This document shows, piece by piece, positions 1 to 64,000 of a DNA stretch of 64,000 bases (position 1 is its first letter; each line of letters opens with the position of its first letter). The translations under genes were made by a program, and so were the position numbers. Under the pieces are notes generated by a model, which made no database searches, was not told where the DNA came from, and saw only the letters and a list, made by a program, of their open reading frames with translations. This DNA comes from Terriglobia bacterium (GTDB lineage: Bacteria > Acidobacteriota > Terriglobia > Terriglobales > Acidobacteriaceae), in the NCBI GenBank assembly GCA_963732195.1, contig CAVSYO010000006.1, forward strand, positions 40,970-104,969, written 5' to 3'.

Positions 1-2119
1 CGCCGTTCGTGACTTTCGTGAACTGGAACAGCTTGGGATCATAACTGATCTGAATGGGCACGGATGCAATGTCCTCGCCCTGTGACAACATGATCGTCAC
101 GGGGAAGGTGCTTCCAACTTGCTGCTGCTGCGTTCCCGGTTCAAGACGCAATCCCACCTGGCCTGGCTTCAGCGTTTGTTGTGGTGCGGGTGTGCTCTGC
201 GATGCGGCATTCTGCTGCGGCTGCTGCCCCGGTATCTGCGTCTGCTGCTGACCTGTAGCCGCGGGCTGCCGTGCAGGTGTCACAGGCGCTCCGCCTGCGG
301 GTTGCTGCTGCGCTGGCGTCGCGGCTGCCGGAGTAACATTGCTGGGAACCGGCTGTCTGCCGGCCATGCGCAAGTCGATTCCGCTGCCGGTGCCCACGTC
401 AAACGCACGACGGTTCAAATCATTGAGTTCCTGCGAGCGCACGATGTGCGGCACCAGTATAAATACCAGTTCGTTCGTAGTATGTTGTTTTTGGGTTGAT
501 GTAAACAAATATTTAAGCAGGGGGATTTCTCCCAGGATTGGCGTCCCACCTATCGTAGTACTGTCCGAGACCTCCAGGATTCCGCCCATCAGGTTGGTCT
601 CTCCATCCATCAAGCGGATCGTGTGCTCGACTTTGCGTGTGCTGATAATCGGCTGCGTAATCCCGCCGATGGTCTGCGATCCGTTCAGGTTTGAAATCTC
701 AAGTGATGTCTTCAGCGTGACCTGCCCGTCTGGATGCACGCGCGGCGTGATTTCCATTTTCACGCCGACGTCTGTATAGGTGAATTGCGTATTCACGCCC
801 ACCGAACCTACACCGGTACCAATGCCCAGAGGCGTACCAAACGAACCGGTCGCAATCGGAATTTTATCGGCAATCGTGAGCGTCGCTTTCTCATTGTCCG
901 TGGCGCGGATCTTCGGGTTCTGCATGATCTTGCTATCGGTATCAGAAAGAATCGCCACGGCCTTCAGAGGATCAATTGTCACCGCATAGTTTGTTGAGTT
1001 CAGGTGCTGCAAGTCGTTAAAGTTCAAGCCCCCACCTGAGGTTGTAGTGGTACCGGTTCCAGTGCCGGTGCTGGTAGTGTTGGTCCCTTGCAGCGCCACG
1101 GTCAGATTTTGTGGCGGCGTAATACCCAGATTGCGCAGCTTGTCGCGCCGTACCTGCGCTACCCACACATCCACAATCACTTCAGGCTTGGATTTATCGA
1201 TATCGTCAATCATCTTGGAGGCCAATGCCAACTGGTCCGGAGTGCCTTTGATCACAATGGCGCTCTGCGACGGAATCTGCTGGATGCGCTGCACCTCAAG
1301 CACAGTGCGGATGGCGTTGACAATGTCCTGAAGATCGGTAGGGCCGGAAACGTTGCCGAGATAGAAAGTCTTTACTACGTTCTGCTCCAGTTCGCGGCGC
1401 TTTGCCTGCGTATCCTGGGCGACAAAAATTGTGTTCGGCGTTACCGGTCGCCAAAAAGTTCGCGATTCCAGAGCCAGAATATCGAGCGCTTCCTGCAAGC
1501 TCACATTCTTCAATTTGATGGCAAGCCGGCGGGAGGTATAGTCAGGATCAAACAGCACATTGATGCCGGCCAGCTTGCCAATGGTTTCATATTCCACTTT
1601 GGAATCGTCCGTCATTTCCAGAGCGGTGATTGGCGAATCAGGAAACTGGGCCAGTGCCACCGGAGAGCTGGCGCCTTCCAAGCGCTTCCGCAGAGGGTCT
1701 TCTTCCTCCCGGCGAGCGGGCGGTGCTGAACTGGCTTGTCCCCCGCCTGGTCCGGCCTTTTGTATCATCAGCTCTGTACGCCGGATTTCCTGTGCCGCCA
1801 GATCGTTGCTGGGATCAATCTCCAGCGCCTGCTGAAAAAGGGTGAGCGCTTCCTGCAGATTGCCCTGGTCCCGAAGCTTTTGTCCCCGCTTGATCTTGCT
1901 TGCGCCGGACAGCATGCGGGTCCGCTCATAAGGCACACGGTATTTCAGATCGTCTGGTTTTTGCTGGTACGCGGCTTTATAAAATTCAAACGCGGCTTCG
2001 TAATCCTGCCGCGCCTCCGCCTTAGCTCCTTTTTGGAAGAGAGTCCTGGCGGATTCCGCGGCGGACAAAAATGCCGCAAAAAGAAACAAAATTGTGAGGG
2101 TTGCTGTAACCTTCCTCAT
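1..2119 (-). CDS. Secretin (GspD/PilQ-type, type II/III secretion family) with signal peptide and N-terminal TPR-like region; 3' end runs off the window
   Basis: Absent from the ORF track because it has no in-window stop. Manual minus-strand translation from ATG 2119 gives MRKVTATLTILFLFAAFLSAAES..QDYEAAFEFYKAAYQQKPDD. Around 490-600 it reads the canonical secretin motif GGTPILGEIPLLKYLFTSTQKQ. The + ORFs listed for 54-2137 are antisense shadows. Confidence 0.8.
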   Translation of the reverse strand, partial: MRKVTATLTILFLFAAFLSAAESARTLFQKGAKAEARQDYEAAFEFYKAAYQQKPDDLKYRVPYERTRMLSGASKIKRGQKLRDQGNLQEALTLFQQALEIDPSNDLAAQEIRRTELMIQKAGPGGGQASSAPPARREEEDPLRKRLEGASSPVALAQFPDSPITALEMTDDSKVEYETIGKLAGINVLFDPDYTSRRLAIKLKNVSLQEALDILALESRTFWRPVTPNTIFVAQDTQAKRRELEQNVVKTFYLGNVSGPTDLQDIVNAIRTVLEVQRIQQIPSQSAIVIKGTPDQLALASKMIDDIDKSKPEVIVDVWVAQVRRDKLRNLGITPPQNLTVALQGTNTTSTGTGTGTTTTSGGGLNFNDLQHLNSTNYAVTIDPLKAVAILSDTDSKIMQNPKIRATDNEKATLTIADKIPIATGSFGTPLGIGTGVGSVGVNTQFTYTDVGVKMEITPRVHPDGQVTLKTSLEISNLNGSQTIGGITQPIISTRKVEHTIRLMDGETNLMGGILEVSDSTTIGGTPILGEIPLLKYLFTSTQKQHTTNELVFILVPHIVRSQELNDLNRRAFDVGTGSGIDLRMAGRQPVPSNVTPAAATPAQQQPAGGAPVTPARQPAATGQQQTQIPGQQPQQNAASQSTPAPQQTLKPGQVGLRLEPGTQQQQVGSTFPVTIMLSQGEDIASVPIQISYDPKLFQFTKVTNG

Positions 2120-2322
2120 ACGCTCCTACTCATCTAGGCTTTTCCTAAGTCCTTCATTTGTCAGGGAAAAATAGTGCAGGCACTTCCCGTCGTCTTACCC
2201 GGAATGAGACTTTTCGGAAGCCAGATTATACACCGGTTTTTGTGCCCTACCTAGAACGACTTTAGTAACCAATTTTGCGCTGTGGTAGCATAAAAAGTTT
2301 GCCGTAAGCACCAGAGTATGCC

Positions 2323-2850
2323 ATGGCCCGCCACACCACACACCAAACCGAGCCTAACAAGCCGAAAAACGTCAAGCGTGATCCTATCGCTTCCGGCGAG
2401 CGCGATGCCACGTTTAACCGGGCCGCCAGCCACAATTATTTCCTTGAAGACAAGATGGAAGCGGGAATCGTACTCACGGGGTCTGAAGTCAAGTCCGTGC
2501 GGGCCGGACGCGCGAACCTGAAAGATGGTTATGCCCTGCTCAAGGATGGCGAATTATGGCTGCTCAATGCTCATATTGGGGCCTATGAGAATGCGGGTTA
2601 TGCCGGACACACGCCGCTCCGCACCCGCAAGCTTCTCGTCCGTGCCGACGAGCTGCGAAAACTCCAGGCCAAAACCCAGCAAAAAGGCTACACCCTGGTG
2701 CCGACGCGCATGTACTTCAAAAACGGTAAGATCAAATGTGAGATTGCGCTGGCCAAGGGTAAACAAAGCTGGGACAAACGCGAAACCGAACGCCGTCGCA
2801 CAGCCGATAAGGAAGCTCGCGAAGCCATTGCCCGATCGCGAAAACAATAG
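2323..2850 (+). CDS. smpB: SsrA-binding protein SmpB
   Basis: 175-aa ORF with GIVLTGSEVKSVRAGRANLKDGYA, PLRTRKLLV, GYTLVPTRMYFKNGKIKCEIALAKGK and a basic C-tail. The start could be an internal Met. Confidence 0.93.
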   Translation: MARHTTHQTEPNKPKNVKRDPIASGERDATFNRAASHNYFLEDKMEAGIVLTGSEVKSVRAGRANLKDGYALLKDGELWLLNAHIGAYENAGYAGHTPLRTRKLLVRADELRKLQAKTQQKGYTLVPTRMYFKNGKIKCEIALAKGKQSWDKRETERRRTADKEAREAIARSRKQ

Positions 2851-2887
2851 CCTCACTTTTTAATAGATAGGAGTTGAACCCGCACTT

Positions 2888-4441
2888 ATGGATACACGCC
2901 TGATCGCAGCCAATCCCGCTGATGTTGAGACCGAATGCCTGGTCGTTTTTGCTTTGGACCATGCGATGAAAGACAGCGCTAATAAAGACCTGGCAAAAAA
3001 CAATCAGGCCTCCGGCAAAGAGGCTCCCAAGCCTGAACCTCGGCTGGCCATAAAAGACAGCGTTTTAGAGAAGGCTGTTGCTGAGCTGGTGGCCAGCGGA
3101 GAAGTTACCGGCAAAGCTTTTGAGACTGTGCTACTCCACCGTCCTCAGGGACTCAAAGCCAAAAGGCTGCTGGTAGTGGGCGCGGGCAAAGCCAAATCCT
3201 TCACCCACGGTGAAGTGCGTAAAGCTGCCGGTAGCGCGATTCGCGCGCTGAAGTCTAAGGCAATCAAAAGCTGCGCCATTTTGGTGCCCGACCTTGCGAC
3301 CGGTGCAGAAGACGCCGTGCGAACCATTGTTGAAGGCGCTCTGGTCGCGGACTTTGATCCCGACACCTACCGCAGCGATCGCAAGGACCTAAGCGTAAAA
3401 GAAATTACCGTGGTTGTTTCATCAGGAGCAGATCAGGGCAAACTTCAAAATGCCATGGCGCAGGGCCGCGTGATCGGCGAATCGCAAAACTTTACCCGCG
3501 AACTGGTGAATGAACCCAGCAACCGCCTTACTCCCACCATGCTGGGCGATCGCGCAAAAAAAATGTGTGACGCCGTTGGTCTGAAATGCGAGCTCATGGG
3601 GCCCGACAAAATCAAAGAAATGAAGATGGGCGCGTTCTGGAGTGTGTCGCAGGGCTCAGACGAGGAGCCTCGTCTGATTGTGATGCGCTATGAACCGAAA
3701 GGCGCGCCGGAAAAACCGGTGCTCGGTCTAGTCGGTAAAGGCATTACATTTGACACTGGCGGCATCTCCATTAAGCCGGCTGATGGCATGGAAAAGATGA
3801 AATATGATATGGCCGGCGGCGCAGCCATGATCGGCGCCATGCGCGCCATTGCGCTGCTTAAGCCCAATGTAAAAGTCATTGGCATTGTTTGCGCATCTGA
3901 AAACATGCCCAGCGGCAAAGCCCAGAAGCCTGGCGACGTGCAGATCGCCATGTCCGGCAAATCCATTGAGATCATTAATACTGATGCTGAAGGCCGCCTC
4001 GTGCTGGCCGACGGCCTCTATTACGCCCGTACTCTCGGCTGTACTCATCTCATCGACGCCGCCACTCTTACCGGCGCGTGCGTCGTCGCGTTGGGTTACG
4101 CCAATGCTGGCGTCTTCGCCAACGATGAAGATGCTTATAAGCACTTCACCACTGCGCTGCAACGGTCCGGAGAAAAATTTTGGCGCTTGCCGCTCGACCA
4201 GGAATATCTTGACCAGATCCGCTCCAACATCGCCGACATCATGAATACAGGGGGACGCTGGGGCGGAGCCAGCACGGCTGCCGTCTTCCTGAAAGAATTC
4301 GTCGACGACACGCCGTGGCTGCACCTCGATATCGCCGGCACCGCATGGATGGAAGAAAACAAAAGCTGGATCGCCAAAGGCCCGTCGGGAATCGGCGTGC
4401 GAAGCTTGATTGAGTTTGTGAGGAGCTTTGAAGGGAAGTAG
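2888..4441 (+). CDS. pepA: Leucyl aminopeptidase (M17)
   Basis: 517-aa ORF with M17 signatures VGKGITFDTGGISIKP, MKYDMAGGAA and NTDAEGRLVLAD. Confidence 0.95.
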   Translation: MDTRLIAANPADVETECLVVFALDHAMKDSANKDLAKNNQASGKEAPKPEPRLAIKDSVLEKAVAELVASGEVTGKAFETVLLHRPQGLKAKRLLVVGAGKAKSFTHGEVRKAAGSAIRALKSKAIKSCAILVPDLATGAEDAVRTIVEGALVADFDPDTYRSDRKDLSVKEITVVVSSGADQGKLQNAMAQGRVIGESQNFTRELVNEPSNRLTPTMLGDRAKKMCDAVGLKCELMGPDKIKEMKMGAFWSVSQGSDEEPRLIVMRYEPKGAPEKPVLGLVGKGITFDTGGISIKPADGMEKMKYDMAGGAAMIGAMRAIALLKPNVKVIGIVCASENMPSGKAQKPGDVQIAMSGKSIEIINTDAEGRLVLADGLYYARTLGCTHLIDAATLTGACVVALGYANAGVFANDEDAYKHFTTALQRSGEKFWRLPLDQEYLDQIRSNIADIMNTGGRWGGASTAAVFLKEFVDDTPWLHLDIAGTAWMEENKSWIAKGPSGIGVRSLIEFVRSFEGK

Positions 4442-5247
4442 CCAGCTTTGCTGCTGGCTCTTAGCTCTTGCGTCTTGCCTTATCATTTAGCTTTCCTTTA
4501 CTTGGCAGAAATCTCGTCACACAGAGACAACTGTTTGCATACGACACAGAAGGAAATATCAGGGTAGCCTTCGTACGCGGAATCCCGAGCGGAATCAAGG
4601 AAGCTCAAAGAGTCCCCGACACCGCCTTCGCATCATGGTTCTTCTCGAATATCGCGGCCACGACTCAATTGGCCGGAGTTTCTGCACCAATTCAAACTTG
4701 TCATTCTGAGTGAAGCTGGCGCGCATGCGACGCGTAGTCGAAGAATCCCGATGTTGACGGTTATGAACATGCCGCTTCAGGGAGTTCTCAAGAGACACAT
4801 GTCCTAACATTGCTCGCTCGACGGTTTCCACCAAGCGTGGGTCTGTAGCATATGAGTGTATGAAGATTCTTGCTCCGGCTGTTAGCGCGCTGGTCTTTGA
4901 ACTCTCATCTAAACCTTGTTCGCCACAGCTCAGCGTCACAGGCTGGAATTATTGAGCCCACGGGTAAGCGGCGAGTGTACTAATCATTCGAGGGATTAAG
5001 CCCCATCCGGGGCAAACTCTCAGCTTTCGTTTTAACTCGGCTAGATTTCGGCGTTCCGCCAGAACCATTTGCATCGATCGGCCAGCGTCGCAGACGCGAA
5101 ACGATGGTGGCTCAGCCCGGACGGCAGGGTCGGGTGCATAGCATCGCTAGTTCTAACCGGACGAGACGCGCCATCCCCGCGCTTCTTCTTGCACATCAAA
5201 ATTCTTGTAATACCGCCGAAGAAGCTTATCGATGAAACAGAGTCTTT

Positions 5248-5499
5248 TTGTCTTGCTGGTGCTGGGATGATAAGCGTTGGCTGCACCAGGCGCGTCCTCA
5301 CTCTGAACTCGGCTATCGTACACCGGAGGAGTTTGCAAGAAATGCGGCGGCCGGTGGCTGTGGAAAGATGGCGGACGGGAGGCTGTGGAAAAGACGGCGG
5401 ACGGGAGGCTGTGGAAAAGACGGCGGCCGGAACGCATTGGAAAACGCTTCGCGTTTCCAACTCTCCCACAGCCGCGACGGCTGCGGGATCAACCTATGA
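5248..5499 (+). pseudogene. C-terminal remnant of an IS3-family (rve/DDE) transposase
   Basis: Reads ..RWLHQARPHSELGYRTPEEFA.., the typical extreme C-terminus of IS3 OrfB. No catalytic core lies upstream, and the frame then runs into a tandem repeat. Confidence 0.55.
5356..5432. repeat. About 27-bp tandem repeat x3 (GGCTGTGGAAAAGACGGCGGACGGGAG)
   Basis: Read directly: three head-to-tail copies with 1-3 mismatches. Confidence 0.85.
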
Positions 5500-5837
5500 G
5501 TGCTATGCTCGAAACCCCAAAACCAGGAAAATATTTCGTCGTCCCTGGACTAAAGTTGGGGGCAGGTCACTGCAAGTCGCGGCCGATTGCAGGATCGCCG
5601 CGCTATTTTCATTTTTCTGAGTAGGATGAACCTGCCTGACCTGTGACAAAAGTACGGGGTTTCAAGTCGTACACCCTGACAAACCACTTCCGTATTACGC
5701 CTGCATTCCATTTTGATTGCATTCGCATACACATCCTTCATCGCACGCAGCCCCGTCTATCATCTTTGCATTCTCTGCAATTTCGCTCGCATCAACGGCT
5801 AGATGGCATAGGGATAGTATCTAAATAGCTGTAATCT

Positions 5838-5874
5838 TTTTGCAGCCTTCTGCTTAGAAGGCAGAGGGACATAA
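5838..5874. repeat. Candidate attL core (37-bp direct repeat, copy 1)
   Basis: TTTTGCAGCCTTCTGCTTAGAAGGCAGAGGGACATAA, identical to 42006-42042. The flanks are unrelated. Confidence 0.75.
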
Positions 5875-6106
5875 AATGTCGGCTGTAGGCTGCTGTTGCA
5901 TTAGCGCCCGTGATCAGCCAGTTTTTGATTGGGCTATGCTTTGACATATTATTGATTGACGTATTGATTGCCATAAGTTTATTTTTAAACAGCTTGCTCA
6001 CTATACCGGCAGGAAACGAGGCTGATGAAAAATCACAGAGGTCCTGACCGGTCTGGTACTCCCACACGAGTAACAGTACAATGTTACTTAGTGACGGTTG
6101 TGCTTT

Positions 6107-7070
6107 CTACTGTTGTCCTGCAATAGCTCTTCCAGTCGCATTTCCTGGGCAGATGGCATTAAGCGCTTCTGCTTTGGCGGCTGTTCTAATTCTGGAATAA
6201 TAGCGGGACATTTTGATCGACTGATGACCCGCGATTGACATAATCGTTTCGTCGGGTGCTCCCGATTCAAAAAGTTTAGTGATGATCTGGTTGCGAAAGT
6301 TTCGTGGCTGCAGCCACTCCAGGCCGGTCTTTTTACGCATCGTTCTGAACGCCGACCGTATAAAGTATGGCGACGCCGGCTTGGTCACGTCATAACTGCC
6401 ACGCTTCAGCCGGTACGGAAAAATATAGTGGTCTGGATGCCAGGCTCCCAGGCGTTTTGCGCGCTCTATGATCCTGCGCACCTGTTTCGCAGCGACTGCA
6501 TTCAGCGGCACCACGCGCGCGCGAAATTCATTTTTTACCTTGGTATCGGGGATGTGGATCGTCGGCGGCTCGTGCTCCAGAAAGACATGCTTCATCTGCA
6601 AGTGCCGCAGCTCAATTCCCATAGCCGATGTATTATTCGTCAGCGAGACCGCCCAGTATGCCACGCTCCAATCCGGCTTGCCCGCCACTACGCGAAAGAA
6701 TCTTTCTTCTTCTTCCGCGGTCAGGACTTTTGGCGGCGTCCAATTGGGTAGCGGCAGCGGCTTGTAATGTTTCTCGATCAGGTCCCATAAATCGGCTGCC
6801 TTTAGAATCTGCGCCAACGTATTCAACTCATGGTTCACGCAGGACGCTCCCGCTTCCATCCGCCGTTTCCGCTGGTATTCCAAGAAAATGGCCGATGTGA
6901 ATTTGCGATAGCAACACGCCGGCAAACATTTTCTTCAGATTTCGGACATACCATTCATACATTTCAATTGTCCGTGGCTTTTTGCTGTGCATTTTCTTGA
7001 TCTCCAGCCAGTGCGTGGCTGCTTCCTCAAAAGGAAGTGTACGAAACTGCAATGGTGTCATCACTCTCAT
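6107..7070 (-). CDS. int: Tyrosine-type phage integrase, split by one apparent frameshift
   Basis: The catalytic part is in ORF 6107-6925 (HPDHYIFPY.., IAGHQSIKMSRYY). The N-terminal core-binding part is in ORF 6828-7070 (MRVMTPLQFRTLPFEEAATHWLEIKK..) in another frame. Removing one nt near 6900-6910 joins them (..VLLS-KFTSAIFLEYQRKR..). Confidence 0.85.
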
Positions 7071-7311
7071 AAGTTCAGGCCTTGCTTTGCGGCACTCCGG
7101 CCGTAGGAAGTAGCCGGGAGAATCGCATACTTGGGTTCAACGTCATTCTATGTGATTCGTGCTTTGTTCGCTACAACAAAATCTAGCGCAGCTATGGGGT
7201 CCTGGCCCACAACATATAGTCTTTGGTCCAAAAACTCATGGGAGACTGCGGAACCTATCTCGATTCCGCCACTGCGCTTTGCCTGAATATGCCGCTTGCC
7301 TTCGTCCCTTT

Positions 7312-7605
7312 TTAGGCCTCGACGGCCGGCTGCAACGGCGTGCTCACCGGCATTAGCGCCATCACGCTTTCAGGCGTGACTTCCCTGCCAGCTACGTCAT
7401 GCGCCGCCTGAACCGCAATCACCGCCAGATTGCCGAACGCCACTGTCACGCGCTCCGTCGTGGCTGCATCGAACTCGCCCGCCCCGCCGTCAGGCGCGAC
7501 TGCACCAAGGATTTGCTCAATGAACAGCGCCGCGTCGGTCACTGTCTTTAGCATCTGTTTCAGTTTGTCTGCCGTGGAAATGCTGGTTACAGGATTTGTT
7601 GCCAA
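7312..7605 (-). CDS. Hypothetical phage protein
   Basis: Minus ORF. The likely start is TTG 7605 behind GAGGTG, or ATG 7554. The upstream part of the tracked ORF runs through a heptamer repeat and is probably not coding. Confidence 0.45.
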   Translation of the reverse strand: MATNPVTSISTADKLKQMLKTVTDAALFIEQILGAVAPDGGAGEFDAATTERVTVAFGNLAVIAVQAAHDVAGREVTPESVMALMPVSTPLQPAVEA

Positions 7606-7626
7606 AATTGCACCTCGTGAAAAACG

Positions 7627-7664
7627 GTATTTAGTAGTTGGTACTTGGTACTTGGTACTTGGTG
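7627..7664. repeat. Heptanucleotide tandem repeat (GTACTTG x3 plus 2 degenerate units)
   Basis: Read directly: GTATTTA GTAGTTG GTACTTG GTACTTG GTACTTG. It lies between two minus-strand genes. Confidence 0.85.
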
Positions 7665-7702
7665 GAAGAGCGGCCATTTATGGCCGCGAAAGATCGTCTA
7701 TA

Positions 7703-8464
7703 TTATTTATCCTGGGCTTCAGCCCCTGGAATCGCCAGCTTCAGCGCCGCAATCGCCGCCACAGGGTCCTGAACATTAAGCTTTCCCACAGCTCCCACAG
7801 GCTTCTTCCCCATCAGCCCGCGCACCGCGTTCAGCAGCGCCGGAAACTGTTCCAGCAATCCCACAACCGCTGCTTGTTTTTCCTGCAACGTTGCTGATTT
7901 ATCTTTTGCCACTTTTGCTACTGCATACGCGGCAAAGGCATCCACGGCGGCAATCTGCGCCTGGCGCGCTTTCTCCACGGCCTGTTGCGCCTCGCGCGTC
8001 TGCGGCAGATAAAACGCTTGCGGATCAAACGCCGCATCCTGCGCGGCATCCTGTGAACCGCCGGCGCATGCATGCCGGATGTCGGCGTCAAAGTGGTTAT
8101 AGCCCGCCACCGCACAATCGATCAGCGCTTTGCTCGCGGCCAGTGATGCATACGTCGTCTGGTCCCACGTGCTCACGCACCCCGCCAGCAGCGCGCATGC
8201 AGGGATCGTCACGCAAAATGCCAGCACGCTGGTAATCTTCGTCCAGTCAGTGATGCGTGCCGGCTGGTTTCCCGGCAGTGGCGACTGCTTCAGATACAGC
8301 AGCACTGACTTCACGCCAATCACCAGCGCTGCCGCGCCAATTTTCGTCAGCCCGGCTTTGGAAAAGTTAAAGCTCGCCGGATCCAGTTGCATGGTGGCCA
8401 GCGCGGTAATCATTGAGCTCAGCGCAAACACGCCCAGCCCCTTGAACCAGGTTGCAAGGTTCAT
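7703..8464 (-). CDS. Membrane protein of the lysis region (holin- or spanin-like; function uncertain)
   Basis: 253 aa with three hydrophobic segments in the first ~105 aa. The third ends in a lipobox-like ALLAGC. An Ala/Gln-rich helical C-terminal half follows. It sits next to the endolysin. Confidence 0.55.
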   Translation of the reverse strand: MNLATWFKGLGVFALSSMITALATMQLDPASFNFSKAGLTKIGAAALVIGVKSVLLYLKQSPLPGNQPARITDWTKITSVLAFCVTIPACALLAGCVSTWDQTTYASLAASKALIDCAVAGYNHFDADIRHACAGGSQDAAQDAAFDPQAFYLPQTREAQQAVEKARQAQIAAVDAFAAYAVAKVAKDKSATLQEKQAAVVGLLEQFPALLNAVRGLMGKKPVGAVGKLNVQDPVAAIAALKLAIPGAEAQDK

Positions 8465-8522
8465 GGTGTTCTCCTCTTTTCGATTGAAATTGTTCTTAAG
8501 TTCGGATCATTGGAAGCCAGAG

Positions 8523-8564
8523 GCTCTTGGCTCTTGGCTCTTGGCTCTTGGCTCTTGGCTTTTG
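8523..8564. repeat. Heptanucleotide tandem repeat (GCTCTTG x5 plus GCTTTTG)
   Basis: Read directly. It lies between the endolysin and the downstream membrane-protein gene. Confidence 0.9.
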
Positions 8565-8659
8565 GCCACTTCAGGCTCTTTGGCTCGGGTTTCGGCCTGC
8601 TTGTGAAGAGCAGATCGATGAGCAACTGGGTGACAGCCTCAGGTCTGTGGGTTAGAGAG

Positions 8660-9259
8660 CTAAATTAGCTGGGCTTGAGCTCCTATCACGCCTCCGCCCT
8701 CTTCATCCATCCCGCGTAGGTTCACCGCCTGCGCTGGATTCACCGCCGCCACGTGCCGGTAATGCGCAGCACTCAGTTCGCAAAGCGCCTGGTAATACGC
8801 AATGGGATCGGCGCCATTGATGGCCGCCAGTGTTTTCGGGCCAATCTCGCCGTCTTCAACCAGCTTGCCCTCGCCGATGACGAGTGCGTTCGCCGCGCGC
8901 TGGGCATAGACCGCTGCCTGCCGCACTCCCATGTTCACGCCCATATCGAACAGCTTGTTGGCCACGTTCTGGTTCTCTACTTCGGCCAGGCGCATGCGGT
9001 CCCAGTATTCGCGTTCTTCAATCTTCTCTGCTTCGGCCAGCGCATCTTCCGCCGGTCCGGTAAAGAATTCCTCCGGCAGATCAGGATGGAACTTTTCCGC
9101 AATGCCAAAGCGCGTGCGCCCGCCGGCATCCACAGTCACCTTGCCGGAGCGGGTTGAATCTTCATGTTGCAGCGTGAATAAAAATGCCGTTTTGAAATCG
9201 GCCATGGCTTCTTCTCCAAAATTGAAATTGGTGGTTCGGTCATCAGGAACGGTGATCAA
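8660..9259 (-). CDS. Endolysin, GH108-type lysozyme with PG_binding_3-like C-terminal domain
   Basis: FLFTLQHEDS..VDAGGRTRFGI resembles the GH108 N-terminal motif. LVEDGEIGPKTLAAINGADP resembles PG_binding_3. The likely true start is MADFKT at 9205. Confidence 0.8.
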   Translation of the reverse strand: MITVPDDRTTNFNFGEEAMADFKTAFLFTLQHEDSTRSGKVTVDAGGRTRFGIAEKFHPDLPEEFFTGPAEDALAEAEKIEEREYWDRMRLAEVENQNVANKLFDMGVNMGVRQAAVYAQRAANALVIGEGKLVEDGEIGPKTLAAINGADPIAYYQALCELSAAHYRHVAAVNPAQAVNLRGMDEEGGGVIGAQAQLI

Positions 9260-9882
9260 AGCTCGTCTTCAGGGACCGTGATAGAGCTAACGGATTCCTG
9301 CTTTGGCTGATCGACAGCGTCGCTTTGAATTACCGCCGTAGCCAGCTTCACGTGGCGCCAGCTCGTGCCTCTGGCAATACAGCCGATGGTTGCGTGTGTC
9401 ACGCCATATTCGCGTGCTATGTCACTCATACGCATGAAGCCTTCGGCCAGCATGGTCTTGATCCTTCTTACCTGCTCGGTCGTCAGTTTGGCGCTCCTAT
9501 GTTTTTCACCGTGCGGGCTCCTGCCTTTCTCCATCATGTCTCTTACGTTGTCCATCATCGTTCCCAGGAACAAATGCTCAGGATTCACGCAGGCCCGAAC
9601 GTCGCACTTGTGGCAGACCACCAGCCCGGGCGCAATCTCGCCACGAAAGAACTTCCACGCCAGCCGATGCGCTAGATACACCTTTCGCTCAAAGCGCACC
9701 ATGCCGTAGCCATCGGCACGCAGTTGCCCGCGCCATAGCCAGCAGCCTGTGCCCGGTTCGGGACACACCTTGGCCAGAAATCTTTCTCTTGGAGTAAGTT
9801 TCATTGGAATACCTGGAAAATTTGGTTGATGTGCAAGAAGATTAATTAGCGTCGAACCATCTTTAGTCTGATTCGTGTTCAT
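9256..9882 (-). CDS. HNH endonuclease with C-terminal HTH-like region
   Basis: GCWLWRG..DGYG..YLAHRLAW..VVCHKCDVRACVNPEHLFLGT is an HNH_3-type motif. The likely start is MKLTPRERF at 9804. The stop abuts the endolysin ORF. Confidence 0.8.
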   Translation of the reverse strand: MNTNQTKDGSTLINLLAHQPNFPGIPMKLTPRERFLAKVCPEPGTGCWLWRGQLRADGYGMVRFERKVYLAHRLAWKFFRGEIAPGLVVCHKCDVRACVNPEHLFLGTMMDNVRDMMEKGRSPHGEKHRSAKLTTEQVRRIKTMLAEGFMRMSDIAREYGVTHATIGCIARGTSWRHVKLATAVIQSDAVDQPKQESVSSITVPEDEL

Positions 9883-10012
9883 TCGCGCAATTCGCGGCTA
9901 AATTGGGTTGCCATGCCCAGCAGAAGAGCCGTGGCTGGGAAAACCGCAGTCCCTGGCAACAGGCCAGTCCAGCGTTCCCTAGGACGGTCACATCCGTCGA
10001 AGATTCGATCCG

Positions 10013-10177
10013 TTAAACACTGGCCGCGTGCTTACCGTTTGCACTGATTCCCTTTCTTTCGGCAAAGTCTGTCCACATGAGCTTGTGCTGGTACACAATG
10101 ATTGACATCTTGCGATAAATTCCCAGCAGCACCAGCAGGTTCGCTGCGGTAACAAAATCGGTAAAGTGAATTTGCAT
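10013..10177 (-). CDS. Small single-TM protein (54 aa), holin candidate
   Basis: Below the 60-aa cut-off of the ORF track. ATG 10177 is preceded by GGAGAGGGAG. It reads MQIHFTDFVTAANLLVLLGIYRKMSIIVYQHKLMWTDFAERKGISANGKHAASV, with one hydrophobic helix and a charged tail. It heads the minus-strand HNH-endolysin string. Confidence 0.45.
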   Translation of the reverse strand: MQIHFTDFVTAANLLVLLGIYRKMSIIVYQHKLMWTDFAERKGISANGKHAASV

Positions 10178-10275
10178 AGGCTCCCTCTCCAAAAAAATGG
10201 TTCACTAAGAAACGGTTCAAAACAAATTGGTCCGGCACGCGTGAAACCGGCGCCGCGCTCCGTTAAAATCCAAAC

Positions 10276-11049
10276 GTGCATCAGGGCGCCTCTCAGAAAT
10301 ATCGTCTGCTGTTAAAGCTGCTTTTCAGCCGTCCATCCGAGTTCTTTGACCGGGTGAAGACCGCGGCTGAAGGAATGGCTTCACCGCCACAGTCTGCCGC
10401 CGGGGCCGCGGGGCTTGATCTTGCGGAGATGCTCGACCTGAGTTCGAAATATTTGGGCACGGACCTGAGCGGCTTCCAGCACGACCCGGGCGCCGTTGCC
10501 ATACGCGAGCACATCGCATCCGAGCGAGCGCTCTTGAACCGCCCGGAATCGGCTGCCATGCATGACGCCGATGCTGGACTCCCAGAGTTTTGCTATATCA
10601 TTTGCCGCGCCCTGCGTCCGCGCGTTGTGGTGGAAACTGGAGTTGGCAGCGGCGTGACCACTTCCTTTATTCTGCAGGCCCTGTCCGCCAACGATGAAGG
10701 GCATCTCTGGAGCATTGACCTGCCGCCCATCGGCGCTGAACAGTTTGCCGGCAGCTTTGTCCCACAGCCTCTGCGCAGCCGCTGGACTCTGCTTCGCGGC
10801 CGCTCACGCGATTTGCTGCCGCGACTCCTGCGCGATCTTCCTACCCCTGACGTGTTTCTGCATGACAGCCTGCACACCACCAGAAACATGACGTTCGAAT
10901 TTAACGCCGCATGGCAAAAAATGAACGCCGGCGGAGTTCTGCTCTCCGATGACATCCACATGAGCAAGGCCTTTGCCCGGTTCATCACCGATAAACAAGT
11001 TGGCTTGTCGCTGGCGGGAAACCGGTTCGGAGTGGCGTTCAAGCGGTAA
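10276..11049 (+). CDS. Class I SAM-dependent methyltransferase (Methyltransf_24 / O-methyltransferase-like)
   Basis: 257 aa with motif I VVETGVGSGVTTSFIL, then DVFLHDSLHT and GGVLLSDD. It is on the opposite strand to the phage structural genes. Confidence 0.75.
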   Translation: MHQGASQKYRLLLKLLFSRPSEFFDRVKTAAEGMASPPQSAAGAAGLDLAEMLDLSSKYLGTDLSGFQHDPGAVAIREHIASERALLNRPESAAMHDADAGLPEFCYIICRALRPRVVVETGVGSGVTTSFILQALSANDEGHLWSIDLPPIGAEQFAGSFVPQPLRSRWTLLRGRSRDLLPRLLRDLPTPDVFLHDSLHTTRNMTFEFNAAWQKMNAGGVLLSDDIHMSKAFARFITDKQVGLSLAGNRFGVAFKR

Positions 11050-11193
11050 ACGGCTCAGCCGATCTAAACCTTAGCCACTGAGGTGTTTAACCTGGCCCAG
11101 TGCGGCTGCTACTTATCGGCAATGACGGCGGCTTAACATCACCGCAGGTCGTCTGGTCCAGAGCTCTGGCCTTGGAAGGTTCTGGGATTTCAT

Positions 11194-11988
11194 TTGGGAA
11201 CTGATAAAATCGACAAAGCCATGATTCCCTGGTACGTCAAGATCCCTGCAAAGATCGTTCTCTCGCGCCTGCCTGTAAATCCGCTCACTTGGCAGCGGCT
11301 AAATCTATTCCGTGCTGGAGTGATGGACAACGAAGAATCCGCACGCTCCATCTTTTTCACGCACCTGAACGCCACTGGCTTCTCGAATCTCGCTGGCAAA
11401 GCTGTGCTCGAACTCGGCCCCGGCAATGGGTTGCTTACTGGAAAATTCGCCGCTGAACTGGGAGCGTCAAAAACGTGGCTGATTGATGCCGCCGCCATTG
11501 CCGAACCTGCTTCGTTTCCTAATACTGAATATCTCAGCAATGGGCTGGCCTCGCTGCGAACAGTTCCAACAGCCTCGGTCGATTTCCTGTTTTCCAATGC
11601 TGTGCTGGAACACATCAGACTCAAAGAGTTACCCGATACGATTGCCGAAATGAAGCGTGTTCTAAAGCCGAGCGGAGTGGCATCTCACCAGATCGACTTT
11701 CGCGACCATCTAGGCGGTGCGCTGAATAATCTTCGGTTCTCAGAGGACACATGGGAATCAGACTTTATGGCCAAGAGTGGTTTTTATACGAACCGCGTTC
11801 CCTGGTCGCAAATGGCTGAGCTGTTCCGCGAAAACGGGTTTGCGTCTGAAGTCATAAAGCATAATTCCTGGCCAGAGCTTCCAACTAAGCAGCGTTCCAT
11901 GTCCCCGCCGTACTCTGACATGCTCTCAACAGACTTACTGGTTTGGGACTGCCATGTGGTACTGCGTCCTTACAAACTTTCAGTTTAA
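11194..11988 (+). CDS. Class I SAM-dependent methyltransferase (Methyltransf_11/23-like)
   Basis: AVLELGPGNGLLTG (motif I), VDFLFSNAVLEHI and MKRVLKPSGVASH. The start is TTG 11194 or ATG 11221. Its 3' end overlaps the convergent fibre gene by 9 nt. Confidence 0.75.
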   Translation: MGTDKIDKAMIPWYVKIPAKIVLSRLPVNPLTWQRLNLFRAGVMDNEESARSIFFTHLNATGFSNLAGKAVLELGPGNGLLTGKFAAELGASKTWLIDAAAIAEPASFPNTEYLSNGLASLRTVPTASVDFLFSNAVLEHIRLKELPDTIAEMKRVLKPSGVASHQIDFRDHLGGALNNLRFSEDTWESDFMAKSGFYTNRVPWSQMAELFRENGFASEVIKHNSWPELPTKQRSMSPPYSDMLSTDLLVWDCHVVLRPYKLSV

Positions 11989-14349
11989 CCACTCAAAGAT
12001 AACCATCCCCGCTAGCCCTGCACCACCGGCAGCCGTGCCAGCTCCCACTTCACCTGCACCACCGCCGCCCGCTCCGGGCGCTAGCCCTGCACTTCCAGCA
12101 GAATTCACTCCTGCTGCTCCACCGCCGCCCATCGTTGATGGAGCACCAACACCACCAAAGACGTTACCTGGACTTACGCCTCCCTGTTGGCCACCTACAT
12201 TAATATCTCCGTTTGTGCCTATTGCTCCACCATTTCCTCCCGGCTGCTGCCCTCCTGCTACATTCCCTCCAGCTCCAGCTTTTGCAGTGATGGTGGTAAT
12301 AGTTTGAGTCCCAGAAGAAATAGAAGAATCACCTCCTGTATTTCCAATGGCATTTGCAACTCCAGTACCACCAGCCCCGACCGTCACGGTGATTGTGTTT
12401 CCAGGCGTTAAGCTAGAAAGCCATTTAATCCCCGTTCCACCAGAGCCGCCACCTGAACCCCATGTGGTGGTCGATGCTCCCCCACCAGCACCGCCGCCAG
12501 CGATGACGGTGACTTTAACCGCTGTGACTCCAGTGGGAATAGTGAAGGTGCCGTTTCCGGTGAACTTCTGAAACTTGGGCGTAATACCCCTGAAATCTGT
12601 TCCTTGCACAATGGTGGTGCTGATGCCGCGCGGGAGTAGGTCAAATGTGCAGGTGACATTTCCGGTTGATCCTAAGAGGGTAGCTGTTACCGCGAACGTG
12701 CTAGTCGCGCAATTACTGAATGAGTTGCCGACAAACATGGTTCCCGTACCAGCATCGTTTGCATCTGTGCCGCCTGTTTCGAAGCGGTTCCCAAGAAACA
12801 TGTTGTAATTGCCAGCAGTGATCCTTACGCCCGTGGTTCTCTCTGAAATAAAGCCGTGCGTCCATGTGTTCACATCGCCGCTAGTGATCTTGATTCCCGC
12901 CGTTCCTGCACCAGCAAATCCGCTATGGGTAAAGCCCATGTGATAGTTGTCGGTCGGGCCTTGCGCGCCTGAAGTGTCCAGCAGTTCGGAAATGTCAAAA
13001 TCATCAATGATGATGTTTTCAAAGACGTTTTCGGTGACAAGTGCGGTTGCACTGTTGGCGGTCAGATGAAGTCCAGCCTTGCCGGAAACCAGCGTTCCGG
13101 TGCTTCCTATATGGAGATGCTTGAAATGGTTATGGGATACGGAGTTTGTTCCGCTTGCGACAAGCGCCAGGCCATCACCAGCACTGTTGAAAATCTCCAA
13201 ATCTTCAATGCCGCCCTCAGAACCAGCCCATGAGATTGCGGCAGAAGCAGTGGAAGTGATAACACTAGTCGTTCCGCTGCCACCAGTAGTCGGTCCCAGC
13301 CCCTTGATAGTGACAACTCCACTGGCGGGATTCGTAAACGTAACATTGGCCCCGGTTATCAGGGCAGCCGCGCCTAGCTTCAAAGTGATCGGCTTGTTGG
13401 CGGGAAATACCACGCCAGCCGCGCATGCCTGATTACCTTGGAATCCTGTGGCATCCACAATGCCACCCGTAGCAGGCAGAAGAGCAAAAGAAGCAGTAAT
13501 CTTTGCGCAAGCGTCTGCTCCTGCTTGCTGATCGGCGTAGATCGTTTTATTCAGACTTGCCAGCGTAGAAGCGCCGGTAACTCCCAGCGTCCCGCTCAGA
13601 GTCGTATTGCCCGTTACTCCCAGCGTCGAGCTAAGTGTTGTAGCGCCTGTCACGCCCAGCGTTCCTCCTACTGTCTCATTGCCTGATAGATTCAAGCTTG
13701 TACCTGTTGCCGCGCCAATGTTCGGCGTGGTGAGCGAGAGAGACGAGGCCAGATCGAGAGAGCCTACCGTGTTGCACGTTGGCGGAGCCGCAGTGTTGAG
13801 CGCGCGCACAAACTGATTCGTACAAGCGCCCGTTCCGGGGATAGCGCCGGGAATATTCGATCCTGTCACGGTTCCCGTGGCTGCTACGTTGCCGCTTACG
13901 CTCAGATTGCCGGAGACCGAATTGCCCGTGAGCGATGCGAAGTTGCCCAGATTCAGCGGAGCGTAATTATCGAAGTTGAAGGTTGCGCCGGTAAAGGTCA
14001 CCCCGGAATAGCGCAACACTTCCTGTCCGGTAGACGAATCTTTCACCGTGACGCGGTAATAGATCCCTGCGGGCGATGTGTGCGCCGGTTCTGGAACGGT
14101 GAATGAAGTGACCACGCCAGCAGAGACCGGAGAGCAGTATCCCCGCTTGAGCGCCTGCCCACCGCCGCCGATCTGCACGGAAATCGGGTTGTCCTGCTGA
14201 TCGGTAATCAGAAAGCAGAGCTGGCCGGCGGCCAGCTTGGTTCCGTTGATGTCCTGGATGTTGCTGGCTGAGACGGTGCTTAGATTCTGCGCATAAGCAT
14301 TTACCGCAAAGGACGCAAAGAGCGCAAAGAAAAGAATGAGTTTCTTCAT
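11980..14349 (-). CDS. Tail-fibre/tailspike-like protein: signal-peptide-like N-terminus, beta-helix-like middle, Gly-rich C-terminal domain
   Basis: The best start is ATG 14349 behind AGGAGA, giving MKKLILFFALFASFAVNAYAQ. The middle has repetitive NxxG/TG motifs. The C-terminus reads FTGNGTFTIPTGVTAVKVTVIAGGGAGGG...GMVIFEW, typical of Gly-rich phage fibre tips. The longer tracked ORF (to 14637) overlaps the upstream gene. Confidence 0.75.
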   Translation of the reverse strand: MKKLILFFALFASFAVNAYAQNLSTVSASNIQDINGTKLAAGQLCFLITDQQDNPISVQIGGGGQALKRGYCSPVSAGVVTSFTVPEPAHTSPAGIYYRVTVKDSSTGQEVLRYSGVTFTGATFNFDNYAPLNLGNFASLTGNSVSGNLSVSGNVAATGTVTGSNIPGAIPGTGACTNQFVRALNTAAPPTCNTVGSLDLASSLSLTTPNIGAATGTSLNLSGNETVGGTLGVTGATTLSSTLGVTGNTTLSGTLGVTGASTLASLNKTIYADQQAGADACAKITASFALLPATGGIVDATGFQGNQACAAGVVFPANKPITLKLGAAALITGANVTFTNPASGVVTIKGLGPTTGGSGTTSVITSTASAAISWAGSEGGIEDLEIFNSAGDGLALVASGTNSVSHNHFKHLHIGSTGTLVSGKAGLHLTANSATALVTENVFENIIIDDFDISELLDTSGAQGPTDNYHMGFTHSGFAGAGTAGIKITSGDVNTWTHGFISERTTGVRITAGNYNMFLGNRFETGGTDANDAGTGTMFVGNSFSNCATSTFAVTATLLGSTGNVTCTFDLLPRGISTTIVQGTDFRGITPKFQKFTGNGTFTIPTGVTAVKVTVIAGGGAGGGASTTTWGSGGGSGGTGIKWLSSLTPGNTITVTVGAGGTGVANAIGNTGGDSSISSGTQTITTITAKAGAGGNVAGGQQPGGNGGAIGTNGDINVGGQQGGVSPGNVFGGVGAPSTMGGGGAAGVNSAGSAGLAPGAGGGGAGEVGAGTAAGGAGLAGMVIFEWLN

Positions 14350-14389
14350 GGTTCTCCTGAAAAATGGCCAAGGGCCAAAAGATGATTTT

Positions 14390-17315
14390 TTAACTGCGCG
14401 GCAGCGGCCTACCAGGAGCGCCGGAACCGCCTCCAGTGCTTCCGCCTTGTCCGCCGGTATCGCCGCCCGTGCCAGCCGCGTTGCAAGTGGGCTGGATTGA
14501 TCCCACGCGCATCTGGCCGCGATAAATGGCTTGAACGTAATTGTTGTAGTTTGCCCAGGCGCGATGCGTGACAGCATTGAAGTCGTAACTGATCCAATAA
14601 TTGGTGCTGATTTGCGGAGCCGCGCCGGTATCGTCAACCGTGGTGATGGTTTGTGCCGGGATAGTTCGCGTCCCGCCCTGGTCTTTCATCTTCCATGCGG
14701 TATAGCTGTTGCCTACGCCGCTGGGGCCGTAAACCCGAATGTTGTCTGCCGTGCCGCTGACAAACGTGGAATCGATGGTGGCATTGTTGGCCGGCGTTTC
14801 ATCATGGTTGCCAAAAATCCCATTAAACGCAAAGCTGTACGCCGTGGCATTGGCCAAAGACTGTTCCATCAGGCCCAGCGAATTAAAGCTGGTGAACTTG
14901 AAAAAGATGGTGGTTCCTACCAGCGTGGGGTCAGCTTCCCAGATGAAACACCGCATCGTCCAGCCGGAGGAACACGCTGCCGATATTGTGCGTGACGTTG
15001 GGCGAACCAAAGATGCCGCGATGAAGCTTGGTGGCCAGATTGTATTTGTTCGCCGCTGTGAGCGTGGCCACCTGGTAGCTGATCAGCTCGCCATCGACAT
15101 AGCAGAGCGTGCGGAAATTGTCACAGTCGGAAGCCGAACCGCTTTGCAGCGTCCCGCCGGATTCGGTGAGATCGACTGCCAGCGTGTGTGTGGTATCGGG
15201 ATCAGCCGATGAAACCAGTTGCGCCGTGAGCACTCCCATGCGCGAAGGCCCGTAAACCTTGCCGATCTGCACATAATTGCTGTTGTCCGGTGAGAGCCAC
15301 ACGGAAGCGCCGCCCCAGTCGCCAAACAGGACTGCCGTTCCGCCGGAAGTGTACGCGCCTGAGCCTACCGATCCGTTCAGGCTGAAATGGTCCTGATCGA
15401 CAACCGTTACCGTCCATGTGCCGTTTGCCGCTGTGTTGCCGCCCGCACCTGAGATGACGGCTTTTTGGCCGGTGATAAATCCATGCCCGGTAAGCGCAAT
15501 CACAATAGGGCTGGCATTGGTGGCTCCGGTGATGCTCCGCGGCGTGCCTGAGATTCCCGCGCCTGATACTCCCAGCCATACTTCATAGTTACCGGTGAGG
15601 CTTATACGATCATTGGCCTCAAAGATGATCGGCGTATTCACCGCGCCCGGATCGGCGTTGGCTTGCGTAACGAGGCCCGTTCCTGCCTGATGCGGATACA
15701 ACGTTGGCGCAGCCGTGCCCCAGGGGAAGTCTTCACAATCCACTTCCAGCTTGCCGGAATCATCTTCACGCATGGCGGTGATTCTGACCGGCTTTTTGTT
15801 GTATCCCAGTTCCGGAATAGTGAGCGTTACCAGGTCCATAGGCTCAAGCAGATTGAACTGCCAGCCCAGAGAAAACGTGTATGACGCCCGGATTTCTACG
15901 GAGCGCTTGCGCAGCAGGTTGGCCGCGAATTTTGCCACCGTGGTTGTGGTGATGGCATGCGCCTGCACGGGTGAAGCCTTGCGCAAACCGTAAAGCGCGA
16001 TCATGGCATCGTCTTTATCTTCCGCCACGTCTGGATTGTAATCGTTGGCGCGATTGGCAAACTCAATGGATACGGAATTCATCACGTCCGCAACGGATGG
16101 CCGCTTGATCAGCACTTCAGTCAGCAGATCGGAAGTTGTGAGGTCGTAAATCGGTGACGTGTTGGGAATAAAGCTTGCGCCGTTGCCGACTGCCGTAGTA
16201 TCGCCATAAGGAATGATTTTTAGAACGCCTTCACTCCAGACAGCTGCCGCGTTGGTTACGTCAAGCATTTCCTGAATCCAGTCGCTGGCCGCTTTCTGCG
16301 CGTCCATGACCGGCGAGAGAAACAGCCCGTTGGCAGTGCAGAAATTCCGATACTGCGTAAGGTCGCCCGGTGTGACCGCGCCGGCCAGCCCATAAAACAG
16401 GTTGCGCCAGCATGTCCGCGATGATGGCCGAAGGCTCCGCATCCGGTACGCCGCCGCCGAAAGGCAGAATGCCCAGCACTTCAAAACTCAGATTGGGCAG
16501 CGTTCCTGAATCGCCCAAATCCATGGCCGATGCCGCAACGTAAGCGATACCGTTATATCCAAGATCCTGGCCGGGATGCCGCGAGGTTAGGTAGCTCCAG
16601 GACGTCTGCGGACGCGAACCCAGAAACAGCGTGAGGCTTAATTTCTGCTGTGGCTGGCCGTTGGAATTGGAATCGGGAACGGAGTAGACATAGGTGATCG
16701 TCATCACCTTGCCCACATCGGCAGCGGCAAAAGTAAACGTCGATCCGCTGAAGGTGAACTGCCCCGCTCCCGGCGAACTGGCTACCTGAGTCATAGGCGT
16801 TTGTTGCGTACCGGAAAATAGCTGTGAACCGTCAGAGCCAAAATCGTTCTGGCTGAAACTGAACAAGTCTGCACGGCTTACGCCTTTGTGCGAATGCAAC
16901 ACTCCGCCACCAGGAGGCGTTACCGTGACCCCGCCACCGCCGCCGGGAACAGTGAAAGGCACGGTTGCGGTGATCAGAGTCAAGCCGACCTTTTGTGTCC
17001 CAAACGTTGTGAATATTTAGGATTGGCCCCTGACAGAGAGCCATGGCTACCGCTGTCTGATAGGTGTATGTTGTGTTCGTGATGGCATTGCCGCCGCCTG
17101 AGCCCAGCCCCTTGCCGCCGACCTTGGTTGTGCTGGTGTGCGGGATGGCCGTGAAAATCTCCTGCCCAGATCAGCCGTGCAGCAATGCGGTTCTGTCCGT
17201 ACATGATTGGGATCACCTGTCCGTATGAGCTGGTTTGCACTCGAAGCGCGGAAAGCAGGTTCGGTTTTGCCGCGAGTGCATTCTTCCCGCCGCCTTTGCC
17301 GCCCATCAAAGCCAT
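14390..17315 (-). pseudogene. Host-specificity / RcGTA g15-like large distal tail protein, interrupted by four single-nt frame shifts
   Basis: The pieces lie in 5 frames: 16980-17315 (MALMGGKGGG..RVQTSSYGQVIPIMYGQNRIAARLIWAGDF), about 16990-17150 (TAIPHTSTTKVGGKG..MALCQGPILNIHNVWDTKGRL), 16261-16983, 14931-16484 and 14390-15010. Each junction reads through if one nt is removed (about 17155, 16983, 16407, 14940). Confidence 0.8.
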
Positions 17316-17418
17316 ATGTTGTCACCATTTTGAGAATGAGTAAGTTAATGGTAATTATCCCTTTTTGACTACAAGTAGCCGTTAGAATCAAAAAGCTGAA
17401 AAGCTGAAAGAGGATCAA

Positions 17419-17763
17419 ATGCCTAACGTGACTAAGGGTGAGAAGCTCCTGTGTCTTGAGGATGCTGCGGTTTTCGATGAAGGCAACACAGTGGCATTCA
17501 CAATCAAGAGCGAAACCGGCAAGCAATTGCGGTTGAACTGCTCACTTCCAGAAATCGGAGATGTTTGTTCATTCCTGGGGCGTGCAGCTAAAGCGGCTGG
17601 AGAAATCCGAAATGCACCAGCTCCAGTCTTTCCTCATGGCCACAACTATCTTGCTCCGATTCCAGCTCAGGGTATTGGCTTTCAGGCTGGTGCGGATGCG
17701 AGCGAAACTATCCTTGTGATGCGGCTGTTTGGATTTGATATGGCTTTCTCAAGTTCAAAGTAG
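17419..17763 (+). CDS. Hypothetical protein (plus-strand moron inside the tail operon)
   Basis: ATG lies behind AAGAGGA. The +1 frame continues with a plausible ..SQVQSSGLARIADDVARIARTLSAEGNIH ending at 17836, 15 nt before a terminator. The gene may therefore really be 17419-17836 with one more frame error near 17745. Confidence 0.5.
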   Translation: MPNVTKGEKLLCLEDAAVFDEGNTVAFTIKSETGKQLRLNCSLPEIGDVCSFLGRAAKAAGEIRNAPAPVFPHGHNYLAPIPAQGIGFQAGADASETILVMRLFGFDMAFSSSK

Positions 17764-17850
17764 TGGGTTAGCGCGCATTGCAGACGATGTTGCCCGAATT
17801 GCACGCACGTTATCGGCTGAGGGAAACATTCACTAGGCGATAGCATGTCT

Positions 17851-17888
17851 CTCCAAAAACAAAACCCGCCTAATGGCGGGTTTCTTCT
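17851..17888 (-). terminator. Rho-independent terminator, usable in both directions
   Basis: Stem ACCCGCC/GGCGGGT with loop TAAT. The minus strand has the T-tract TTTTGTTTTT after the stem, and the plus strand has TTTCTTCT. Confidence 0.7.
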
Positions 17889-17980
17889 GACAGATTGCGA
17901 TGATGGCGGCCGTAATCACGCTGGCCAAACCTGTATTCTGTTCGAGTTTCGCACTCTTATACTCGGAACTGTACGCGCGT

Positions 17981-18427
17981 TCATTCTAGTGGCCGCAGTT
18001 CAAAACATTTGTGTTCTCTTCCCAGCAGTTCGCCATCGCGCAAAGCGTCGCTCAAAAGAACGCCGTGGGGAATGTAGGCGTGGATTACGATTGGCCAGGT
18101 CACCACAATGGCGCCATGTGAGAACGTCCGCCCAAAGCGAAAGACAATGAAGTCTGCCGGCTGTGGCGGAGCTTTTATTTCCGTCACAAACTTTTCAATT
18201 TCATTCAGGTAGAGTTCTTCACTTCGGTGCAGATGCCACTGGACTGAGTACTGTGGCGGCCTATATTCTCGCGGCAAGACGCCGCATTCCTGGTACACAG
18301 CCAGCGGAAACATGGCGCAATCCGCGCCAGCATGCTTCACCCGCGCATGATGGTGATATGGAGTGCCCAGCCACTCTTTGGCTGCGCGAACAATGTTGCT
18401 CCGCTGCGCTGTAGTCAGTCGTTGCAT
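17981..18427 (-). CDS. NlpC/P60-family tail-associated peptidase (RcGTA g14 / lambda K-like)
   Basis: WLGTPYHHHARVKHAGADCAMF (catalytic Cys context) and RTFSHGAIV (His). Confidence 0.8.
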   Translation of the reverse strand: MQRLTTAQRSNIVRAAKEWLGTPYHHHARVKHAGADCAMFPLAVYQECGVLPREYRPPQYSVQWHLHRSEELYLNEIEKFVTEIKAPPQPADFIVFRFGRTFSHGAIVVTWPIVIHAYIPHGVLLSDALRDGELLGREHKCFELRPLE

Positions 18428-18441
18428 TTTGGCGGTTCCTC

Positions 18442-19320
18442 CTAGATAGCGGTTTCCGGGGCAGGCACGTAAGGAAAGCCCTCAAAGTTCGCCAGATTGG
18501 AAAACTTGTTCGTGCAGGTTGCTTGTGTTTTGTCGCAGCCGGGATACGCGGTAAACGCATCCCCGGCGTTAGGAACGAACGGTAGCGGAGAATTGAATGT
18601 AAACTGCTGCCCAAGGTATTGCTTCACGGCTTTGACCAATCCTGCGTTCGCCCCCGATGTGAAAGCAATCTGGCCATTGTCGTAATAGCCGTCTGCCTTA
18701 GCAGAGAGCGAAATCAATTTATTGACGGTCGAACCGGCCTGCACCGCGTTCACTTCGGCAAAGCTGGCTTTAACCAATCCGCAGCGCGCATCAAAAAGCG
18801 TATTGGTGCAGCCAGGCTGCAGAATCGCCGCGGGAAGCTGCATGCTTAGAAAAGCCGTGCCGGCGTTAACAGACAGCTTGGCTGAAGAACGCGTAAGTTC
18901 GTCCAGCGCGCCGATGAAGCCGGAAAACCGCACAACAGTGCCAATCTGGTTTGAAGCAGAATCCATGAACAGACGGTCAATTCGAAACGCCGCGCCATCA
19001 AACAATCCTTGTCCGATGGCTTGCAGGACCGGCACTCCATTGATCGTGTCGGTCAGACTGGCTTCGATGGTGATCTCCAGCGTCGCCACGTCCATGCCCA
19101 GCTTCTCTTCAATCGCCGATCGCGAAATGTTAGGCGGCCCGGTCAGAAATTTGTTTCCCAGCACCACCAGGTTCGTATCCCAGCTTGTGTACCGCAATAC
19201 TGTGCCGTTTTTGAGAGTAATGGTGTAGAGATCGGCCATGCGGAGTTCTGTTGCGCTCTGGAGCCACGTAACCAAATTGTTGCCGCCAATATTTGTTGGT
19301 GTTTTCATATTCTCTTTCAT
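18442..19320 (-). CDS. Distal tail protein, DUF2163 plus BR0599-type C-terminus (RcGTA g13-like)
   Basis: C-terminal signature YPGCDKTQATCTNKFSNLANFEGFPYVP. Confidence 0.8.
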   Translation of the reverse strand: MKENMKTPTNIGGNNLVTWLQSATELRMADLYTITLKNGTVLRYTSWDTNLVVLGNKFLTGPPNISRSAIEEKLGMDVATLEITIEASLTDTINGVPVLQAIGQGLFDGAAFRIDRLFMDSASNQIGTVVRFSGFIGALDELTRSSAKLSVNAGTAFLSMQLPAAILQPGCTNTLFDARCGLVKASFAEVNAVQAGSTVNKLISLSAKADGYYDNGQIAFTSGANAGLVKAVKQYLGQQFTFNSPLPFVPNAGDAFTAYPGCDKTQATCTNKFSNLANFEGFPYVPAPETAI

Positions 19321-19489
19321 GAAGCCTCGACCCTGAGCTTGCCGAAGGGGAGAGGTCCCTGTTGCCGCGATGGGTCAAGGGAGACGATTTTCCAGTGAAC
19401 TGTCATCGTTCGTTGAGCAGATCTATTGCTCGACGAGTCCGAACTAGCGCAGAAATGCCCGGAGGAGTGTCAGCTTATGGAGCCAATGA

Positions 19490-19518
19490 AAATAAAAAAG
19501 CAGCCCCGTAAGGCTGCT
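19490..19518 (-). terminator. Rho-independent terminator after the small-TM gene pair
   Basis: The minus strand reads AGCAGCC-TTACGG-GGCTGCT followed by TTTTTTATT. Confidence 0.75.
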
Positions 19519-19542
19519 TGAGTCTGAAAACGGTTGAGCTCC

Positions 19543-19776
19543 TTATTTCAGATCGACATCTCCCCACACATACCATGGGCGATGATCAATCTCGTCATTC
19601 AGCGCATGTAAATCCTCCGTCAGCTTACTCAAACACGGAAGGGTTTTGCAGTTTGGCACCTGCGATGTTAGCTCTTTGAATCGCTCACGTTTGTCGTGGA
19701 GCCACAGTTGCCGCGGCACAATCAAACATGCAACCAGTAAGACTATGATCCCGGCTACCAGTTCCCATCTCTTCAT
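19543..19776 (-). CDS. Small membrane protein (77 aa)
   Basis: MKRWELVAGIIVLLVACLIVP.. has one N-terminal TM. The ATG overlaps the stop of the upstream gene (ATGA). The segment is AT-richer than its neighbours. Confidence 0.6.
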   Translation of the reverse strand: MKRWELVAGIIVLLVACLIVPRQLWLHDKRERFKELTSQVPNCKTLPCLSKLTEDLHALNDEIDHRPWYVWGDVDLK

Positions 19777-19955
19777 GAGCTAAGCGGCCCAGTCCCGCTT
19801 TTAGCCGCCGACGCCAGACCATTGGCATCCGCTTTAACATTGCATATATGCTCCCGAATCGCCTTTAAATCGTTGGAAATACTAAACAGCCGCAACAGCG
19901 CAAATAAAGCAACGATGCTGATTAACAGCGCCAGACCATAAACCAACTCTTCCAT
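19773..19955 (-). CDS. Small membrane protein (60 aa)
   Basis: ATG 19955 lies behind GGAGGGAG. It reads MEELVYGLALLISIVALFALLRLF.., with one TM. Confidence 0.55.
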   Translation of the reverse strand: MEELVYGLALLISIVALFALLRLFSISNDLKAIREHICNVKADANGLASAAKSGTGPLSS

Positions 19956-20041
19956 GTCTCCCTCCAAAGGCCGAAATCTTACCAGAGTAGTGGCTTTAAA
20001 AGGCAAAAACTTTTCATTAGTAAATGACTAAGAGCTGGTTG

Positions 20042-20722
20042 CTATTTGCGCACAGAAATCATCTGGACTTCCTTGCATTCATACAGATTGAAATAGAAGT
20101 TGCTGAATTCAATTCCTTCACGCGTACCGCTGGCAGAACTGCCTCGCGAGGTGCCGACGTCAAACCGGACGCGGTGCAGGAACGTAAAATCCGCGGTAAT
20201 GGCTGCGCCGATTGCCGGGGCCACTGTGAATTGGACCAGCCCCAGCGAGATCGTGTAATCCACACCCTGCACCTGCACCTGCGGCGTGCGTCCGCTCACA
20301 TAAACCGTCGCCGTCTGGTTCGCCGGATTCTGGCACGCTTCCAGAAATCCGCCGACATTCCGCACCAATTGAAAGTTCTTATTTACTCCGTCGCCCGTAC
20401 CGATGGGCTGCCCGGTGAACACTGAATCCTCAAGCCGTTGCGTCAGGTCGCTCTCGTTGAGCAGGAAATCATCAAACTGGCCGCCACGAGCCAGAAAGAA
20501 ACCAACCAGCGTCTCCAGCGGCGTCTGCTCGTTTTCGTCTCTCGATCGCGGATCGTTCAACAGATACTCATAGGCCAGGGTGAACTCCCAGATCGGATTC
20601 TGGAAGTTCTGCACCCTCACTTCGCGTCCGGCAAGTGAGGACTGGATTTCTGTTGAGAACGTGGGATTCTTGGTAATCGTCCATCCCAGACCCCGAACTT
20701 TGGGAAAGAGAAGGTTGCTCAT
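20042..20722 (-). CDS. Distal tail protein, DUF2460 / TIGR02217-like (RcGTA g12-like)
   Basis: MSNLLFPKVRGLGWTITKNPTFSTEIQSSLAGREVRV..WEFTLAYEYL.. The start overlaps the tape-measure stop. Confidence 0.75.
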   Translation of the reverse strand: MSNLLFPKVRGLGWTITKNPTFSTEIQSSLAGREVRVQNFQNPIWEFTLAYEYLLNDPRSRDENEQTPLETLVGFFLARGGQFDDFLLNESDLTQRLEDSVFTGQPIGTGDGVNKNFQLVRNVGGFLEACQNPANQTATVYVSGRTPQVQVQGVDYTISLGLVQFTVAPAIGAAITADFTFLHRVRFDVGTSRGSSASGTREGIEFSNFYFNLYECKEVQMISVRK

Positions 20723-22731
20723 CTTGCTCCTTTCCGCTTGAGCGCCCGCGTTACTTCATTGGCAATCATGTTGCTGTGCCGGCGGATGTGTCCCTGGAAT
20801 GATGCTGCATCTACGGCGCTGACAGAGTGGTTCACGACCACAGTGATTCCGCCACCGCCGCTGTAGCCTGATCCACGCTTGTTTGCTGGAATAACCTCTT
20901 CGCCACGATGCAGGTAAGCAAGGCCGTCTTGCGGAACAAAGTTGGTACCGATATCGTACTTAGCGACCGCAGCAATGGGAGCCGAGAAGCCGGATATTAT
21001 GCCTTTGGCCGCCGCTGCCGCACCAGCCGCAATCGCTGGGAACGCTGCCAAGTCCGCGTACGCGTTTGCAGCACCTACGTTGGAAGCAATTTCCACTTGC
21101 GCCATGCCGGTTTCAGCGTCCATTTGAAGCTTGGTTTTTGCTCCAAGCTTGTCCATGATCGCCATGAGCAACTTGGATTCCTCATACTGCAAGCCGATTT
21201 GGATAATGCTTTCCATTGCGCCCGCAGCAAGCTGCTTCCAGTTGGCGGTGCCGGTAGTAACGAACGAGGCCAGGCTGGAATTCAGCCCATTCAGCGTGGT
21301 CTGGAATGTCTGCCCCAATTCCTTGTTGATTTCCTGCCAGCTTAGCAATTGTTTGCGGAACTGTGCCCTGAACGTGTTTGCCAGCTTTAGCTGTAAAGCG
21401 GCGATCTGATCGTCGTACTTCTTCTCTAGGTTCAACTGCTCAATCTTGAGCTTCTGGTAATCGAGAACGGCTTTTTGAAAAGCGGCCTTCTGTGCAGGTG
21501 ACCCGAGCATGCCGTTCATGGTCGCAGCCCCGAGATTCTTTACTATTCCAATCTGGGCATTGAGGCGGCTATTGATATCGCCAATGGCTGCGGACTTGTC
21601 TTTTTCAAGTGTCGTCAGCGCCTGCGCGTCCGCTTTTGCCTGGGTTGTATATCCAAGCGCAACCGAAAGAGCGGCATTGTTCTTAGCATGGCTGTCCGTA
21701 ATATCGCGCTGGAGTTGTTGACTTTTCGCGTTGTTCTCTGCTCCTTTTTCGGCAAGAGCAGCTTCCTGCTGCGCAGCTTTTACGTGTTGCTCGTTGTAGC
21801 GGGCCAGTGCTCCTGCGGCAACCGCATCTTCTTTCTCGGCCTGCGCTTCCAATTGCTTTGCGGTAAGGATCTTGTTGTGGCGATGGAGTGCATCCTCGAA
21901 AAACTTCTGCTCTTCAGCTGCAGCCGCTGCTCGCTGTGCCGATCGTTGCGCGGCGAGAGCTTTCTGTTGCGAGGCGATCGCGGCCCGTTGCGACGCTTCT
22001 CTATCAAGATCGTTCTGATTTTGCTTATTGGTCAGGGCTTCTTCCGCGGCTGCCTCTCTTTGTCTTGCGCCCAACAGACGTATCGCACTGGAAAGCTGCT
22101 CGATATCTTCTTTACCTTGCCGAGTCTCGGAAACAAGTGTCTCAATCTCTGTCGTCAATCCCGTGGCCGCATCTCCCACGATTTCTGTTGTGGTTTTGTG
22201 CAGCAACTCCTGCAGTTCCGCAGTCTTGGTCTTTAGCAATTCTCCAAGCTGTGCAGCCGAGCCGCCCTGATCTTCAATTTGGAACTGCAGCTTGAGAGCA
22301 TTTCTAGTCTTTTGATCGGGCGCATTCAGCAGTTCCAGAGCGCGACTGGCCTCTTTTGTCTTGCGAGCGTATTCCTCCAGAGTTTTATTCTCAGTCTTTA
22401 ACTGGTCATCAAATCTGCGCAGGTCATCGGCACCGGTCAAGACATCGCCGACAAACTTTGAAATCTTGTCTGTAACTTCAATCAGAGCAACGCCGAGAGA
22501 AATGATGGCCAAGGGCTCGAACGCGGCAGTTAGAGCCGGGCCGATCAACTTGCTTGCGCTAAGCATTTTCGTAACCGATTCAGGAATCTTAGCGCCGAGG
22601 ACGTCTTCCAGTATTTTTAGAGAATCAGTCGCTTTGTCTACATGTTCTTTTGTCGTCGTGGCGGCATCTTCAGCGCCGCTCGCGTCGCCGGTGAACTTTA
22701 TGAAAACTTCATTGTCAGCCATGTTGGACAC
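20719..22731 (-). CDS. Tail tape measure protein
   Basis: 670 aa with a long Ala/Gln/Glu/Lys coiled-coil-like middle and a hydrophobic stretch. It sits between the chaperones and the distal tail genes. Confidence 0.88.
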   Translation of the reverse strand: MSNMADNEVFIKFTGDASGAEDAATTTKEHVDKATDSLKILEDVLGAKIPESVTKMLSASKLIGPALTAAFEPLAIISLGVALIEVTDKISKFVGDVLTGADDLRRFDDQLKTENKTLEEYARKTKEASRALELLNAPDQKTRNALKLQFQIEDQGGSAAQLGELLKTKTAELQELLHKTTTEIVGDAATGLTTEIETLVSETRQGKEDIEQLSSAIRLLGARQREAAAEEALTNKQNQNDLDREASQRAAIASQQKALAAQRSAQRAAAAAEEQKFFEDALHRHNKILTAKQLEAQAEKEDAVAAGALARYNEQHVKAAQQEAALAEKGAENNAKSQQLQRDITDSHAKNNAALSVALGYTTQAKADAQALTTLEKDKSAAIGDINSRLNAQIGIVKNLGAATMNGMLGSPAQKAAFQKAVLDYQKLKIEQLNLEKKYDDQIAALQLKLANTFRAQFRKQLLSWQEINKELGQTFQTTLNGLNSSLASFVTTGTANWKQLAAGAMESIIQIGLQYEESKLLMAIMDKLGAKTKLQMDAETGMAQVEIASNVGAANAYADLAAFPAIAAGAAAAAKGIISGFSAPIAAVAKYDIGTNFVPQDGLAYLHRGEEVIPANKRGSGYSGGGGITVVVNHSVSAVDAASFQGHIRRHSNMIANEVTRALKRKGAR

Positions 22732-22763
22732 TCCGGATGATTTCTGCGGGAGAAGTGCAAGGC

Positions 22764-22788
22764 AATAAAAAAGCAGCCCGCAGGCTGC
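22764..22788 (-). terminator. Rho-independent terminator 33 nt upstream of the tape-measure start
   Basis: The minus strand reads GCAGCC-TGCG-GGCTGC followed by TTTTTTATT. Confidence 0.75.
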
Positions 22789-22810
22789 CCGAGAACACCA
22801 AAAAGCAGTT

Positions 22811-23494
22811 TTATTCAGCTAAAATCCAGCTCTCACCGGATTTCTTCAGCATCTTCTTTTCAGACCGAGGCATGGTGCTTTGTTTCATATCCATCAAGTT
22901 AAAGGTTGTGTCATGCCGCATAAGGAGGGCTGGATTCTTCAAATGGTCATTGAGCTCTGATAACTCCTTCTGCGAAAGATTATCGATCAGTTTGATACCA
23001 GTGGGAGCCAGGACCCATTTCCAGGTAAACTCAACTTCAGACTTTTGACTGGTAACTTCATAGACATTTTTGATTTCCACGACCGATTTTGTTGCAACGG
23101 TATCGAGCATACCAAGAGACCGGCATCCATCTTTCTCGTTGTATTTGGCCTTCTTCAAATTCTCCAGCACCTGTGGCTTCGCATTTGCCAGCTCAACGTC
23201 CCAAAAATCAGGACCATCCGGCGCAATGGTCACTAGACCAGCCTTTTGGGCAGCGATAAATTCGATCTGCGCAGGAATAGGCTCCAGCTTTGTAAAACTG
23301 CTGCATTTTCCATTGACTCGGCCTATTACATAAACAAGCTTAATCGAGTCCTTATTCATGGAAAGATTCAGCACATCCGTTATCGCCTTTGTATCTTTTC
23401 CGTCTGCAAACCCTACTGCGAAGATAAGAAGCACAATGATGAACAAACCTGATAACCTGGTTAGATTTCGAGTCCTGGTGCCTACCTGGCGCAT
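22811..23494 (-). CDS. Signal-anchored or secreted hypothetical protein (moron)
   Basis: 227 aa. The N-terminus MRQVGTRTRNLTRLSGLFIIVLLIFAVGFADGKD is a basic n-region plus a hydrophobic core. It is clearly AT-richer than the flanks and has its own terminator. Confidence 0.7.
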   Translation of the reverse strand: MRQVGTRTRNLTRLSGLFIIVLLIFAVGFADGKDTKAITDVLNLSMNKDSIKLVYVIGRVNGKCSSFTKLEPIPAQIEFIAAQKAGLVTIAPDGPDFWDVELANAKPQVLENLKKAKYNEKDGCRSLGMLDTVATKSVVEIKNVYEVTSQKSEVEFTWKWVLAPTGIKLIDNLSQKELSELNDHLKNPALLMRHDTTFNLMDMKQSTMPRSEKKMLKKSGESWILAE

Positions 23495-23698
23495 GAGTAC
23501 TCTCCTTTGGAAAGCGAGATATTAGAGGACAACTCGACATTTGCAAAGCAAAAAGTGAACGATCTTCCGCAACCGTAACATCTAAAGTTTTGCGCTCCAT
23601 TATCGGCCCGCAACGCCTTATAAAGTTAGGCCTTATAGAACTGCGGAAGTTTTTTGGCAACACTTCCTCCGGCAAAAACAATAGCCTGTGCCAGCTCA

Positions 23699-23937
23699 TC
23701 AAGATTGCTCTGGCTTTGCGGCGAGCTTTGCCTGCGTAGTTTTCCGCTTACCGTCCATCAGGTATGCTCCCACTAGAACGTGAGTCGGTGGGTAATCCAT
23801 CCAGTACGCCATGAGATCGTTCAGTTCCCACAAAGTCAGCTGCTCGATCTCAGGCAGCGTCCATCCGGTAGCGGTGGCGACGTGGCCAAAGACAAATGGC
23901 CAGTCGGCTATACCGGTACCGGAGTCGGTTCCCCCGC
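23699..23937 (-). CDS. -1 frame extension of the chaperone (lambda GT analogue)
   Basis: The -1 frame is open from the GGGGG run (23931-23935) and reads GTDSGTGIADWPFVFGHVATATGWTLPEIEQLTLWELNDLMAYWMDYPPTHVLVGAYLMDGKRK... to the stop at 23699. It has no start codon of its own. Confidence 0.6.
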
Positions 23938-24219
23938 GGCCGCCTTCTTGAGACCGGAGACTTCAAGCATGGCGTTGAAAAGAACAGTGAAATCGTCGAA
24001 GGTAAGGCCGTTCTCAAGCTGCTCTGCGGTCAGATCCTGGTGCACTTTCCTTACGGCATTCTGGATCACCGGCAGATACCTGAGCAACGAAGCCAGTCCG
24101 GAGTTTTCCGCCGAAGGTTTTTCCTGAAACAGTGAGTCCAGTTGGCGCAATTCACCGAGCGTAAGTGACGAAACCGTAAGTTGTCCCAGCGATGTTGGAA
24201 CAGTTTGTTGCTTAAGCAT
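23908..24219 (-). CDS. Tail assembly chaperone (lambda G analogue)
   Basis: ATG 24219 lies behind GGAGGA. It sits between the major tail and tape-measure genes and ends ..GLKKAAAGEPTPVPV. Confidence 0.65.
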   Translation of the reverse strand: MLKQQTVPTSLGQLTVSSLTLGELRQLDSLFQEKPSAENSGLASLLRYLPVIQNAVRKVHQDLTAEQLENGLTFDDFTVLFNAMLEVSGLKKAAAGEPTPVPV

Positions 24220-24300
24220 GATTTCCTCCTGATTAGAAATGGCAAAACCGATGGATGAAACGAAGCGGGCGCAGCGCAATGCCGGCCCGCCCCCGAAAAG

Positions 24301-25047
24301 TTATTCGCTGGAATACATGTCGATGACCTGGCCCGCCGCATTGGCAAACGCCTCAAAGTCAAACTCAGGAATGATGAAGTCTTCCTGCTTGGTGGCAAAT
24401 GTGAGCTTCGATGCGACCACGGAATACAACAGCACGTTGAATTGGTTGCCGTTGTAAACGTTTTCCAGCAGCACCTGGATTGTCGGCGCGAAGCCCATGA
24501 GCTGGTTGGTGATGTTGAGCTGCGATCCGGTTGCTGCCGCAACAAAGGTGTAGGAGATCTGAACATGTGCGCCAGTATCGGCTGAGGCGAAGGTATAAAC
24601 GCCCGTGCTGGTGTTCACGGAATACTGCCCCTGTACCGGACCGGAAGCAACGCGAGTCAGCGGAAGTCCGGTTGCCGTGTAACGAACGCCCCAGTCTTGC
24701 TTGAAGGTGGCAGCGTTAACCACCGTGATTTGGAATGGTGTGGCAGGGATCGGAGCAGTATCTTCATCCAGAGAGGTCTTGATCATGCCGGCGGGCATAG
24801 TCTGGCCGAAGAACAAATCGTTCAGCATTTTGCCGTTGATGGCGGCAAACTTTGATTTGCCGGTGATCTTGCATTTTCCGCGGGCCACGGCCTCAGGAAA
24901 CTGCTTTTGTCCGTAAAGCTGCTTGACGTCGCCCGAGATATCGAGTGAAACATCCTGTAGCGTTCCGAATTTCATGGGAGTGGGGTTGGCGGCGGTATTG
25001 CCGCCGACGGGAAAGCCCCACAAGGTACCTGCGCCAAATTCAAACAT
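24301..25047 (-). CDS. Major tail (tube) protein
   Basis: 248 aa. The call rests on its position immediately upstream of the chaperones and on its beta-rich composition. I recognise no firm motif. Confidence 0.65.
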   Translation of the reverse strand: MFEFGAGTLWGFPVGGNTAANPTPMKFGTLQDVSLDISGDVKQLYGQKQFPEAVARGKCKITGKSKFAAINGKMLNDLFFGQTMPAGMIKTSLDEDTAPIPATPFQITVVNAATFKQDWGVRYTATGLPLTRVASGPVQGQYSVNTSTGVYTFASADTGAHVQISYTFVAAATGSQLNITNQLMGFAPTIQVLLENVYNGNQFNVLLYSVVASKLTFATKQEDFIIPEFDFEAFANAAGQVIDMYSSE

Positions 25048-25137
25048 TTTTTCTTTCTCCTTTTGGGGAGCCGGCCCTGCACTCCCATAAATTGAAGCCC
25101 GCGGAACGAACTGCGGTTTGTGAACTGAAGGTGGTGT

Positions 25138-25590
25138 CTATGCGGTGGTGAGAATTTCTACCGGCACCACGGCGAGCGCCATGGAGCCAACAACGTTCTC
25201 GACGATCTCAATCTTTCCCTCAATGCGGCAGTGCGAGACTTTGCCGCCCAGCGACTGCGCAATCCCCGGCGTCGCGTTGCGAATGGCTGCTTCCACGGCA
25301 TCCAGCAGCGAATTCAGTTCGGTGGAAGGGACCGAATTCGGCTCACTGTCGCCCGCGGTGTAAAGCACAAGATCGACAGTCAGCCTGGCGTGGATCGGCA
25401 GGCCATTTACGCTGGTGCCTGTCAGTTCGTCCTTCTGCACCTGGTACAACGACGGACGGTCTGCGGGCGAGAGCTGCGAAGGATCCTGCCAGCGCCGGCT
25501 GACCGTTTTGAACGGACCAGCCGGCGTGAGGAGCGCGCCCTGCAACGTGGAGAACAACGCGGAATAAATTTGCTCGCGCGGAAAAATCAC
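25138..25590 (-). CDS. Tail completion/terminator-type protein (DUF3168-like)
   Basis: 150 aa. The call rests on position between the gp10-like adaptor and the major tail, plus a 4-nt overlap with the upstream gene. Confidence 0.55.
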   Translation of the reverse strand: MIFPREQIYSALFSTLQGALLTPAGPFKTVSRRWQDPSQLSPADRPSLYQVQKDELTGTSVNGLPIHARLTVDLVLYTAGDSEPNSVPSTELNSLLDAVEAAIRNATPGIAQSLGGKVSHCRIEGKIEIVENVVGSMALAVVPVEILTTA

Positions 25591-26051
25591 TCCGACACCT
25601 GAACTTGCTGGATTGCCTGCTCAAGCAGAGCAGGCAATGCCTGTTGAAGATCATTGATTGCGGGACGCAGGTAAGGCCGTGGCCGAATATAAGGACGATG
25701 CCCGTCCTTTTTCTTGAACGGCCCGCGCCGGCCGGCGAAGCCACCGTATTCGTGAATACGGGCGTAATTCAAATCCGACCCGATCCTGACGGTCAGACTC
25801 TGGCCGTCAATCTTGGTCTCTATCGATTGCAGGACCGAATTCATCAGGTTGCCGCTGCGCGAAGTAAGCAGATCGCTCGACCCGCCTTTGCCCGCCGATC
25901 CCGCAAAATATTTTGGCACTGCGGTCTGCAAAGATTGATAAATGAGCGGTTGCAATGCCTCATAAACCTGAGCCACAACGCGAGGCGCGAGTCCGGCAAG
26001 CCGCTGCTGAAGTTGCTGCACGGCTGAATCGTCAATTTGAACGCTAATCAC
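25587..26051 (-). CDS. Head-tail adaptor, HK97 gp10 family
   Basis: ..SDLNYARIHEYGGFAGRRG.. is a YA..EYG-type motif; the size also fits. Confidence 0.75.
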   Translation of the reverse strand: MISVQIDDSAVQQLQQRLAGLAPRVVAQVYEALQPLIYQSLQTAVPKYFAGSAGKGGSSDLLTSRSGNLMNSVLQSIETKIDGQSLTVRIGSDLNYARIHEYGGFAGRRGPFKKKDGHRPYIRPRPYLRPAINDLQQALPALLEQAIQQVQVSE

Positions 26052-26620
26052 AGCGCTAACCTCCGGTACTGGCTGAAGATGGCCATGGAACGCGGCGGAA
26101 CATCGCCCATATCGAACGAAACGTTTACCTGGCCGCTCATGCTGTTGGATTTTTCGCCGATGCGCACGCGCTGGCGATACGTCAACGCAAAGGCCTCAAT
26201 CGCTGCCTGCTTCAGGTCAAGCGGCACGCTGGGATAACCAGCAGCATACGAAAGCTGGATGTTTTGTACACCGCGACAAAAACGAAAGCCGCGCAGCAGA
26301 ATGCGTCGCCCGTCCCACAAATAGCCTGCGGTCGTGGGAGTAGTTGCCGCCTGAATGCTCACGCCATCGATGCTGACGCTGCTGACAGAAATGATGGGGA
26401 AGTTACGCGGCAGCAAGCGGTCCGAATCATTGCCGTCATAGTTTTCCGTCAGCGGGCCAAGCACCGACGACAAAATGTGCGGCCTGTCGATGTACTGCAA
26501 CACTTGCAGGCTGGCATTGGTGATAAGGCTTTGCAGAGTGACATCGTCGTTATTGCCCTGGTTGGGCAGCCACGATTTCAGTTCTGCAACGGTGCAAAGA
26601 TCGTCAGGGGCGGCAGCCAT
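26048..26620 (-). CDS. Head-tail connector (gp6-like)
   Basis: ATG 26620 lies behind GGAGGA. It reads MAAAPDDLCTVAELKSWLPNQGNNDDVTLQSLITNASLQVLQYI.., a typical gp6-like N-terminus. Confidence 0.6.
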   Translation of the reverse strand: MAAAPDDLCTVAELKSWLPNQGNNDDVTLQSLITNASLQVLQYIDRPHILSSVLGPLTENYDGNDSDRLLPRNFPIISVSSVSIDGVSIQAATTPTTAGYLWDGRRILLRGFRFCRGVQNIQLSYAAGYPSVPLDLKQAAIEAFALTYRQRVRIGEKSNSMSGQVNVSFDMGDVPPRSMAIFSQYRRLAL

Positions 26621-26684
26621 GGGTTCCTCCAAAAAAGAAGCAGCTTCGCAGCACACATGCTGGTTCTGTGAAATTTGAAAGAGA

Positions 26685-26721
26685 AAGGCAGTCTGGGCAG
26701 AGAGGGACCTCAGACTGCCTT
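26685..26721 (-). terminator. Long hairpin downstream of the capsid gene (attenuator or mRNA stabiliser)
   Basis: 11-bp stem AAGGCAGTCTG/CAGACTGCCTT. A T-rich but imperfect tract follows on the minus strand. Confidence 0.4.
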
Positions 26722-26800
26722 CCTTCTCCTTCAAACCTGCTGGTTGGCAGGCGAGGAGCATCGGCGGCGATTCGCGGCAATCAAGCCGCCGATGAATCGT

Positions 26801-28294
26801 TTATCCGTTGGCAACGTTGGCAATTACGCCAAGCGAGAACGGTGCGCGGCAGACGAGGACTTCGTCGGCATAGACGCCATAGACATACTGGCGAGAGACC
26901 ACGGGCCACTCGATCTGGTAGTAATCGCGGCGGCAGCGGACGAAGGAAACGTTGTCCACGCCGGAAAGCGGGTAAGGAATCTCCGAGCTGTTGAAGAAGA
27001 TCGTCCCCGGCGCCAAGTTAGGATGGATGCGGATATCCAGGAATTGCTGCGTGAACTTGTTCCAGTACTTGGCAATACTGGCGCCGCCCAGCAGAGCCGG
27101 CCTGTCGTCTTCCGATCCCGTGCCGCCCGGCAGGGTGAAGCGGAACAGTGGCACGCCGCCGGAAGCAACAATCTTCTTGTTGATGTTGCGCGCCTCCTGC
27201 GAGTTCACCCAGATTTCCGTGGGGCTGAGACGCTTGTTGTCCCAGAACCACTGCAAGGCCGTGTCAATTTCCAGGATGCCGTTAGCCTGGTCAGCGCTGA
27301 GAGTGTTGCCATCGAGCGAGGCAAAGTAGCCGGCATTGGATTTCAAGGCTTGCGTGAGAAAGCCATCGAAAACCAGAGCGTTGGCTGATCCATCTGTGCT
27401 GGAATTCGCGGCATTGGCCAACTGCGTGCCCGCAACCGGTGCGCTGATGGTGACCTTGTTCACGGTTGTGATGGTGTTCAGCGTCGCAGTTGCCGCGCTG
27501 GTGCCGATGTACCACGCGTATCCGGCCGCACCTTTCACGGCAGGCACAGTGGCAACAACAGTCTGCTGACCAGCAGTGGTCACGGCGGCAGAAGACGCAG
27601 CGCTGATGGCGCTGGCACCTGCGCCATACTGTGTTGAAGTACCGTCAATATTGACGCGCGTGACTTGGCCGTAAGGCACGCCGCTGATGGAGACAGTGGC
27701 ATTGGCAAGCGCTCGCGCAGTGAGGGCCGTCACGAAAACGAGGAGGCTGAGTCCTGAGCCAAGTGTGCCGCCGTTGGCCAGAGCAACGGTCGGCGCTGGA
27801 GGCGTTCCCAACGGCATAGAAGCATTGCCATTGAGAATGACGTTCTCTTCGCCAATCATGACTGCGCGCAGCAATGACTGAACGAGAGTCGCTTTGTTAT
27901 CGAACTCTTTGCCGCCCGACCAGACAGCTTCCCAATCGATGGAAGCTTCCAGTCCGAGGCCGGCATAGGACGCAACGTAGTCCTGCTCAGTGACGCTCAT
28001 TTCCGCCGAGCGACGGCCCGGAGCAACGCCAAGTTCGAAACCAGATGTGTTGACGCCGGTGATCGCCTTCCAGCGCGTGGCCAGATCGCCACGGTCGCTG
28101 AGCTGTCGAGGAAGGCGGTTGCGCAGCGGCGTGATGACCGGATAAAGCTGAAGCGCCGGCCCGCGCAGATCAAACGCGTTCAAATTGCCAGCCACGCCGC
28201 TGATAGTGGCCTGGCTGATGGTGGTTTTGTTCAAGGAGGAGAGGTCCGCCTTGTTGAGCAGATCAAACGTCTGCTGACTGAGATCGCCAAACAT
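26801..28294 (-). CDS. Major capsid protein (HK97-fold type, with a large Ala/Thr-rich insertion)
   Basis: 497 aa. It follows the protease and scaffold-like genes and precedes the connector genes, with a strong hairpin after it. The family is not firmly identified. Confidence 0.8.
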   Translation of the reverse strand: MFGDLSQQTFDLLNKADLSSLNKTTISQATISGVAGNLNAFDLRGPALQLYPVITPLRNRLPRQLSDRGDLATRWKAITGVNTSGFELGVAPGRRSAEMSVTEQDYVASYAGLGLEASIDWEAVWSGGKEFDNKATLVQSLLRAVMIGEENVILNGNASMPLGTPPAPTVALANGGTLGSGLSLLVFVTALTARALANATVSISGVPYGQVTRVNIDGTSTQYGAGASAISAASSAAVTTAGQQTVVATVPAVKGAAGYAWYIGTSAATATLNTITTVNKVTISAPVAGTQLANAANSSTDGSANALVFDGFLTQALKSNAGYFASLDGNTLSADQANGILEIDTALQWFWDNKRLSPTEIWVNSQEARNINKKIVASGGVPLFRFTLPGGTGSEDDRPALLGGASIAKYWNKFTQQFLDIRIHPNLAPGTIFFNSSEIPYPLSGVDNVSFVRCRRDYYQIEWPVVSRQYVYGVYADEVLVCRAPFSLGVIANVANG

Positions 28295-28373
28295 TTTTCT
28301 AGTCCTTTTCTCCGCTGGAGCATTGCGGTTTTGAATTGAAATGAAGTTGCGGAAGAGTTCGCCGATGTGCGCT

Positions 28374-28784
28374 CTAGCGCAGGTAGACAGAAGCCGGCTG
28401 GGGTTTCTGCAGCGTCTTCTTCAGTAGTTCATGGACGCTGGGCTCGACGGCAGACTTAGCCAGCGCGGGACGCGCGTCATCTTCTTTGGTTACGGTGTGC
28501 GTTGGCACGCCGGTGCGCGCCACACGCGCTGAGGATTCCTGCGGCGAGACGAGTTTTTCCACCAGTGAAAGGAGATTGCTCAGCGAACGCTGGATCTCCT
28601 GGTTATTGCTCTCCATTTCGCTGCGCAAGCCGGCCACTTCCTGCTCCATTTCAGCCAGCTTAGCGAGCGCAGATGCGGAGCTGGCCCGTGCCTTTTCCAA
28701 TTGCGCTTTGTCATTTGCTTCCAGCATTGTGCTTTGATCTCCTGTCTTTACTCCGGAGCGTGAATCGCCCGGGATCTTTTTCAT
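28374..28784 (-). CDS. Scaffold-like coiled-coil protein
   Basis: ATG 28784 is adjacent to the protease stop. It has helical charged sequence (LEKARASSASALAKLAEMEQEVAGLRSEME). The call rests on position. Confidence 0.5.
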   Translation of the reverse strand: MKKIPGDSRSGVKTGDQSTMLEANDKAQLEKARASSASALAKLAEMEQEVAGLRSEMESNNQEIQRSLSNLLSLVEKLVSPQESSARVARTGVPTHTVTKEDDARPALAKSAVEPSVHELLKKTLQKPQPASVYLR

Positions 28785-28785
28785 G

Positions 28786-29463
28786 TCAGCCGAAACTGAC
28801 CGTTGCGGCAGCGGCGTCGTCAGTATCAAGAAGCGTGTCCATGTGCGTAGCAGCTTCTTCATGGTTTTCAGCCATCTTGTCCATGCAAACCTTGATTGCA
28901 CCGAGATGTGCCAGAGTGGACTTAGAATGGCGCGCGCCGATCTTGAGAGCTTGATCCGTTCCGCCAGCGCGAGTAAATTTGCGGACTTCGCAAGTGCCGT
29001 CGGCCTTGACCGCGGTGAAGTGCGCGCCGGGAACGCAAGGGTTATCGACTACGCTGATTTCCACGGGGTTGGCAGTGAAGCGAACGTACTCGCCGTCTTT
29101 CCAGGCCTTCTCGTACTTGCCGCCGATGGAAAAGCCGGTGTAAACACCGAGCATGCATTTCTGCCAGGCGACGCTGTCAACGATGCGAGCGCCGACGCGA
29201 ATCTGTTTCAGGTCGTCATCAAAAGCGATGGCGACGAGCTTGCCCACGGCGCTGGGCTCGTGCATCTCACGAACGTTGCCCAGACTCTTGCCGTCAGTGG
29301 CTTTGGAGATTTCGTCACTCCAGCACTTGAAATAAGGCTTGGAGGATTCGTAGTCGAAGATCTCGCCTTCTTTGTCGACGATCTCAGCAGTGGCAACGCC
29401 CCAGACTTCGTGTTTTGACTCGTCGATCTTGGCAATCTGGGCGAAGAGGTTCATGGATTTCAT
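28786..29463 (-). CDS. Prohead serine protease (HK97/S78 family)
   Basis: ATG 29463 gives MKSMNLFAQIAKIDESKHEVWGVATAEIVDKEGEIFDY..REMHEPSAVGK..DDDLKQIRVGARIVD..GVYTGFSIGG. Confidence 0.8.
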   Translation of the reverse strand: MKSMNLFAQIAKIDESKHEVWGVATAEIVDKEGEIFDYESSKPYFKCWSDEISKATDGKSLGNVREMHEPSAVGKLVAIAFDDDLKQIRVGARIVDSVAWQKCMLGVYTGFSIGGKYEKAWKDGEYVRFTANPVEISVVDNPCVPGAHFTAVKADGTCEVRKFTRAGGTDQALKIGARHSKSTLAHLGAIKVCMDKMAENHEEAATHMDTLLDTDDAAAATVSFG

Positions 29464-29662
29464 GTTGGCTCCAAAAGAAAAGGCAGCCGCTGGCTGCCTT
29501 GGTGGTGGTGCTGGAAACGACAATGTTTCGTAAGAACTCCCCTACGCGCTCTGGTTACGATAAGTATCCTCGGGGTCCTTCGACTCTACCTCACGCCTAA
29601 CGGCGCTCGGTGCCGGTCAGGATGACGGTTGTTGAGCGTTGGGCATCCGTTGAGATTCGACG

Positions 29663-31084
29663 TCAGGTTGAACTTTTTCTGGCGATCCAGAATTTTGCGG
29701 CGAACCATTGTTCTGAAGAGCGAAAACACCCGTAGTCGTGATGACGGCATTGCTTGACGCCGATGGGGTGTTTGCCCAGGCTTTCGCGGACTTCGTCGAT
29801 GGAGAGGACGCCGGCGCGAACGTAAATGTCATCAATCTTTGCCTGCTCCAGCGCGTTCAGAGTGCGGTCCTGCTCCCAGACAAATTCGATGTCACTGAAG
29901 CCGAAGTGGCGAGTGACAATGAAATTGATGGTGTCAGCCAGGTAGCCGAGGATCGGCACAAGGCCTTCCGCGGCGGCTTGCTCCACGCTGGTCTCTGCGG
30001 TGGCGCGGTTCATCACGCTGACAAACTGCTGCGGCGAGAGACCGAAGGCATAACAGACGATGCGGGTGATCCATTCGTCCAGCGCATCTTTCAACATAGG
30101 ATCGCGCGTGAACTGGAGATTGCCGCATTCGGGAACAAAAGTGATGCGACGGCGACGGGCAGAGTTTCCGGCCAAGGCACTGTCAAACCATTCCTGGAAT
30201 TCGCTGATCTGGTCAGACGACCACTCTTTGGGAACCTGCGCCAGGGCTTCCGGGACGTTGCCTTCAGTGTAGTAATTCAGCAGGTGAATCTGGCGGCGCA
30301 AGCCGATGTTAATGGTGAGAATGATCTGCTCAACCGGCGAGAAACCAAAAAACTTGTGCGCGCGCACGTTGCGCGGGCGATAGATGAGCTGGTCGGCAGT
30401 GAAGTCTACGGCCGGCAAACCTTTGAGGATCTGCTGATAGGCGATTGCCGGCGATGCAGGTGTGCGTCCCATGGCGTCAATCTTGCGCGCGATGGTGGAG
30501 CCGTCAATGACTTCCAACGCATACAGCGCCTTGCCGGGAGACCACAACTCACCATCCTGCGAGACGATGGGCACGAGAACCGGTGCGTCGAGGACAAGCA
30601 AATCTTCAAGCAGAAGCCGAACCCATTGCTGCCAGCTGTGTTCGCGATCTGGGTAAGAAAAGAAATTTGTGAGCTGCGTGAGCCGTGGATCGCGCTCTTC
30701 ATCGTCATTGCCGCTGATGGCGTTGTTGCTGGTGTTGGCGGAGCGCTTTGGCCCGCCAGCCTGGGTCTTGAGACGAAACGCCCAGGGCATGCGGCTGACC
30801 TGGTCTTTGCGCGTCTCAATGCAGAGACGAACAAGATCATACGAATCAGCCAGAGAACGCATCTGCTCAAAAGAGATGGGCTCCATGTTGCGCGGCTGAA
30901 TGTTGATGTTGTAGCCGACTGGGTAATCGAGCGTCCGCGGTGGAGTGCCGGCTGGCGCGCTGGGCGCCATGGGAAGATCGGGCCCAAACCAGACGTCGAG
31001 CGTATTGCGCAGCTTGCGGCCGACGCGCTCTACGAAGCCGGTTTCGAGGGCTGTAAGTTTTCCGCCATTGAGTATTTCAGGCAT
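29663..31084 (-). CDS. Portal protein
   Basis: 473 aa. The call rests on size and position upstream of the protease, and on portal-like regions such as SFEQMRSLADSYDLVRLCIETRKDQVSRMPW. Confidence 0.85.
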   Translation of the reverse strand: MPEILNGGKLTALETGFVERVGRKLRNTLDVWFGPDLPMAPSAPAGTPPRTLDYPVGYNINIQPRNMEPISFEQMRSLADSYDLVRLCIETRKDQVSRMPWAFRLKTQAGGPKRSANTSNNAISGNDDEERDPRLTQLTNFFSYPDREHSWQQWVRLLLEDLLVLDAPVLVPIVSQDGELWSPGKALYALEVIDGSTIARKIDAMGRTPASPAIAYQQILKGLPAVDFTADQLIYRPRNVRAHKFFGFSPVEQIILTINIGLRRQIHLLNYYTEGNVPEALAQVPKEWSSDQISEFQEWFDSALAGNSARRRRITFVPECGNLQFTRDPMLKDALDEWITRIVCYAFGLSPQQFVSVMNRATAETSVEQAAAEGLVPILGYLADTINFIVTRHFGFSDIEFVWEQDRTLNALEQAKIDDIYVRAGVLSIDEVRESLGKHPIGVKQCRHHDYGCFRSSEQWFAAKFWIARKSST

Positions 31085-31086
31085 AG

Positions 31087-31254
31087 TCAGGCAATCCCCA
31101 CTTTCACGCCCATCACGGCGGAAGTTTCAATGATGAATTCAATCAGAGAGTTTTTGCGGTACGCGGACTTCATGTGCTCATCCTGAATGCGCAGGCCTTC
31201 ATGCCAGCGGCACTGGCCTGCGTCATCGATGATGTATTCGCCTATCCATTTCAT
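31087..31254 (-). CDS. Small hypothetical protein directly upstream of portal
   Basis: ATG 31254 gives MKWIGEYIIDDAGQCRWHEGL... It ends 3 nt before the portal ATG. The GGAG lies in the repeat unit upstream. Confidence 0.4.
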   Translation of the reverse strand: MKWIGEYIIDDAGQCRWHEGLRIQDEHMKSAYRKNSLIEFIIETSAVMGVKVGIA

Positions 31255-31265
31255 AATGTCGCTTC

Positions 31266-31492
31266 GCTCCAAACCGCTTCTGCAGTGTCGATCTTGTGAA
31301 CCGTGTTATGCCTTGGCGCTGGCGGCTCGGCGATTCGAGCCTCGCCGCCCTTGTGTTTTCCTGTCGCTTCGCTCCAAGCCGCTTCTGCTGTATTCAGAAA
31401 TTAAGAGCCATCAACGCCTGGGGCGGGCAGCTCGGCGCGTGGTGGCCTCGCTGCTCTATTTCCCACCCCTTGCTCCAACCGCTTCTGTAGCG
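31266..31492. repeat. Three tandem ~101-105-bp degenerate units sharing a 22-bp core (GCTCCAAnCCGCTTCTGnnG)
   Basis: The cores are at 31266-31287, 31371-31392 and 31472-31492. Units 1 and 2 also share a GC-rich hairpin segment. Confidence 0.8.
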
Positions 31493-31532
31493 TTGAAAAC
31501 CGCTTTCGCGGAATTGAGAGATTGAATGTGTA

Positions 31533-32072
31533 TTAGTAGCCGACGATCACGCGGTCAGTGCAGGTGCCGGCGGTGGCGACGTCATTTTTCTCAAAGAAAG
31601 AGACAGCGAGTTGCGGCAGACGAACGGGCGCCCCCAGCGTTCCACTGGTGACTGTGGGAGCAAGCTCAGTGGCCAGATATGCCTGCTGCGCGCCAGACGC
31701 CATGTTGGTCGCGATGACATAACTGTTATAGAAAGTGAAATTCGGGCTCGACTGACCCTGATCGTCCGCGGTGTAAACACTCATGACCAGATCAAAGTTC
31801 TGGGTGCAAGAGGCGAAGACCGTCATCTTGGTGGCATCGCCAACGCGGATGATGCTGGTGTTGGGAGTAGCGCCTCCAATGGAAGCCGGGAGAGCTACGC
31901 CGCTGTGCGCCAGATCCGTGGGAGAGTAAACCAGGTGAGGCATGGGGCGCGGCAGCACGGGCTTGCCGTTTTTATCCAGCTCAGGGAACTGGCTGGAAGT
32001 TTGCGAGAAGACGAACAGCGTGGTGATGCTCAGCAGTCCGAGGATGGCGACGTACAAAGTTCGTTTGTTCAC
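31533..32072 (-). CDS. Secreted hypothetical protein
   Basis: 179 aa with signal peptide MNKRTLYVAILGLLSITTLFVFSQ. Confidence 0.7.
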   Translation of the reverse strand: MNKRTLYVAILGLLSITTLFVFSQTSSQFPELDKNGKPVLPRPMPHLVYSPTDLAHSGVALPASIGGATPNTSIIRVGDATKMTVFASCTQNFDLVMSVYTADDQGQSSPNFTFYNSYVIATNMASGAQQAYLATELAPTVTSGTLGAPVRLPQLAVSFFEKNDVATAGTCTDRVIVGY

Positions 32073-32089
32073 GGTTATCTCCAGGTTTA

Positions 32090-32162
32090 TTTTCAGGGGC
32101 TAAAGCCCAGATCATTTGGGACGACTGATGGCACGAGTAAACCCGTGCCCTGACACTTGTGT
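32090..32162. repeat. REP/MITE-like element, family A (copy 1 of 2 in window)
   Basis: TTTTCAGGGGCTAAAGCCCA...GGCACG..CGTGCCCTGACACTTGT. The second copy is at 49617-49690. Confidence 0.8.
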
Positions 32163-32231
32163 CGTATGCAGACAGGGTTTCGTTAGGGATGCTTGTTGCG
32201 GCGCAAAACTATTCTGGCTCACGCCGTGCAG

Positions 32232-32440
32232 CAGCGGAGCCGATCCCTCACCACTCGGTCTCACCCAAGGCTCAACCTCGGAATTCGGGATGGCATGTCG
32301 AGAAAGGAAACGGTTACTGAGCTCGAAGTCTTATCCGGTACTCCGCGAGCGCCCTTACGGTCTTAGCAGAGGCTCGATCTCGGAGTTCGGGATGGGATGT
32401 CGAGAAGGAAACGGCGACTGACTTCCCGGTTATCCGATGC
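32232..32440 (-). repeat. Two tandem ~102-nt units, each containing a 5S-rRNA-like segment
   Basis: The 44-45-nt cores at 32269-32313 and 32371-32414 are about 85% identical. The minus strand of unit A reads ..GACATCCCATCCCGAACTCCGAGATCGAGCC.., and CCCATCCCGAAC is the conserved 5S loop C region. Confidence 0.5.
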
Positions 32441-32456
32441 GTTCAAAAGGTCTGTT

Positions 32457-32714
32457 TTATGGTCTCCCCAGAGATTCGATCTCAGCCGGTGTCACAGCCT
32501 CAAAAGGAGAGAATGCGGACGAACTGGAACGCAATGCAATACGGGAGCGCCTCTTCCTCTTCTTTAACATGGGAAAAGGATAGAGTGCGCAATAGCAGTC
32601 GACGCAGAGCGATCGCGAAAGCTCCGACACCGAACGCCGCTCGTCAGAGTTGAGGGGCGCGTTACATTCTTCACAGCGCGGCGGACCGACACGGCCGTTA
32701 TGATCGTGTGCCAT
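32457..32714 (-). CDS. TraR/DksA-type C4 zinc-finger protein
   Basis: PRCEECNAPLNSDERRSVSELSRSLCVDCY has CxxC..(17)..CxxC spacing typical of phage TraR-like proteins. Confidence 0.6.
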   Translation of the reverse strand: MAHDHNGRVGPPRCEECNAPLNSDERRSVSELSRSLCVDCYCALYPFPMLKKRKRRSRIALRSSSSAFSPFEAVTPAEIESLGRP

Positions 32715-32812
32715 GGAAACACCTCTGCGCCAGACGCAGACCGGCGCGGACAGCAGAAGCGGCCTGAGACGGCAGGTTGAATTGTTTTAGGTTGAGACAG
32801 CTGTGGAGGAAC

Positions 32813-32847
32813 GGTAATTGGTATTTGGTACTTAGTATTTGGTAATG
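32813..32847. repeat. Degenerate heptanucleotide repeat (GTAATTG GTATTTG GTACTTA GTATTTG GTAATG)
   Basis: Read directly. It belongs to the same unit family as 7627-7664. Confidence 0.75.
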
Positions 32848-32972
32848 CGCAGGTTTCTTGCCGTGTCTGCCCCTAATTTGCAGGCTTTCGGGTGCAAGAA
32901 CTAAATTTGCAGGTTCTGCGGGGAATTACTTTCTTTGAACTGTTTTGCAGGCTCTTTTTGACGGTTTTCGGG
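32848..32972. promoter_or_regulatory. Iteron- or operator-like array: four TGCAGG(Y)T(Y)T-containing direct repeats spaced ~30-37 bp
   Basis: AATTTGCAGGCTTTCGGG (32875), AATTTGCAGGTTCTGCGGG (32904), TTTTGCAGGCTCTTTTT (32943) and TGCGCAGGTTTCT (32847). They lie in a 620-bp divergent intergenic region. Confidence 0.4.
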
Positions 32973-33296
32973 AACCTATCATTCTGCGATGGAGTAAGAA
33001 CCCATGAAGGTCCTTTTGCTCTGCTCCCGATGTGTGCGCGCATTCCCGCCGAAACAGCCAAAGACGCCACATGCAAAAGCCCAGAATGAGGTTCCCGCAG
33101 CAGACGCAAACGATACGCCGGCCTTGGAAAGGTTGCAGGCCGTTGGATTAAGCCGGCGCCGCTCCCGGCTATGCAGAACCGACTTCCGTTCTGCATAGAC
33201 ATCTTATACGACAAATAGCATTTGGAAGTCAATAGGAAAAATCGCTTTTTCTCACATTTTTTCGAAATATCTGCTTATTATCGGACATGTCTAGCA

Positions 33297-33325
33297 TTGA
33301 CAATTATTTAGACATTGCTTAGACT
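33297..33325 (+). promoter_or_regulatory. Sigma70-like promoter candidate for the plus-strand cargo genes
   Basis: TTGACA (33297-33302), a 17-nt spacer, then TAGACT (33320-33325). The ATG is only 12 nt downstream, so the transcript would be nearly leaderless. TTAGAC occurs three times here. Confidence 0.3.
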
Positions 33326-33337
33326 TTAGACACACTT

Positions 33338-33743
33338 ATGGCGCGCGAAACTTACAAGCAGGCTTACGCGACAGCGAAGCACGATCTGCTGCAGCAGCTC
33401 CAAAAACGAGACGACCTGGACCAGAAGATCCGCAAACTCAAACAGACGGTCAAGGCCCTGGGCGAAATGTGCGGCGCCCCGCCGGAGGAGATCGACAAGC
33501 TGCTCCTGGTGGAGGGCTTTGCCATTGACGCCAAGCCGGGATTCACTGAATCCATTCGACGGCTGTTCCGCATACACCAAACGGCACTAGGTCCAGTCGA
33601 TATCCGTGAGGACCTGGTGAAGATGGGAATTGGCGTGGGCCAGGTAAATCTGCTTGTCGTCAATTCACACGGTTTTGCGCCGAATGGCGGAAGCCGGCGA
33701 AATTGAAAGAACTGAGGATGGCAAGTTTCGGCTGCCAAATTAA
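33338..33743 (+). CDS. Hypothetical coiled-coil plus winged-helix-like protein (one apparent frameshift)
   Basis: The tracked ORF 33338-33706 ends in junk. The +1 frame from about 33655 reads SSIHTVLRRMAEAGEIERTEDGKFRLPN, a wHTH-like C-terminus, with the stop at 33743. Confidence 0.5.
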
Positions 33744-33896
33744 AGTATTTGTTCCATTCCAAAAAAATGTTTGAATTGGATCGATGAAACGATTCGTCCC
33801 GTTTCTGTAACGATTCGACCGCTTGCGTCACTAAACTACCAGGTGTGGTGTTTTACACGGACACCCCGAACATTGACATGAAAGTGAGATGCCTGC

Positions 33897-35142
33897 ATGC
33901 CGCAAGGATTGGACAACCTGAAACATATTGTTGTGCTGATGATGGAAAATCGCTCCTTCGACCACATGCTGGGCGGACTGAAGAAGAAATTTCCTAAGAT
34001 CAACGGACTGACAGGAAATGAGTCGAACCCAGACAGCGCGGGGAATATGGTGCAGGTGTCGGCGACCGCGGACTATCGCGGGCAGCTGAGCCATGATCCG
34101 GACCATCACTTTCCCGGGCGCGGATGTGCAGATTTATGGCGGCGTGCCGTTCTCGCCTGGGCGCGTAGCCAACATGCAGGGCTTTGTGAAAAGCTATGGG
34201 ACGCAAGGCCCGAATGTGCAGGATTCGCATGCGATCATGAAATATTTTTCGCCCGAGCGAATTCCGGTTTTAACCACGCTGGCGACTGAGTACGCGGTAT
34301 TCAACGGTTGGTTCTCGTCAATTCCAGGGCCGACCATCTGCAATCGAGCCTTTGCGCACTACGGCACGTCCTTCGGCAACGTGGACATGAACATGTTCCT
34401 AGTCAGCGACGCCGACCGCGCGAAAATCCCGACGATTTATGAGCGGCTGGCGGCTGGCGGGCACAGCGCCAAGCTTTATTACTATGATCTGCCGAGTTCC
34501 ACGATGGAGATCGTAAACCTGATCAAGGACCAGAGCTTCTTCGGCGTGTTCAGCGATTTTGTCGCCGATTGCAAATCCGGGAAGCTGCCAGAGTACAGCT
34601 TCATTGAGCCGAACTACACAGACCATCCAGGGCCAGGCGGCGGACAGTTGCTTGCCACGGACCAGCATCCGGATCATCATGTGCTCGCGGGCGATAATTT
34701 CATAGGGAAAGTTTACGACTGCATCCGCATCAATGCTGATCTGTGGAAGAGCACGGCGCTGCTGATTGTCTACGACGAGCACGGCGGGCTCTACGATCAC
34801 GTGGTCCCGCCAAACTGCACTCCGGACGGCTTTGAAGCGCCGGAAGCGGCGACCGGAGTTCCCGGGCTCACGTTCAAGTTCGACCGATTGGGGATTCGCG
34901 TACCGGCGATCCTGGTCTCGCCTTACATTCCGCGAGGCACGGTGGTGCCAGGAACGGAAGGTCCGAACCCCAGGATTTTCGAGCATGCGTCGATACCGGC
35001 GACGGTGAGCAAGCATTTCCTCGGCGGCCAGGACCACGGAACGGTGCGCGAGCAGAACGCGGAAACTTTTCTTGATCTGCTGGGCAACAACCTGCGTCCG
35101 GACAACGACTGCGTGTTTTTCCCTAAGGCAATGAAAGGCTGA
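33897..35142 (+). CDS. Phosphoesterase-family protein (phospholipase C / AcpA type), one apparent frameshift
   Basis: NLKHIVVLMMENRSFDHMLG in ORF 33897-34289 continues in ORF 34093-35142 (..LIVYDEHGGLYDHV..). The junction is at the CCCGGG run near 34115. I see no signal peptide. Confidence 0.8.
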
Positions 35143-35145
35143 GCT

Positions 35146-35493
35146 ATGGCGATCAAAGATGCTCCTACTGTTGACATCATTGAGTTTGACGAAAAAGAGG
35201 CTTACAACCACGACCGGCCGATTTCCAGCTTGGTCCGCACGCAGCTGCTGCATCTGCATCATGCGGAGCACCTGGTGATCCCACCCAAAGAGCGGACCAA
35301 CATCAACATCAACACGCTGCACACCGAGTACGAAGCCACCAAGTACATAGAAAAGGTGACCGCCCTGTTGCACAAGCATGGGAAAAAAGCTGCCAAAAAG
35401 CCGAAACCGGCTAAGAAGGCCTCTGCCAAGAGGACTGCCAGCAGATCCAAAAAGACGAAGTCAGCTGCAAAGAAGCGTACGTCACGCAAGTAA
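35146..35493 (+). CDS. Hypothetical protein with Lys/Ala-rich histone-H1-like tail
   Basis: It starts 3 nt after the phosphoesterase stop. The C-terminus reads KKAAKKPKPAKKASAKRTASRSKKTKSAAKKRTSRK. Confidence 0.6.
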   Translation: MAIKDAPTVDIIEFDEKEAYNHDRPISSLVRTQLLHLHHAEHLVIPPKERTNININTLHTEYEATKYIEKVTALLHKHGKKAAKKPKPAKKASAKRTASRSKKTKSAAKKRTSRK

Positions 35494-35503
35494 GGAGAAG
35501 TCA

Positions 35504-36919
35504 GTGCGTCGATTCATGATCGCGTTCGTGTTGCTTTCGGCAAGCCTGTGTGCACAGCAACCTACTCCCACCCCAACGCCAGATTCCGGTGTCGAGAACG
35601 AAAAAAAGCAGGAGCCGGCGACCGAAACGGGCAAGTTTAAAAAGAATTGCCCCAAGCATATTGTGGGCTGCGCGGAAGTGCTCTTCACTGGACAGCCGTT
35701 ACACATCGCAGTGGGGAGCATTGCGCCGCAAAACGGCTTTGGCGCCGGACTGGCTTACGTGGGACACAAAGACGGTGATGATTGGAGCAAGGCGTGGAGC
35801 GCGGACGCCGTCGGATCGAGCAATGGATCGTGGCGCGCGGGCTTCTACCTGAAATTCGTCGGCACGCACCTTGAGCGGTCCGACGTTAGCATGGGAGTCC
35901 CGAAAGACGTCGGCGACGTACAGGCTTATGTGGAGCGACCGGTTTACAACTTCTACGCGCAGTCAACCTCGCTCAACAAGCTGACGTTCTTCGGCGAAGG
36001 GCCGGCAACGACAACCGCAGGGCGATCATTCTTCGGCATGACGGAGCACATTGTCGGCGCCAGCGCGGTGTGGCCGATTTTTGCGAAGCTCAACGCGGGC
36101 ATCTTCGCCGAGTTGAACGGGCGATTGCCGGAGATCCGTCCGAGCACAGGCCAGGGCTCGCCTTCGATAGAGACGCTGTACACGCCGGCGACGGCACCGG
36201 GGCTGGCGCACCAGCCTTTCTTCCTGCAGCCGGGGGTCGGGGTGAGAATGCGGCCCGCGACGAAGAATAATTTGCTGCATTTGAATTACGCCGCGATGTA
36301 TCAGCCGTTCATCGATACAGACGGTTCGGGTTTTTCATTCCAGCGGCTGACGTTTGATCTTTACCAGGAAATTTCGATCCATCACACGAACATGTACGTA
36401 GCGCGGGACGCGAACAGTCCGAACGATTGCCGTCAAGATGCCACGAGTGATGATTCGACATGCCCACGTGCGACTACCACAACGAGCCAGGCGGGGACGT
36501 TGGGGCTGCGGGTGTTCAACTCCCTCTCGATGACGCCCGGGACGAATGTTGTGCCGTTTTATTTGCAGCCGACGCTGGGCGGATCCGACATCAACGGGAG
36601 CCCTTCACTCAGCAGCTACCAGGATTACCGCTTTAGGGCGCCGAATGTCCTACTGCTACAGGAATCATTTGATCATTCGCTCGGCCACTGGCCGCTGGGG
36701 ATCACGCTCCGTGCCGATCAGGGCAAGGTTGCTCTTTTGCGCGGCGACCTGGGAAGCAATCCGTGGAGACATAGCTATGCAGCCGGCGTTAACCTGCGCG
36801 CCGGCGGGTTCCCAATGGTGTATCTGCTGTTTGCGTTTGGCGGACACGAAGGCACGCATACGATCGTGAACGTGAATACGTCATTGCTGGGAAGTTCGGC
36901 GAGGCCGAGTTTGTTCTAG
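35504..36919 (+). CDS. Outer-membrane beta-barrel protein candidate
   Basis: GTG 35504 (behind AAGGAG) or ATG 35516. It has signal peptide MIAFVLLSASLCAQQ, alternating beta-strand-like sequence, and a terminal ..SSARPSLF with C-terminal Phe (OMP beta-signal). Confidence 0.65.
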   Translation: MRRFMIAFVLLSASLCAQQPTPTPTPDSGVENEKKQEPATETGKFKKNCPKHIVGCAEVLFTGQPLHIAVGSIAPQNGFGAGLAYVGHKDGDDWSKAWSADAVGSSNGSWRAGFYLKFVGTHLERSDVSMGVPKDVGDVQAYVERPVYNFYAQSTSLNKLTFFGEGPATTTAGRSFFGMTEHIVGASAVWPIFAKLNAGIFAELNGRLPEIRPSTGQGSPSIETLYTPATAPGLAHQPFFLQPGVGVRMRPATKNNLLHLNYAAMYQPFIDTDGSGFSFQRLTFDLYQEISIHHTNMYVARDANSPNDCRQDATSDDSTCPRATTTTSQAGTLGLRVFNSLSMTPGTNVVPFYLQPTLGGSDINGSPSLSSYQDYRFRAPNVLLLQESFDHSLGHWPLGITLRADQGKVALLRGDLGSNPWRHSYAAGVNLRAGGFPMVYLLFAFGGHEGTHTIVNVNTSLLGSSARPSLF

Positions 36920-37125
36920 AGTTTGAAATTCCAGTAGCAAGGTAAGGCCAGGGTTTTTTCGCGGTTAATGGAGCCGTCGTCATTTCTGAAGACGGGAGTC
37001 TCGGGCTCGACACCGCCGGAGGATTGGCTGAGACAAGCAGCGAGCCGGGCAATAAATTCATCGTCAGTCATAGAGTTCCTTTTATGCTAGTTTTGGGTTG
37101 AAGATAGAGGTACGCTCTTCCCTAA

Positions 37126-37822
37126 ATGCCTGACCTAAAGAAGCTCATTGCCCTATTGAAACGGGCTTACGGCGCTCCCAAGCTGCCATTGGCGAAAGGA
37201 CCGTTTGAGCTGGTGGTGTGGGAGAACGCCTGCTACCTGCTGCCTGACGATCGCCGTGCCGCTGTGTTCGAAGGTCTGCGGAAACAGATTGGTCTAAATG
37301 CAAAAGCAATTCTCCAAGCCGATGCTAATGTGCTGCTGGCGTTGGCTACGATGGGCGGCATGCGTCCCAAGGTGCGTGTTTTTCGCTGGCAGGAGATTGC
37401 ACGGATTACCCTAAGCCAGTTTGATGGTGATCTGGACCAGATACTCAAGCTGCCATATGCGCAAGCCAAAAAAGCGTTGAAACAGTTTCCGAACATCGGC
37501 GATCCCGGCGCGGAAAAGATACTGATGTTTTGCGGCGCGTCGCCCGGGTTACCGCTGGAGTGGAACGGCTTGCGTGTCCTGACACGCGTTGGGTATGGAC
37601 GGTGGCAGAAAAATTATGGCGCTGCGTACCGGTCAGTGCAAGAAGCGCTTGAAGCCGGAGCTTCCGCGCAAGGCGGATGCGATTGCCGCAGGCCCATTTG
37701 TTGCTGCGGCAACATGGAAAAGAGATCTGCCGGGACAAATCGCCGCAGTGTTATGAATGTCCGGTGAAGGAGTTGTGCGCGTATCCGGCAAAACAGTTGA
37801 AGGTGTTTAGCCGGGGAGCGTA
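37126..37822 (+). CDS. HhH-GPD (endonuclease III-like) DNA glycosylase with Fe-S cluster loop, two apparent frameshifts near the 3' end
   Basis: It has HhH-like LKQFPNIGDPGAEKILMF. After two +1 corrections (about 37656 and 37690) the C-terminus reads AHLLLRQHGKEICRDKSPQCYECPVKELCAY, which is C-x6-C-x2-C-x5-C. Confidence 0.7.
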
Positions 37823-37826
37823 GGGT

Positions 37827-37940
37827 TCTTGTGCCGCCCCTACGGGGCTTCCTCATGTTTAACTCTTACCCACCCTTCTCGGCTCGCATACGCTCGCCTT
37901 CAGGGTGGGCTAACCTTGGTCGCGCCTTACGGCGCTCGGA
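37827..37940. repeat. REP/MITE-like element, family B (copy 1 of 2 in window)
   Basis: ..GTGCCGCCCCTACGGGGCTT..CCCACCCTTCTCGGCTCGCATACGCTCGCCTTCAGGGTGGGCTAACCTTGGTCGCGCCTTACGGCGCT. The second copy is at 47300-47413. Confidence 0.8.
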
Positions 37941-38001
37941 TTACCGTAAATCCGTGATTCATCTTGCCCGTTGAGCGTAATTGGGTTCCCCTATAGCGGT
38001 T

Positions 38002-39914
38002 TTATAGATACCGTAGACCAACGCAAAAGAAACACACAGGCTCGCCTCCGGCGCTACATCTCGGCGCTGAAGAAAGCGCGCCCTCATCTACGGGGCTCGG
38101 GATGATGGCCGGTTTCTGATCCGTCGCTTCCTGGCTTTGTACCGTAGTTCTAGAATTTACCTCCGGCTCATTGCGGTTCAAAAACAATAAATCCAATCGC
38201 TCAATCTCACTGCGTGCCCACAAGGCATTAGGCTCATTTTCACATTCACTCCATCTCGCCACAGCGTCGAGCAGTACCGCGCGGACCGTTGGATACTGCT
38301 TGAAATTGCACTGGATCTGGCTGCCCTGGGTAACGGCAGCAATCACGTTGCGCACGAGGACCGAATCCGAGGGTGCCTGCGGTCCACGGTCAATTTTTGA
38401 GCCGCGTTCAGACGGCTTGATGCTTCGTCCGGATGAAACTTCTCCTGTCGCCTGCTGGCGATAGAACTCAACGATGCCGCCGCCGAGACGGCTGCGCATA
38501 TAAATGAGCGCCTGCGAAGTCGCATCAACGTCATCGTCATGCGCGGCCTTGGGAAATGTGCAGATATTGTGCAGATAGTCTTCAATCCAGGTGCAGCCGA
38601 AGACCTGCGGATCAGGCAGCTCAATGCTGCCGGATTCCCAAAGCGGCGCGGTGGCCTGAGCGCGGGCGAGCTTGCCGCCTTCAGGATTTACGGCAACCAC
38701 TCCGGCAATTTCCTTCTGTAGCTCACTGATAATGGCGGGCCCGTTAGCCTTATCTTCAATCAGCACGGCGTGCGCCTGGGGAAACTTGGCATGGCAGGCT
38801 TTGATGGCGGCCATGGTAGGACCGAAATCAAGCCGGTCATAAGTGCGATACGGAAGCATGAAATATTTTCCGCCGGAGCGCGCCCAGACCTGGCCGGCGA
38901 CAAAGTCATTCTCCTGGCCGCCGCTAAAAGTGCAGTCCCAGGACTGGACCATGAACTCAAATTTTTCCGGCAGCTGGCGATAAAAGCGCACCCACTGGCG
39001 CTTGATGATGCCGCCATCGAGCGGCGCAGGCGTTTGCTGATATTGTCCGTTGAAGGCCCAGCTACCCATGCCGACGCGCTGGCTATCAAGAAAAGATTGC
39101 GGCAGTCGAGCGGACCAGAGCAGTTCACCAGCCTTCTGATTTACGACTTTCTTCGATTTAGGGAATTTCCATGGTTGATCTTTCGGCGCAATTGCCGGCA
39201 GGCTCACATGTTGCCAGCGGCTGCTTTCACGAGCAAGCACGTGGCCGGTGAGATCAAGCTCATGCAGGCGCTGCATAATAATGATCTTTACGCCGGTGGC
39301 GGGATCATTGATGCGGCTGCGAAACGTGGTATCAAAACGCACGTTAACCGCTTCCCTTTCCACCTGGCTGATGGCCTGCTCCGGGTTGAGCGGATCGTCA
39401 AAGATCAGAATGTCACCGCCCATGCCAGTGGCAGTGGCCTGCATTCCGGTGGAGAACATGGTGCCGCGCGAAGAATTCTCATAATGGCTTTTGACGTTCT
39501 GATCACGCGAGAGCGAGAAGACGCTGCCCCACTCTTCCTGGTACCACGGTGACTCAATAATGCTGCGACGGAAAACGCTGTGCTGCGTGCTGAGTTTTTC
39601 AGAATAAGAAACGAACATGAAGCGGCGCGACGGATCGGTGGTCCACACCCAGATGGGAAAGAAGACGGATGATCAGAAGGCTCTTCATGGTCCGCGGAGG
39701 AACGTTGAAAATGATGCCTTCAAGGTCAGCGGCAAATGGTCTTGAAATTGCCGTCCCTGATCAGCGTGAGGTATTCACAGATAAGATCGAGATGCCAGCT
39801 CCAGACGAGAGTACTGACAGGCTCAAGGAGATGCCAGGCATGCTCAACAAACTCTTTGAGTGTGAGATTGAGGACCTGACTCTTCCCAACCGCATTTTGC
39901 TTTGGTTCACTCAT
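38002..39914 (-). CDS. terL: Terminase large subunit (two apparent frameshifts in the first ~260 nt)
   Basis: The main ORF 38002-39648 has MGGDILIFDDP (Walker B-like), a nuclease region and HDDDVDATSQAL. The N-terminus is in ORF 39726-39914. The P-loop-like IIFNVPPRTMKSLLI is in a third frame in between. Confidence 0.85.
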
Positions 39915-39923
39915 TTGGTCCCC

Positions 39924-40406
39924 TCATGCCTCAACGACACGGGCTATCCGCTGATTCTGGATCGAACTGGCTGATGCTTCAGTTTCATCTTCATCCTCAG
40001 CTTCTAAGCCAGCATCGGCTTCGCCTTGAACATAAGTGAGGGTTGCGACGTTTTTCCGCCATCCGACATAGAGCGCAGCCTTGACGCGGTCAGAACCCGC
40101 CACGTACTCCCAGATGGCCGTCCCATTGATGTTGCAGCTTGTATCTCGCAAATAAGTAAGCTTGGCGAACGTGAGCTGCAGAGCAGTGTTTTTATGAATG
40201 AACACGGCCAGACCGTCTCTAACCAGCTTGATGGCCGAAATAAAACGTACAGCAAATGCAGGCGGCGCGGGATAAGCTCGCTCACACTCCACGGTCTTAC
40301 CCTGAAGGCAATCTTTGCAGGGATCCGACAGACAATAAGCGTGAACAGCACAGGTGTGGCATGGGTCGCCCAAAATGCAGGGCGAGAGGAATGTGGGCTG
40401 GTGCAT
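39924..40406 (-). CDS. Cys-rich hypothetical protein at the small-terminase position
   Basis: MHQPTFLSPCILGDPCHTCAVHAYCLSDPCKDCLQGK.. with an acidic C-tail. The stop is 9 nt before the terL ATG. The function is inferred from position only. Confidence 0.4.
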   Translation of the reverse strand: MHQPTFLSPCILGDPCHTCAVHAYCLSDPCKDCLQGKTVECERAYPAPPAFAVRFISAIKLVRDGLAVFIHKNTALQLTFAKLTYLRDTSCNINGTAIWEYVAGSDRVKAALYVGWRKNVATLTYVQGEADAGLEAEDEDETEASASSIQNQRIARVVEA

Positions 40407-40563
40407 CCGATATACAGGCACAATATACTGCGACACTAGATATTCCCCCCTCGCACGGTAAAACAGGTTGCTGGTTTGTGTTGGCGCTGCGCTGGGGTGA
40501 GACCTTATAGGCCAGCGGAACATCCACGCGCCGCACACGGAATGACTGCGCTGCTAATGCGCT

Positions 40564-40971
40564 CTAGGAGCTGTCAGGTTCACCATCACCCGGCGAATCC
40601 CACCGCGTGGGCTCAACGATGTGAACTTGATGGAACGGAAGATTTCTTGATGTGAGCCCGGATCCGAGCAGGACGAAAGTGCACTCGTGATTACATTCCG
40701 GGCATGCGATGACAGCTTGCGTTGGGAGCTCTGGGATTGCCTGGCGGACAGAGCCACAGCGTGAGCATGAGAGAGCAATATAGATACACGGGCGCAAAGC
40801 GTGCTGTCCGGCCGACGATAGCTGAGAAGAAGATTGGCTGCGGTCATCGGACAATGCAGCACGCAGAGGTGAGCGCGGCATGGAAACTGAGAACGGTTCG
40901 TGATCGAAAGGCATTTTGTTCTTCTCTTGTGCGGCTGAAACGATTTGCGTTTGGTTGAGAGCTGTTGTCAT
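40564..40971 (-). CDS. Zinc-ribbon hypothetical protein
   Basis: CSRCG...(18)...CPECNHEC. The start overlaps the upstream stop (ATGA). Confidence 0.45.
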   Translation of the reverse strand: MTTALNQTQIVSAAQEKNKMPFDHEPFSVSMPRSPLRAALSDDRSQSSSQLSSAGQHALRPCIYIALSCSRCGSVRQAIPELPTQAVIACPECNHECTFVLLGSGLTSRNLPFHQVHIVEPTRWDSPGDGEPDSS

Positions 40972-41198
40972 AAGGCCTGCTTCGCGAGATATCTTTCAAA
41001 AAGCTTTTGAGCGCATGCCTGGCCGCAAGCTGGCTCATCATTCGAGCGCAAGTCAGTAGCGGCAGAGTATGGCCGGCAGGTAAAACGCTGCTCAACAGAG
41101 ATGATGAACCAATGATTGGCCTCGCGGCGGACGTTGGTGCATCCCGGCGCGGCACACTTTATGGTTGTAACCAGATGAGGATTGCGTGGCTTGGTCAC
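40968..41198 (-). CDS. Small Cys-rich hypothetical protein
   Basis: GTG 41198 behind GGAGG gives TKPRNPHLVTTIKCAAPGCTNVRREANHWF...EPACGQACAQKLFERYL. There is a GTGA overlap with the upstream stop. Confidence 0.45.
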   Translation of the reverse strand: MTKPRNPHLVTTIKCAAPGCTNVRREANHWFIISVEQRFTCRPYSAATDLRSNDEPACGQACAQKLFERYLAKQAL

Positions 41199-41959
41199 AA
41201 GCAAACCTCCAGAGATCCAAATTGCGAAAACAACTTGATGAGTGCCTGGGCCGCATACCATGCGAGACATGAACGGACTGCGCGCATTACGCGGACAAAG
41301 AGCAAAGTTAGAGTGTCTGGATGCGAGATTCTAAACAATGGCCGATTGCGGGCTGTTGACCAGCTCGCGCTGCAGTGAGACTGATAGGCAAATTGATTAC
41401 TGCAAGAGCATTGAGTTCGATTGGGAGCGGAGACAAAGCCGTCTTTCTCAATAGAAAGGGCGACGGAGACCAGCTTCTCTCTCCAACCATGACTCAGTTC
41501 CGCATTCGTATCGGAGTCGGTCCAGTGACCGTCGGCACGATGGTCGTCAAGACAACTGCCGCAAAACCGACTGTCACAGTCAAGGCATACATAAAGATGG
41601 GTACTGCAGAAATCCTGTTCGCAAACAGGACATGACGCAGACGAATGAGTGCCGCAAACGAGACACAGACGATCATCTAGCAAAAGATTGGTTGAGAGGA
41701 CAGAATGATCGGGAGAACCTGAAAACGATAACGAATGTGTTTTTAAGGCTGCGAACAAATGCCGCGGCCTTCGAGCCTTCGCGCCTGCAATTAGTGGATC
41801 GCTAAGCCCACGTAGCGACGCGGCACCTTGAGTGATCGAGTGTTCACCTACTAGGTGAAGCGTCGGAGGCAGCTGTCTGCAAAGGCCTTTTTGCTGCCGT
41901 GGCTGAGAGGTTGAACTAGTTGATTGAAATCGAGCCGAGTCAAAGAGCAATGCAATCAT
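41195..41959 (-). CDS. Hypothetical protein with B-box-like multi-Cys zinc-finger; start uncertain
   Basis: CLVCGTHSSASCPVCEQDFCSTHLYVCLDCDSRFCGSCLDDH. The tracked start (42040) lies inside the att repeat and is unlikely to be real. Confidence 0.4.
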   Translation of the reverse strand: MIALLFDSARFQSTSSTSQPRQQKGLCRQLPPTLHLVGEHSITQGAASLRGLSDPLIAGAKARRPRHLFAALKTHSLSFSGSPDHSVLSTNLLLDDRLCLVCGTHSSASCPVCEQDFCSTHLYVCLDCDSRFCGSCLDDHRADGHWTDSDTNAELSHGWREKLVSVALSIEKDGFVSAPNRTQCSCSNQFAYQSHCSASWSTARNRPLFRISHPDTLTLLFVRVMRAVRSCLAWYAAQALIKLFSQFGSLEVCL

Positions 41960-42005
41960 CGCTTTTGAGAGCTGAAAGCAGTATCCGACTGTGGACAGGC
42001 CGAGA

Positions 42006-42042
42006 TTTTGCAGCCTTCTGCTTAGAAGGCAGAGGGACATAA
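42006..42042. repeat. Candidate attR core (37-bp direct repeat, copy 2)
   Basis: Identical to 5838-5874. Confidence 0.75.
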
Positions 42043-42217
42043 TTCTGTGGAAGTCGTCGTGAATTAGAGAATAGGCGAATCAAATTGCTTGAGCCATGTA
42101 AAGCACTCAACTTATTTGAGAGCAGCCTGTTACACTGGGGCTCGATCAGCGGTGGGTTTCCGATGAGTTGTCATTGCTGCATTGCTTCAACTTTCAATTA
42201 TCATTGTTTTGCCAATT

Positions 42218-42593
42218 GCTCTGATTCTTTGCTCTGATTCTTTGCTCTGATTCTTTGCTCTATCTTGATCCTTTGCTCTAATCCTTTGTTTTTGGTCCAT
42301 TGCTCTGATCGTTGCTTTAGCGATCGCCATGGCCCATCGATGTCTCTCTTTGTTCTTTGCGTTTTCTCTTGCTGTTTTCTTTTGCCTGTTTTCTTTTGCC
42401 TGTTGCCAATTGACGTTAATTATGGTTTGCGCTTAGTCTTACTCGTGCCTCCTTGTGTTGCTTCTGAAAGGTGCATAGCTTGCTTGTGTTGGCTTGCTTG
42501 TGTTGGCTTGCTTGTGATAGCTTGCTTGTGTTGGCTTGCTTGTACTTGTGTTGGCTTGCTTGTGCATAGCTTGCTTGTGTTGGCTTGCTTGTG
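42218..42593. repeat. Block of three short tandem-repeat families
   Basis: 13-bp GCTCTGATTCTTT x3 plus degenerate copies (42218-42320). 14-bp CTGTTTTCTTTTGC x2 (42372-42399). 14-bp GCTTGCTTGTGTTG about x8 (42478-42593). Confidence 0.9.
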
Positions 42594-43109
42594 GGCCGTC
42601 GGTCTAGGCCTGGCGGCGTGTGTACCAGTTGCGAGAACACTTGCTTTGGGATTATGCGGTTTAGTGATTCGGTTGCAACCTGGAGTTCAACTGAACGATG
42701 GCGTGTTGCAGCAGATTGAGTCCGATTGCCCATCGACGCAACGGATCGTGGTCGCTGTCCGCCAAAGCCGGTCACGTACGCTGTCAAGCAGAACCCTGTG
42801 ACGGAAGAGTTTGGCTCTTTACAATGGGGCTTACGCTCCAGTTCGACGTTGCCGCTCTCTCCGGATGGCGCTGTACGGCTTTTTCCCGATGGTTCTGTCT
42901 TGCCCAATGGTTCCGTCTTGAATGAATCGTCACAATGTAACAAATCAGCTCTCTGAAATTCTTGCGCGCTCGATTGCTTTCCTTCAGTCAAGGCAGCGAA
43001 CTCGCCGTGATTCAGTACTCTGCCTTGTTCGTCATGAGCCGTAACTTTGGAAAGCTCTTCTCGACGTAGTGCGCGCACATGTCTACCATCGTCAAAGACG
43101 TTGGCGGGT

Positions 43110-43751
43110 TCATCCTGAATCACTCTCACATGCATGCCGTGATTTGTAACTCTCGCAGATTCCTCCTGTAGGCGCGATATCCGTATACTCTCCGTAACGC
43201 GCGACATCGGCCTGCCCACTGTGATCCATAGTGTCGTCATTTCCGGATAAACTCATTCCAGAATCTTTCACAGTCTTGGATAGCATGCCGCCTTGCTCAG
43301 CTTCATTCTCAGACACAATTTTTTGCTGATGGTAGTAACAATTGCGAATGACCAGTTCCACGGTAGCCGCGATTTCAGGGGCTTGGCTGAGCAGCCGGCA
43401 AAGTTCTTTAGCAAAAGCTTCATGCTTTTCAACCGAGCAACGTTCCCTTTCGTCTACAAAGACCAGGTCAACGTAAGAAACAAATTTGCGGTCGCCAAAT
43501 ATCTCTTCTGCCGGCGCGACTTCATTGCTGGCCCAAGCATCACACTTCGCAGTTGCCAGCGGAAAGCCAGTGGCGTTAATGCGCGAGAGAAACGAGCCAA
43601 GTTCCGGATAGGCTACAGCTTCAGGAATTTTCTGCACCAGCTCAGGGTACTTTTTCAAGTCATAGTAGCGGACGTGAGGATCATCGGAGGACCAAGGGAT
43701 TTCCAGCGCTGGAGCGTCGCCGCCCAACTCAACAGAAAAGTCGGCTTGCAT
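43110..43751 (-). CDS. Conserved-looking hypothetical protein, translationally coupled to the hydrolase gene
   Basis: 213 aa. The ATG overlaps the hydrolase stop. The C-terminal end may be affected by frame problems. Confidence 0.55.
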   Translation of the reverse strand: MQADFSVELGGDAPALEIPWSSDDPHVRYYDLKKYPELVQKIPEAVAYPELGSFLSRINATGFPLATAKCDAWASNEVAPAEEIFGDRKFVSYVDLVFVDERERCSVEKHEAFAKELCRLLSQAPEIAATVELVIRNCYYHQQKIVSENEAEQGGMLSKTVKDSGMSLSGNDDTMDHSGQADVARYGEYTDIAPTGGICESYKSRHACESDSG

Positions 43752-44749
43752 CAGCGCATTCCATGATGCTGGAAGAAGTGCATAATCTGGCGTTCTGCCC
43801 AGCGCCCATCGTATCCATTCGGCTGAGCCAAAAAAGCGCAGTGGCCGCCGTGAGCGGTTTCCAGCAGAGTAATGTGCGGATTAGCCATGATCTTGGCGCG
43901 GGTTTCCGGCAGTAAGCGGATAAAAGGATCGTCGGTGGCATGGATCACCAGAGTCGGCAGCGCAATGTTTTCAATCACGCGATACGCGCCAGAGCGCGTG
44001 TAATAATCCTGCGCGCTTTCAAAGCCGCAATAGCGCGCGGTAACCACATCATCAAATTCGCGGATGGTGGTGGGAAAGCGATCGACCTTTTTATATGTGT
44101 CAGGAAATAACTTGCGTTTGCGTTCATAGGTGCGCATCAGGCTGACGAGAAATTTCCATTCGTAGATGCGATTGCCGCCCACATGCATGGCGTCCGCAGA
44201 TGCGGCCAAGTCCGCCGCCGGAGAAACCGCCGCTACCGCTTTCAGTTCGGCAGGCGCACCCGCGCCCAGTTCGCCGGCAAGTTTCAGCACCAGGTTGCCG
44301 CCCATGGAGTAACCAATCAGCCCCACGCGTGAAACTTTTCGTTGCTCAATCACCGTACGCAGCACCGCGCCCACATCGCTAGAAAGGCCGGAATGATAAA
44401 GCGTTGGCGTCAGTCCTCCGGTGCCTCCGCACGTGCGCATGTTCATCCGGACGACGTTCATGCCGGCGTCCCAGGCTTTGGCGGAATTGCCAATCACGTA
44501 TTGTGACAGGCTTGAGCCCTCAAGCCCATGAACGATAATGACAGTCGCCCGGCGCTCGGCGTCGGCGTGCCAGTGGCAGTGGGCCAGGACCTGGGTATCG
44601 GCGTCCACTCGATACAGACATTCTTCCGGCGCGGGCAGTTTGTTTTTGCGGGGAAGGAAGTTGCCGGCCAACGTCATGGCGTGCCGATTGCGCAGATAAC
44701 GACGCGGAACAAATGGATCGAAAATCGGGTCTCTTGAATTTTCAGCCAT
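43751..44749 (-). CDS. Alpha/beta-fold hydrolase (YheT/ABHD-type)
   Basis: VIIVHGLEGS.., nucleophile elbow GYSMGGN, and a C-terminal ..TAHGGHCAF. Confidence 0.8.
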   Translation of the reverse strand: MAENSRDPIFDPFVPRRYLRNRHAMTLAGNFLPRKNKLPAPEECLYRVDADTQVLAHCHWHADAERRATVIIVHGLEGSSLSQYVIGNSAKAWDAGMNVVRMNMRTCGGTGGLTPTLYHSGLSSDVGAVLRTVIEQRKVSRVGLIGYSMGGNLVLKLAGELGAGAPAELKAVAAVSPAADLAASADAMHVGGNRIYEWKFLVSLMRTYERKRKLFPDTYKKVDRFPTTIREFDDVVTARYCGFESAQDYYTRSGAYRVIENIALPTLVIHATDDPFIRLLPETRAKIMANPHITLLETAHGGHCAFLAQPNGYDGRWAERQIMHFFQHHGMR

Positions 44750-44821
44750 GCTGCTACAAATGAACTCTTGCGAGTTCGCCTATAATAATGATGCTGTAAC
44801 TATTTTAACCGAGCGCACAAA

Positions 44822-45046
44822 ATGCCAATTTTTGAATACGTCTGCCAGCAATGCAACCACCAGTTTGAAGCCATTGTAATGAGCAAGCAAAAAGCCGCCT
44901 GCCCCAAATGTGAGAGCAAACGGCTGAGCCAGCAATTATCCAGCTTCGCTGTGGGAGGCGAAAAGTCTCGCGCAGCGGCTCCTGCCAGCGGCCCATGCGG
45001 AAGCTGCGGCGACCCTCGTGGTCCCGGCGCTTGCAGCATGAATTAG
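44822..45046 (+). CDS. FmdB-family zinc-ribbon protein
   Basis: MPIFEYVCQQCNHQFEAIV...CPKCES, the CxxC..CxxC N-terminal signature. Confidence 0.85.
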   Translation: MPIFEYVCQQCNHQFEAIVMSKQKAACPKCESKRLSQQLSSFAVGGEKSRAAAPASGPCGSCGDPRGPGACSMN

Positions 45047-45136
45047 TGGTTTTGCTCAGTACAGCTGCTCCATGCGACCAGCGCATTGTCACGGGCGCGC
45101 TGCTGAAATCGTGTAAAATGGATTTCTAGCCTTTAC

Positions 45137-45212
45137 GGTGGGTATAGTTCAGTGGCAGAACGCCAGACTGTGGCTCTGGATGTCGTGGGTTCGACCCCCA
45201 CTACCCACCCCA
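45137..45212 (+). tRNA. tRNA-His (GTG)
   Basis: It has the extra 5' G(-1), acceptor GTGGGTA/TACCCAC, anticodon loop CTGTGGC, T-arm GTGGG-TTCGACC-CCCAC, and an encoded CCA. Confidence 0.93.
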
Positions 45213-45517
45213 ATTTTTCAATCACTTACAGACGCTCACGTGGCGTTTACGTGCTGTTGATCACTAAACGTGCTACTTTCCACATGTCTTAATCACGAGC
45301 AAAAAGAAACGGCTACGTGCCGTTAGCTGCCGTTCGCAGTGCGCTACATGGACTACCAAATGCATGCCGACCGTTGCGTTGTATGTTGTTGAATCTGCGT
45401 AACAATTGGGTCGCCCATTAACTCTTTTCCCCGTTTTTGCCTGCGAAAGGGCAGTTGCGCCGCACAAAAGGGACCACACTGAATGGTCTCTTCTTCAGGT
45501 TAAAATATTCTGAAAAA

Positions 45518-46027
45518 TTAAGCCGCCCTTTCAGCCTCCACATTCACTCGATCAGAGATTGAAGTCAGCAGCTGGTCGGCATGGCCTTCTTCCTGAATGG
45601 TCTTATCCAGCAACGCGGCCTGCTCGGCTTCGCCAAGAATCTGCGCCCAGCGGCGGACTGCTCCGTACGACGCAATTTCATAGTGTTCCACGCGCTGCGC
45701 GGCTGCGATCAGGGCAACGTCGCGGACTGTCAAGTCTGTTGCGTCCTTAATCATGTCCTCGGCTTCTGATACCAGTGCCGACAGGACTTTGCATTTGATC
45801 GGGTCGGCTTCGCCATGTTCTTCCATAAGAATATCCTGCAGCCTGGTCACATGGACGCGGGTTTCCTGCAGGTGAGACTGAAAAGCCTGCTTCAGTTGAA
45901 CGTCAGTCGCTTTCTCAATCATGGTGGGCAGCGCGTCAATAATTTGTTGCTCAGTGGAAAGCAGCATGCGCAGCTGGTTGTGATAAAGATCTCTCAGGGA
46001 ATCAAGGTTGGCAGAGAATAGTTTCAT
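45518..46027 (-). CDS. Ferritin-like DUF892 (YciE/YciF) family protein
   Basis: LRDLYHNQLRMLLSTEQQIIDALPTMIEKA..LQETRVHVTRL..QRVEHYEIASYG. Confidence 0.8.
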   Translation of the reverse strand: MKLFSANLDSLRDLYHNQLRMLLSTEQQIIDALPTMIEKATDVQLKQAFQSHLQETRVHVTRLQDILMEEHGEADPIKCKVLSALVSEAEDMIKDATDLTVRDVALIAAAQRVEHYEIASYGAVRRWAQILGEAEQAALLDKTIQEEGHADQLLTSISDRVNVEAERAA

Positions 46028-46485
46028 GTTCGCTCCTTTTTTGAATTGGAAAACTTCGTGCTAATCATCCAGGGGTTGTGCTCTAGGCAGCACGTGCTTG
46101 TTTTTCAGTTGGATCCAGTTTTACTTTGATCCAGCCACGACTCATGCTCGTCAAAAAAGCTGCGATAGGCGTCAACCGATGGGCTGATGGGTTTATCTGT
46201 AGAAGTTATAAGTTATCTGGACGGGATCTGCCGTCTCTGGCGAATTCATTCAGTCTCGAATTTGCTTAATCAGTGAGAACCACAAAGAAAGGGATGGGTT
46301 GCCGCAGATATCGATTTGGCAGTTCGATTCTTTCTGATTCTGTTAATTCTCCATTCGGGAGCACGGGCCGGCAACGCTGGTGAGGGTTGCGCATCCGCAG
46401 AACCGATTGTCGCCAGATGTGAGTGCCACCTGCGCTCGTTGCTAAACATCTGATTGAAATATAAGCCTGAAAATCGGAGACAACA

Positions 46486-47025
46486 TTGGCTAAAAAGAAA
46501 AAACAAGGAATCGTAAACCCCACCAGGCTTGCTTCATTTGATAAAGAAAAGAAACTGCAGGCCATCATTGAAACGCCCAAAGGGAGCCGCAACAAGTATG
46601 CATGGGACCCGGACCAGCAAATATTTGAGTTGAAGAAGGTTTTGCCGGAGGGGATGGCATTTCCGCATGACTTCGGTTTCATACCTTCAACGGAAGCCGA
46701 AGACGGAGATCCGATTGACGTTTTGGTCTTGATGGACCAACCTGTGTTCACCGGATGCATGGTGAAGGCGCGCCTTGTAGGGGTTATTGAAGGGCAGCAG
46801 ACGGAAAAAGGCAAATCAGAGCGCAATGACCGCTTGCTGGCTGTGGCCGAACCCAGCCACACGCATTCCAACATCAATTCCCTGAAAGACCTGAATAAAG
46901 ACCTGCTGAAGGAATTGGAAAAGTTTCTTGTCAACTACCACGCAAATGACGGCGCCACCTTTAAAGTGCTGGCAATGAAAGGTCCAGACGCGGCGGCGAG
47001 TTGCTTAAAAAATGCCAGAACTTAG
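46486..47025 (+). CDS. ppa: Inorganic pyrophosphatase (family I)
   Basis: IETPKGSRNKYAWD..FPHDFGFIPSTEAEDGDPIDVLVL.. Confidence 0.92.
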   Translation: MAKKKKQGIVNPTRLASFDKEKKLQAIIETPKGSRNKYAWDPDQQIFELKKVLPEGMAFPHDFGFIPSTEAEDGDPIDVLVLMDQPVFTGCMVKARLVGVIEGQQTEKGKSERNDRLLAVAEPSHTHSNINSLKDLNKDLLKELEKFLVNYHANDGATFKVLAMKGPDAAASCLKNART

Positions 47026-47299
47026 CAGCATTTGCCGCATTGAGTTGGCGTCTCAGATCTCCCGCTGTGGAGGGGGCGAGACTCAGGTGTCAAGCGAGAT
47101 GTCAGCTTGTTGTTATAGAAAATTGCGGAGTATGCAAACTTTGCCCAGATAAATCGGCCACAGGATTACACAGGAGCATTTTGGCCGAAAACAGATTGGA
47201 TTGGCTGCATTCCCACCTTCTACTCATCTGTGAAGCGTCTTGCGGCTAAACTTGATGAAAAACTAGCCATTCGCATCTTGTGCTTGTTCGTTCGATAGC

Positions 47300-47413
47300 T
47301 CTTGCTGTGCCGCACCTACGGCGCTTGATCTTCGTTATCGCGTACCCACCCTTCCGGCTTCGCATGCGCTCGCCTCAGGGTGGGCTAACTTCTGGTCGCG
47401 CCTATCGGCGCTT
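47300..47413. repeat. REP/MITE-like element, family B (copy 2)
   Basis: Alignable by eye over ~110 bp with 37827-37940, including the CCCACCCTTC...AGGGTGGG palindrome. Confidence 0.8.
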
Positions 47414-47634
47414 GGATGGTTCAGGCTCGTAACACCATGTCATCCAAAGCATCTGCCCACACAGACCCGGCGAAGGATGCGGGGCGACCGCTTTCAAGAT
47501 AAAGATAAGAATGGGCGAGACCAGCAAAGATGTTGACCATTGCAGCCGTACTGCGTCCTGATCCCCTAAAATAACCGCAAAATATCAGAACACTTTCCGT
47601 TCTCCAGCTGTCTTTCCTTTCAGAGAAAACACAA

Positions 47635-48222
47635 ATGGCGGGGCAGGCGATTTTGGGAGATACGGTTCTGAAACCAGCATTGGCCATGGAAGCGTCGCCG
47701 ACGGTTGAAACGCTGGTGGCCGACCATTCACGAATGGTCTTTCGCATCGCCTACTCCATCCTGCGCAACCATCACGATGCGGAAGATGCAGCACAGGAAT
47801 GCTTTCTGAGGGTATGGAAACACAAGGACCGTTTGCACGAGATAGGCAACGCCAAAACATGGCTGGCCCGGATTGCCTGGACCACGGCGCTGGACAAGCG
47901 ACGCGCCGGACACAAGATGCTTTCGTTGGATGGCGGCGAGCCAGGCGTTGAGTTAATGGAATCGCTTTCTGACGGAACGCCCGCGGCGGATGAGCAACTT
48001 GCGGGGCGGCAGAAACAGGAGCTATTGCAAAGGCTGATCGCGGGCCTGCCGGATGACCTGGCGCAGACGCTGGAGCTATCCACCGTTCAGGAGCTGAACT
48101 CGGCGGAAATTGCCGAGGTGATGAAGATACCGGAAGGCTCGGTGAGGACGCGGCTGTTCCGTGCGCGCAAGCAACTCAAAGAGAAATTGGCGGTCCTGCT
48201 GGAGGGGAGGAAACATGGCTGA
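47635..48222 (+). CDS. ECF-type sigma-70 family sigma factor
   Basis: Region 2 reads VFRIAYSILRNHHDAEDAAQECFLRVWKH. Region 4 reads LSTVQELNSAEIAEVMKIPEGSVRTRLFRARKQLK. Confidence 0.9.
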   Translation: MAGQAILGDTVLKPALAMEASPTVETLVADHSRMVFRIAYSILRNHHDAEDAAQECFLRVWKHKDRLHEIGNAKTWLARIAWTTALDKRRAGHKMLSLDGGEPGVELMESLSDGTPAADEQLAGRQKQELLQRLIAGLPDDLAQTLELSTVQELNSAEIAEVMKIPEGSVRTRLFRARKQLKEKLAVLLEGRKHG

Positions 48223-48795
48223 CCAGGAAAAAGATAGACAGATGGACGAAATGCTGGATTCGCTGCTTGCCAACTATTCCTCAGCGGAGCCGAGGCCGGG
48301 GCTGGAAACCAGGATACTGGCGAACCTGCGCGAAGCAGAAAAGAAAGCGCCGCAAGGATGGTGGAGTTTCAAATGGATTTGGGCGGGAGCGGTTGCGGCG
48401 GCAATCATAATAGCTGCGGTATTGATCAGTGGGCGGCATCGAGTTGAACCACCGACGCACATGATGGTTAAGACCAACTGCCGCAACCAGAGATTCAGCC
48501 GCACGCGCCGATTGCGCCTAAGGAAACGGTTCGGATTTATCGGCGCAAACCGCGAGCGACAAAGCAGCCGCAGAATGCGACGCTGGCACTGAGTCAGCGG
48601 CCGGCAGTTTTCCCCACGCCAACGCCGTTATCGGAGCAAGAGAAGTTATTGCTCAGTTATTTGGCAGGCACGCCGCGTGAAGAGTTGATCGCACAAAGCC
48701 ATCCTGACGAACCGCCAGTGGTGGGCGATCAGGACCAGACTGAAGCCATACCCGATCTAAGGCTTATTCCTCAGAAACTCGGCAATACTCGATAA
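48215..48795 (+). CDS. Anti-sigma factor candidate (single TM), one apparent frameshift
   Basis: The ATG overlaps the sigma stop (ATGGCTGA). It has a TM WIWAGAVAAAIIIAAVLI. After about 48475 the plausible sequence continues in another frame (LPQPEIQPHAPIAPKET...LSEQEKLLLSYLAGTPREELIAQ..) to the stop at 48795. Confidence 0.55.
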
Positions 48796-48805
48796 GGAGA
48801 GAACC

Positions 48806-49390
48806 ATGAAGATTTTTACCAAGGTGATATTGATTGTGGCACTGGCAGGCAGCTTATTCGGACAGCAGACGCCGGCAAAAGAAACATCCGAACAGCCACC
48901 GAAGAAGGATTCCGTTGAGAACCGGGAGCCGGCCGCAACCAACAACTTTTTCAAGCTGGCCTTTGTGCTGTATGAAGTTGACGATGGCAAGCGCACCAAC
49001 CAGCGCGATTACATGATGATTGGCAGAACGGACAATCAGCCTTCGAGCATAAGGGTTGCTACAAAGGTCCCTATAACTACGCTGGAAAAGGGGGACGACA
49101 AGCAGTATACGTATACTGATGTCGGATTGAGGATTAACTGTTCCATGAAGGAACAAGTGGACCGCAGGTTGCAGCTCCACTGCGATATTGAAATCAGCAG
49201 CTTTATCCGCCCGGAGCAGATTGCCAACGCCACTGGGAATGCCGGCCTGGCAGCGCCGTTCCTGCGAACCACGCGAACCGAGTCCTGGGCGCTTCTGACG
49301 CCGGGCAAACCCGCCATTCTCAATACCGTCGACGACATCAACAGCACCAAGCGGATGCAGATAGAGGTAACGGCGACGAAGCTGGATTGA
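48806..49390 (+). CDS. Secreted hypothetical protein of the sigma/anti-sigma operon
   Basis: Signal peptide MKIFTKVILIVALAGSLFGQ. Confidence 0.7.
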   Translation: MKIFTKVILIVALAGSLFGQQTPAKETSEQPPKKDSVENREPAATNNFFKLAFVLYEVDDGKRTNQRDYMMIGRTDNQPSSIRVATKVPITTLEKGDDKQYTYTDVGLRINCSMKEQVDRRLQLHCDIEISSFIRPEQIANATGNAGLAAPFLRTTRTESWALLTPGKPAILNTVDDINSTKRMQIEVTATKLD

Positions 49391-49410
49391 ACGAATGACG
49401 ATAGAGAAGC

Positions 49411-49441
49411 AAAGGGCGCTTCGGCGCCTTTTGTTTTTTTG
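49411..49441 (+). terminator. Rho-independent terminator
   Basis: AAAGGGCGC-TTCG-GCGCCTTT followed by TGTTTTTTT. Confidence 0.8.
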
Positions 49442-49616
49442 CCGATGGAAGCCGGGTTATGCAAGTCGGCAGCCCCAGCAATCACGTGTGGAGTAGGCTT
49501 CCCTCGAGTGCCCTGTGAGGAAAAGTAAAGGGCTGCAGAGGCTGAAACGAGAACATAAAGACGCCATTGCAGAACTGAACAAGTTGCGGGAAAAACAGTG
49601 TCAACCGGCATTTTGG

Positions 49617-49690
49617 TTTTCAGGGGCTAAAGCCCACTCATTTTAAACACTTACGGCACGACTGAAGTCGTGCCCTGACACTTGTCACGC
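49617..49690. repeat. REP/MITE-like element, family A (copy 2)
   Basis: TTTTCAGGGGCTAAAGCCCA...GGCACGACTGAAGTCGTGCCCTGACACTTGT. Confidence 0.8.
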
Positions 49691-49740
49691 TGGAGGAGAT
49701 TTTTTTCAACCCTTTGACCATCCTGTTACGCACCACAGGC

Positions 49741-51105
49741 TCATTTCTCCGGGAATTTAAATCCTATATAAGTTCCAGAACTAATCCCCATAAGCCCCAA
49801 GAGCGTTGCATCAAACTCAGGCATTACCAGATCGAGAAACGCGCTCTTGATGAAAACGAGTCCCAGCACAACAGTCCAAACCGCGATCTGAAATCTGTGA
49901 AAGCTGAGGCCTTCTCCATCTTTCAAGATATCAAGGAAGCCTTTGCTGCTTGGAATGACATGAACGGCAGGAAACTTGTTGAGCAAGGCGTTGATTTCCG
50001 CCAGCCGCTTCTGTCTATCCTGAAGTTCAAGCGCCTCGGGTGTTCCCGCTGCCGGCGCCGCAGCGGTGAGCGCCGCGATCCTGGCTTGTACGACGGCGCG
50101 TTCGCTTTGCAATGATATTTTCTGATTTTCCTCGTCGGCTATTTTCTGGTTGTCGACAAACACGGATGCCAAGCCTGTCCCAGCGCTAATGCCGATCAAG
50201 GCCATTGCCGTGCCAGTTAAGACGTTGATCTCTTTCGTGATCAGGCAGATGTAAACATAGGCAGCGATCACCAGGCAAAACCACCACGCCATCTGCACGC
50301 GACCCAGGCTATACGGTGGTTTGGCGGGGGCAGGCGGGCGGCCATGAGTAACGTCACGAAGGAGATCCGATTGCCACCCAAGCACGAAGACTGCAATCAA
50401 CAGCAACACCAAGCCAACAACTACATAGCGTGTATACGAAGGATAAACGCTCAAGTTAATGAATGCATCAGACGCAAAAGGTTGAAGATCTTTGGGCAAT
50501 CCCACGGATATAGGCACAGCACCATTCGTCTGTCTCCGGGCCTCAGTGAAAATCAATACCCAGGCTTTTCTTTCATCGGAGTCATTGCCGCTGCTGAGGC
50601 TGGTAAGTTGAAAATTTATGTAGCCTTGATCCACAACAACGGATGATTGCTCATCTTTTGGCAATAAGTGACCGGCTAAAAAGAGTCTTAAAGCTTGTGG
50701 ATCATGGTCTTTGCTCTGATTTACCCAAGCCTTGAGACCGAGAATTGGAACGGTAACATTGTTCCCGCGCTCGATACTCTTATTCATAAAAATGATATGT
50801 TGAAAATCTGTGTCCTTAGCCGAGTGGATACATCTGACGACCGTTGGCTGAGCAGGCGCCTCTTCTACGGTGTGTGGGCACGGACTTGGAGTAGGCGAAG
50901 CAGCTGCATCCGGAGTTGGCGACAGAGCTTCAACTTTTGCCACCTTTTTATTCTTTGTGCTCGCGCTCGCCTGCGTCTTATTGTCTTTGCTGGTTTCTTG
51001 GACTTTGGGCTGGGAGAGGCTCCCGGAACTTGAAACAACAAGAGGGTACACAATAGGGACAAGACAAAATTCGCGATCATACCGTTCTTCTTTCTGACTG
51101 CTCAA
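49741..51105 (-). CDS. Large multi-pass membrane protein, unknown function
   Basis: 454 aa. It has a soluble N-terminal half, 3 TM segments, a coiled-coil linker, then a C-terminal SFHRFQIAVWTVVLGLVFI..LLGLMGISSGTYIGF two-TM module. Confidence 0.7.
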   Translation of the reverse strand: MSSQKEERYDREFCLVPIVYPLVVSSSGSLSQPKVQETSKDNKTQASASTKNKKVAKVEALSPTPDAAASPTPSPCPHTVEEAPAQPTVVRCIHSAKDTDFQHIIFMNKSIERGNNVTVPILGLKAWVNQSKDHDPQALRLFLAGHLLPKDEQSSVVVDQGYINFQLTSLSSGNDSDERKAWVLIFTEARRQTNGAVPISVGLPKDLQPFASDAFINLSVYPSYTRYVVVGLVLLLIAVFVLGWQSDLLRDVTHGRPPAPAKPPYSLGRVQMAWWFCLVIAAYVYICLITKEINVLTGTAMALIGISAGTGLASVFVDNQKIADEENQKISLQSERAVVQARIAALTAAAPAAGTPEALELQDRQKRLAEINALLNKFPAVHVIPSSKGFLDILKDGEGLSFHRFQIAVWTVVLGLVFIKSAFLDLVMPEFDATLLGLMGISSGTYIGFKFPEK

Positions 51106-51513
51106 GAGCTAATTTCTACGCCGCAGCAATAACGCCGGCGATGACCGAACTCAAGGAGACTTGGTGCACAACGATAATCGTGGCGTTGTGTTATTTCAAA
51201 CGAAATTTCTCGCGTCCCTCCCTTTTGCCTATTCGCTTAAGCTCTCCGAAACTGACCGGGTTAGACTTCTTTCGTCGCCTAGTTACTCGGATTAGACCTC
51301 TTGTGGATGATCGGGCGGCCAGCTTCCGTAAAAAAGAGCCATGAATCGGTCCGGCGAGCAGGTTTCGCGCTGTCATACTGTACTGATTTCGTGCTTGATT
51401 CGCTCATCCGAATCAGGCTATCATGAGGTGCGCCCCAGGGTGTTAGGTCGCAGAAGCTCTTTGAAAAATGAAAAGCACGAGCATTGCCGTAGTTTCTACG
51501 GTATTCCAGCAGA

Positions 51514-51548
51514 ATGGGTAAATGGGTAATTGCGGTAATTGCGTAAAT
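51514..51548. repeat. Short tandem repeat (GGTAAAT/GGTAATTGC units)
   Basis: Read directly. It lies in a gene-less region. Confidence 0.7.
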
Positions 51549-51751
51549 GAACAGCGATCCAACGACCCTCTGCCAGACTGGGATTGGGATCAGGTGTAGG
51601 CCCGCTGAGAAACACAAAAAGAGGCTTCGAGCGTTCGGTCAAGGACCGCTCAAGGTCGAATGTCACGGTTCGTGCTTTGTTTGCAACAAAACGTTGTAAA
51701 TGGGCGGGTGGGTCTTCTGGCTGGAGGACGCAGCAGAGGGACGCAAAAATC

Positions 51752-51784
51752 GGGTGATCGGGACATCGGTGATCGGGTGATCGG
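51752..51784. repeat. Short tandem repeat (GGTGATCG units)
   Basis: GGGTGATCGGGACATCGGTGATCGGGTGATCGG. Confidence 0.8.
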
Positions 51785-51882
51785 AAAGCCAAGACTTAAC
51801 CACAAAGGGCACGAAGGAACACCAAGGGGAAGAAAAACGGATATCGTCCATCCGCTAAGAGCCGAAAATCTGTGCCTCTGAA

Positions 51883-52862
51883 CTACGCGATCCCGGAGAG
51901 CAGTTCATACGACCGCAGCCGCGCGGAATGATCATAGATAGCGGAGGCCACCATCAGTTCGTCAGCGCCGGTTTGCTCGATGAATTTTTCCAGTCCGGCG
52001 CGGATGGTTTGTGGCGAGCCGACAAAGGAGCAGGCCAGCATGTTGGAAACCTGCGCTTTTTCCATGGGCGACCAGTAGGACTCAATGTTATCGATAGGAG
52101 GCGCAAGTTGGCGGCGCGTACCGCGGACGGCATTGGTGAAAGCCTGCTGGGCGGAGGTAAAAAGTCGCTTGCGCTTCGGCGTCAGTATCGGCGACAATTA
52201 CGTTCACGCCGACCATTGCGTAGGGCTTCTGAAGCTGCGCCGATGGCTTGAATTCCCTGCGGTAGACCTGGAGCGCCAGCATGAGCGCATCGGGCGCGAA
52301 GTGGGAAGCAAACGCATAGGGTAGGCCGAACTCGGCCGCAAGCTGCGCGCCAAAGAGACTAGAACCAAGGATCCAGATAGGAACATTCGTGCCAGCGCCG
52401 GGAACAGCCTGCACGGTTTGTCCGGGTTGCAGCGGACCCAGAAATGCCTGGAGTTCACGCACGTCATGGGGAAAGTTGTCGGCGCTGCTGGGATCGCGGC
52501 GAAGAGCGCGTAGAGTTCGCTGGTCAGTGCCGGGAGCGCGGCCAAGACCTAAGATCGATACGTCCGGGATAGAGCGATTCGAGCGTGCCAAACTGTTCGG
52601 CGATGACGATGGGCGAATGATTGGGCAGCATGATTCCGCCGGCTCCAACGCGGATGGTGGTCGTGCCGCCGGCAACATATCCGATGACGACCGAAGTAGC
52701 GGCGCTGGCGATACCGACCATGTTATGGTGCTCGGCCAGCCAGAAACGCCGATAGCCCCAGCGCTCAGCGTGCTGGGCGAGATCAAGGGAATGGTGCAAA
52801 GCGTCTGCCGGGGTGGATCCTTGCGCGATGAAAGCGAGATCAAGAATGGAGAAAGGGACCAA
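51883..52862 (-). CDS. LLM-class (luciferase-like) flavin-dependent oxidoreductase, two apparent frameshifts
   Basis: The three ORF pieces are 52524-52862 ([19 protein letters not shown]..), 52088-52843 and 51883-52197. They join as ..[18 protein letters not shown].. (about 52552) and ..[15 protein letters not shown].. (about 52171) if one nt is removed at each. Confidence 0.8.
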
Positions 52863-52962
52863 AAGATTCCTTGTGCGGTTGCAACAATACTGATGCTGTG
52901 GAGGCTACTTGAGGTTCACAACTAAAAGAAAACCGCTGGTGCGAACCAACCTGGCGCATTCC

Positions 52963-54204
52963 TTATTGTTTCTGGCTGTAATGGCGCGCAGATCCAATCC
53001 CGGCGGCGAGGTGATCTAAAAGATGATACCGCCTGTGAATCTCCCAGAACTTGCCGGTATATTTCAGCGCGTAAGGAAAAGCAGCGCCGGAGGCCAGGCC
53101 GACAATGATGGACTCAATTTTTGCAGCGCTATTGGCGGAACCGGGAGTGATGGTTTGATCAAGCACGGTCCTGCAGAGCACGCCGCGATCGCCAGGCGGA
53201 TCTTCGCCGTCCCATTTCCCCGCCGCGCAGGAGAGCGCCATCTGCGTAATCTGGCCCGCTTCCAGTTCTCGCACAAGCTTGGTATCTTTCAATTTCAACT
53301 GCCAGCTTTTGGCCGACTCAATGGCCGCCTTGGCGTCACTGTACTCTTCAACTTTCTTCACCCACTCAATGCTTGCCGCAATGGCGGTGTTGACCGCCAT
53401 TTGCTGATGGGCAAGGGCCGATGCTGCGTCCTGGTCATGAGCCGGCACCGCGCCTGCGTCATGATACTTGGCCTGGGAGACGAGTGGCTGCCCCGCAGTT
53501 TCATACTCTCTATAGATCAGGCGCGAATTATCGTGGTTCATATGCGTATGAGTGTTCGCTGCGCCTGCGACTGGAGGATAGATGCCAGTCATCACCTGGA
53601 ACGGCCACTTGTCCGGATCGCCGGCCTGCTCGCGAAATTCAAACCACGTGGGCGCGCGATTGCTGCCATCGGGGAGAGGAATGAGTTTGACTGGGGTCTT
53701 GTTGAAATCATTATGGATCCAGTCAGAGTGGCTGTAGAAATCCTGGATGGCATGGAGCGACGCCCCAAGAACTATCAGCGTCATTGCTTTTCGAGTGCGC
53801 TCGTCAGCGTTGGTCTGCTTGATGTAGCCGCCAATCACCCACTGCGTATTTGTCAGCAGGCGATTGAACAGGAAATCAAATTTCGAATTGCGGTCCAATT
53901 CGCCGTTAAGGTTGTCGAAGTGGAAGAAAATGGCGGCGTCGCGGTCTTGTGCGTTCTTCGCCAGATACTGATTCAGCGCATCAAGCCCCTGGCCGTGAAG
54001 ATTGCTTGCGGCAAAGTCGGATACAGGCCCAAAAAAGTCCGGGGAAAAGTTGCCAAGTTGCATGATCTTGCGCGCGTCTTCACTGAACCCGAACGCCTCA
54101 CCCACTTTGCGGGTGGCTTCAGAATGCCAGAAGGTGTCAAACCCGGATGCGGGAGATGCGACCAACGCCAGAAGCATGAACAAAGCAACAAGTTTGCGAA
54201 ACAT
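52963..54204 (-). CDS. Secreted protein with HET-C-like motif
   Basis: Signal peptide MFRKLVALFMLLALVASPASG. The motif is SLHAIQDFYSHSDW. Confidence 0.6.
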   Translation of the reverse strand: MFRKLVALFMLLALVASPASGFDTFWHSEATRKVGEAFGFSEDARKIMQLGNFSPDFFGPVSDFAASNLHGQGLDALNQYLAKNAQDRDAAIFFHFDNLNGELDRNSKFDFLFNRLLTNTQWVIGGYIKQTNADERTRKAMTLIVLGASLHAIQDFYSHSDWIHNDFNKTPVKLIPLPDGSNRAPTWFEFREQAGDPDKWPFQVMTGIYPPVAGAANTHTHMNHDNSRLIYREYETAGQPLVSQAKYHDAGAVPAHDQDAASALAHQQMAVNTAIAASIEWVKKVEEYSDAKAAIESAKSWQLKLKDTKLVRELEAGQITQMALSCAAGKWDGEDPPGDRGVLCRTVLDQTITPGSANSAAKIESIIVGLASGAAFPYALKYTGKFWEIHRRYHLLDHLAAGIGSARHYSQKQ

Positions 54205-54423
54205 GTTCCAATCCCCAGCGGATAGGTTAGAACAACATTAATATGGATTGCCAATCGCACAGAGAGTACAGCTCGTCGTATCGCAAAATATCAGTAAGAC
54301 CAGAGATGCAGCGTCCGGCGTTTTGTGGGGCGGTCTTTGGACAGCAACCTCGTCCAGACCGTCTCGTAAGGCGATCCAGATGTGCTACACTATTCTTTTC
54401 AAGCACATACCGTCTAAAAAAGC

Positions 54424-54702
54424 ATGCTCCTTTCCAAAGAATATGTCGGGTATTTAGCCCGCCAGGTAACCCAAAAATTGATTGCCGGCGAATTCATTGA
54501 AACCAAGAATGTCCCGGCGGTTTCAGCTGCGCTCAACAATGCGCTGCTGGAAGAGCTGCAACTGGAAGACCGCATCAACGACGAGGTCCGCTTGATCCTG
54601 GAGCAATACCAGGATGAAATGCAGCGCGCGGGCGCCAGTTACCAGGAGATGTTTAAGAAAGTTAAGGGCGAACTGGTGCGCAAATATAAGGCGGTGCTGT
54701 GA
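54424..54702 (+). CDS. DUF507 family protein
   Basis: 92 aa. MLLSKEYVGYLARQVTQKLIAGEFIE.. It is one of two adjacent overlapping paralogues. Confidence 0.7.
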   Translation: MLLSKEYVGYLARQVTQKLIAGEFIETKNVPAVSAALNNALLEELQLEDRINDEVRLILEQYQDEMQRAGASYQEMFKKVKGELVRKYKAVL

Positions 54703-54974
54703 GACTTTCGCGCGACAAGGTAAACAGGCTTGCCCACAGCGTGGCTGATGCGCTGGCTACGCTGGACGATGTCGAATTCATCGAAGATCCCAATACTATC
54801 CGCATGGAAGCGCGCCGCATTCTGGAAGAGCTGCTCATGGCCGAAGCCAAAATCGATGTAGCTGCGCGGGCAAAAATTGAAAGCCAGAGGCGGACCATCA
54901 CGGAAGGCACGCAGGAATGGGACATCCTGTACCGCAAGTATTACAACGAAGAAGTGAAAAAACTGGGAATTTAG
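54699..54974 (+). CDS. DUF507 family protein (paralogue)
   Basis: 91 aa. MRLSRDKVNRLAHSVADALATLDDVEFIED.. with an ATGA overlap with the previous gene. Confidence 0.7.
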   Translation: MRLSRDKVNRLAHSVADALATLDDVEFIEDPNTIRMEARRILEELLMAEAKIDVAARAKIESQRRTITEGTQEWDILYRKYYNEEVKKLGI

Positions 54975-54984
54975 AAGTCGAGTT

Positions 54985-56277
54985 TCAGTAGCCGGCCAGG
55001 CGACGTTCCTGTGACGACATTTGCGCCCACAGTTGGTCCATATTTCTCTGGATCCAGACGTTTGCCGGCTGAAGTTCATGCGCTGAATTAAACCACCGGT
55101 AAGCCATTACGCGGTCCTGCTTCACACAGAGGCCGCTGGAATAAAGGGCCGCCATCTGGATTGCCGCGCCGGGATCGCTTTTGTCGGTAGCTGCGTGCAG
55201 ATACAGCAAGCCCTGTTCGCAGTTCTGTGAGACGCCGCCAGTTCCGCGAATGTATTGCTGGGCCCGCACCAGAGCAGCACTGGGTTTGTAGTCAGGAATA
55301 CGGGCTTCTTCTGCCCCTTTGGTGTCTGCATTAGGCAAGGAGTTTCCAGTTGAGGATTTTGCGGAAGGCGTGCCTTCGTCCGAGCCAGTGGCCAATGGAC
55401 TAGGTGCTGTGGTTTCCAGCGCCGTAGGCTCGGTCTTGGGTGCTTTCACTTCAGCAACAGCGCCACCAGCAATCGCGCTGGCTCCGCTGGCTGCGATTTT
55501 AGGCGACTCCGTAACAGCAGGTCCTATGGCATCTGCCGGCTGGTTGCTTCCCTGCGGCGCAGTAGCTGGAGTTGATGGATCTGATTTTGCCGGAACCGGC
55601 GGTTTCGGACTGGCTTTGAAACTTGATCGCCATTGCACAAAAAGCAGTCCCAGAATGGCAGCCAGCACTAACAGCAGGAGCAGCTTACGCAAACCGCCGC
55701 CGGAAGGTTCGTCTTCCAGCAGATATTCAGCATCGTCGTTGTTGTCCGGCTGAGAATTTAAACCCAGAAAAGAAGGACCACTAATGCGACCACCGTTTCC
55801 CGACTCTTTGCGGATGACTTCGCTGGACACAGATTCGGCGCGTACGGCTGCAGTACGCGCAGGTTCGTTGCGGAATATTGCTGGTTCGCCCCTGCGAGGA
55901 AGCGCTACAGCCGTTTTATCGGATGGCTCCTCCGTCGGGGCAGCCACCAGTGTTGTTGACCTGCGTTTTACATCCGGAGGCGGCAATTGTGCATTGGCAA
56001 TGGCAGCGGCCCGCGAAGCGTCACCCGTACCGCGACGTTCCTCCATGCGGCGTTCTATGCGAGTCCCGCACATGCCGCAGAATTTCATGCCCGGCTCATT
56101 TACATGGCCGCATCCCGCGCACTTTGTGCTTCCGGATTGGTGGGTCCTTCGTTCCGCTTGCCGTCTGTCCAGGCGTACACCGCAAGAGCCGCAAAATTTA
56201 TATTCCGGACGATTCTCCGTCCCGCAGAAGGTACAAAGCATGAGGCCCTTTAAACTCCTTTGACCGCCATTTGACAC
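54985..56277 (-). CDS. Double zinc-ribbon / TM / Sel1-repeat protein
   Basis: The N-terminus has CTFCGTEN..CGSCG and CAGCGHVN..CGMCG. It has one TM (LLLLLVLAAILGLLFV). The C-terminus has Sel1-like ..AAIQMAALYSSGLCVKQDRVMAYRWFNSA. Confidence 0.7.
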   Translation of the reverse strand: MSNGGQRSLKGLMLCTFCGTENRPEYKFCGSCGVRLDRRQAERRTHQSGSTKCAGCGHVNEPGMKFCGMCGTRIERRMEERRGTGDASRAAAIANAQLPPPDVKRRSTTLVAAPTEEPSDKTAVALPRRGEPAIFRNEPARTAAVRAESVSSEVIRKESGNGGRISGPSFLGLNSQPDNNDDAEYLLEDEPSGGGLRKLLLLLVLAAILGLLFVQWRSSFKASPKPPVPAKSDPSTPATAPQGSNQPADAIGPAVTESPKIAASGASAIAGGAVAEVKAPKTEPTALETTAPSPLATGSDEGTPSAKSSTGNSLPNADTKGAEEARIPDYKPSAALVRAQQYIRGTGGVSQNCEQGLLYLHAATDKSDPGAAIQMAALYSSGLCVKQDRVMAYRWFNSAHELQPANVWIQRNMDQLWAQMSSQERRLAGY

Positions 56278-56478
56278 ACGTCCACTAAAAACAGCAGCTC
56301 AGTTATTTATTAGGATGATGTCTGGCGCTGATAAGCTGCAAGCTGATTTTTTTCTTAGCACCATAGAAAGAGATGGGCCTTAGTACTATCGGTCGCGTAT
56401 CTGGCCCTGCCCCGATCAACCATCTCGAGAAAGAGGCATCTGGCGCGCAGCTGCTTTGAGAGATAATCGGAACTAACG

Positions 56479-57570
56479 ATGATATTTGCAGAGGAAATCG
56501 CGCAGGCAGCCAGGCAAGCCGCCACTGAGGCTGGCTTCGATCTGGCAGGAATCGCGCCCATCCGCAAAGAAGATATGCCGGAGCTTGGCGCCTTCATTGA
56601 ATGGGTGGATGCAGGCCGCGCCGGAGAAATGAAGTACCTGGAATCTCGCACGGAGTCAGGCGAGCTTCGCCGTGCATCTGCCACGAACGCGGCGCCATGG
56701 GTACGTTCCGTGATTGTCTGCGCGCTGAATTACAGTGCTGACAAGCCTTATTCGGTGGAGGCCAATGATCCAAAACGAGGCTGGATCTCACGCTATGCCT
56801 GGGGCACAAAGGACTATCATGACGCGCTGCTGCCGCGGTTGCGACAGGTTGAAGCGGCCATCAAGCAAGTTGCCTCTGCGCAAAACGCCGAAATGGAAAC
56901 CCGCAGCTATGTGGATACAGGGCCAATTCTGGAGCGCGTTTACGCCAAGTACGCCGGGATCGGATGGATTGGCAAGAACACGTGCATCATCCACCAGAAA
57001 TTGGGCTCATGGCTGTTTCTGGGAGTAATCCTTACCTCACTGGAACTGCCCGCAGATACTGCAGCCGCTGACCGTTGCGGAAGCTGCACTCGCTGCATTG
57101 ACGCATGTCCAACGCATGCCATTGTGGCGCCGGGCAAGCTGGACGCGCGGCTGTGCATCGCTTATCTCACCATTGAAAAACGCGGCAGCGTGCCGGAAGA
57201 ACTCAGGGCGGACATGGGGCATCATATCTTTGGCTGTGACATTTGCCAGGATGTCTGCCCATGGAATAACAAGTCCGGCAACGCTGCACCGACTTCCCTG
57301 CCGGAATTTCAGCCGCAGGAGCGGCTTTTCCATCCTGATTTGCGCTGGCTTGCACAGATGGATCAAGAAACGTACCGCCAGGCGTTTCGAGGCTCGCCCG
57401 TGAAGCGGGCAAAATATTCTGGGCTTAAGCGAAATGTGGCGATCGCCATGGGTAACAGCGGTAATAAGGATTTCCTGGCGGATTTACAAAGGTTGGCGGC
57501 TGAACCAGATGCTATAGTCGCAGAGCACGCGGAGTGGGCGCTCAGAAAACTTGCAGACAAATCGCGCTAA
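56479..57570 (+). CDS. queG: Epoxyqueuosine reductase
   Basis: CGSCTRCIDACPTHAI and FGCDICQDVCPWN ferredoxin motifs, plus a C-terminal HEAT-like tail. Confidence 0.88.
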   Translation: MIFAEEIAQAARQAATEAGFDLAGIAPIRKEDMPELGAFIEWVDAGRAGEMKYLESRTESGELRRASATNAAPWVRSVIVCALNYSADKPYSVEANDPKRGWISRYAWGTKDYHDALLPRLRQVEAAIKQVASAQNAEMETRSYVDTGPILERVYAKYAGIGWIGKNTCIIHQKLGSWLFLGVILTSLELPADTAAADRCGSCTRCIDACPTHAIVAPGKLDARLCIAYLTIEKRGSVPEELRADMGHHIFGCDICQDVCPWNNKSGNAAPTSLPEFQPQERLFHPDLRWLAQMDQETYRQAFRGSPVKRAKYSGLKRNVAIAMGNSGNKDFLADLQRLAAEPDAIVAEHAEWALRKLADKSR

Positions 57571-57614
57571 GTAAGTCCCCAAAAAGGAACATTGTGTTAA
57601 GGTTTTCAGCAGCT

Positions 57615-57947
57615 ATGTCCCAGAACAAACAGCATCCGTGGACGCTTCCTCGAGCACACACCCGTTATCTTTTGGATTTGCGAATCGTTGTCCGGGCAAA
57701 AGAAACACTCATCGGCCGGACTAAGGACATCGCCGAAGGTGGATTGGGCGCTACCATTCCCAACAACATCGATATTGGAGAAATCGTTGAACTGGAATTG
57801 CAGCTCCCGGAGGCCAATGAACCACTGAAGATCAAGGCTGAAGTCCGCTATCGGCATGGCTTCCAATACGGATTCAAGTATGTTCAGATCACGCATCAGC
57901 AAAAAGAGATGATCCGGCGCACCACGCGCGACCTGCGCCTGGCTTAA
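57615..57947 (+). CDS. PilZ-domain protein
   Basis: It has the RAHTRY..(R-rich) motif and DIAEGGLGA (D/NxSxxG-like). I chose the start at MSQNKQ. Confidence 0.65.
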   Translation: MSQNKQHPWTLPRAHTRYLLDLRIVVRAKETLIGRTKDIAEGGLGATIPNNIDIGEIVELELQLPEANEPLKIKAEVRYRHGFQYGFKYVQITHQQKEMIRRTTRDLRLA

Positions 57948-58052
57948 TCATCGATATTCGGCGTACTTAGCACACGTTCCGCAGTGCGGCCATTCTTACT
58001 GTGATCAACATCACAGCCGAATGTAAGCCCCCTCCCTGAGAATAGCTTTGCG

Positions 58053-58937
58053 ATGAACGCTCAGGGTAAAATTGCGGCCCATCCAACAGGAAAGCTCCTG
58101 GTATTACCAGGCCCATTCAAGTCCGCAATTCGACTGCTGGTTCCCAGAGAACACGGTACTTGGGGGCTTTTGCTGTTTCCACTCATCAGCGGCGCGATCA
58201 TGGGATATGGCGCTAGTTCAAATGCATCGTTGGCCGCGGTGCTCTGGTTCTTATTGACTACGTTATCAGTATTCCTGATGTATCAACCTTTGGAAGGTTT
58301 TTTGGGATTGTCCCTGATAAAAGCGCGTTCGCAGCAGCAGCAGCGCATCGCAATATTATCGGTAATAACGCTCGCTCTAATCGCCACAGCCGGAGTTTTG
58401 GAGCTTTTCCATTTGCACCGCGGCCGCGTCCTGAGCTTTGGCTTGGCGGCACTGGGATGTTTTTGCGTGCGCCTGTTGCTCGGCAGTTCGCGATCCACGC
58501 GAGTTCCCAGGCAGCTGATCGGCGCGCTGGGACTTAGTTCGGCAGCGGCAGGAGCTTACTACGCCGCCAGCGGCAGGATTGACCGGACAGGAATTCTCCT
58601 GTGGCTTGCGTCATGGCTTTTTGCGGTTGGTCAGATCGAATACGTCCATCTGCGTATTAGCACAGCGCAGGTCAGGTCATGGCGGCAAAAAGTACGGCTG
58701 AGCGTGGCCGTATGCTTTCTGCACTTACTGATAATTGGCGCGTCCCTTACTGTTACGTTTGCCGGCTTTGCTCCGCTCTTGTTGACGCTTGCCTTCGTTC
58801 CGTCGGTCATCCGTGTCGTCGTCTGGCTGGCAAGGCCCTGGCGACCGCTGCGCGTCCGCACTCTTGGATTCAGTGAACTGTTGCTGGGGCTGCTGTTCAA
58901 CATCCTGCTTGTCGGCGCTTTCCTCATTCGTGGCTAA
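58053..58937 (+). CDS. Polytopic membrane protein (YwiC-like)
   Basis: It has about 8 hydrophobic segments and the N-terminal PREHGTWGLLLFPL motif. Confidence 0.6.
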   Translation: MNAQGKIAAHPTGKLLVLPGPFKSAIRLLVPREHGTWGLLLFPLISGAIMGYGASSNASLAAVLWFLLTTLSVFLMYQPLEGFLGLSLIKARSQQQQRIAILSVITLALIATAGVLELFHLHRGRVLSFGLAALGCFCVRLLLGSSRSTRVPRQLIGALGLSSAAAGAYYAASGRIDRTGILLWLASWLFAVGQIEYVHLRISTAQVRSWRQKVRLSVAVCFLHLLIIGASLTVTFAGFAPLLLTLAFVPSVIRVVVWLARPWRPLRVRTLGFSELLLGLLFNILLVGAFLIRG

Positions 58938-58975
58938 CGCTGCTTTTCTTATTCGCGCTCAAGGCTGCAAACCGC

Positions 58976-60031
58976 TTACGTAAACTGGCTTCTGAACACT
59001 GCTTTGATGTGGTTCAGCCGTTTGGATAGCGCTTCGGCTTCTTCCTTCATCCCCAGTTCGTTCGCCAATCCAATAGCATCATAGAACGCATCTTTGGCAT
59101 TGCTGTAACAGCCATTGGCTCCTCGACGGCTCTCGTACATCTGGTCATAATATTTTTCGCCCAGCACTACGAGTTTTCGCAGCCGGTTGCGGTTTAACTC
59201 CTCGTCACTACGATGAACTGGCGTCTCGTCAGGCGAGGCTTTCATAGGAAGGACGGTCAACACCGCTCGATTTTCCCTCAGCCGTATCGCACGAAAGCCG
59301 GGAATTTCCTCCGGCAACTCAGTTTCAGGAAGCATGACAAAATCGGAATACAAAGGAGGACGGAGAAGAGACTTCCAATCTTCGTCTTCCAGCCATGGAT
59401 CAGCTACAGGAAATGCACAGTACCGTGCGCCAATCGCCTTTGACAGGTTCATCAACACACGCGCCAAAGCCATAGCTGGCTCGGTGGCGTTGACCTGGTC
59501 AGCATAGGCGGCTTCCCGTTCATGGAGAAAAATCACGGGATCGCCGCGTCCTCGCAGCCGAAACTCCAGATGAAAGCGCTGCCGTCCGGAGAATGCCACC
59601 ACGCATCCATCCCATGCCGGAGCTGAAGTCACTACCAAAGCGCCGGTGGGATCGATCATCTTCTCACCCCACTTCCACCAGCGGTCGTTGCGATCGTAAT
59701 ACAACCGGGCGACATTCAAGCCATCACGCATCAGGAAGCCGCTATCCAGCAAAGAATTGATGGCAAGTTCCACCAGCTTGTCATGCGGTTTTTGAAGCGC
59801 CCAGAAAACAGCGGTGCGGAAAAGCAAGGATTGCTCAATAACTAATTCGACATCGGCAAACGGCAGGCTCACGGTGACCGCATCGCCATTGCGATAAAAG
59901 CGCACCTCGACTGTGCGGCTCTCGCCATCCGTAGGCGGCGGAACGGCGGTCACTCTGCCTTCCTTGTACTGCGGCAGCGCGCTTTCTGGCAGCTCGCGCA
60001 AGAGCCGCACGGTATCTTCGGGATATAACAA
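58976..60031 (-). CDS. Hypothetical protein with DUF4926-like N-terminal module
   Basis: The N-terminus reads LYPEDTVRLLRELPESALPQYKEGRVTAV...VEVRF. The rest is unrecognised. The start is probably TTG. Confidence 0.55.
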   Translation of the reverse strand: MLYPEDTVRLLRELPESALPQYKEGRVTAVPPPTDGESRTVEVRFYRNGDAVTVSLPFADVELVIEQSLLFRTAVFWALQKPHDKLVELAINSLLDSGFLMRDGLNVARLYYDRNDRWWKWGEKMIDPTGALVVTSAPAWDGCVVAFSGRQRFHLEFRLRGRGDPVIFLHEREAAYADQVNATEPAMALARVLMNLSKAIGARYCAFPVADPWLEDEDWKSLLRPPLYSDFVMLPETELPEEIPGFRAIRLRENRAVLTVLPMKASPDETPVHRSDEELNRNRLRKLVVLGEKYYDQMYESRRGANGCYSNAKDAFYDAIGLANELGMKEEAEALSKRLNHIKAVFRSQFT

Positions 60032-60127
60032 GTTTGTCCTCTTGGCAGCAGATTACATTGAGGCGATTCCCTCCGCAATCACATTTCTGGTAGAGTGCTG
60101 GCTCACCTTTGCAGAAGGAGAGCTCCA

Positions 60128-60562
60128 ATGCCAAACGGCGGCCCGGACAATTGCGGAACTTGCGGATTCGACCGCGGCAACAGCGGCATTTGGCGAAATC
60201 CCGAGCCGGATGAAAGTCAAACATCTTTCTGCACAATCCGCGGCGTCGCTATGCTGGCTGACCATTGGACCTATTGCCAGAACTGGCACACCCGTACCCC
60301 TATTCCCATTGGGCCAATCTATTCTTCCGGCGCTTACGAGCAGGGATATCGACGCATTCCCTGGCACGGACACGTTGCCCCGGAGTTCGTTGGGGCCGGC
60401 GTGTGTAGTGAGTGCGGCGTATCCATCGACGATGGGATTTCCATTGCAACAGTGGAGAGTGCGCCGCTTCAGTTTTGTGGAAACCTGCACTACCTTCAGT
60501 GGTGGAAGCGGCAACATCCAGATGAGGAAGCGCCTATGAGCGCCGACATCTGGGAGCACTGA
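60128..60562 (+). CDS. Cys-rich hypothetical protein
   Basis: The ATG lies behind AAGGAGAG. It reads MPNGGPDNCGTCGF...CSECG..FCGNLHYLQWW. Confidence 0.5.
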   Translation: MPNGGPDNCGTCGFDRGNSGIWRNPEPDESQTSFCTIRGVAMLADHWTYCQNWHTRTPIPIGPIYSSGAYEQGYRRIPWHGHVAPEFVGAGVCSECGVSIDDGISIATVESAPLQFCGNLHYLQWWKRQHPDEEAPMSADIWEH

Positions 60563-60624
60563 GACTCCGGCAAGGCAGGGAAATCTCAGCGCCTGTTTGC
60601 GGACCAGGGTGAATAGGCGTTAGA

Positions 60625-61218
60625 TTGTTGGCCATGAGAAAACTCATTGCCGCTGTTTTCACGCTTTGTCTTGCTGTGGGTTGCTTCGCGGTAGCCCAGA
60701 GCCCCACCGCCCAGACCTCACCTGCACCTTCCACCAAACCTCCGGCCAGTCCGCCTTCCGCACCCAGTTCAGCTGCGCGGCCGGGTGACGTCGATTCTAT
60801 CGATCACATAGTTGCGGCGGTGTATGACGTAATTTCCGGCCCAGCCGGCCCACGTGATTGGGACCGTTTCCGCAGCCTTTTCTATCCCGGAGCGCGCATG
60901 ATTCCCTCCCGTCGCGATGACAAAGGGACTGTCACGGCGCGGGTTTCCTCGCCGGACGAATACGCTACACGAGCGCAGGATTTCTTTTCCAAAGAGGGCT
61001 TCTTTGAAAAGTCAGTGGCCAATCGCGTAGAGGAGTGGGACCACATTGCGCATGTGTGGAGCACTTATGAATCGCGTCATGCCAAGGGTGAAAAGCCGTT
61101 TGCGCGCGGCATTAACAGCTTTCAGCTTTTCAATGATGGCAGCCGATGGTGGATCCTGACTGTCTATTGGGAATCAGAAGACGCCAACCATCCGCTGCCG
61201 GAAAAGTATCTGAAATAG
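60625..61218 (+). CDS. Secreted NTF2/SnoaL-like (DUF4440-like) protein
   Basis: It has a signal peptide and a Pro/Ser linker, then IDHIVAAVYDVISGPAG..WDRFRSLF..SFQLFNDGSRWWILTVYW. Confidence 0.65.
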   Translation: MLAMRKLIAAVFTLCLAVGCFAVAQSPTAQTSPAPSTKPPASPPSAPSSAARPGDVDSIDHIVAAVYDVISGPAGPRDWDRFRSLFYPGARMIPSRRDDKGTVTARVSSPDEYATRAQDFFSKEGFFEKSVANRVEEWDHIAHVWSTYESRHAKGEKPFARGINSFQLFNDGSRWWILTVYWESEDANHPLPEKYLK

Positions 61219-61234
61219 CCGTTTGCCGCGAAGA

Positions 61235-62266
61235 CTATTTCTTCCCCACCACAAGCAGGGTAAACGTGCCCGGTTTCATGTTGCGTCGCGGACGCTCGCC
61301 TTCTTTTGCCGGAGGCGCTTCCTCTATCTCCGCAGTGACCAGATACACGTCGTGGTTCGTGGTGTCCAGCGCCATGGTGCGCGCAAATTTCTGGGTGGGG
61401 GCATTCTCAAGCACGCTGAATTTGTCTGGTGAATCTTCATGGACAACCGTCAGGTTGCCGTCTCGTCCATTGGAACTGAAGGCGAGTTGCTGATCGGCAT
61501 CAAAAGCATTCGCATCAACGCCTTCGCCAATAGCCGGTGTGGCGATTACCTTGCCGCTGTCTGCATCCACGATGGCCATCATCTTGTTGCCGCAGCCGGC
61601 AAACAGCCTGCGGTGTTTCTGGTCCATGGCCAGACCGCTCGGCTCTTCACAAGGAGCCAGCGGCCAGGTTTTTACCACCGTCGCTTTTTTGGCGTCGATG
61701 CTGGTCAATTCACTCTTGTCTTCAATGTTCACAAAGACGCCGCCATTACCGTCAGCCACGCCAAATTCCGGTTTGCCGTCGAGCGGAATATTGCCGACAA
61801 CCTTGTCATTTGTGGCATCGATTACCGTGGCATTTTTGCTGCGGCCGTTAAAGGTAAAGACGCGCTTGGAAGATGGATCATAGAGAATGGCGTCAGGGTT
61901 TTCGCCCTCGATCTTGATCTTGGCCGTCTGCTTCAGTGTTTTCAGGTCAAAAACGGTCACGCTGTTTTCGCGTCCGTTGCTGGTGAATCCTTTGCCTAAA
62001 TCCTGCGCCAGAGCGATGCCGTGGACTCCGGCGGTGTCAGGAATGTCGCCGACCACGGAACCTTTATAAGGATCCACCACCATGACGTGTGTGCCGCGGG
62101 AAATGAAGAGACGTTTCCCTGCCGGATCAAAAGTTAAATAGTCCCAGCCGCCATCGCCGCCTAGAACGTATTTCTGTTTGACCTGATATTGTGTTGGCGC
62201 AAAAGCCTTCATTGAGCCTGCGCACAGGCACGCCACGGCAAGTAGTAATGCAACTTGTTTTCGCAT
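61235..62266 (-). CDS. YncE-like beta-propeller repeat protein
   Basis: It has a signal peptide and repeated ..G.P.G.A.D....FV.N...N.V.V.D.. units (YVTN-type). Confidence 0.8.
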   Translation of the reverse strand: MRKQVALLLAVACLCAGSMKAFAPTQYQVKQKYVLGGDGGWDYLTFDPAGKRLFISRGTHVMVVDPYKGSVVGDIPDTAGVHGIALAQDLGKGFTSNGRENSVTVFDLKTLKQTAKIKIEGENPDAILYDPSSKRVFTFNGRSKNATVIDATNDKVVGNIPLDGKPEFGVADGNGGVFVNIEDKSELTSIDAKKATVVKTWPLAPCEEPSGLAMDQKHRRLFAGCGNKMMAIVDADSGKVIATPAIGEGVDANAFDADQQLAFSSNGRDGNLTVVHEDSPDKFSVLENAPTQKFARTMALDTTNHDVYLVTAEIEEAPPAKEGERPRRNMKPGTFTLLVVGKK

Positions 62267-62289
62267 CTTTCACCTCGTTTTGTCGTTGA

Positions 62290-62553
62290 TCATTCTAATA
62301 GGAACGCAAGCAAACTGTCTCTAAGTCGAGACGTCAGCCAGGACCGCGCCAGCCACCAGCGCCTCAACGCCACCACGGACCATACGGCTTCCACCGCGCC
62401 AAACGGCCACGCGCCTTGCAGAAAGCCATAGACGGAAGCCAGCGCACAGGCAAGAGCGAAGGCAAAGATGAACCACGGGCTGCGCTTTTCCAGCGCATAA
62501 AAGACCAGCATCGCCGTTACGGCGAACAGTCCAAAAGCGGTAAGAGCGTTCAA
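62290..62553 (-). CDS. Small membrane protein
   Basis: 87 aa with 2-3 hydrophobic helices. Confidence 0.55.
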   Translation of the reverse strand: MNALTAFGLFAVTAMLVFYALEKRSPWFIFAFALACALASVYGFLQGAWPFGAVEAVWSVVALRRWWLARSWLTSRLRDSLLAFLLE

Positions 62554-62830
62554 TCTTGCTCCTTAATTGCATCGCGATTGTAAAGCAAAGCAGTTGCCGT
62601 TCGGCGCCACTGGAACACAAATGCTCAAGAGTACCGCAAAATTATTTGCAAACTTTCTACCTGCCGGCGTTCTGTCAACAGAAGTACTCCCGTTTCCTCC
62701 AAGGGAGAGCCCCATGCTCGAAGAGCGACGGTCCTTCCCCACGGGATGATAGCGTGCTGCGCACGCGCAGTAAGTTATCATCCCGGGACCGCGCAGCCGA
62801 CCTCATATCGAGGACTTGAAGACCGGCTTT

Positions 62831-63235
62831 CTAGTGCGCGGCCTGTTTTGACGCCTTCCATACCGGCATGTAATCGTACGTCGGATAGAACTCAGTTCGA
62901 TAAGCGCCCCAGGCGCCGTGCTCAATGGCAAGATTCACGTCTCGCAGCTTCTCCGCGGGAAAGCGCAACGTCACCACCTGACCAATCCCCATCATCACGT
63001 ACCAGGAAACCACCTCCGCATCTGCAGGCGGGAATTTTTCCGTGAAGCCGGTTTGTTTCAGGTGTTGGTTGATTTCGTCCAGCGTTTTTGACTGGTCGTG
63101 CTTCAACAAAATCGTCAGCATCATCATGCCTTTTTGCTGCGGGCTGCTCTGGACCGCCGGCTGGTTTTGCGGACCGGCCAGAAGCGGCGACAAAACAAAC
63201 AGAATGAAAACGGCAATCATCTTCAGGTGTGACAT
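62831..63235 (-). CDS. Secreted hypothetical protein
   Basis: Signal peptide MSHLKMIAVFILFVLSPLLAG. Confidence 0.55.
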   Translation of the reverse strand: MSHLKMIAVFILFVLSPLLAGPQNQPAVQSSPQQKGMMMLTILLKHDQSKTLDEINQHLKQTGFTEKFPPADAEVVSWYVMMGIGQVVTLRFPAEKLRDVNLAIEHGAWGAYRTEFYPTYDYMPVWKASKQAAH

Positions 63236-63318
63236 GAGAGGTCCTCATCAGAATGAGATGAATAAAATCTACGTCAGGAAATTGTATGGGATTCGAGTCA
63301 GGCTATCGATGAAAAGGA

Positions 63319-64000
63319 CTAACGAATGGGACAGGCTTGCGAAGGACCGGTCACAATGCTCTGATCGGGAAAGCTGAATGCTCCTTCGAAAGCATCGGAT
63401 GTTGTTCCGCGCTGAAACCATTGCATTAATACCTGGTTCTGCGGATGGTAAGTAAATCCATCGATCAACACAGGATATCCGGCGTTCGGCATCAGGGCCA
63501 ATGGATCGCCTGTCTCAAGATTGCTCTGGCATCCGGTCGAATTCGGAACCTGCCACGCCGGCACAGCATTGCTGCCGAATGGGTTATTCATCCATTCGGA
63601 AATTTCATGGCTCATGGGCGTAACGTCAGCAAGGCTGGGACCTAGAATGCCCTGCTCTACCCAACTGGCCCATATAAAGGTCTGGATAAACTTGACCTGC
63701 GTCATCTCGCCTACGTCGAATGACGTGTGGAAACCAAGCACACAGCATTTCTTGATATCTTTCTGCGGCGCAAGAAAGACATTCGAGGTGAGGGCGATGG
63801 CGAGAGCGTCCGGCGACAGGTTCGCCATCTGGATCATGGTATTCAGTTGCGAGAGGAAGAAGTCCGTGTCCACAATCGCATACACCACGCCGGTGCTGGG
63901 ATTGCGGTAAACCTTGGCATCGCCTCGCGGCACAGCGATCCTTAATGGCTTCATGATTTGTGGAGCGCCCAGAAGCGTGTGCCAATCCTTGCCGGCGGTG
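63319..64000 (-). CDS. Hypothetical protein, probably 5'-truncated by the window edge
   Basis: The frame stays open upstream of the tracked Met (63954) to the end of the window. Confidence 0.5.
   Translation of the reverse strand, partial: TAGKDWHTLLGAPQIMKPLRIAVPRGDAKVYRNPSTGVVYAIVDTDFFLSQLNTMIQMANLSPDALAIALTSNVFLAPQKDIKKCCVLGFHTSFDVGEMTQVKFIQTFIWASWVEQGILGPSLADVTPMSHEISEWMNNPFGSNAVPAWQVPNSTGCQSNLETGDPLALMPNAGYPVLIDGFTYHPQNQVLMQWFQRGTTSDAFEGAFSFPDQSIVTGPSQACPIR

Follow-up and report, generated by a model that had tools for sequence, protein, structure and literature searches.

The morons of lambdoid/HK97-like phages (lom and bor of lambda, and those of HK97 and HK022) are reportedly expressed from the prophage; they often have a promoter of their own and an opposite-strand orientation, and some are host-derived. 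P2-like and P4-like elements are said to have hotspots of variable cargo with defence and toxin-antitoxin systems. Phages also use promoter-proximal antitermination elements, including the HK022 put RNA and the lambda nut/N and qut/Q systems. We analysed a 64,000-nucleotide stretch of a Terriglobia bacterium contig (the window) in which a prophage has an interval of extra genes between terL and portal. The interval is a moron hotspot, an ordinary kind of feature in an unusual position. Like morons, its genes lie between conserved late genes and are present or absent among close relatives; unlike them, they occupy a junction that is normally tight, form a multi-gene insert of up to about 9 kb and are joined to a conserved anchor gene, p122, and an equally conserved control region, whereas morons are single self-contained units. 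The slot shares a fixed position and highly variable cargo with the P2-like and P4-like hotspots, including a HipBA toxin-antitoxin system in L013, L055, L007 and L075. The window’s cargo differs: it combines a DNA glycosylase with an envelope or phosphoesterase operon, and PADLOC found no defence system in it. Very probably, the interval is a slot with accessory and regulatory roles that a family of temperate phages from Candidatus Angelobacter and other Terriglobia has inherited, with two arms diverging from a 623-bp control region.

The interval, taken between the stop of terL and the start of portal, is 6917 bp long. Its lower boundary is portal (29663-31084, minus strand; Pfam PF04860), with 75-95% identity to the portals of relatives, and its upper boundary is terL (38002-39914, minus strand), with the Pfam PF17289 nuclease domain within 38002-39648 and the N-terminus located to 39726-39914 by three-frame translation. 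The Pfam-identified flanks and the list of open reading frames (ORFs) bear out the sequence-only reading, which had described an island of eight genes, five of them on the opposite strand: orf55, sec179 and zf85 lie on the minus strand and the other five on the plus strand. Its divergent control region of about 620 bp corresponds to the 623-bp spacer between zf85 and p122 (32715-33337), which holds two divergent promoter-like sites, both conserved.

We identified 68 related loci, 27 of which include both terL and portal, with gaps ranging from about 0.4 to 8.9 kb. The nearest outgroup, L064, has the two genes adjacent, with a 375-bp gap and no interval gene, so the earlier view that they normally adjoin holds there; the island is nevertheless not specific to the window prophage. 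The loci form a nested series: L024 has a REC-like gene; L020 and L021 have sec179 alone of the interval genes; zf85 is added in L028 and p122 in L002, L018, L034 and others. Cargo then varies, with an EndoIII-like gene in L003, L017, L026 and L068, HipBA in the four loci named above and a pes-lys-omp triad in L050, L015, L059, L001, L008/L051 and L056/L027 (L059 without p122); elsewhere other genes or none take its place. The complete set of island genes is present in at least 8 loci, IMG/VR contigs among them, and the triad-bearing loci, both prophages and IMG/VR contigs, have island genes at the same place as the window. L050 is apparently an intact viral contig with the full island set (terL of 668 aa, portal of 500 aa, capsid of 497 aa and an intact protease-scaffold in the 21 kb seen), and, judged by sequence, such relatives may be functional phages; the IMG/VR contigs may themselves be prophages. 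The slot is modular, with accessory genes that differ between members of a prophage family of soil Acidobacteria (Angelobacter), and the proposal that the island physically breaks the packaging-head operon fails, given the same genes at the same place in many relatives.

The opposite-strand arm would consist of a strong promoter overlapped by TTAGAC repeats, then p122, then exchangeable cargo. Three TTAGAC(A/T) repeats overlap the promoter-like site TTGACA-17-TAGACT (33297-33325, plus strand; 10/12 matches in the scan), which is kept in relatives. The first gene, p122 (33338-33740, plus strand), encodes a protein with a coiled-coil N-terminus and a wHTH-like C-terminus that matches nothing in Pfam or PDB. 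Its 314 homologues, at least 82% identical, come only from the Angelobacter phage family; nearly all are 134 aa, with a few of 135-180 aa among those listed. In the window the cargo comprises a host-lineage triad plus an EndoIII-like glycosylase. The triad begins with pes (33897-35142, plus strand), a PF04185 phosphoesterase of the PLC/acid-phosphatase family without a signal peptide, whose NCBIfam matches fall under the cut-off and which is intact in L008 and L050 (414-415 aa). A small Lys-rich protein, lys (35146-35493, plus strand), occupies the middle, and omp (35504-36919, plus strand) is predicted to be a secreted 16-strand outer-membrane beta-barrel ending in Phe. It has >2650 homologues, without a Pfam assignment. 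Its AF2 model is of moderate confidence (pLDDT 61, pTM 0.65), and Foldseek matched it to TamA, BamA and CdiB at E 2e-6 to 1e-4, in support of the earlier barrel call. In predicted structure, omp therefore resembles the Omp85/TpsB/TamA 16-strand barrels, which are its best matches, and shares their signal peptide and C-terminal Phe, but it lacks POTRA domains and a Pfam Omp85 match. The arm ends with endo (37126-37820, plus strand), an HhH-GPD glycosylase whose PDB match to Endonuclease III-1 of Deinococcus (E 1.5e-13) agrees with its first description as Endo III-like.

The order phosphoesterase, small basic protein and barrel is that of a chromosomal operon found in non-phage contexts in other Acidobacteriota, with a 108-128-aa gene in the position of lys. 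The cargo is 56-57% identical to the two chromosomal homologues chosen for a look at their surroundings, and the shared operon structure indicates that the triad was taken from the host lineage. The cargo would most likely be expressed from the prophage in the manner of a moron, and would most likely alter the lysogen’s envelope or phosphate metabolism.

The window prophage contains 13 one-base frameshifts. In terL, DNA alignment to five relatives revealed one inserted base at ~39670 and another at ~39731, the two lying around the Walker A segment NVPPRTMKS. The shift in p122 (~33655) is a one-base insertion private to the window; that in pes (~34111-34118), an insertion relative to five relatives, splits the Pfam matches over two frames; two in endo, near 37653-37690, put the Fe-S Cys motif out of reading frame; and the C-terminal ~20 codons of portal are out of frame relative to L008, with the switch near 29723-29751. 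The sequence-only reading had recorded none of the frameshifts in these five genes. In the window, either the prophage is decaying or the assembly contains errors, and any disabling of this copy may be due to the 13 frameshifts and not to the island. Frameshifts affect three of the five genes on the opposite strand, so either the cargo is not under selection in this copy or its sequence is wrong.

There is a slightly less than even chance that all 13 frameshifts are errors in the consensus of a long-read or mixed-population assembly and that the prophage is intact, terL and cargo included. All 13 disruptions are one-base indels, with no in-frame stop found in real genes; on either side of an A-run insertion, the integrase protein matches an intact homologue at 100% identity; no large deletion is present, and the att repeats are perfect. 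In the nearest relative, L075, which comes from a ‘contig_N’-type assembly, the same genes carry indels private to that relative. Against this, several insertions lie outside homopolymers, host proteins that have Pfam domains are not truncated and host DNA at 1-4948 has no indel relative to 99.7%-identical Illumina contigs, a small sample in which ~1.8 would be expected in 4.9 kb at the prophage’s rate.

The late-strand arm would run from a sigma-70-like promoter through a 247-nt leader RNA, zf85, the membrane-anchored beta-sandwich sec179, repeats and orf55, and continue straight into portal and the head genes. The promoter (TTGACT-N18-TATAAG, 33202-33232, minus strand) is conserved and faces zf85 and portal; TTGAC[AT] and GTCGTATA vary little or not at all in 35/36 loci, and transcription would be driven from this site. 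The candidate leader (32955-33201, minus strand) would fold into a multi-helix junction whose core, GCCGGGAGCGGCGCCGGC...AACGGCCTGCAACC, is invariant. For the structure from RNAalifold, pair counts gave 95.5% paired, versus 32-52% in slid controls, with compensatory changes in 15/34 pairs (0/500 shuffles); a covariance-model (CM)-fitted alignment of 44 distinct sequences was 96.5% paired, with 20/34 pairs compensatory. The leader lies between p122 and zf85 in 41/41 loci covering the spot (in L059 pes replaces p122), matches nothing in Rfam and is possibly a new, previously undescribed structured RNA element.

It is unlikely that 32955-33201 is instead a protein-binding DNA element, such as a late-activator or packaging site, or a short coding gene. 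In favour of such a reading, a 119-aa ORF overlaps the block, the GCCGGGAGCGGCGCCGGC core is invariant in sequence, not covarying, and core copies recur upstream of the terS-like gene in L018, L026, L056 and L020. The compensatory pairs, however, fall in helices that differ in sequence between subfamilies, and the conserved promoter lies immediately 5' of the block. Nor is the leader coding, because relatives differ there by single-base indels, which disrupt every reading frame through it in otherwise intact loci.

The structured RNA we favour resembles put, nut and qut in being a conserved element directly 3' of the promoter for a long late operon, which must, as with antitermination systems, be read across DNA rich in hairpins; likewise, the neighbouring gene, zf85, encodes a small basic protein. 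Its 247 nt and multi-helix junction make the leader far larger than put or nut, it shares no sequence or Rfam similarity with them, zf85 is dissimilar to N and Q, and antitermination by the leader is putative. Most likely the leader, perhaps with zf85, controls or insulates transcription into the head genes. Because this arm runs directly into portal and the head genes, terS-like/terL and portal-head would most likely form two separate transcription units in the Angelobacter phage family. A scan for intrinsic terminators found no enrichment (10 sites versus 9.1 expected).

zf85 (32457-32714, minus strand) encodes a small CxxC...CxxC zinc-ribbon protein whose basic tail reads KKRKRRSR in the window and RGRP in relatives. 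It matches nothing in Pfam, PHROG or PDB, and among 1.84 billion proteins only 24 cluster representatives belong to its family, which leaves a TraR-like label unsupported. A ~46-nt core in two copies ~100 nt apart (32255-32425; 89% identity) occurs once or twice in about 20 relatives and folds no better than shuffles; it is the repeat first described as 5S-like, a name that found no Rfam match. The most widely kept interval gene, present in all close relatives, is sec179 (31533-32072, minus strand), predicted to encode a jelly-roll-like beta-sandwich preceded by a hydrophobic helix at the N-terminus (AF2 pLDDT 68.6; nothing significant in a PDB search). All 272 of its homologues are from the Angelobacter phage family; sec179, zf85, p122 and the triad have no PHROG or PADLOC match. 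Between sec179 and portal, which are 87 to 829 bp apart among loci, lies an array of three copies of ~100-105 nt (31257-31490, minus strand; core CAGAAGCGGYTTGGAGCGAAGCGACA), found by Blast at 1-5 copies per locus in 40 sources. The last copy contains the ribosome-binding site of orf55 (31087-31254, minus strand; orf55/61), a small conserved ORF; its stop and the start of portal overlap in ATGA. tblastn showed residues 7-61 to be 68-100% conserved in most relatives; Pfam and PHROG gave no match.

As first reported, the island holds two REP families with second copies in host DNA (extents by nhmmer). REP-A (32086-32164), with a GGCACG..CGTGCC hairpin, pairs with 49614-49687 (84% identity between 32124-32160 and 49649-49685). 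REP-B (37826-37943), between the convergent ends of endo and terL, pairs with 47302-47419 (79% identity between 37830-37899 and 47306-47375), and its minus-strand hairpins are strong (-55 kcal/mol, z = -3.5). REP-A gave 38 matches in 29 sources, usually just upstream of sec179, and REP-B lies in relatives’ islands from 13 sources. Both families are therefore best read as a lineage trait and not as a gauge of residence time, contrary to the first interpretation. These hairpins, common to the host genome and placed at gene ends, are most plausibly transcript-end or stabiliser elements.

REP copies common to the island and flanking host DNA, the host origin of part of the cargo and frameshifts that fit long residence might suggest that recent local capture of host DNA, or host-repeat invasion, split a contiguous terL-portal operon in this prophage. 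We consider this very improbable: the same genes, order and REP families occur in dozens of related loci in other genomes and viral contigs, relatives’ protein identities of 75-95% exclude copies of one recent clone, the cargo is just 56-57% identical to its two chromosomal homologues of examined context, and no cargo homologue was noticed in the host flanks. Host-chromosome capture thus stands for the triad’s ancestry and falls as a local event. Tetranucleotide composition fails to separate island, phage and host (phage versus host, r = 0.95; island versus each, 0.85-0.87). Still more improbable is that the island joins two elements, with terL at 38-40 kb from a different phage remnant than the head genes: terL is disrupted, but the order p281-p100-p135-p204-terL-[interval]-portal-protease-capsid, including the terS-like gene, is collinear in >20 loci, and the region is bracketed by a single pair of perfect 37-nt direct repeats (5838-5874 and 42006-42042), 36.2 kb apart, with the integrase at the left end.

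The 6.9-kb interval that separates terL from portal in the window is genuine, and its explanation is ordinary: it is a moron, or cargo, hotspot. Less ordinary are its junction, which is unusual, its conserved two-arm architecture and a covarying leader RNA that has no Rfam relative. The window DNA is acidobacterial, with relatives in Candidatus Angelobacter and other Terriglobia, bacteria that are abundant in soil and for which, to our knowledge, characterised phages are almost absent. A perfect 37-nt direct repeat (TTTTGCAGCCTTCTGCTTAGAAGGCAGAGGGACATAA) at 5838-5874 and 42006-42042 encloses 36.2 kb and probably represents attL and attR. Together with an integrase at the left end and a collinear late region filling the remainder, this bracket indicates a single prophage.

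Pfam matches identify portal (29663-31084) and, at 38002-39648, the nuclease domain of terL, both on the reverse strand, and translation of the window adds the terL N-terminus (39726-39914, reverse). The intervening 6,917 bp carry three genes on the late, reverse strand (orf55, sec179 and zf85) and five on the forward strand, namely p122 and those encoding a PF04185 phosphoesterase, a Lys-rich protein, a secreted protein of 471 aa (the barrel candidate) and an EndoIII-like protein. Pfam and open reading frames (ORFs) thus bear out the separation, the eight genes and the five opposed orientations described by the sequence-only reading.

Relatives were gathered with a portal protein search (30 loci in genomes and 38 in IMG/VR) and searched with the island proteins using tblastn; the 27 loci with both terL and portal form a nested series. 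The two genes are adjacent, as the sequence-only reading took to be normal, in the outgroup L064 (375-bp gap, no interval gene), and variable genes lie between them elsewhere. The successive steps are a single REC-like gene (L024), sec179 alone (L020, L021), zf85 with sec179 (L028), p122 with zf85-sec179-orf55 (L002, L018, L034, L036, L039, L010/L054, L004), that set plus the EndoIII-like gene (L003, L017, L026, L068, L044, L031), the preceding set plus HipA/HipB (L013, L055, L007, L075) and the preceding set plus phosphoesterase-Lys-rich-barrel (L050, L015, L059, L001, L008/L051, L056/L027). The position between conserved core genes is therefore fixed and its content variable in these 27 loci. 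The cargo is dispensable in relatives that look intact, with only p122-zf85-sec179 in L002, L018, L034, L036, L039 and L010 and none of it in L064, and part of it derives from hosts, as the phosphoesterase-small protein-barrel triad is chromosomal in two loci (L076, L077). As to a promoter and terminator of its own, the slot has a conserved promoter-like site (33297-33325) and REP-B hairpins at the 3' end, and terminators are not enriched. A literature search on a terL-portal moron slot or on Angelobacter prophages returned nothing relevant.

The locus marks out a widespread family of temperate phages, for which sec179 (272 homologues) and p122 (314 homologues) serve as markers, both counted in cluster-level searches. 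Because the slot is single and fixed, the cargo that these phages bring into their hosts can be read from it, and includes HipBA toxin-antitoxin modules, a DNA glycosylase and the phosphoesterase/outer-membrane-barrel operon of host origin.

Three other readings of the island were considered. Capture of host chromosome holds for one cassette, the triad, at the level of the phage lineage, and fails as a local event. The order phosphoesterase, small protein, barrel recurs at 6447-9404 in L076, a 1.47-Mb contig, and at 6310-9410 in L077, a Vicinamibacterales contig (small protein 108-128 aa, barrel about 468 aa), among ordinary chromosomal neighbours (for example patatin, ECF sigma factor, kinase, peptidases) and with phage genes absent. 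By this gene order and these contexts, the triad is a conserved chromosomal operon of Acidobacteriota that entered the phage lineage from hosts as a unit. The tetranucleotide comparison of island, phage and host was uninformative because phage and host signatures are nearly identical. A second reading, that the packaging-head operon is physically broken, finds no support. It had been staked on functional relatives not sharing the island; as far as sequence can show, the same interval genes occupy the same place in related loci. One of them, L050 (IMG/VR contig 3300049259_000398, 36.7 kb), combines the full island set with ORFs that are intact for terL (668 aa), portal (500 aa), the protease-scaffold and the capsid. 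A separated terL-portal pair is by itself no evidence of a broken prophage. The third, invasion by host repeats during long residence, is likewise unsupported, as REP-A and REP-B also lie in the intervals of relatives.

Both REP pairs that the sequence-only reading reported were found in the window, which includes 28 kb of host DNA, at two copies per family and with confirmed hairpins. REP-A (32086-32164 in the island) gave 38 matches in 29 sources and REP-B (37826-37943) gave 17 in 13, and as dispersed intergenic copies with conserved imperfect palindromes both are REP/MITE-like. The families are a trait common to these phages and their hosts: intervals of relatives, including those on IMG/VR contigs, contain them too, sometimes as several copies and at shifted positions. 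REP-B folds strongly and sits where the EndoIII-like gene and terL converge, between their ends. A duplication of about 100 nt (32255-32425) and three repeats of about 100-105 nt (31257-31490) are likewise features of the phage family, with variable copy number. A proposed 5S-like repeat was rejected as an RNA: it had no structural support, and Rfam RF00001 gave no match, whether at its gathering threshold or with E ≤ 1.

The opposite-strand arm starts from a TTGACA-17-TAGACT site, which three TTAGAC repeats overlap; the site lies 13 nt before the p122 start and is conserved in relatives. Homologues of p122 are nearly all 134 aa long, at least 82% identical and restricted to this phage family, and p122 is therefore a core anchor gene and not cargo. 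The genes downstream of it vary between loci. The phosphoesterase matches PF04185 with 180.6 and 39.3 bits (gathering cut-off 23), jointly covering profile positions 2-353 of 356, and in the window this match is divided between two frames. Against the NCBIfam PC-PLC/AcpA equivalogs TIGR03396 and TIGR03397 it stayed below the cut-offs (108.5 versus 580 and 54.8 versus 363 bits). Stop codons immediately upstream of its start leave no signal peptide.

The barrel protein has more than 2,650 homologues, none with a Pfam assignment. Its predicted model (pLDDT 61, pTM 0.65) has matches among 16-strand barrels (TamA, BamA and CdiB), in line with the outer-membrane beta-barrel that had been suggested for it. 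On this model the protein resembles the Omp85 fold in barrel shape, but it has no POTRA domains, no Pfam match and only about 60 non-barrel N-terminal residues, and we do not class it as a member of the superfamily. A guess at what the triad does would be a role in the envelope, or else in the metabolism of phosphate or lipids.

The EndoIII-like gene was named aptly: it is homologous to Deinococcus endonuclease III enzymes (PDB EndoIII-1, E = 1.5e-13), with NCBIfam scores under the equivalog cut-offs. Intact relatives carry the four-Cys Fe-S loop (CRDKSPQCYQCPVKELC) and fall in the HhH-GPD class; in the window the loop is out of frame. A HipA kinase (430 aa) with a HipB-like HTH antitoxin fills the cargo slot in L013 (5384-7011), L055 (4734-6334), L007 (1868-3480) and L075 (2548-4154), and is truncated at HipA in the last. 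In L001, four co-oriented ORFs of 255, 119, 134 and 139 aa (1409-3265) separate terL from the EndoIII-like gene; they gave no Pfam or PADLOC match and may be a defence or accessory system.

The late-strand arm holds the candidate regulator. Both ends of the 623-bp region between zf85 and p122 are strongly conserved, and an invariant promoter-like motif on the reverse strand, TTGAC[AT]-N18-TATA[AC][GA] (33232-33202), is adjoined downstream by a 247-nt block (33201-32955, reverse) whose helix sequences differ between subfamilies with the pairing kept. Single-base indels among relatives show that the block is not coding. RNAalifold predicts seven helices with 34 pairs in all, the structure being closed by GGGA/UCCC. 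On a MAFFT alignment, 95.5% of cells are paired, versus 32-52% with partners slid, compensatory changes occur in 15 pairs and none of 500 shuffles reaches any measure; on a covariance-model alignment of 44 distinct sequences, which is fitted to the structure and so biased towards it, the values are 96.5% and 20 pairs. The leader is present in every locus covering the zf85-p122 spot and has no match in Rfam. Its exact core occurs within IMG/VR only in this phage family, scans adding no further families and otherwise returning chance matches in GC-rich coding DNA. This covarying leader is a concrete and testable candidate for a new regulatory RNA of phages.

Ahead of the terS-like gene p204, in its 5' leader, the invariant core (GCCRGGAGCGGCGCYGGC...CGGCCTGCAACC) recurs in L018 (5420-5492), L026 (1341-1461) and L056 (748-892). 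In L020, where sec179 is the sole gene between terL and portal, the core lies upstream of p204 (6002-6211) behind a TTGACA promoter-like site of its own. Degenerate versions of the core occur elsewhere. These copies suggest that a single regulator serves both late operons. In window-type phages we infer a late-operon leader before zf85-sec179-orf55-portal, which would make terS-like/terL and portal-head separate transcription units. Copies of the core in the terS leader show a compensatory G:C to A:T change in a short hairpin (GCCAG...CTGGC).

Processive antitermination RNAs such as put and EAR are promoter-proximal and structured and let RNA polymerase read through terminators. The leader appears similar in position and structure but shares no Rfam similarity with them. 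It is conceivable, if rather improbable, that the leader, alone or with zf85, whose gene lies just downstream, represents a novel class of control element for late genes that restarts and protects head-tail transcription past the cargo slot, for example by processive antitermination, and also acts on the terS-like/terL operon. Such an element would explain how kilobases of opposite-strand cargo and REP hairpins are tolerated in the morphogenesis region. Joint action of zf85 with the leader is speculation. The protein is a zinc ribbon with a basic tail, confined to this phage family with just 24 related clusters; its supposed likeness to TraR comes down to a shared CxxC...CxxC, with no Pfam match at E ≤ 0.01 (PF01258) and no PDB match. 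The product of sec179, also confined to the family, is predicted to form an N-terminal helix and a jelly-roll sandwich, for which a fold search gave generic jelly-roll matches only, none at E ≤ 0.001. PHROGs, PADLOC and PDB sequence searches returned nothing for sec179, zf85, p122, the Lys-rich protein or the barrel protein.

Against intact homologues, the window prophage has 13 one-base frameshifts and no in-frame stops, counted in real genes only; a stop screen with all relatives' ORFs was discarded because it included spurious non-coding frames. The frameshifts fall in the integrase (one), a 1,035-aa tail protein (four), the protease-scaffold (one), the portal C-terminus (one), p122 (one), the phosphoesterase (one), the EndoIII-like gene (two) and terL (two), at 6885, ~14950, 16403, 16990, 17150, ~28800, ~29735, 33655, 34115, ~37655, ~37685, 39670 and 39731. 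The tail protein (14480-17315, reverse) is a single ORF in L068 and switches frame four times here. Real decay is slightly the better bet: host DNA at 1-4948 is indel-free against Illumina contigs of 99.7% identity, and host Pfam domains are full length. Assembly error, to which we give somewhat less than an even chance, would account for the restriction of changes to indels, for the private indels of the nearest relative, L075, and for the integrase (6107-7070, reverse), in which an extra A in an A-run at 6885 yields two frames that are each 100% protein-identical to a homologue that is intact (320 aa) on JGI contigs with the same host flank. The amount of host DNA compared is insufficient for a decision, which leaves the balance near even, and relatives' DNA-level gap counts were not used to calibrate indel rates, being dominated by variable intergenic and low-complexity stretches. 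In long-read-type contigs such frameshifts call for read-level confirmation. Whether by decay or error, the disablement of terL is not caused by the island.

A luciferase-like monooxygenase ORF (51886-52915, reverse) is matched by its profile over positions 152-241 alone, out of 314, and overlaps with the ORF next to it on that strand; it may be a frameshifted host gene, which would bear on the question of assembly error. The terL Walker A segment reads NVPPRTMKS throughout the family (39671-39730, reverse, in the window; terL at 1453-3459 in L050), with Met at a position where Walker A usually has Gly, and the protein extends about 150 aa C-terminally past the nuclease domain. An ORF of 885 aa (11980-14637) that probably encodes a tail fibre or a tape-measure-like protein contains a 36-nt (12-codon) repeat, three in tandem, at 13561-13668. 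At the right border, the 37-nt repeat overlaps the start codon of a Cys-rich ORF (41195-42040), and a tRNA-His(GTG) gene (45138-45212) lies 3.1 kb to the right of where the prophage ends and did not serve as its attachment site. Immediately beyond the repeat, a 14-nt unit (GGCTTGCTTGTGTT) stands in about eight tandem copies (42471-42593); the overlapping same-strand ORFs that contain them (42187-44779) seem to be frameshifted when compared with an L003 ORF of 335 aa.
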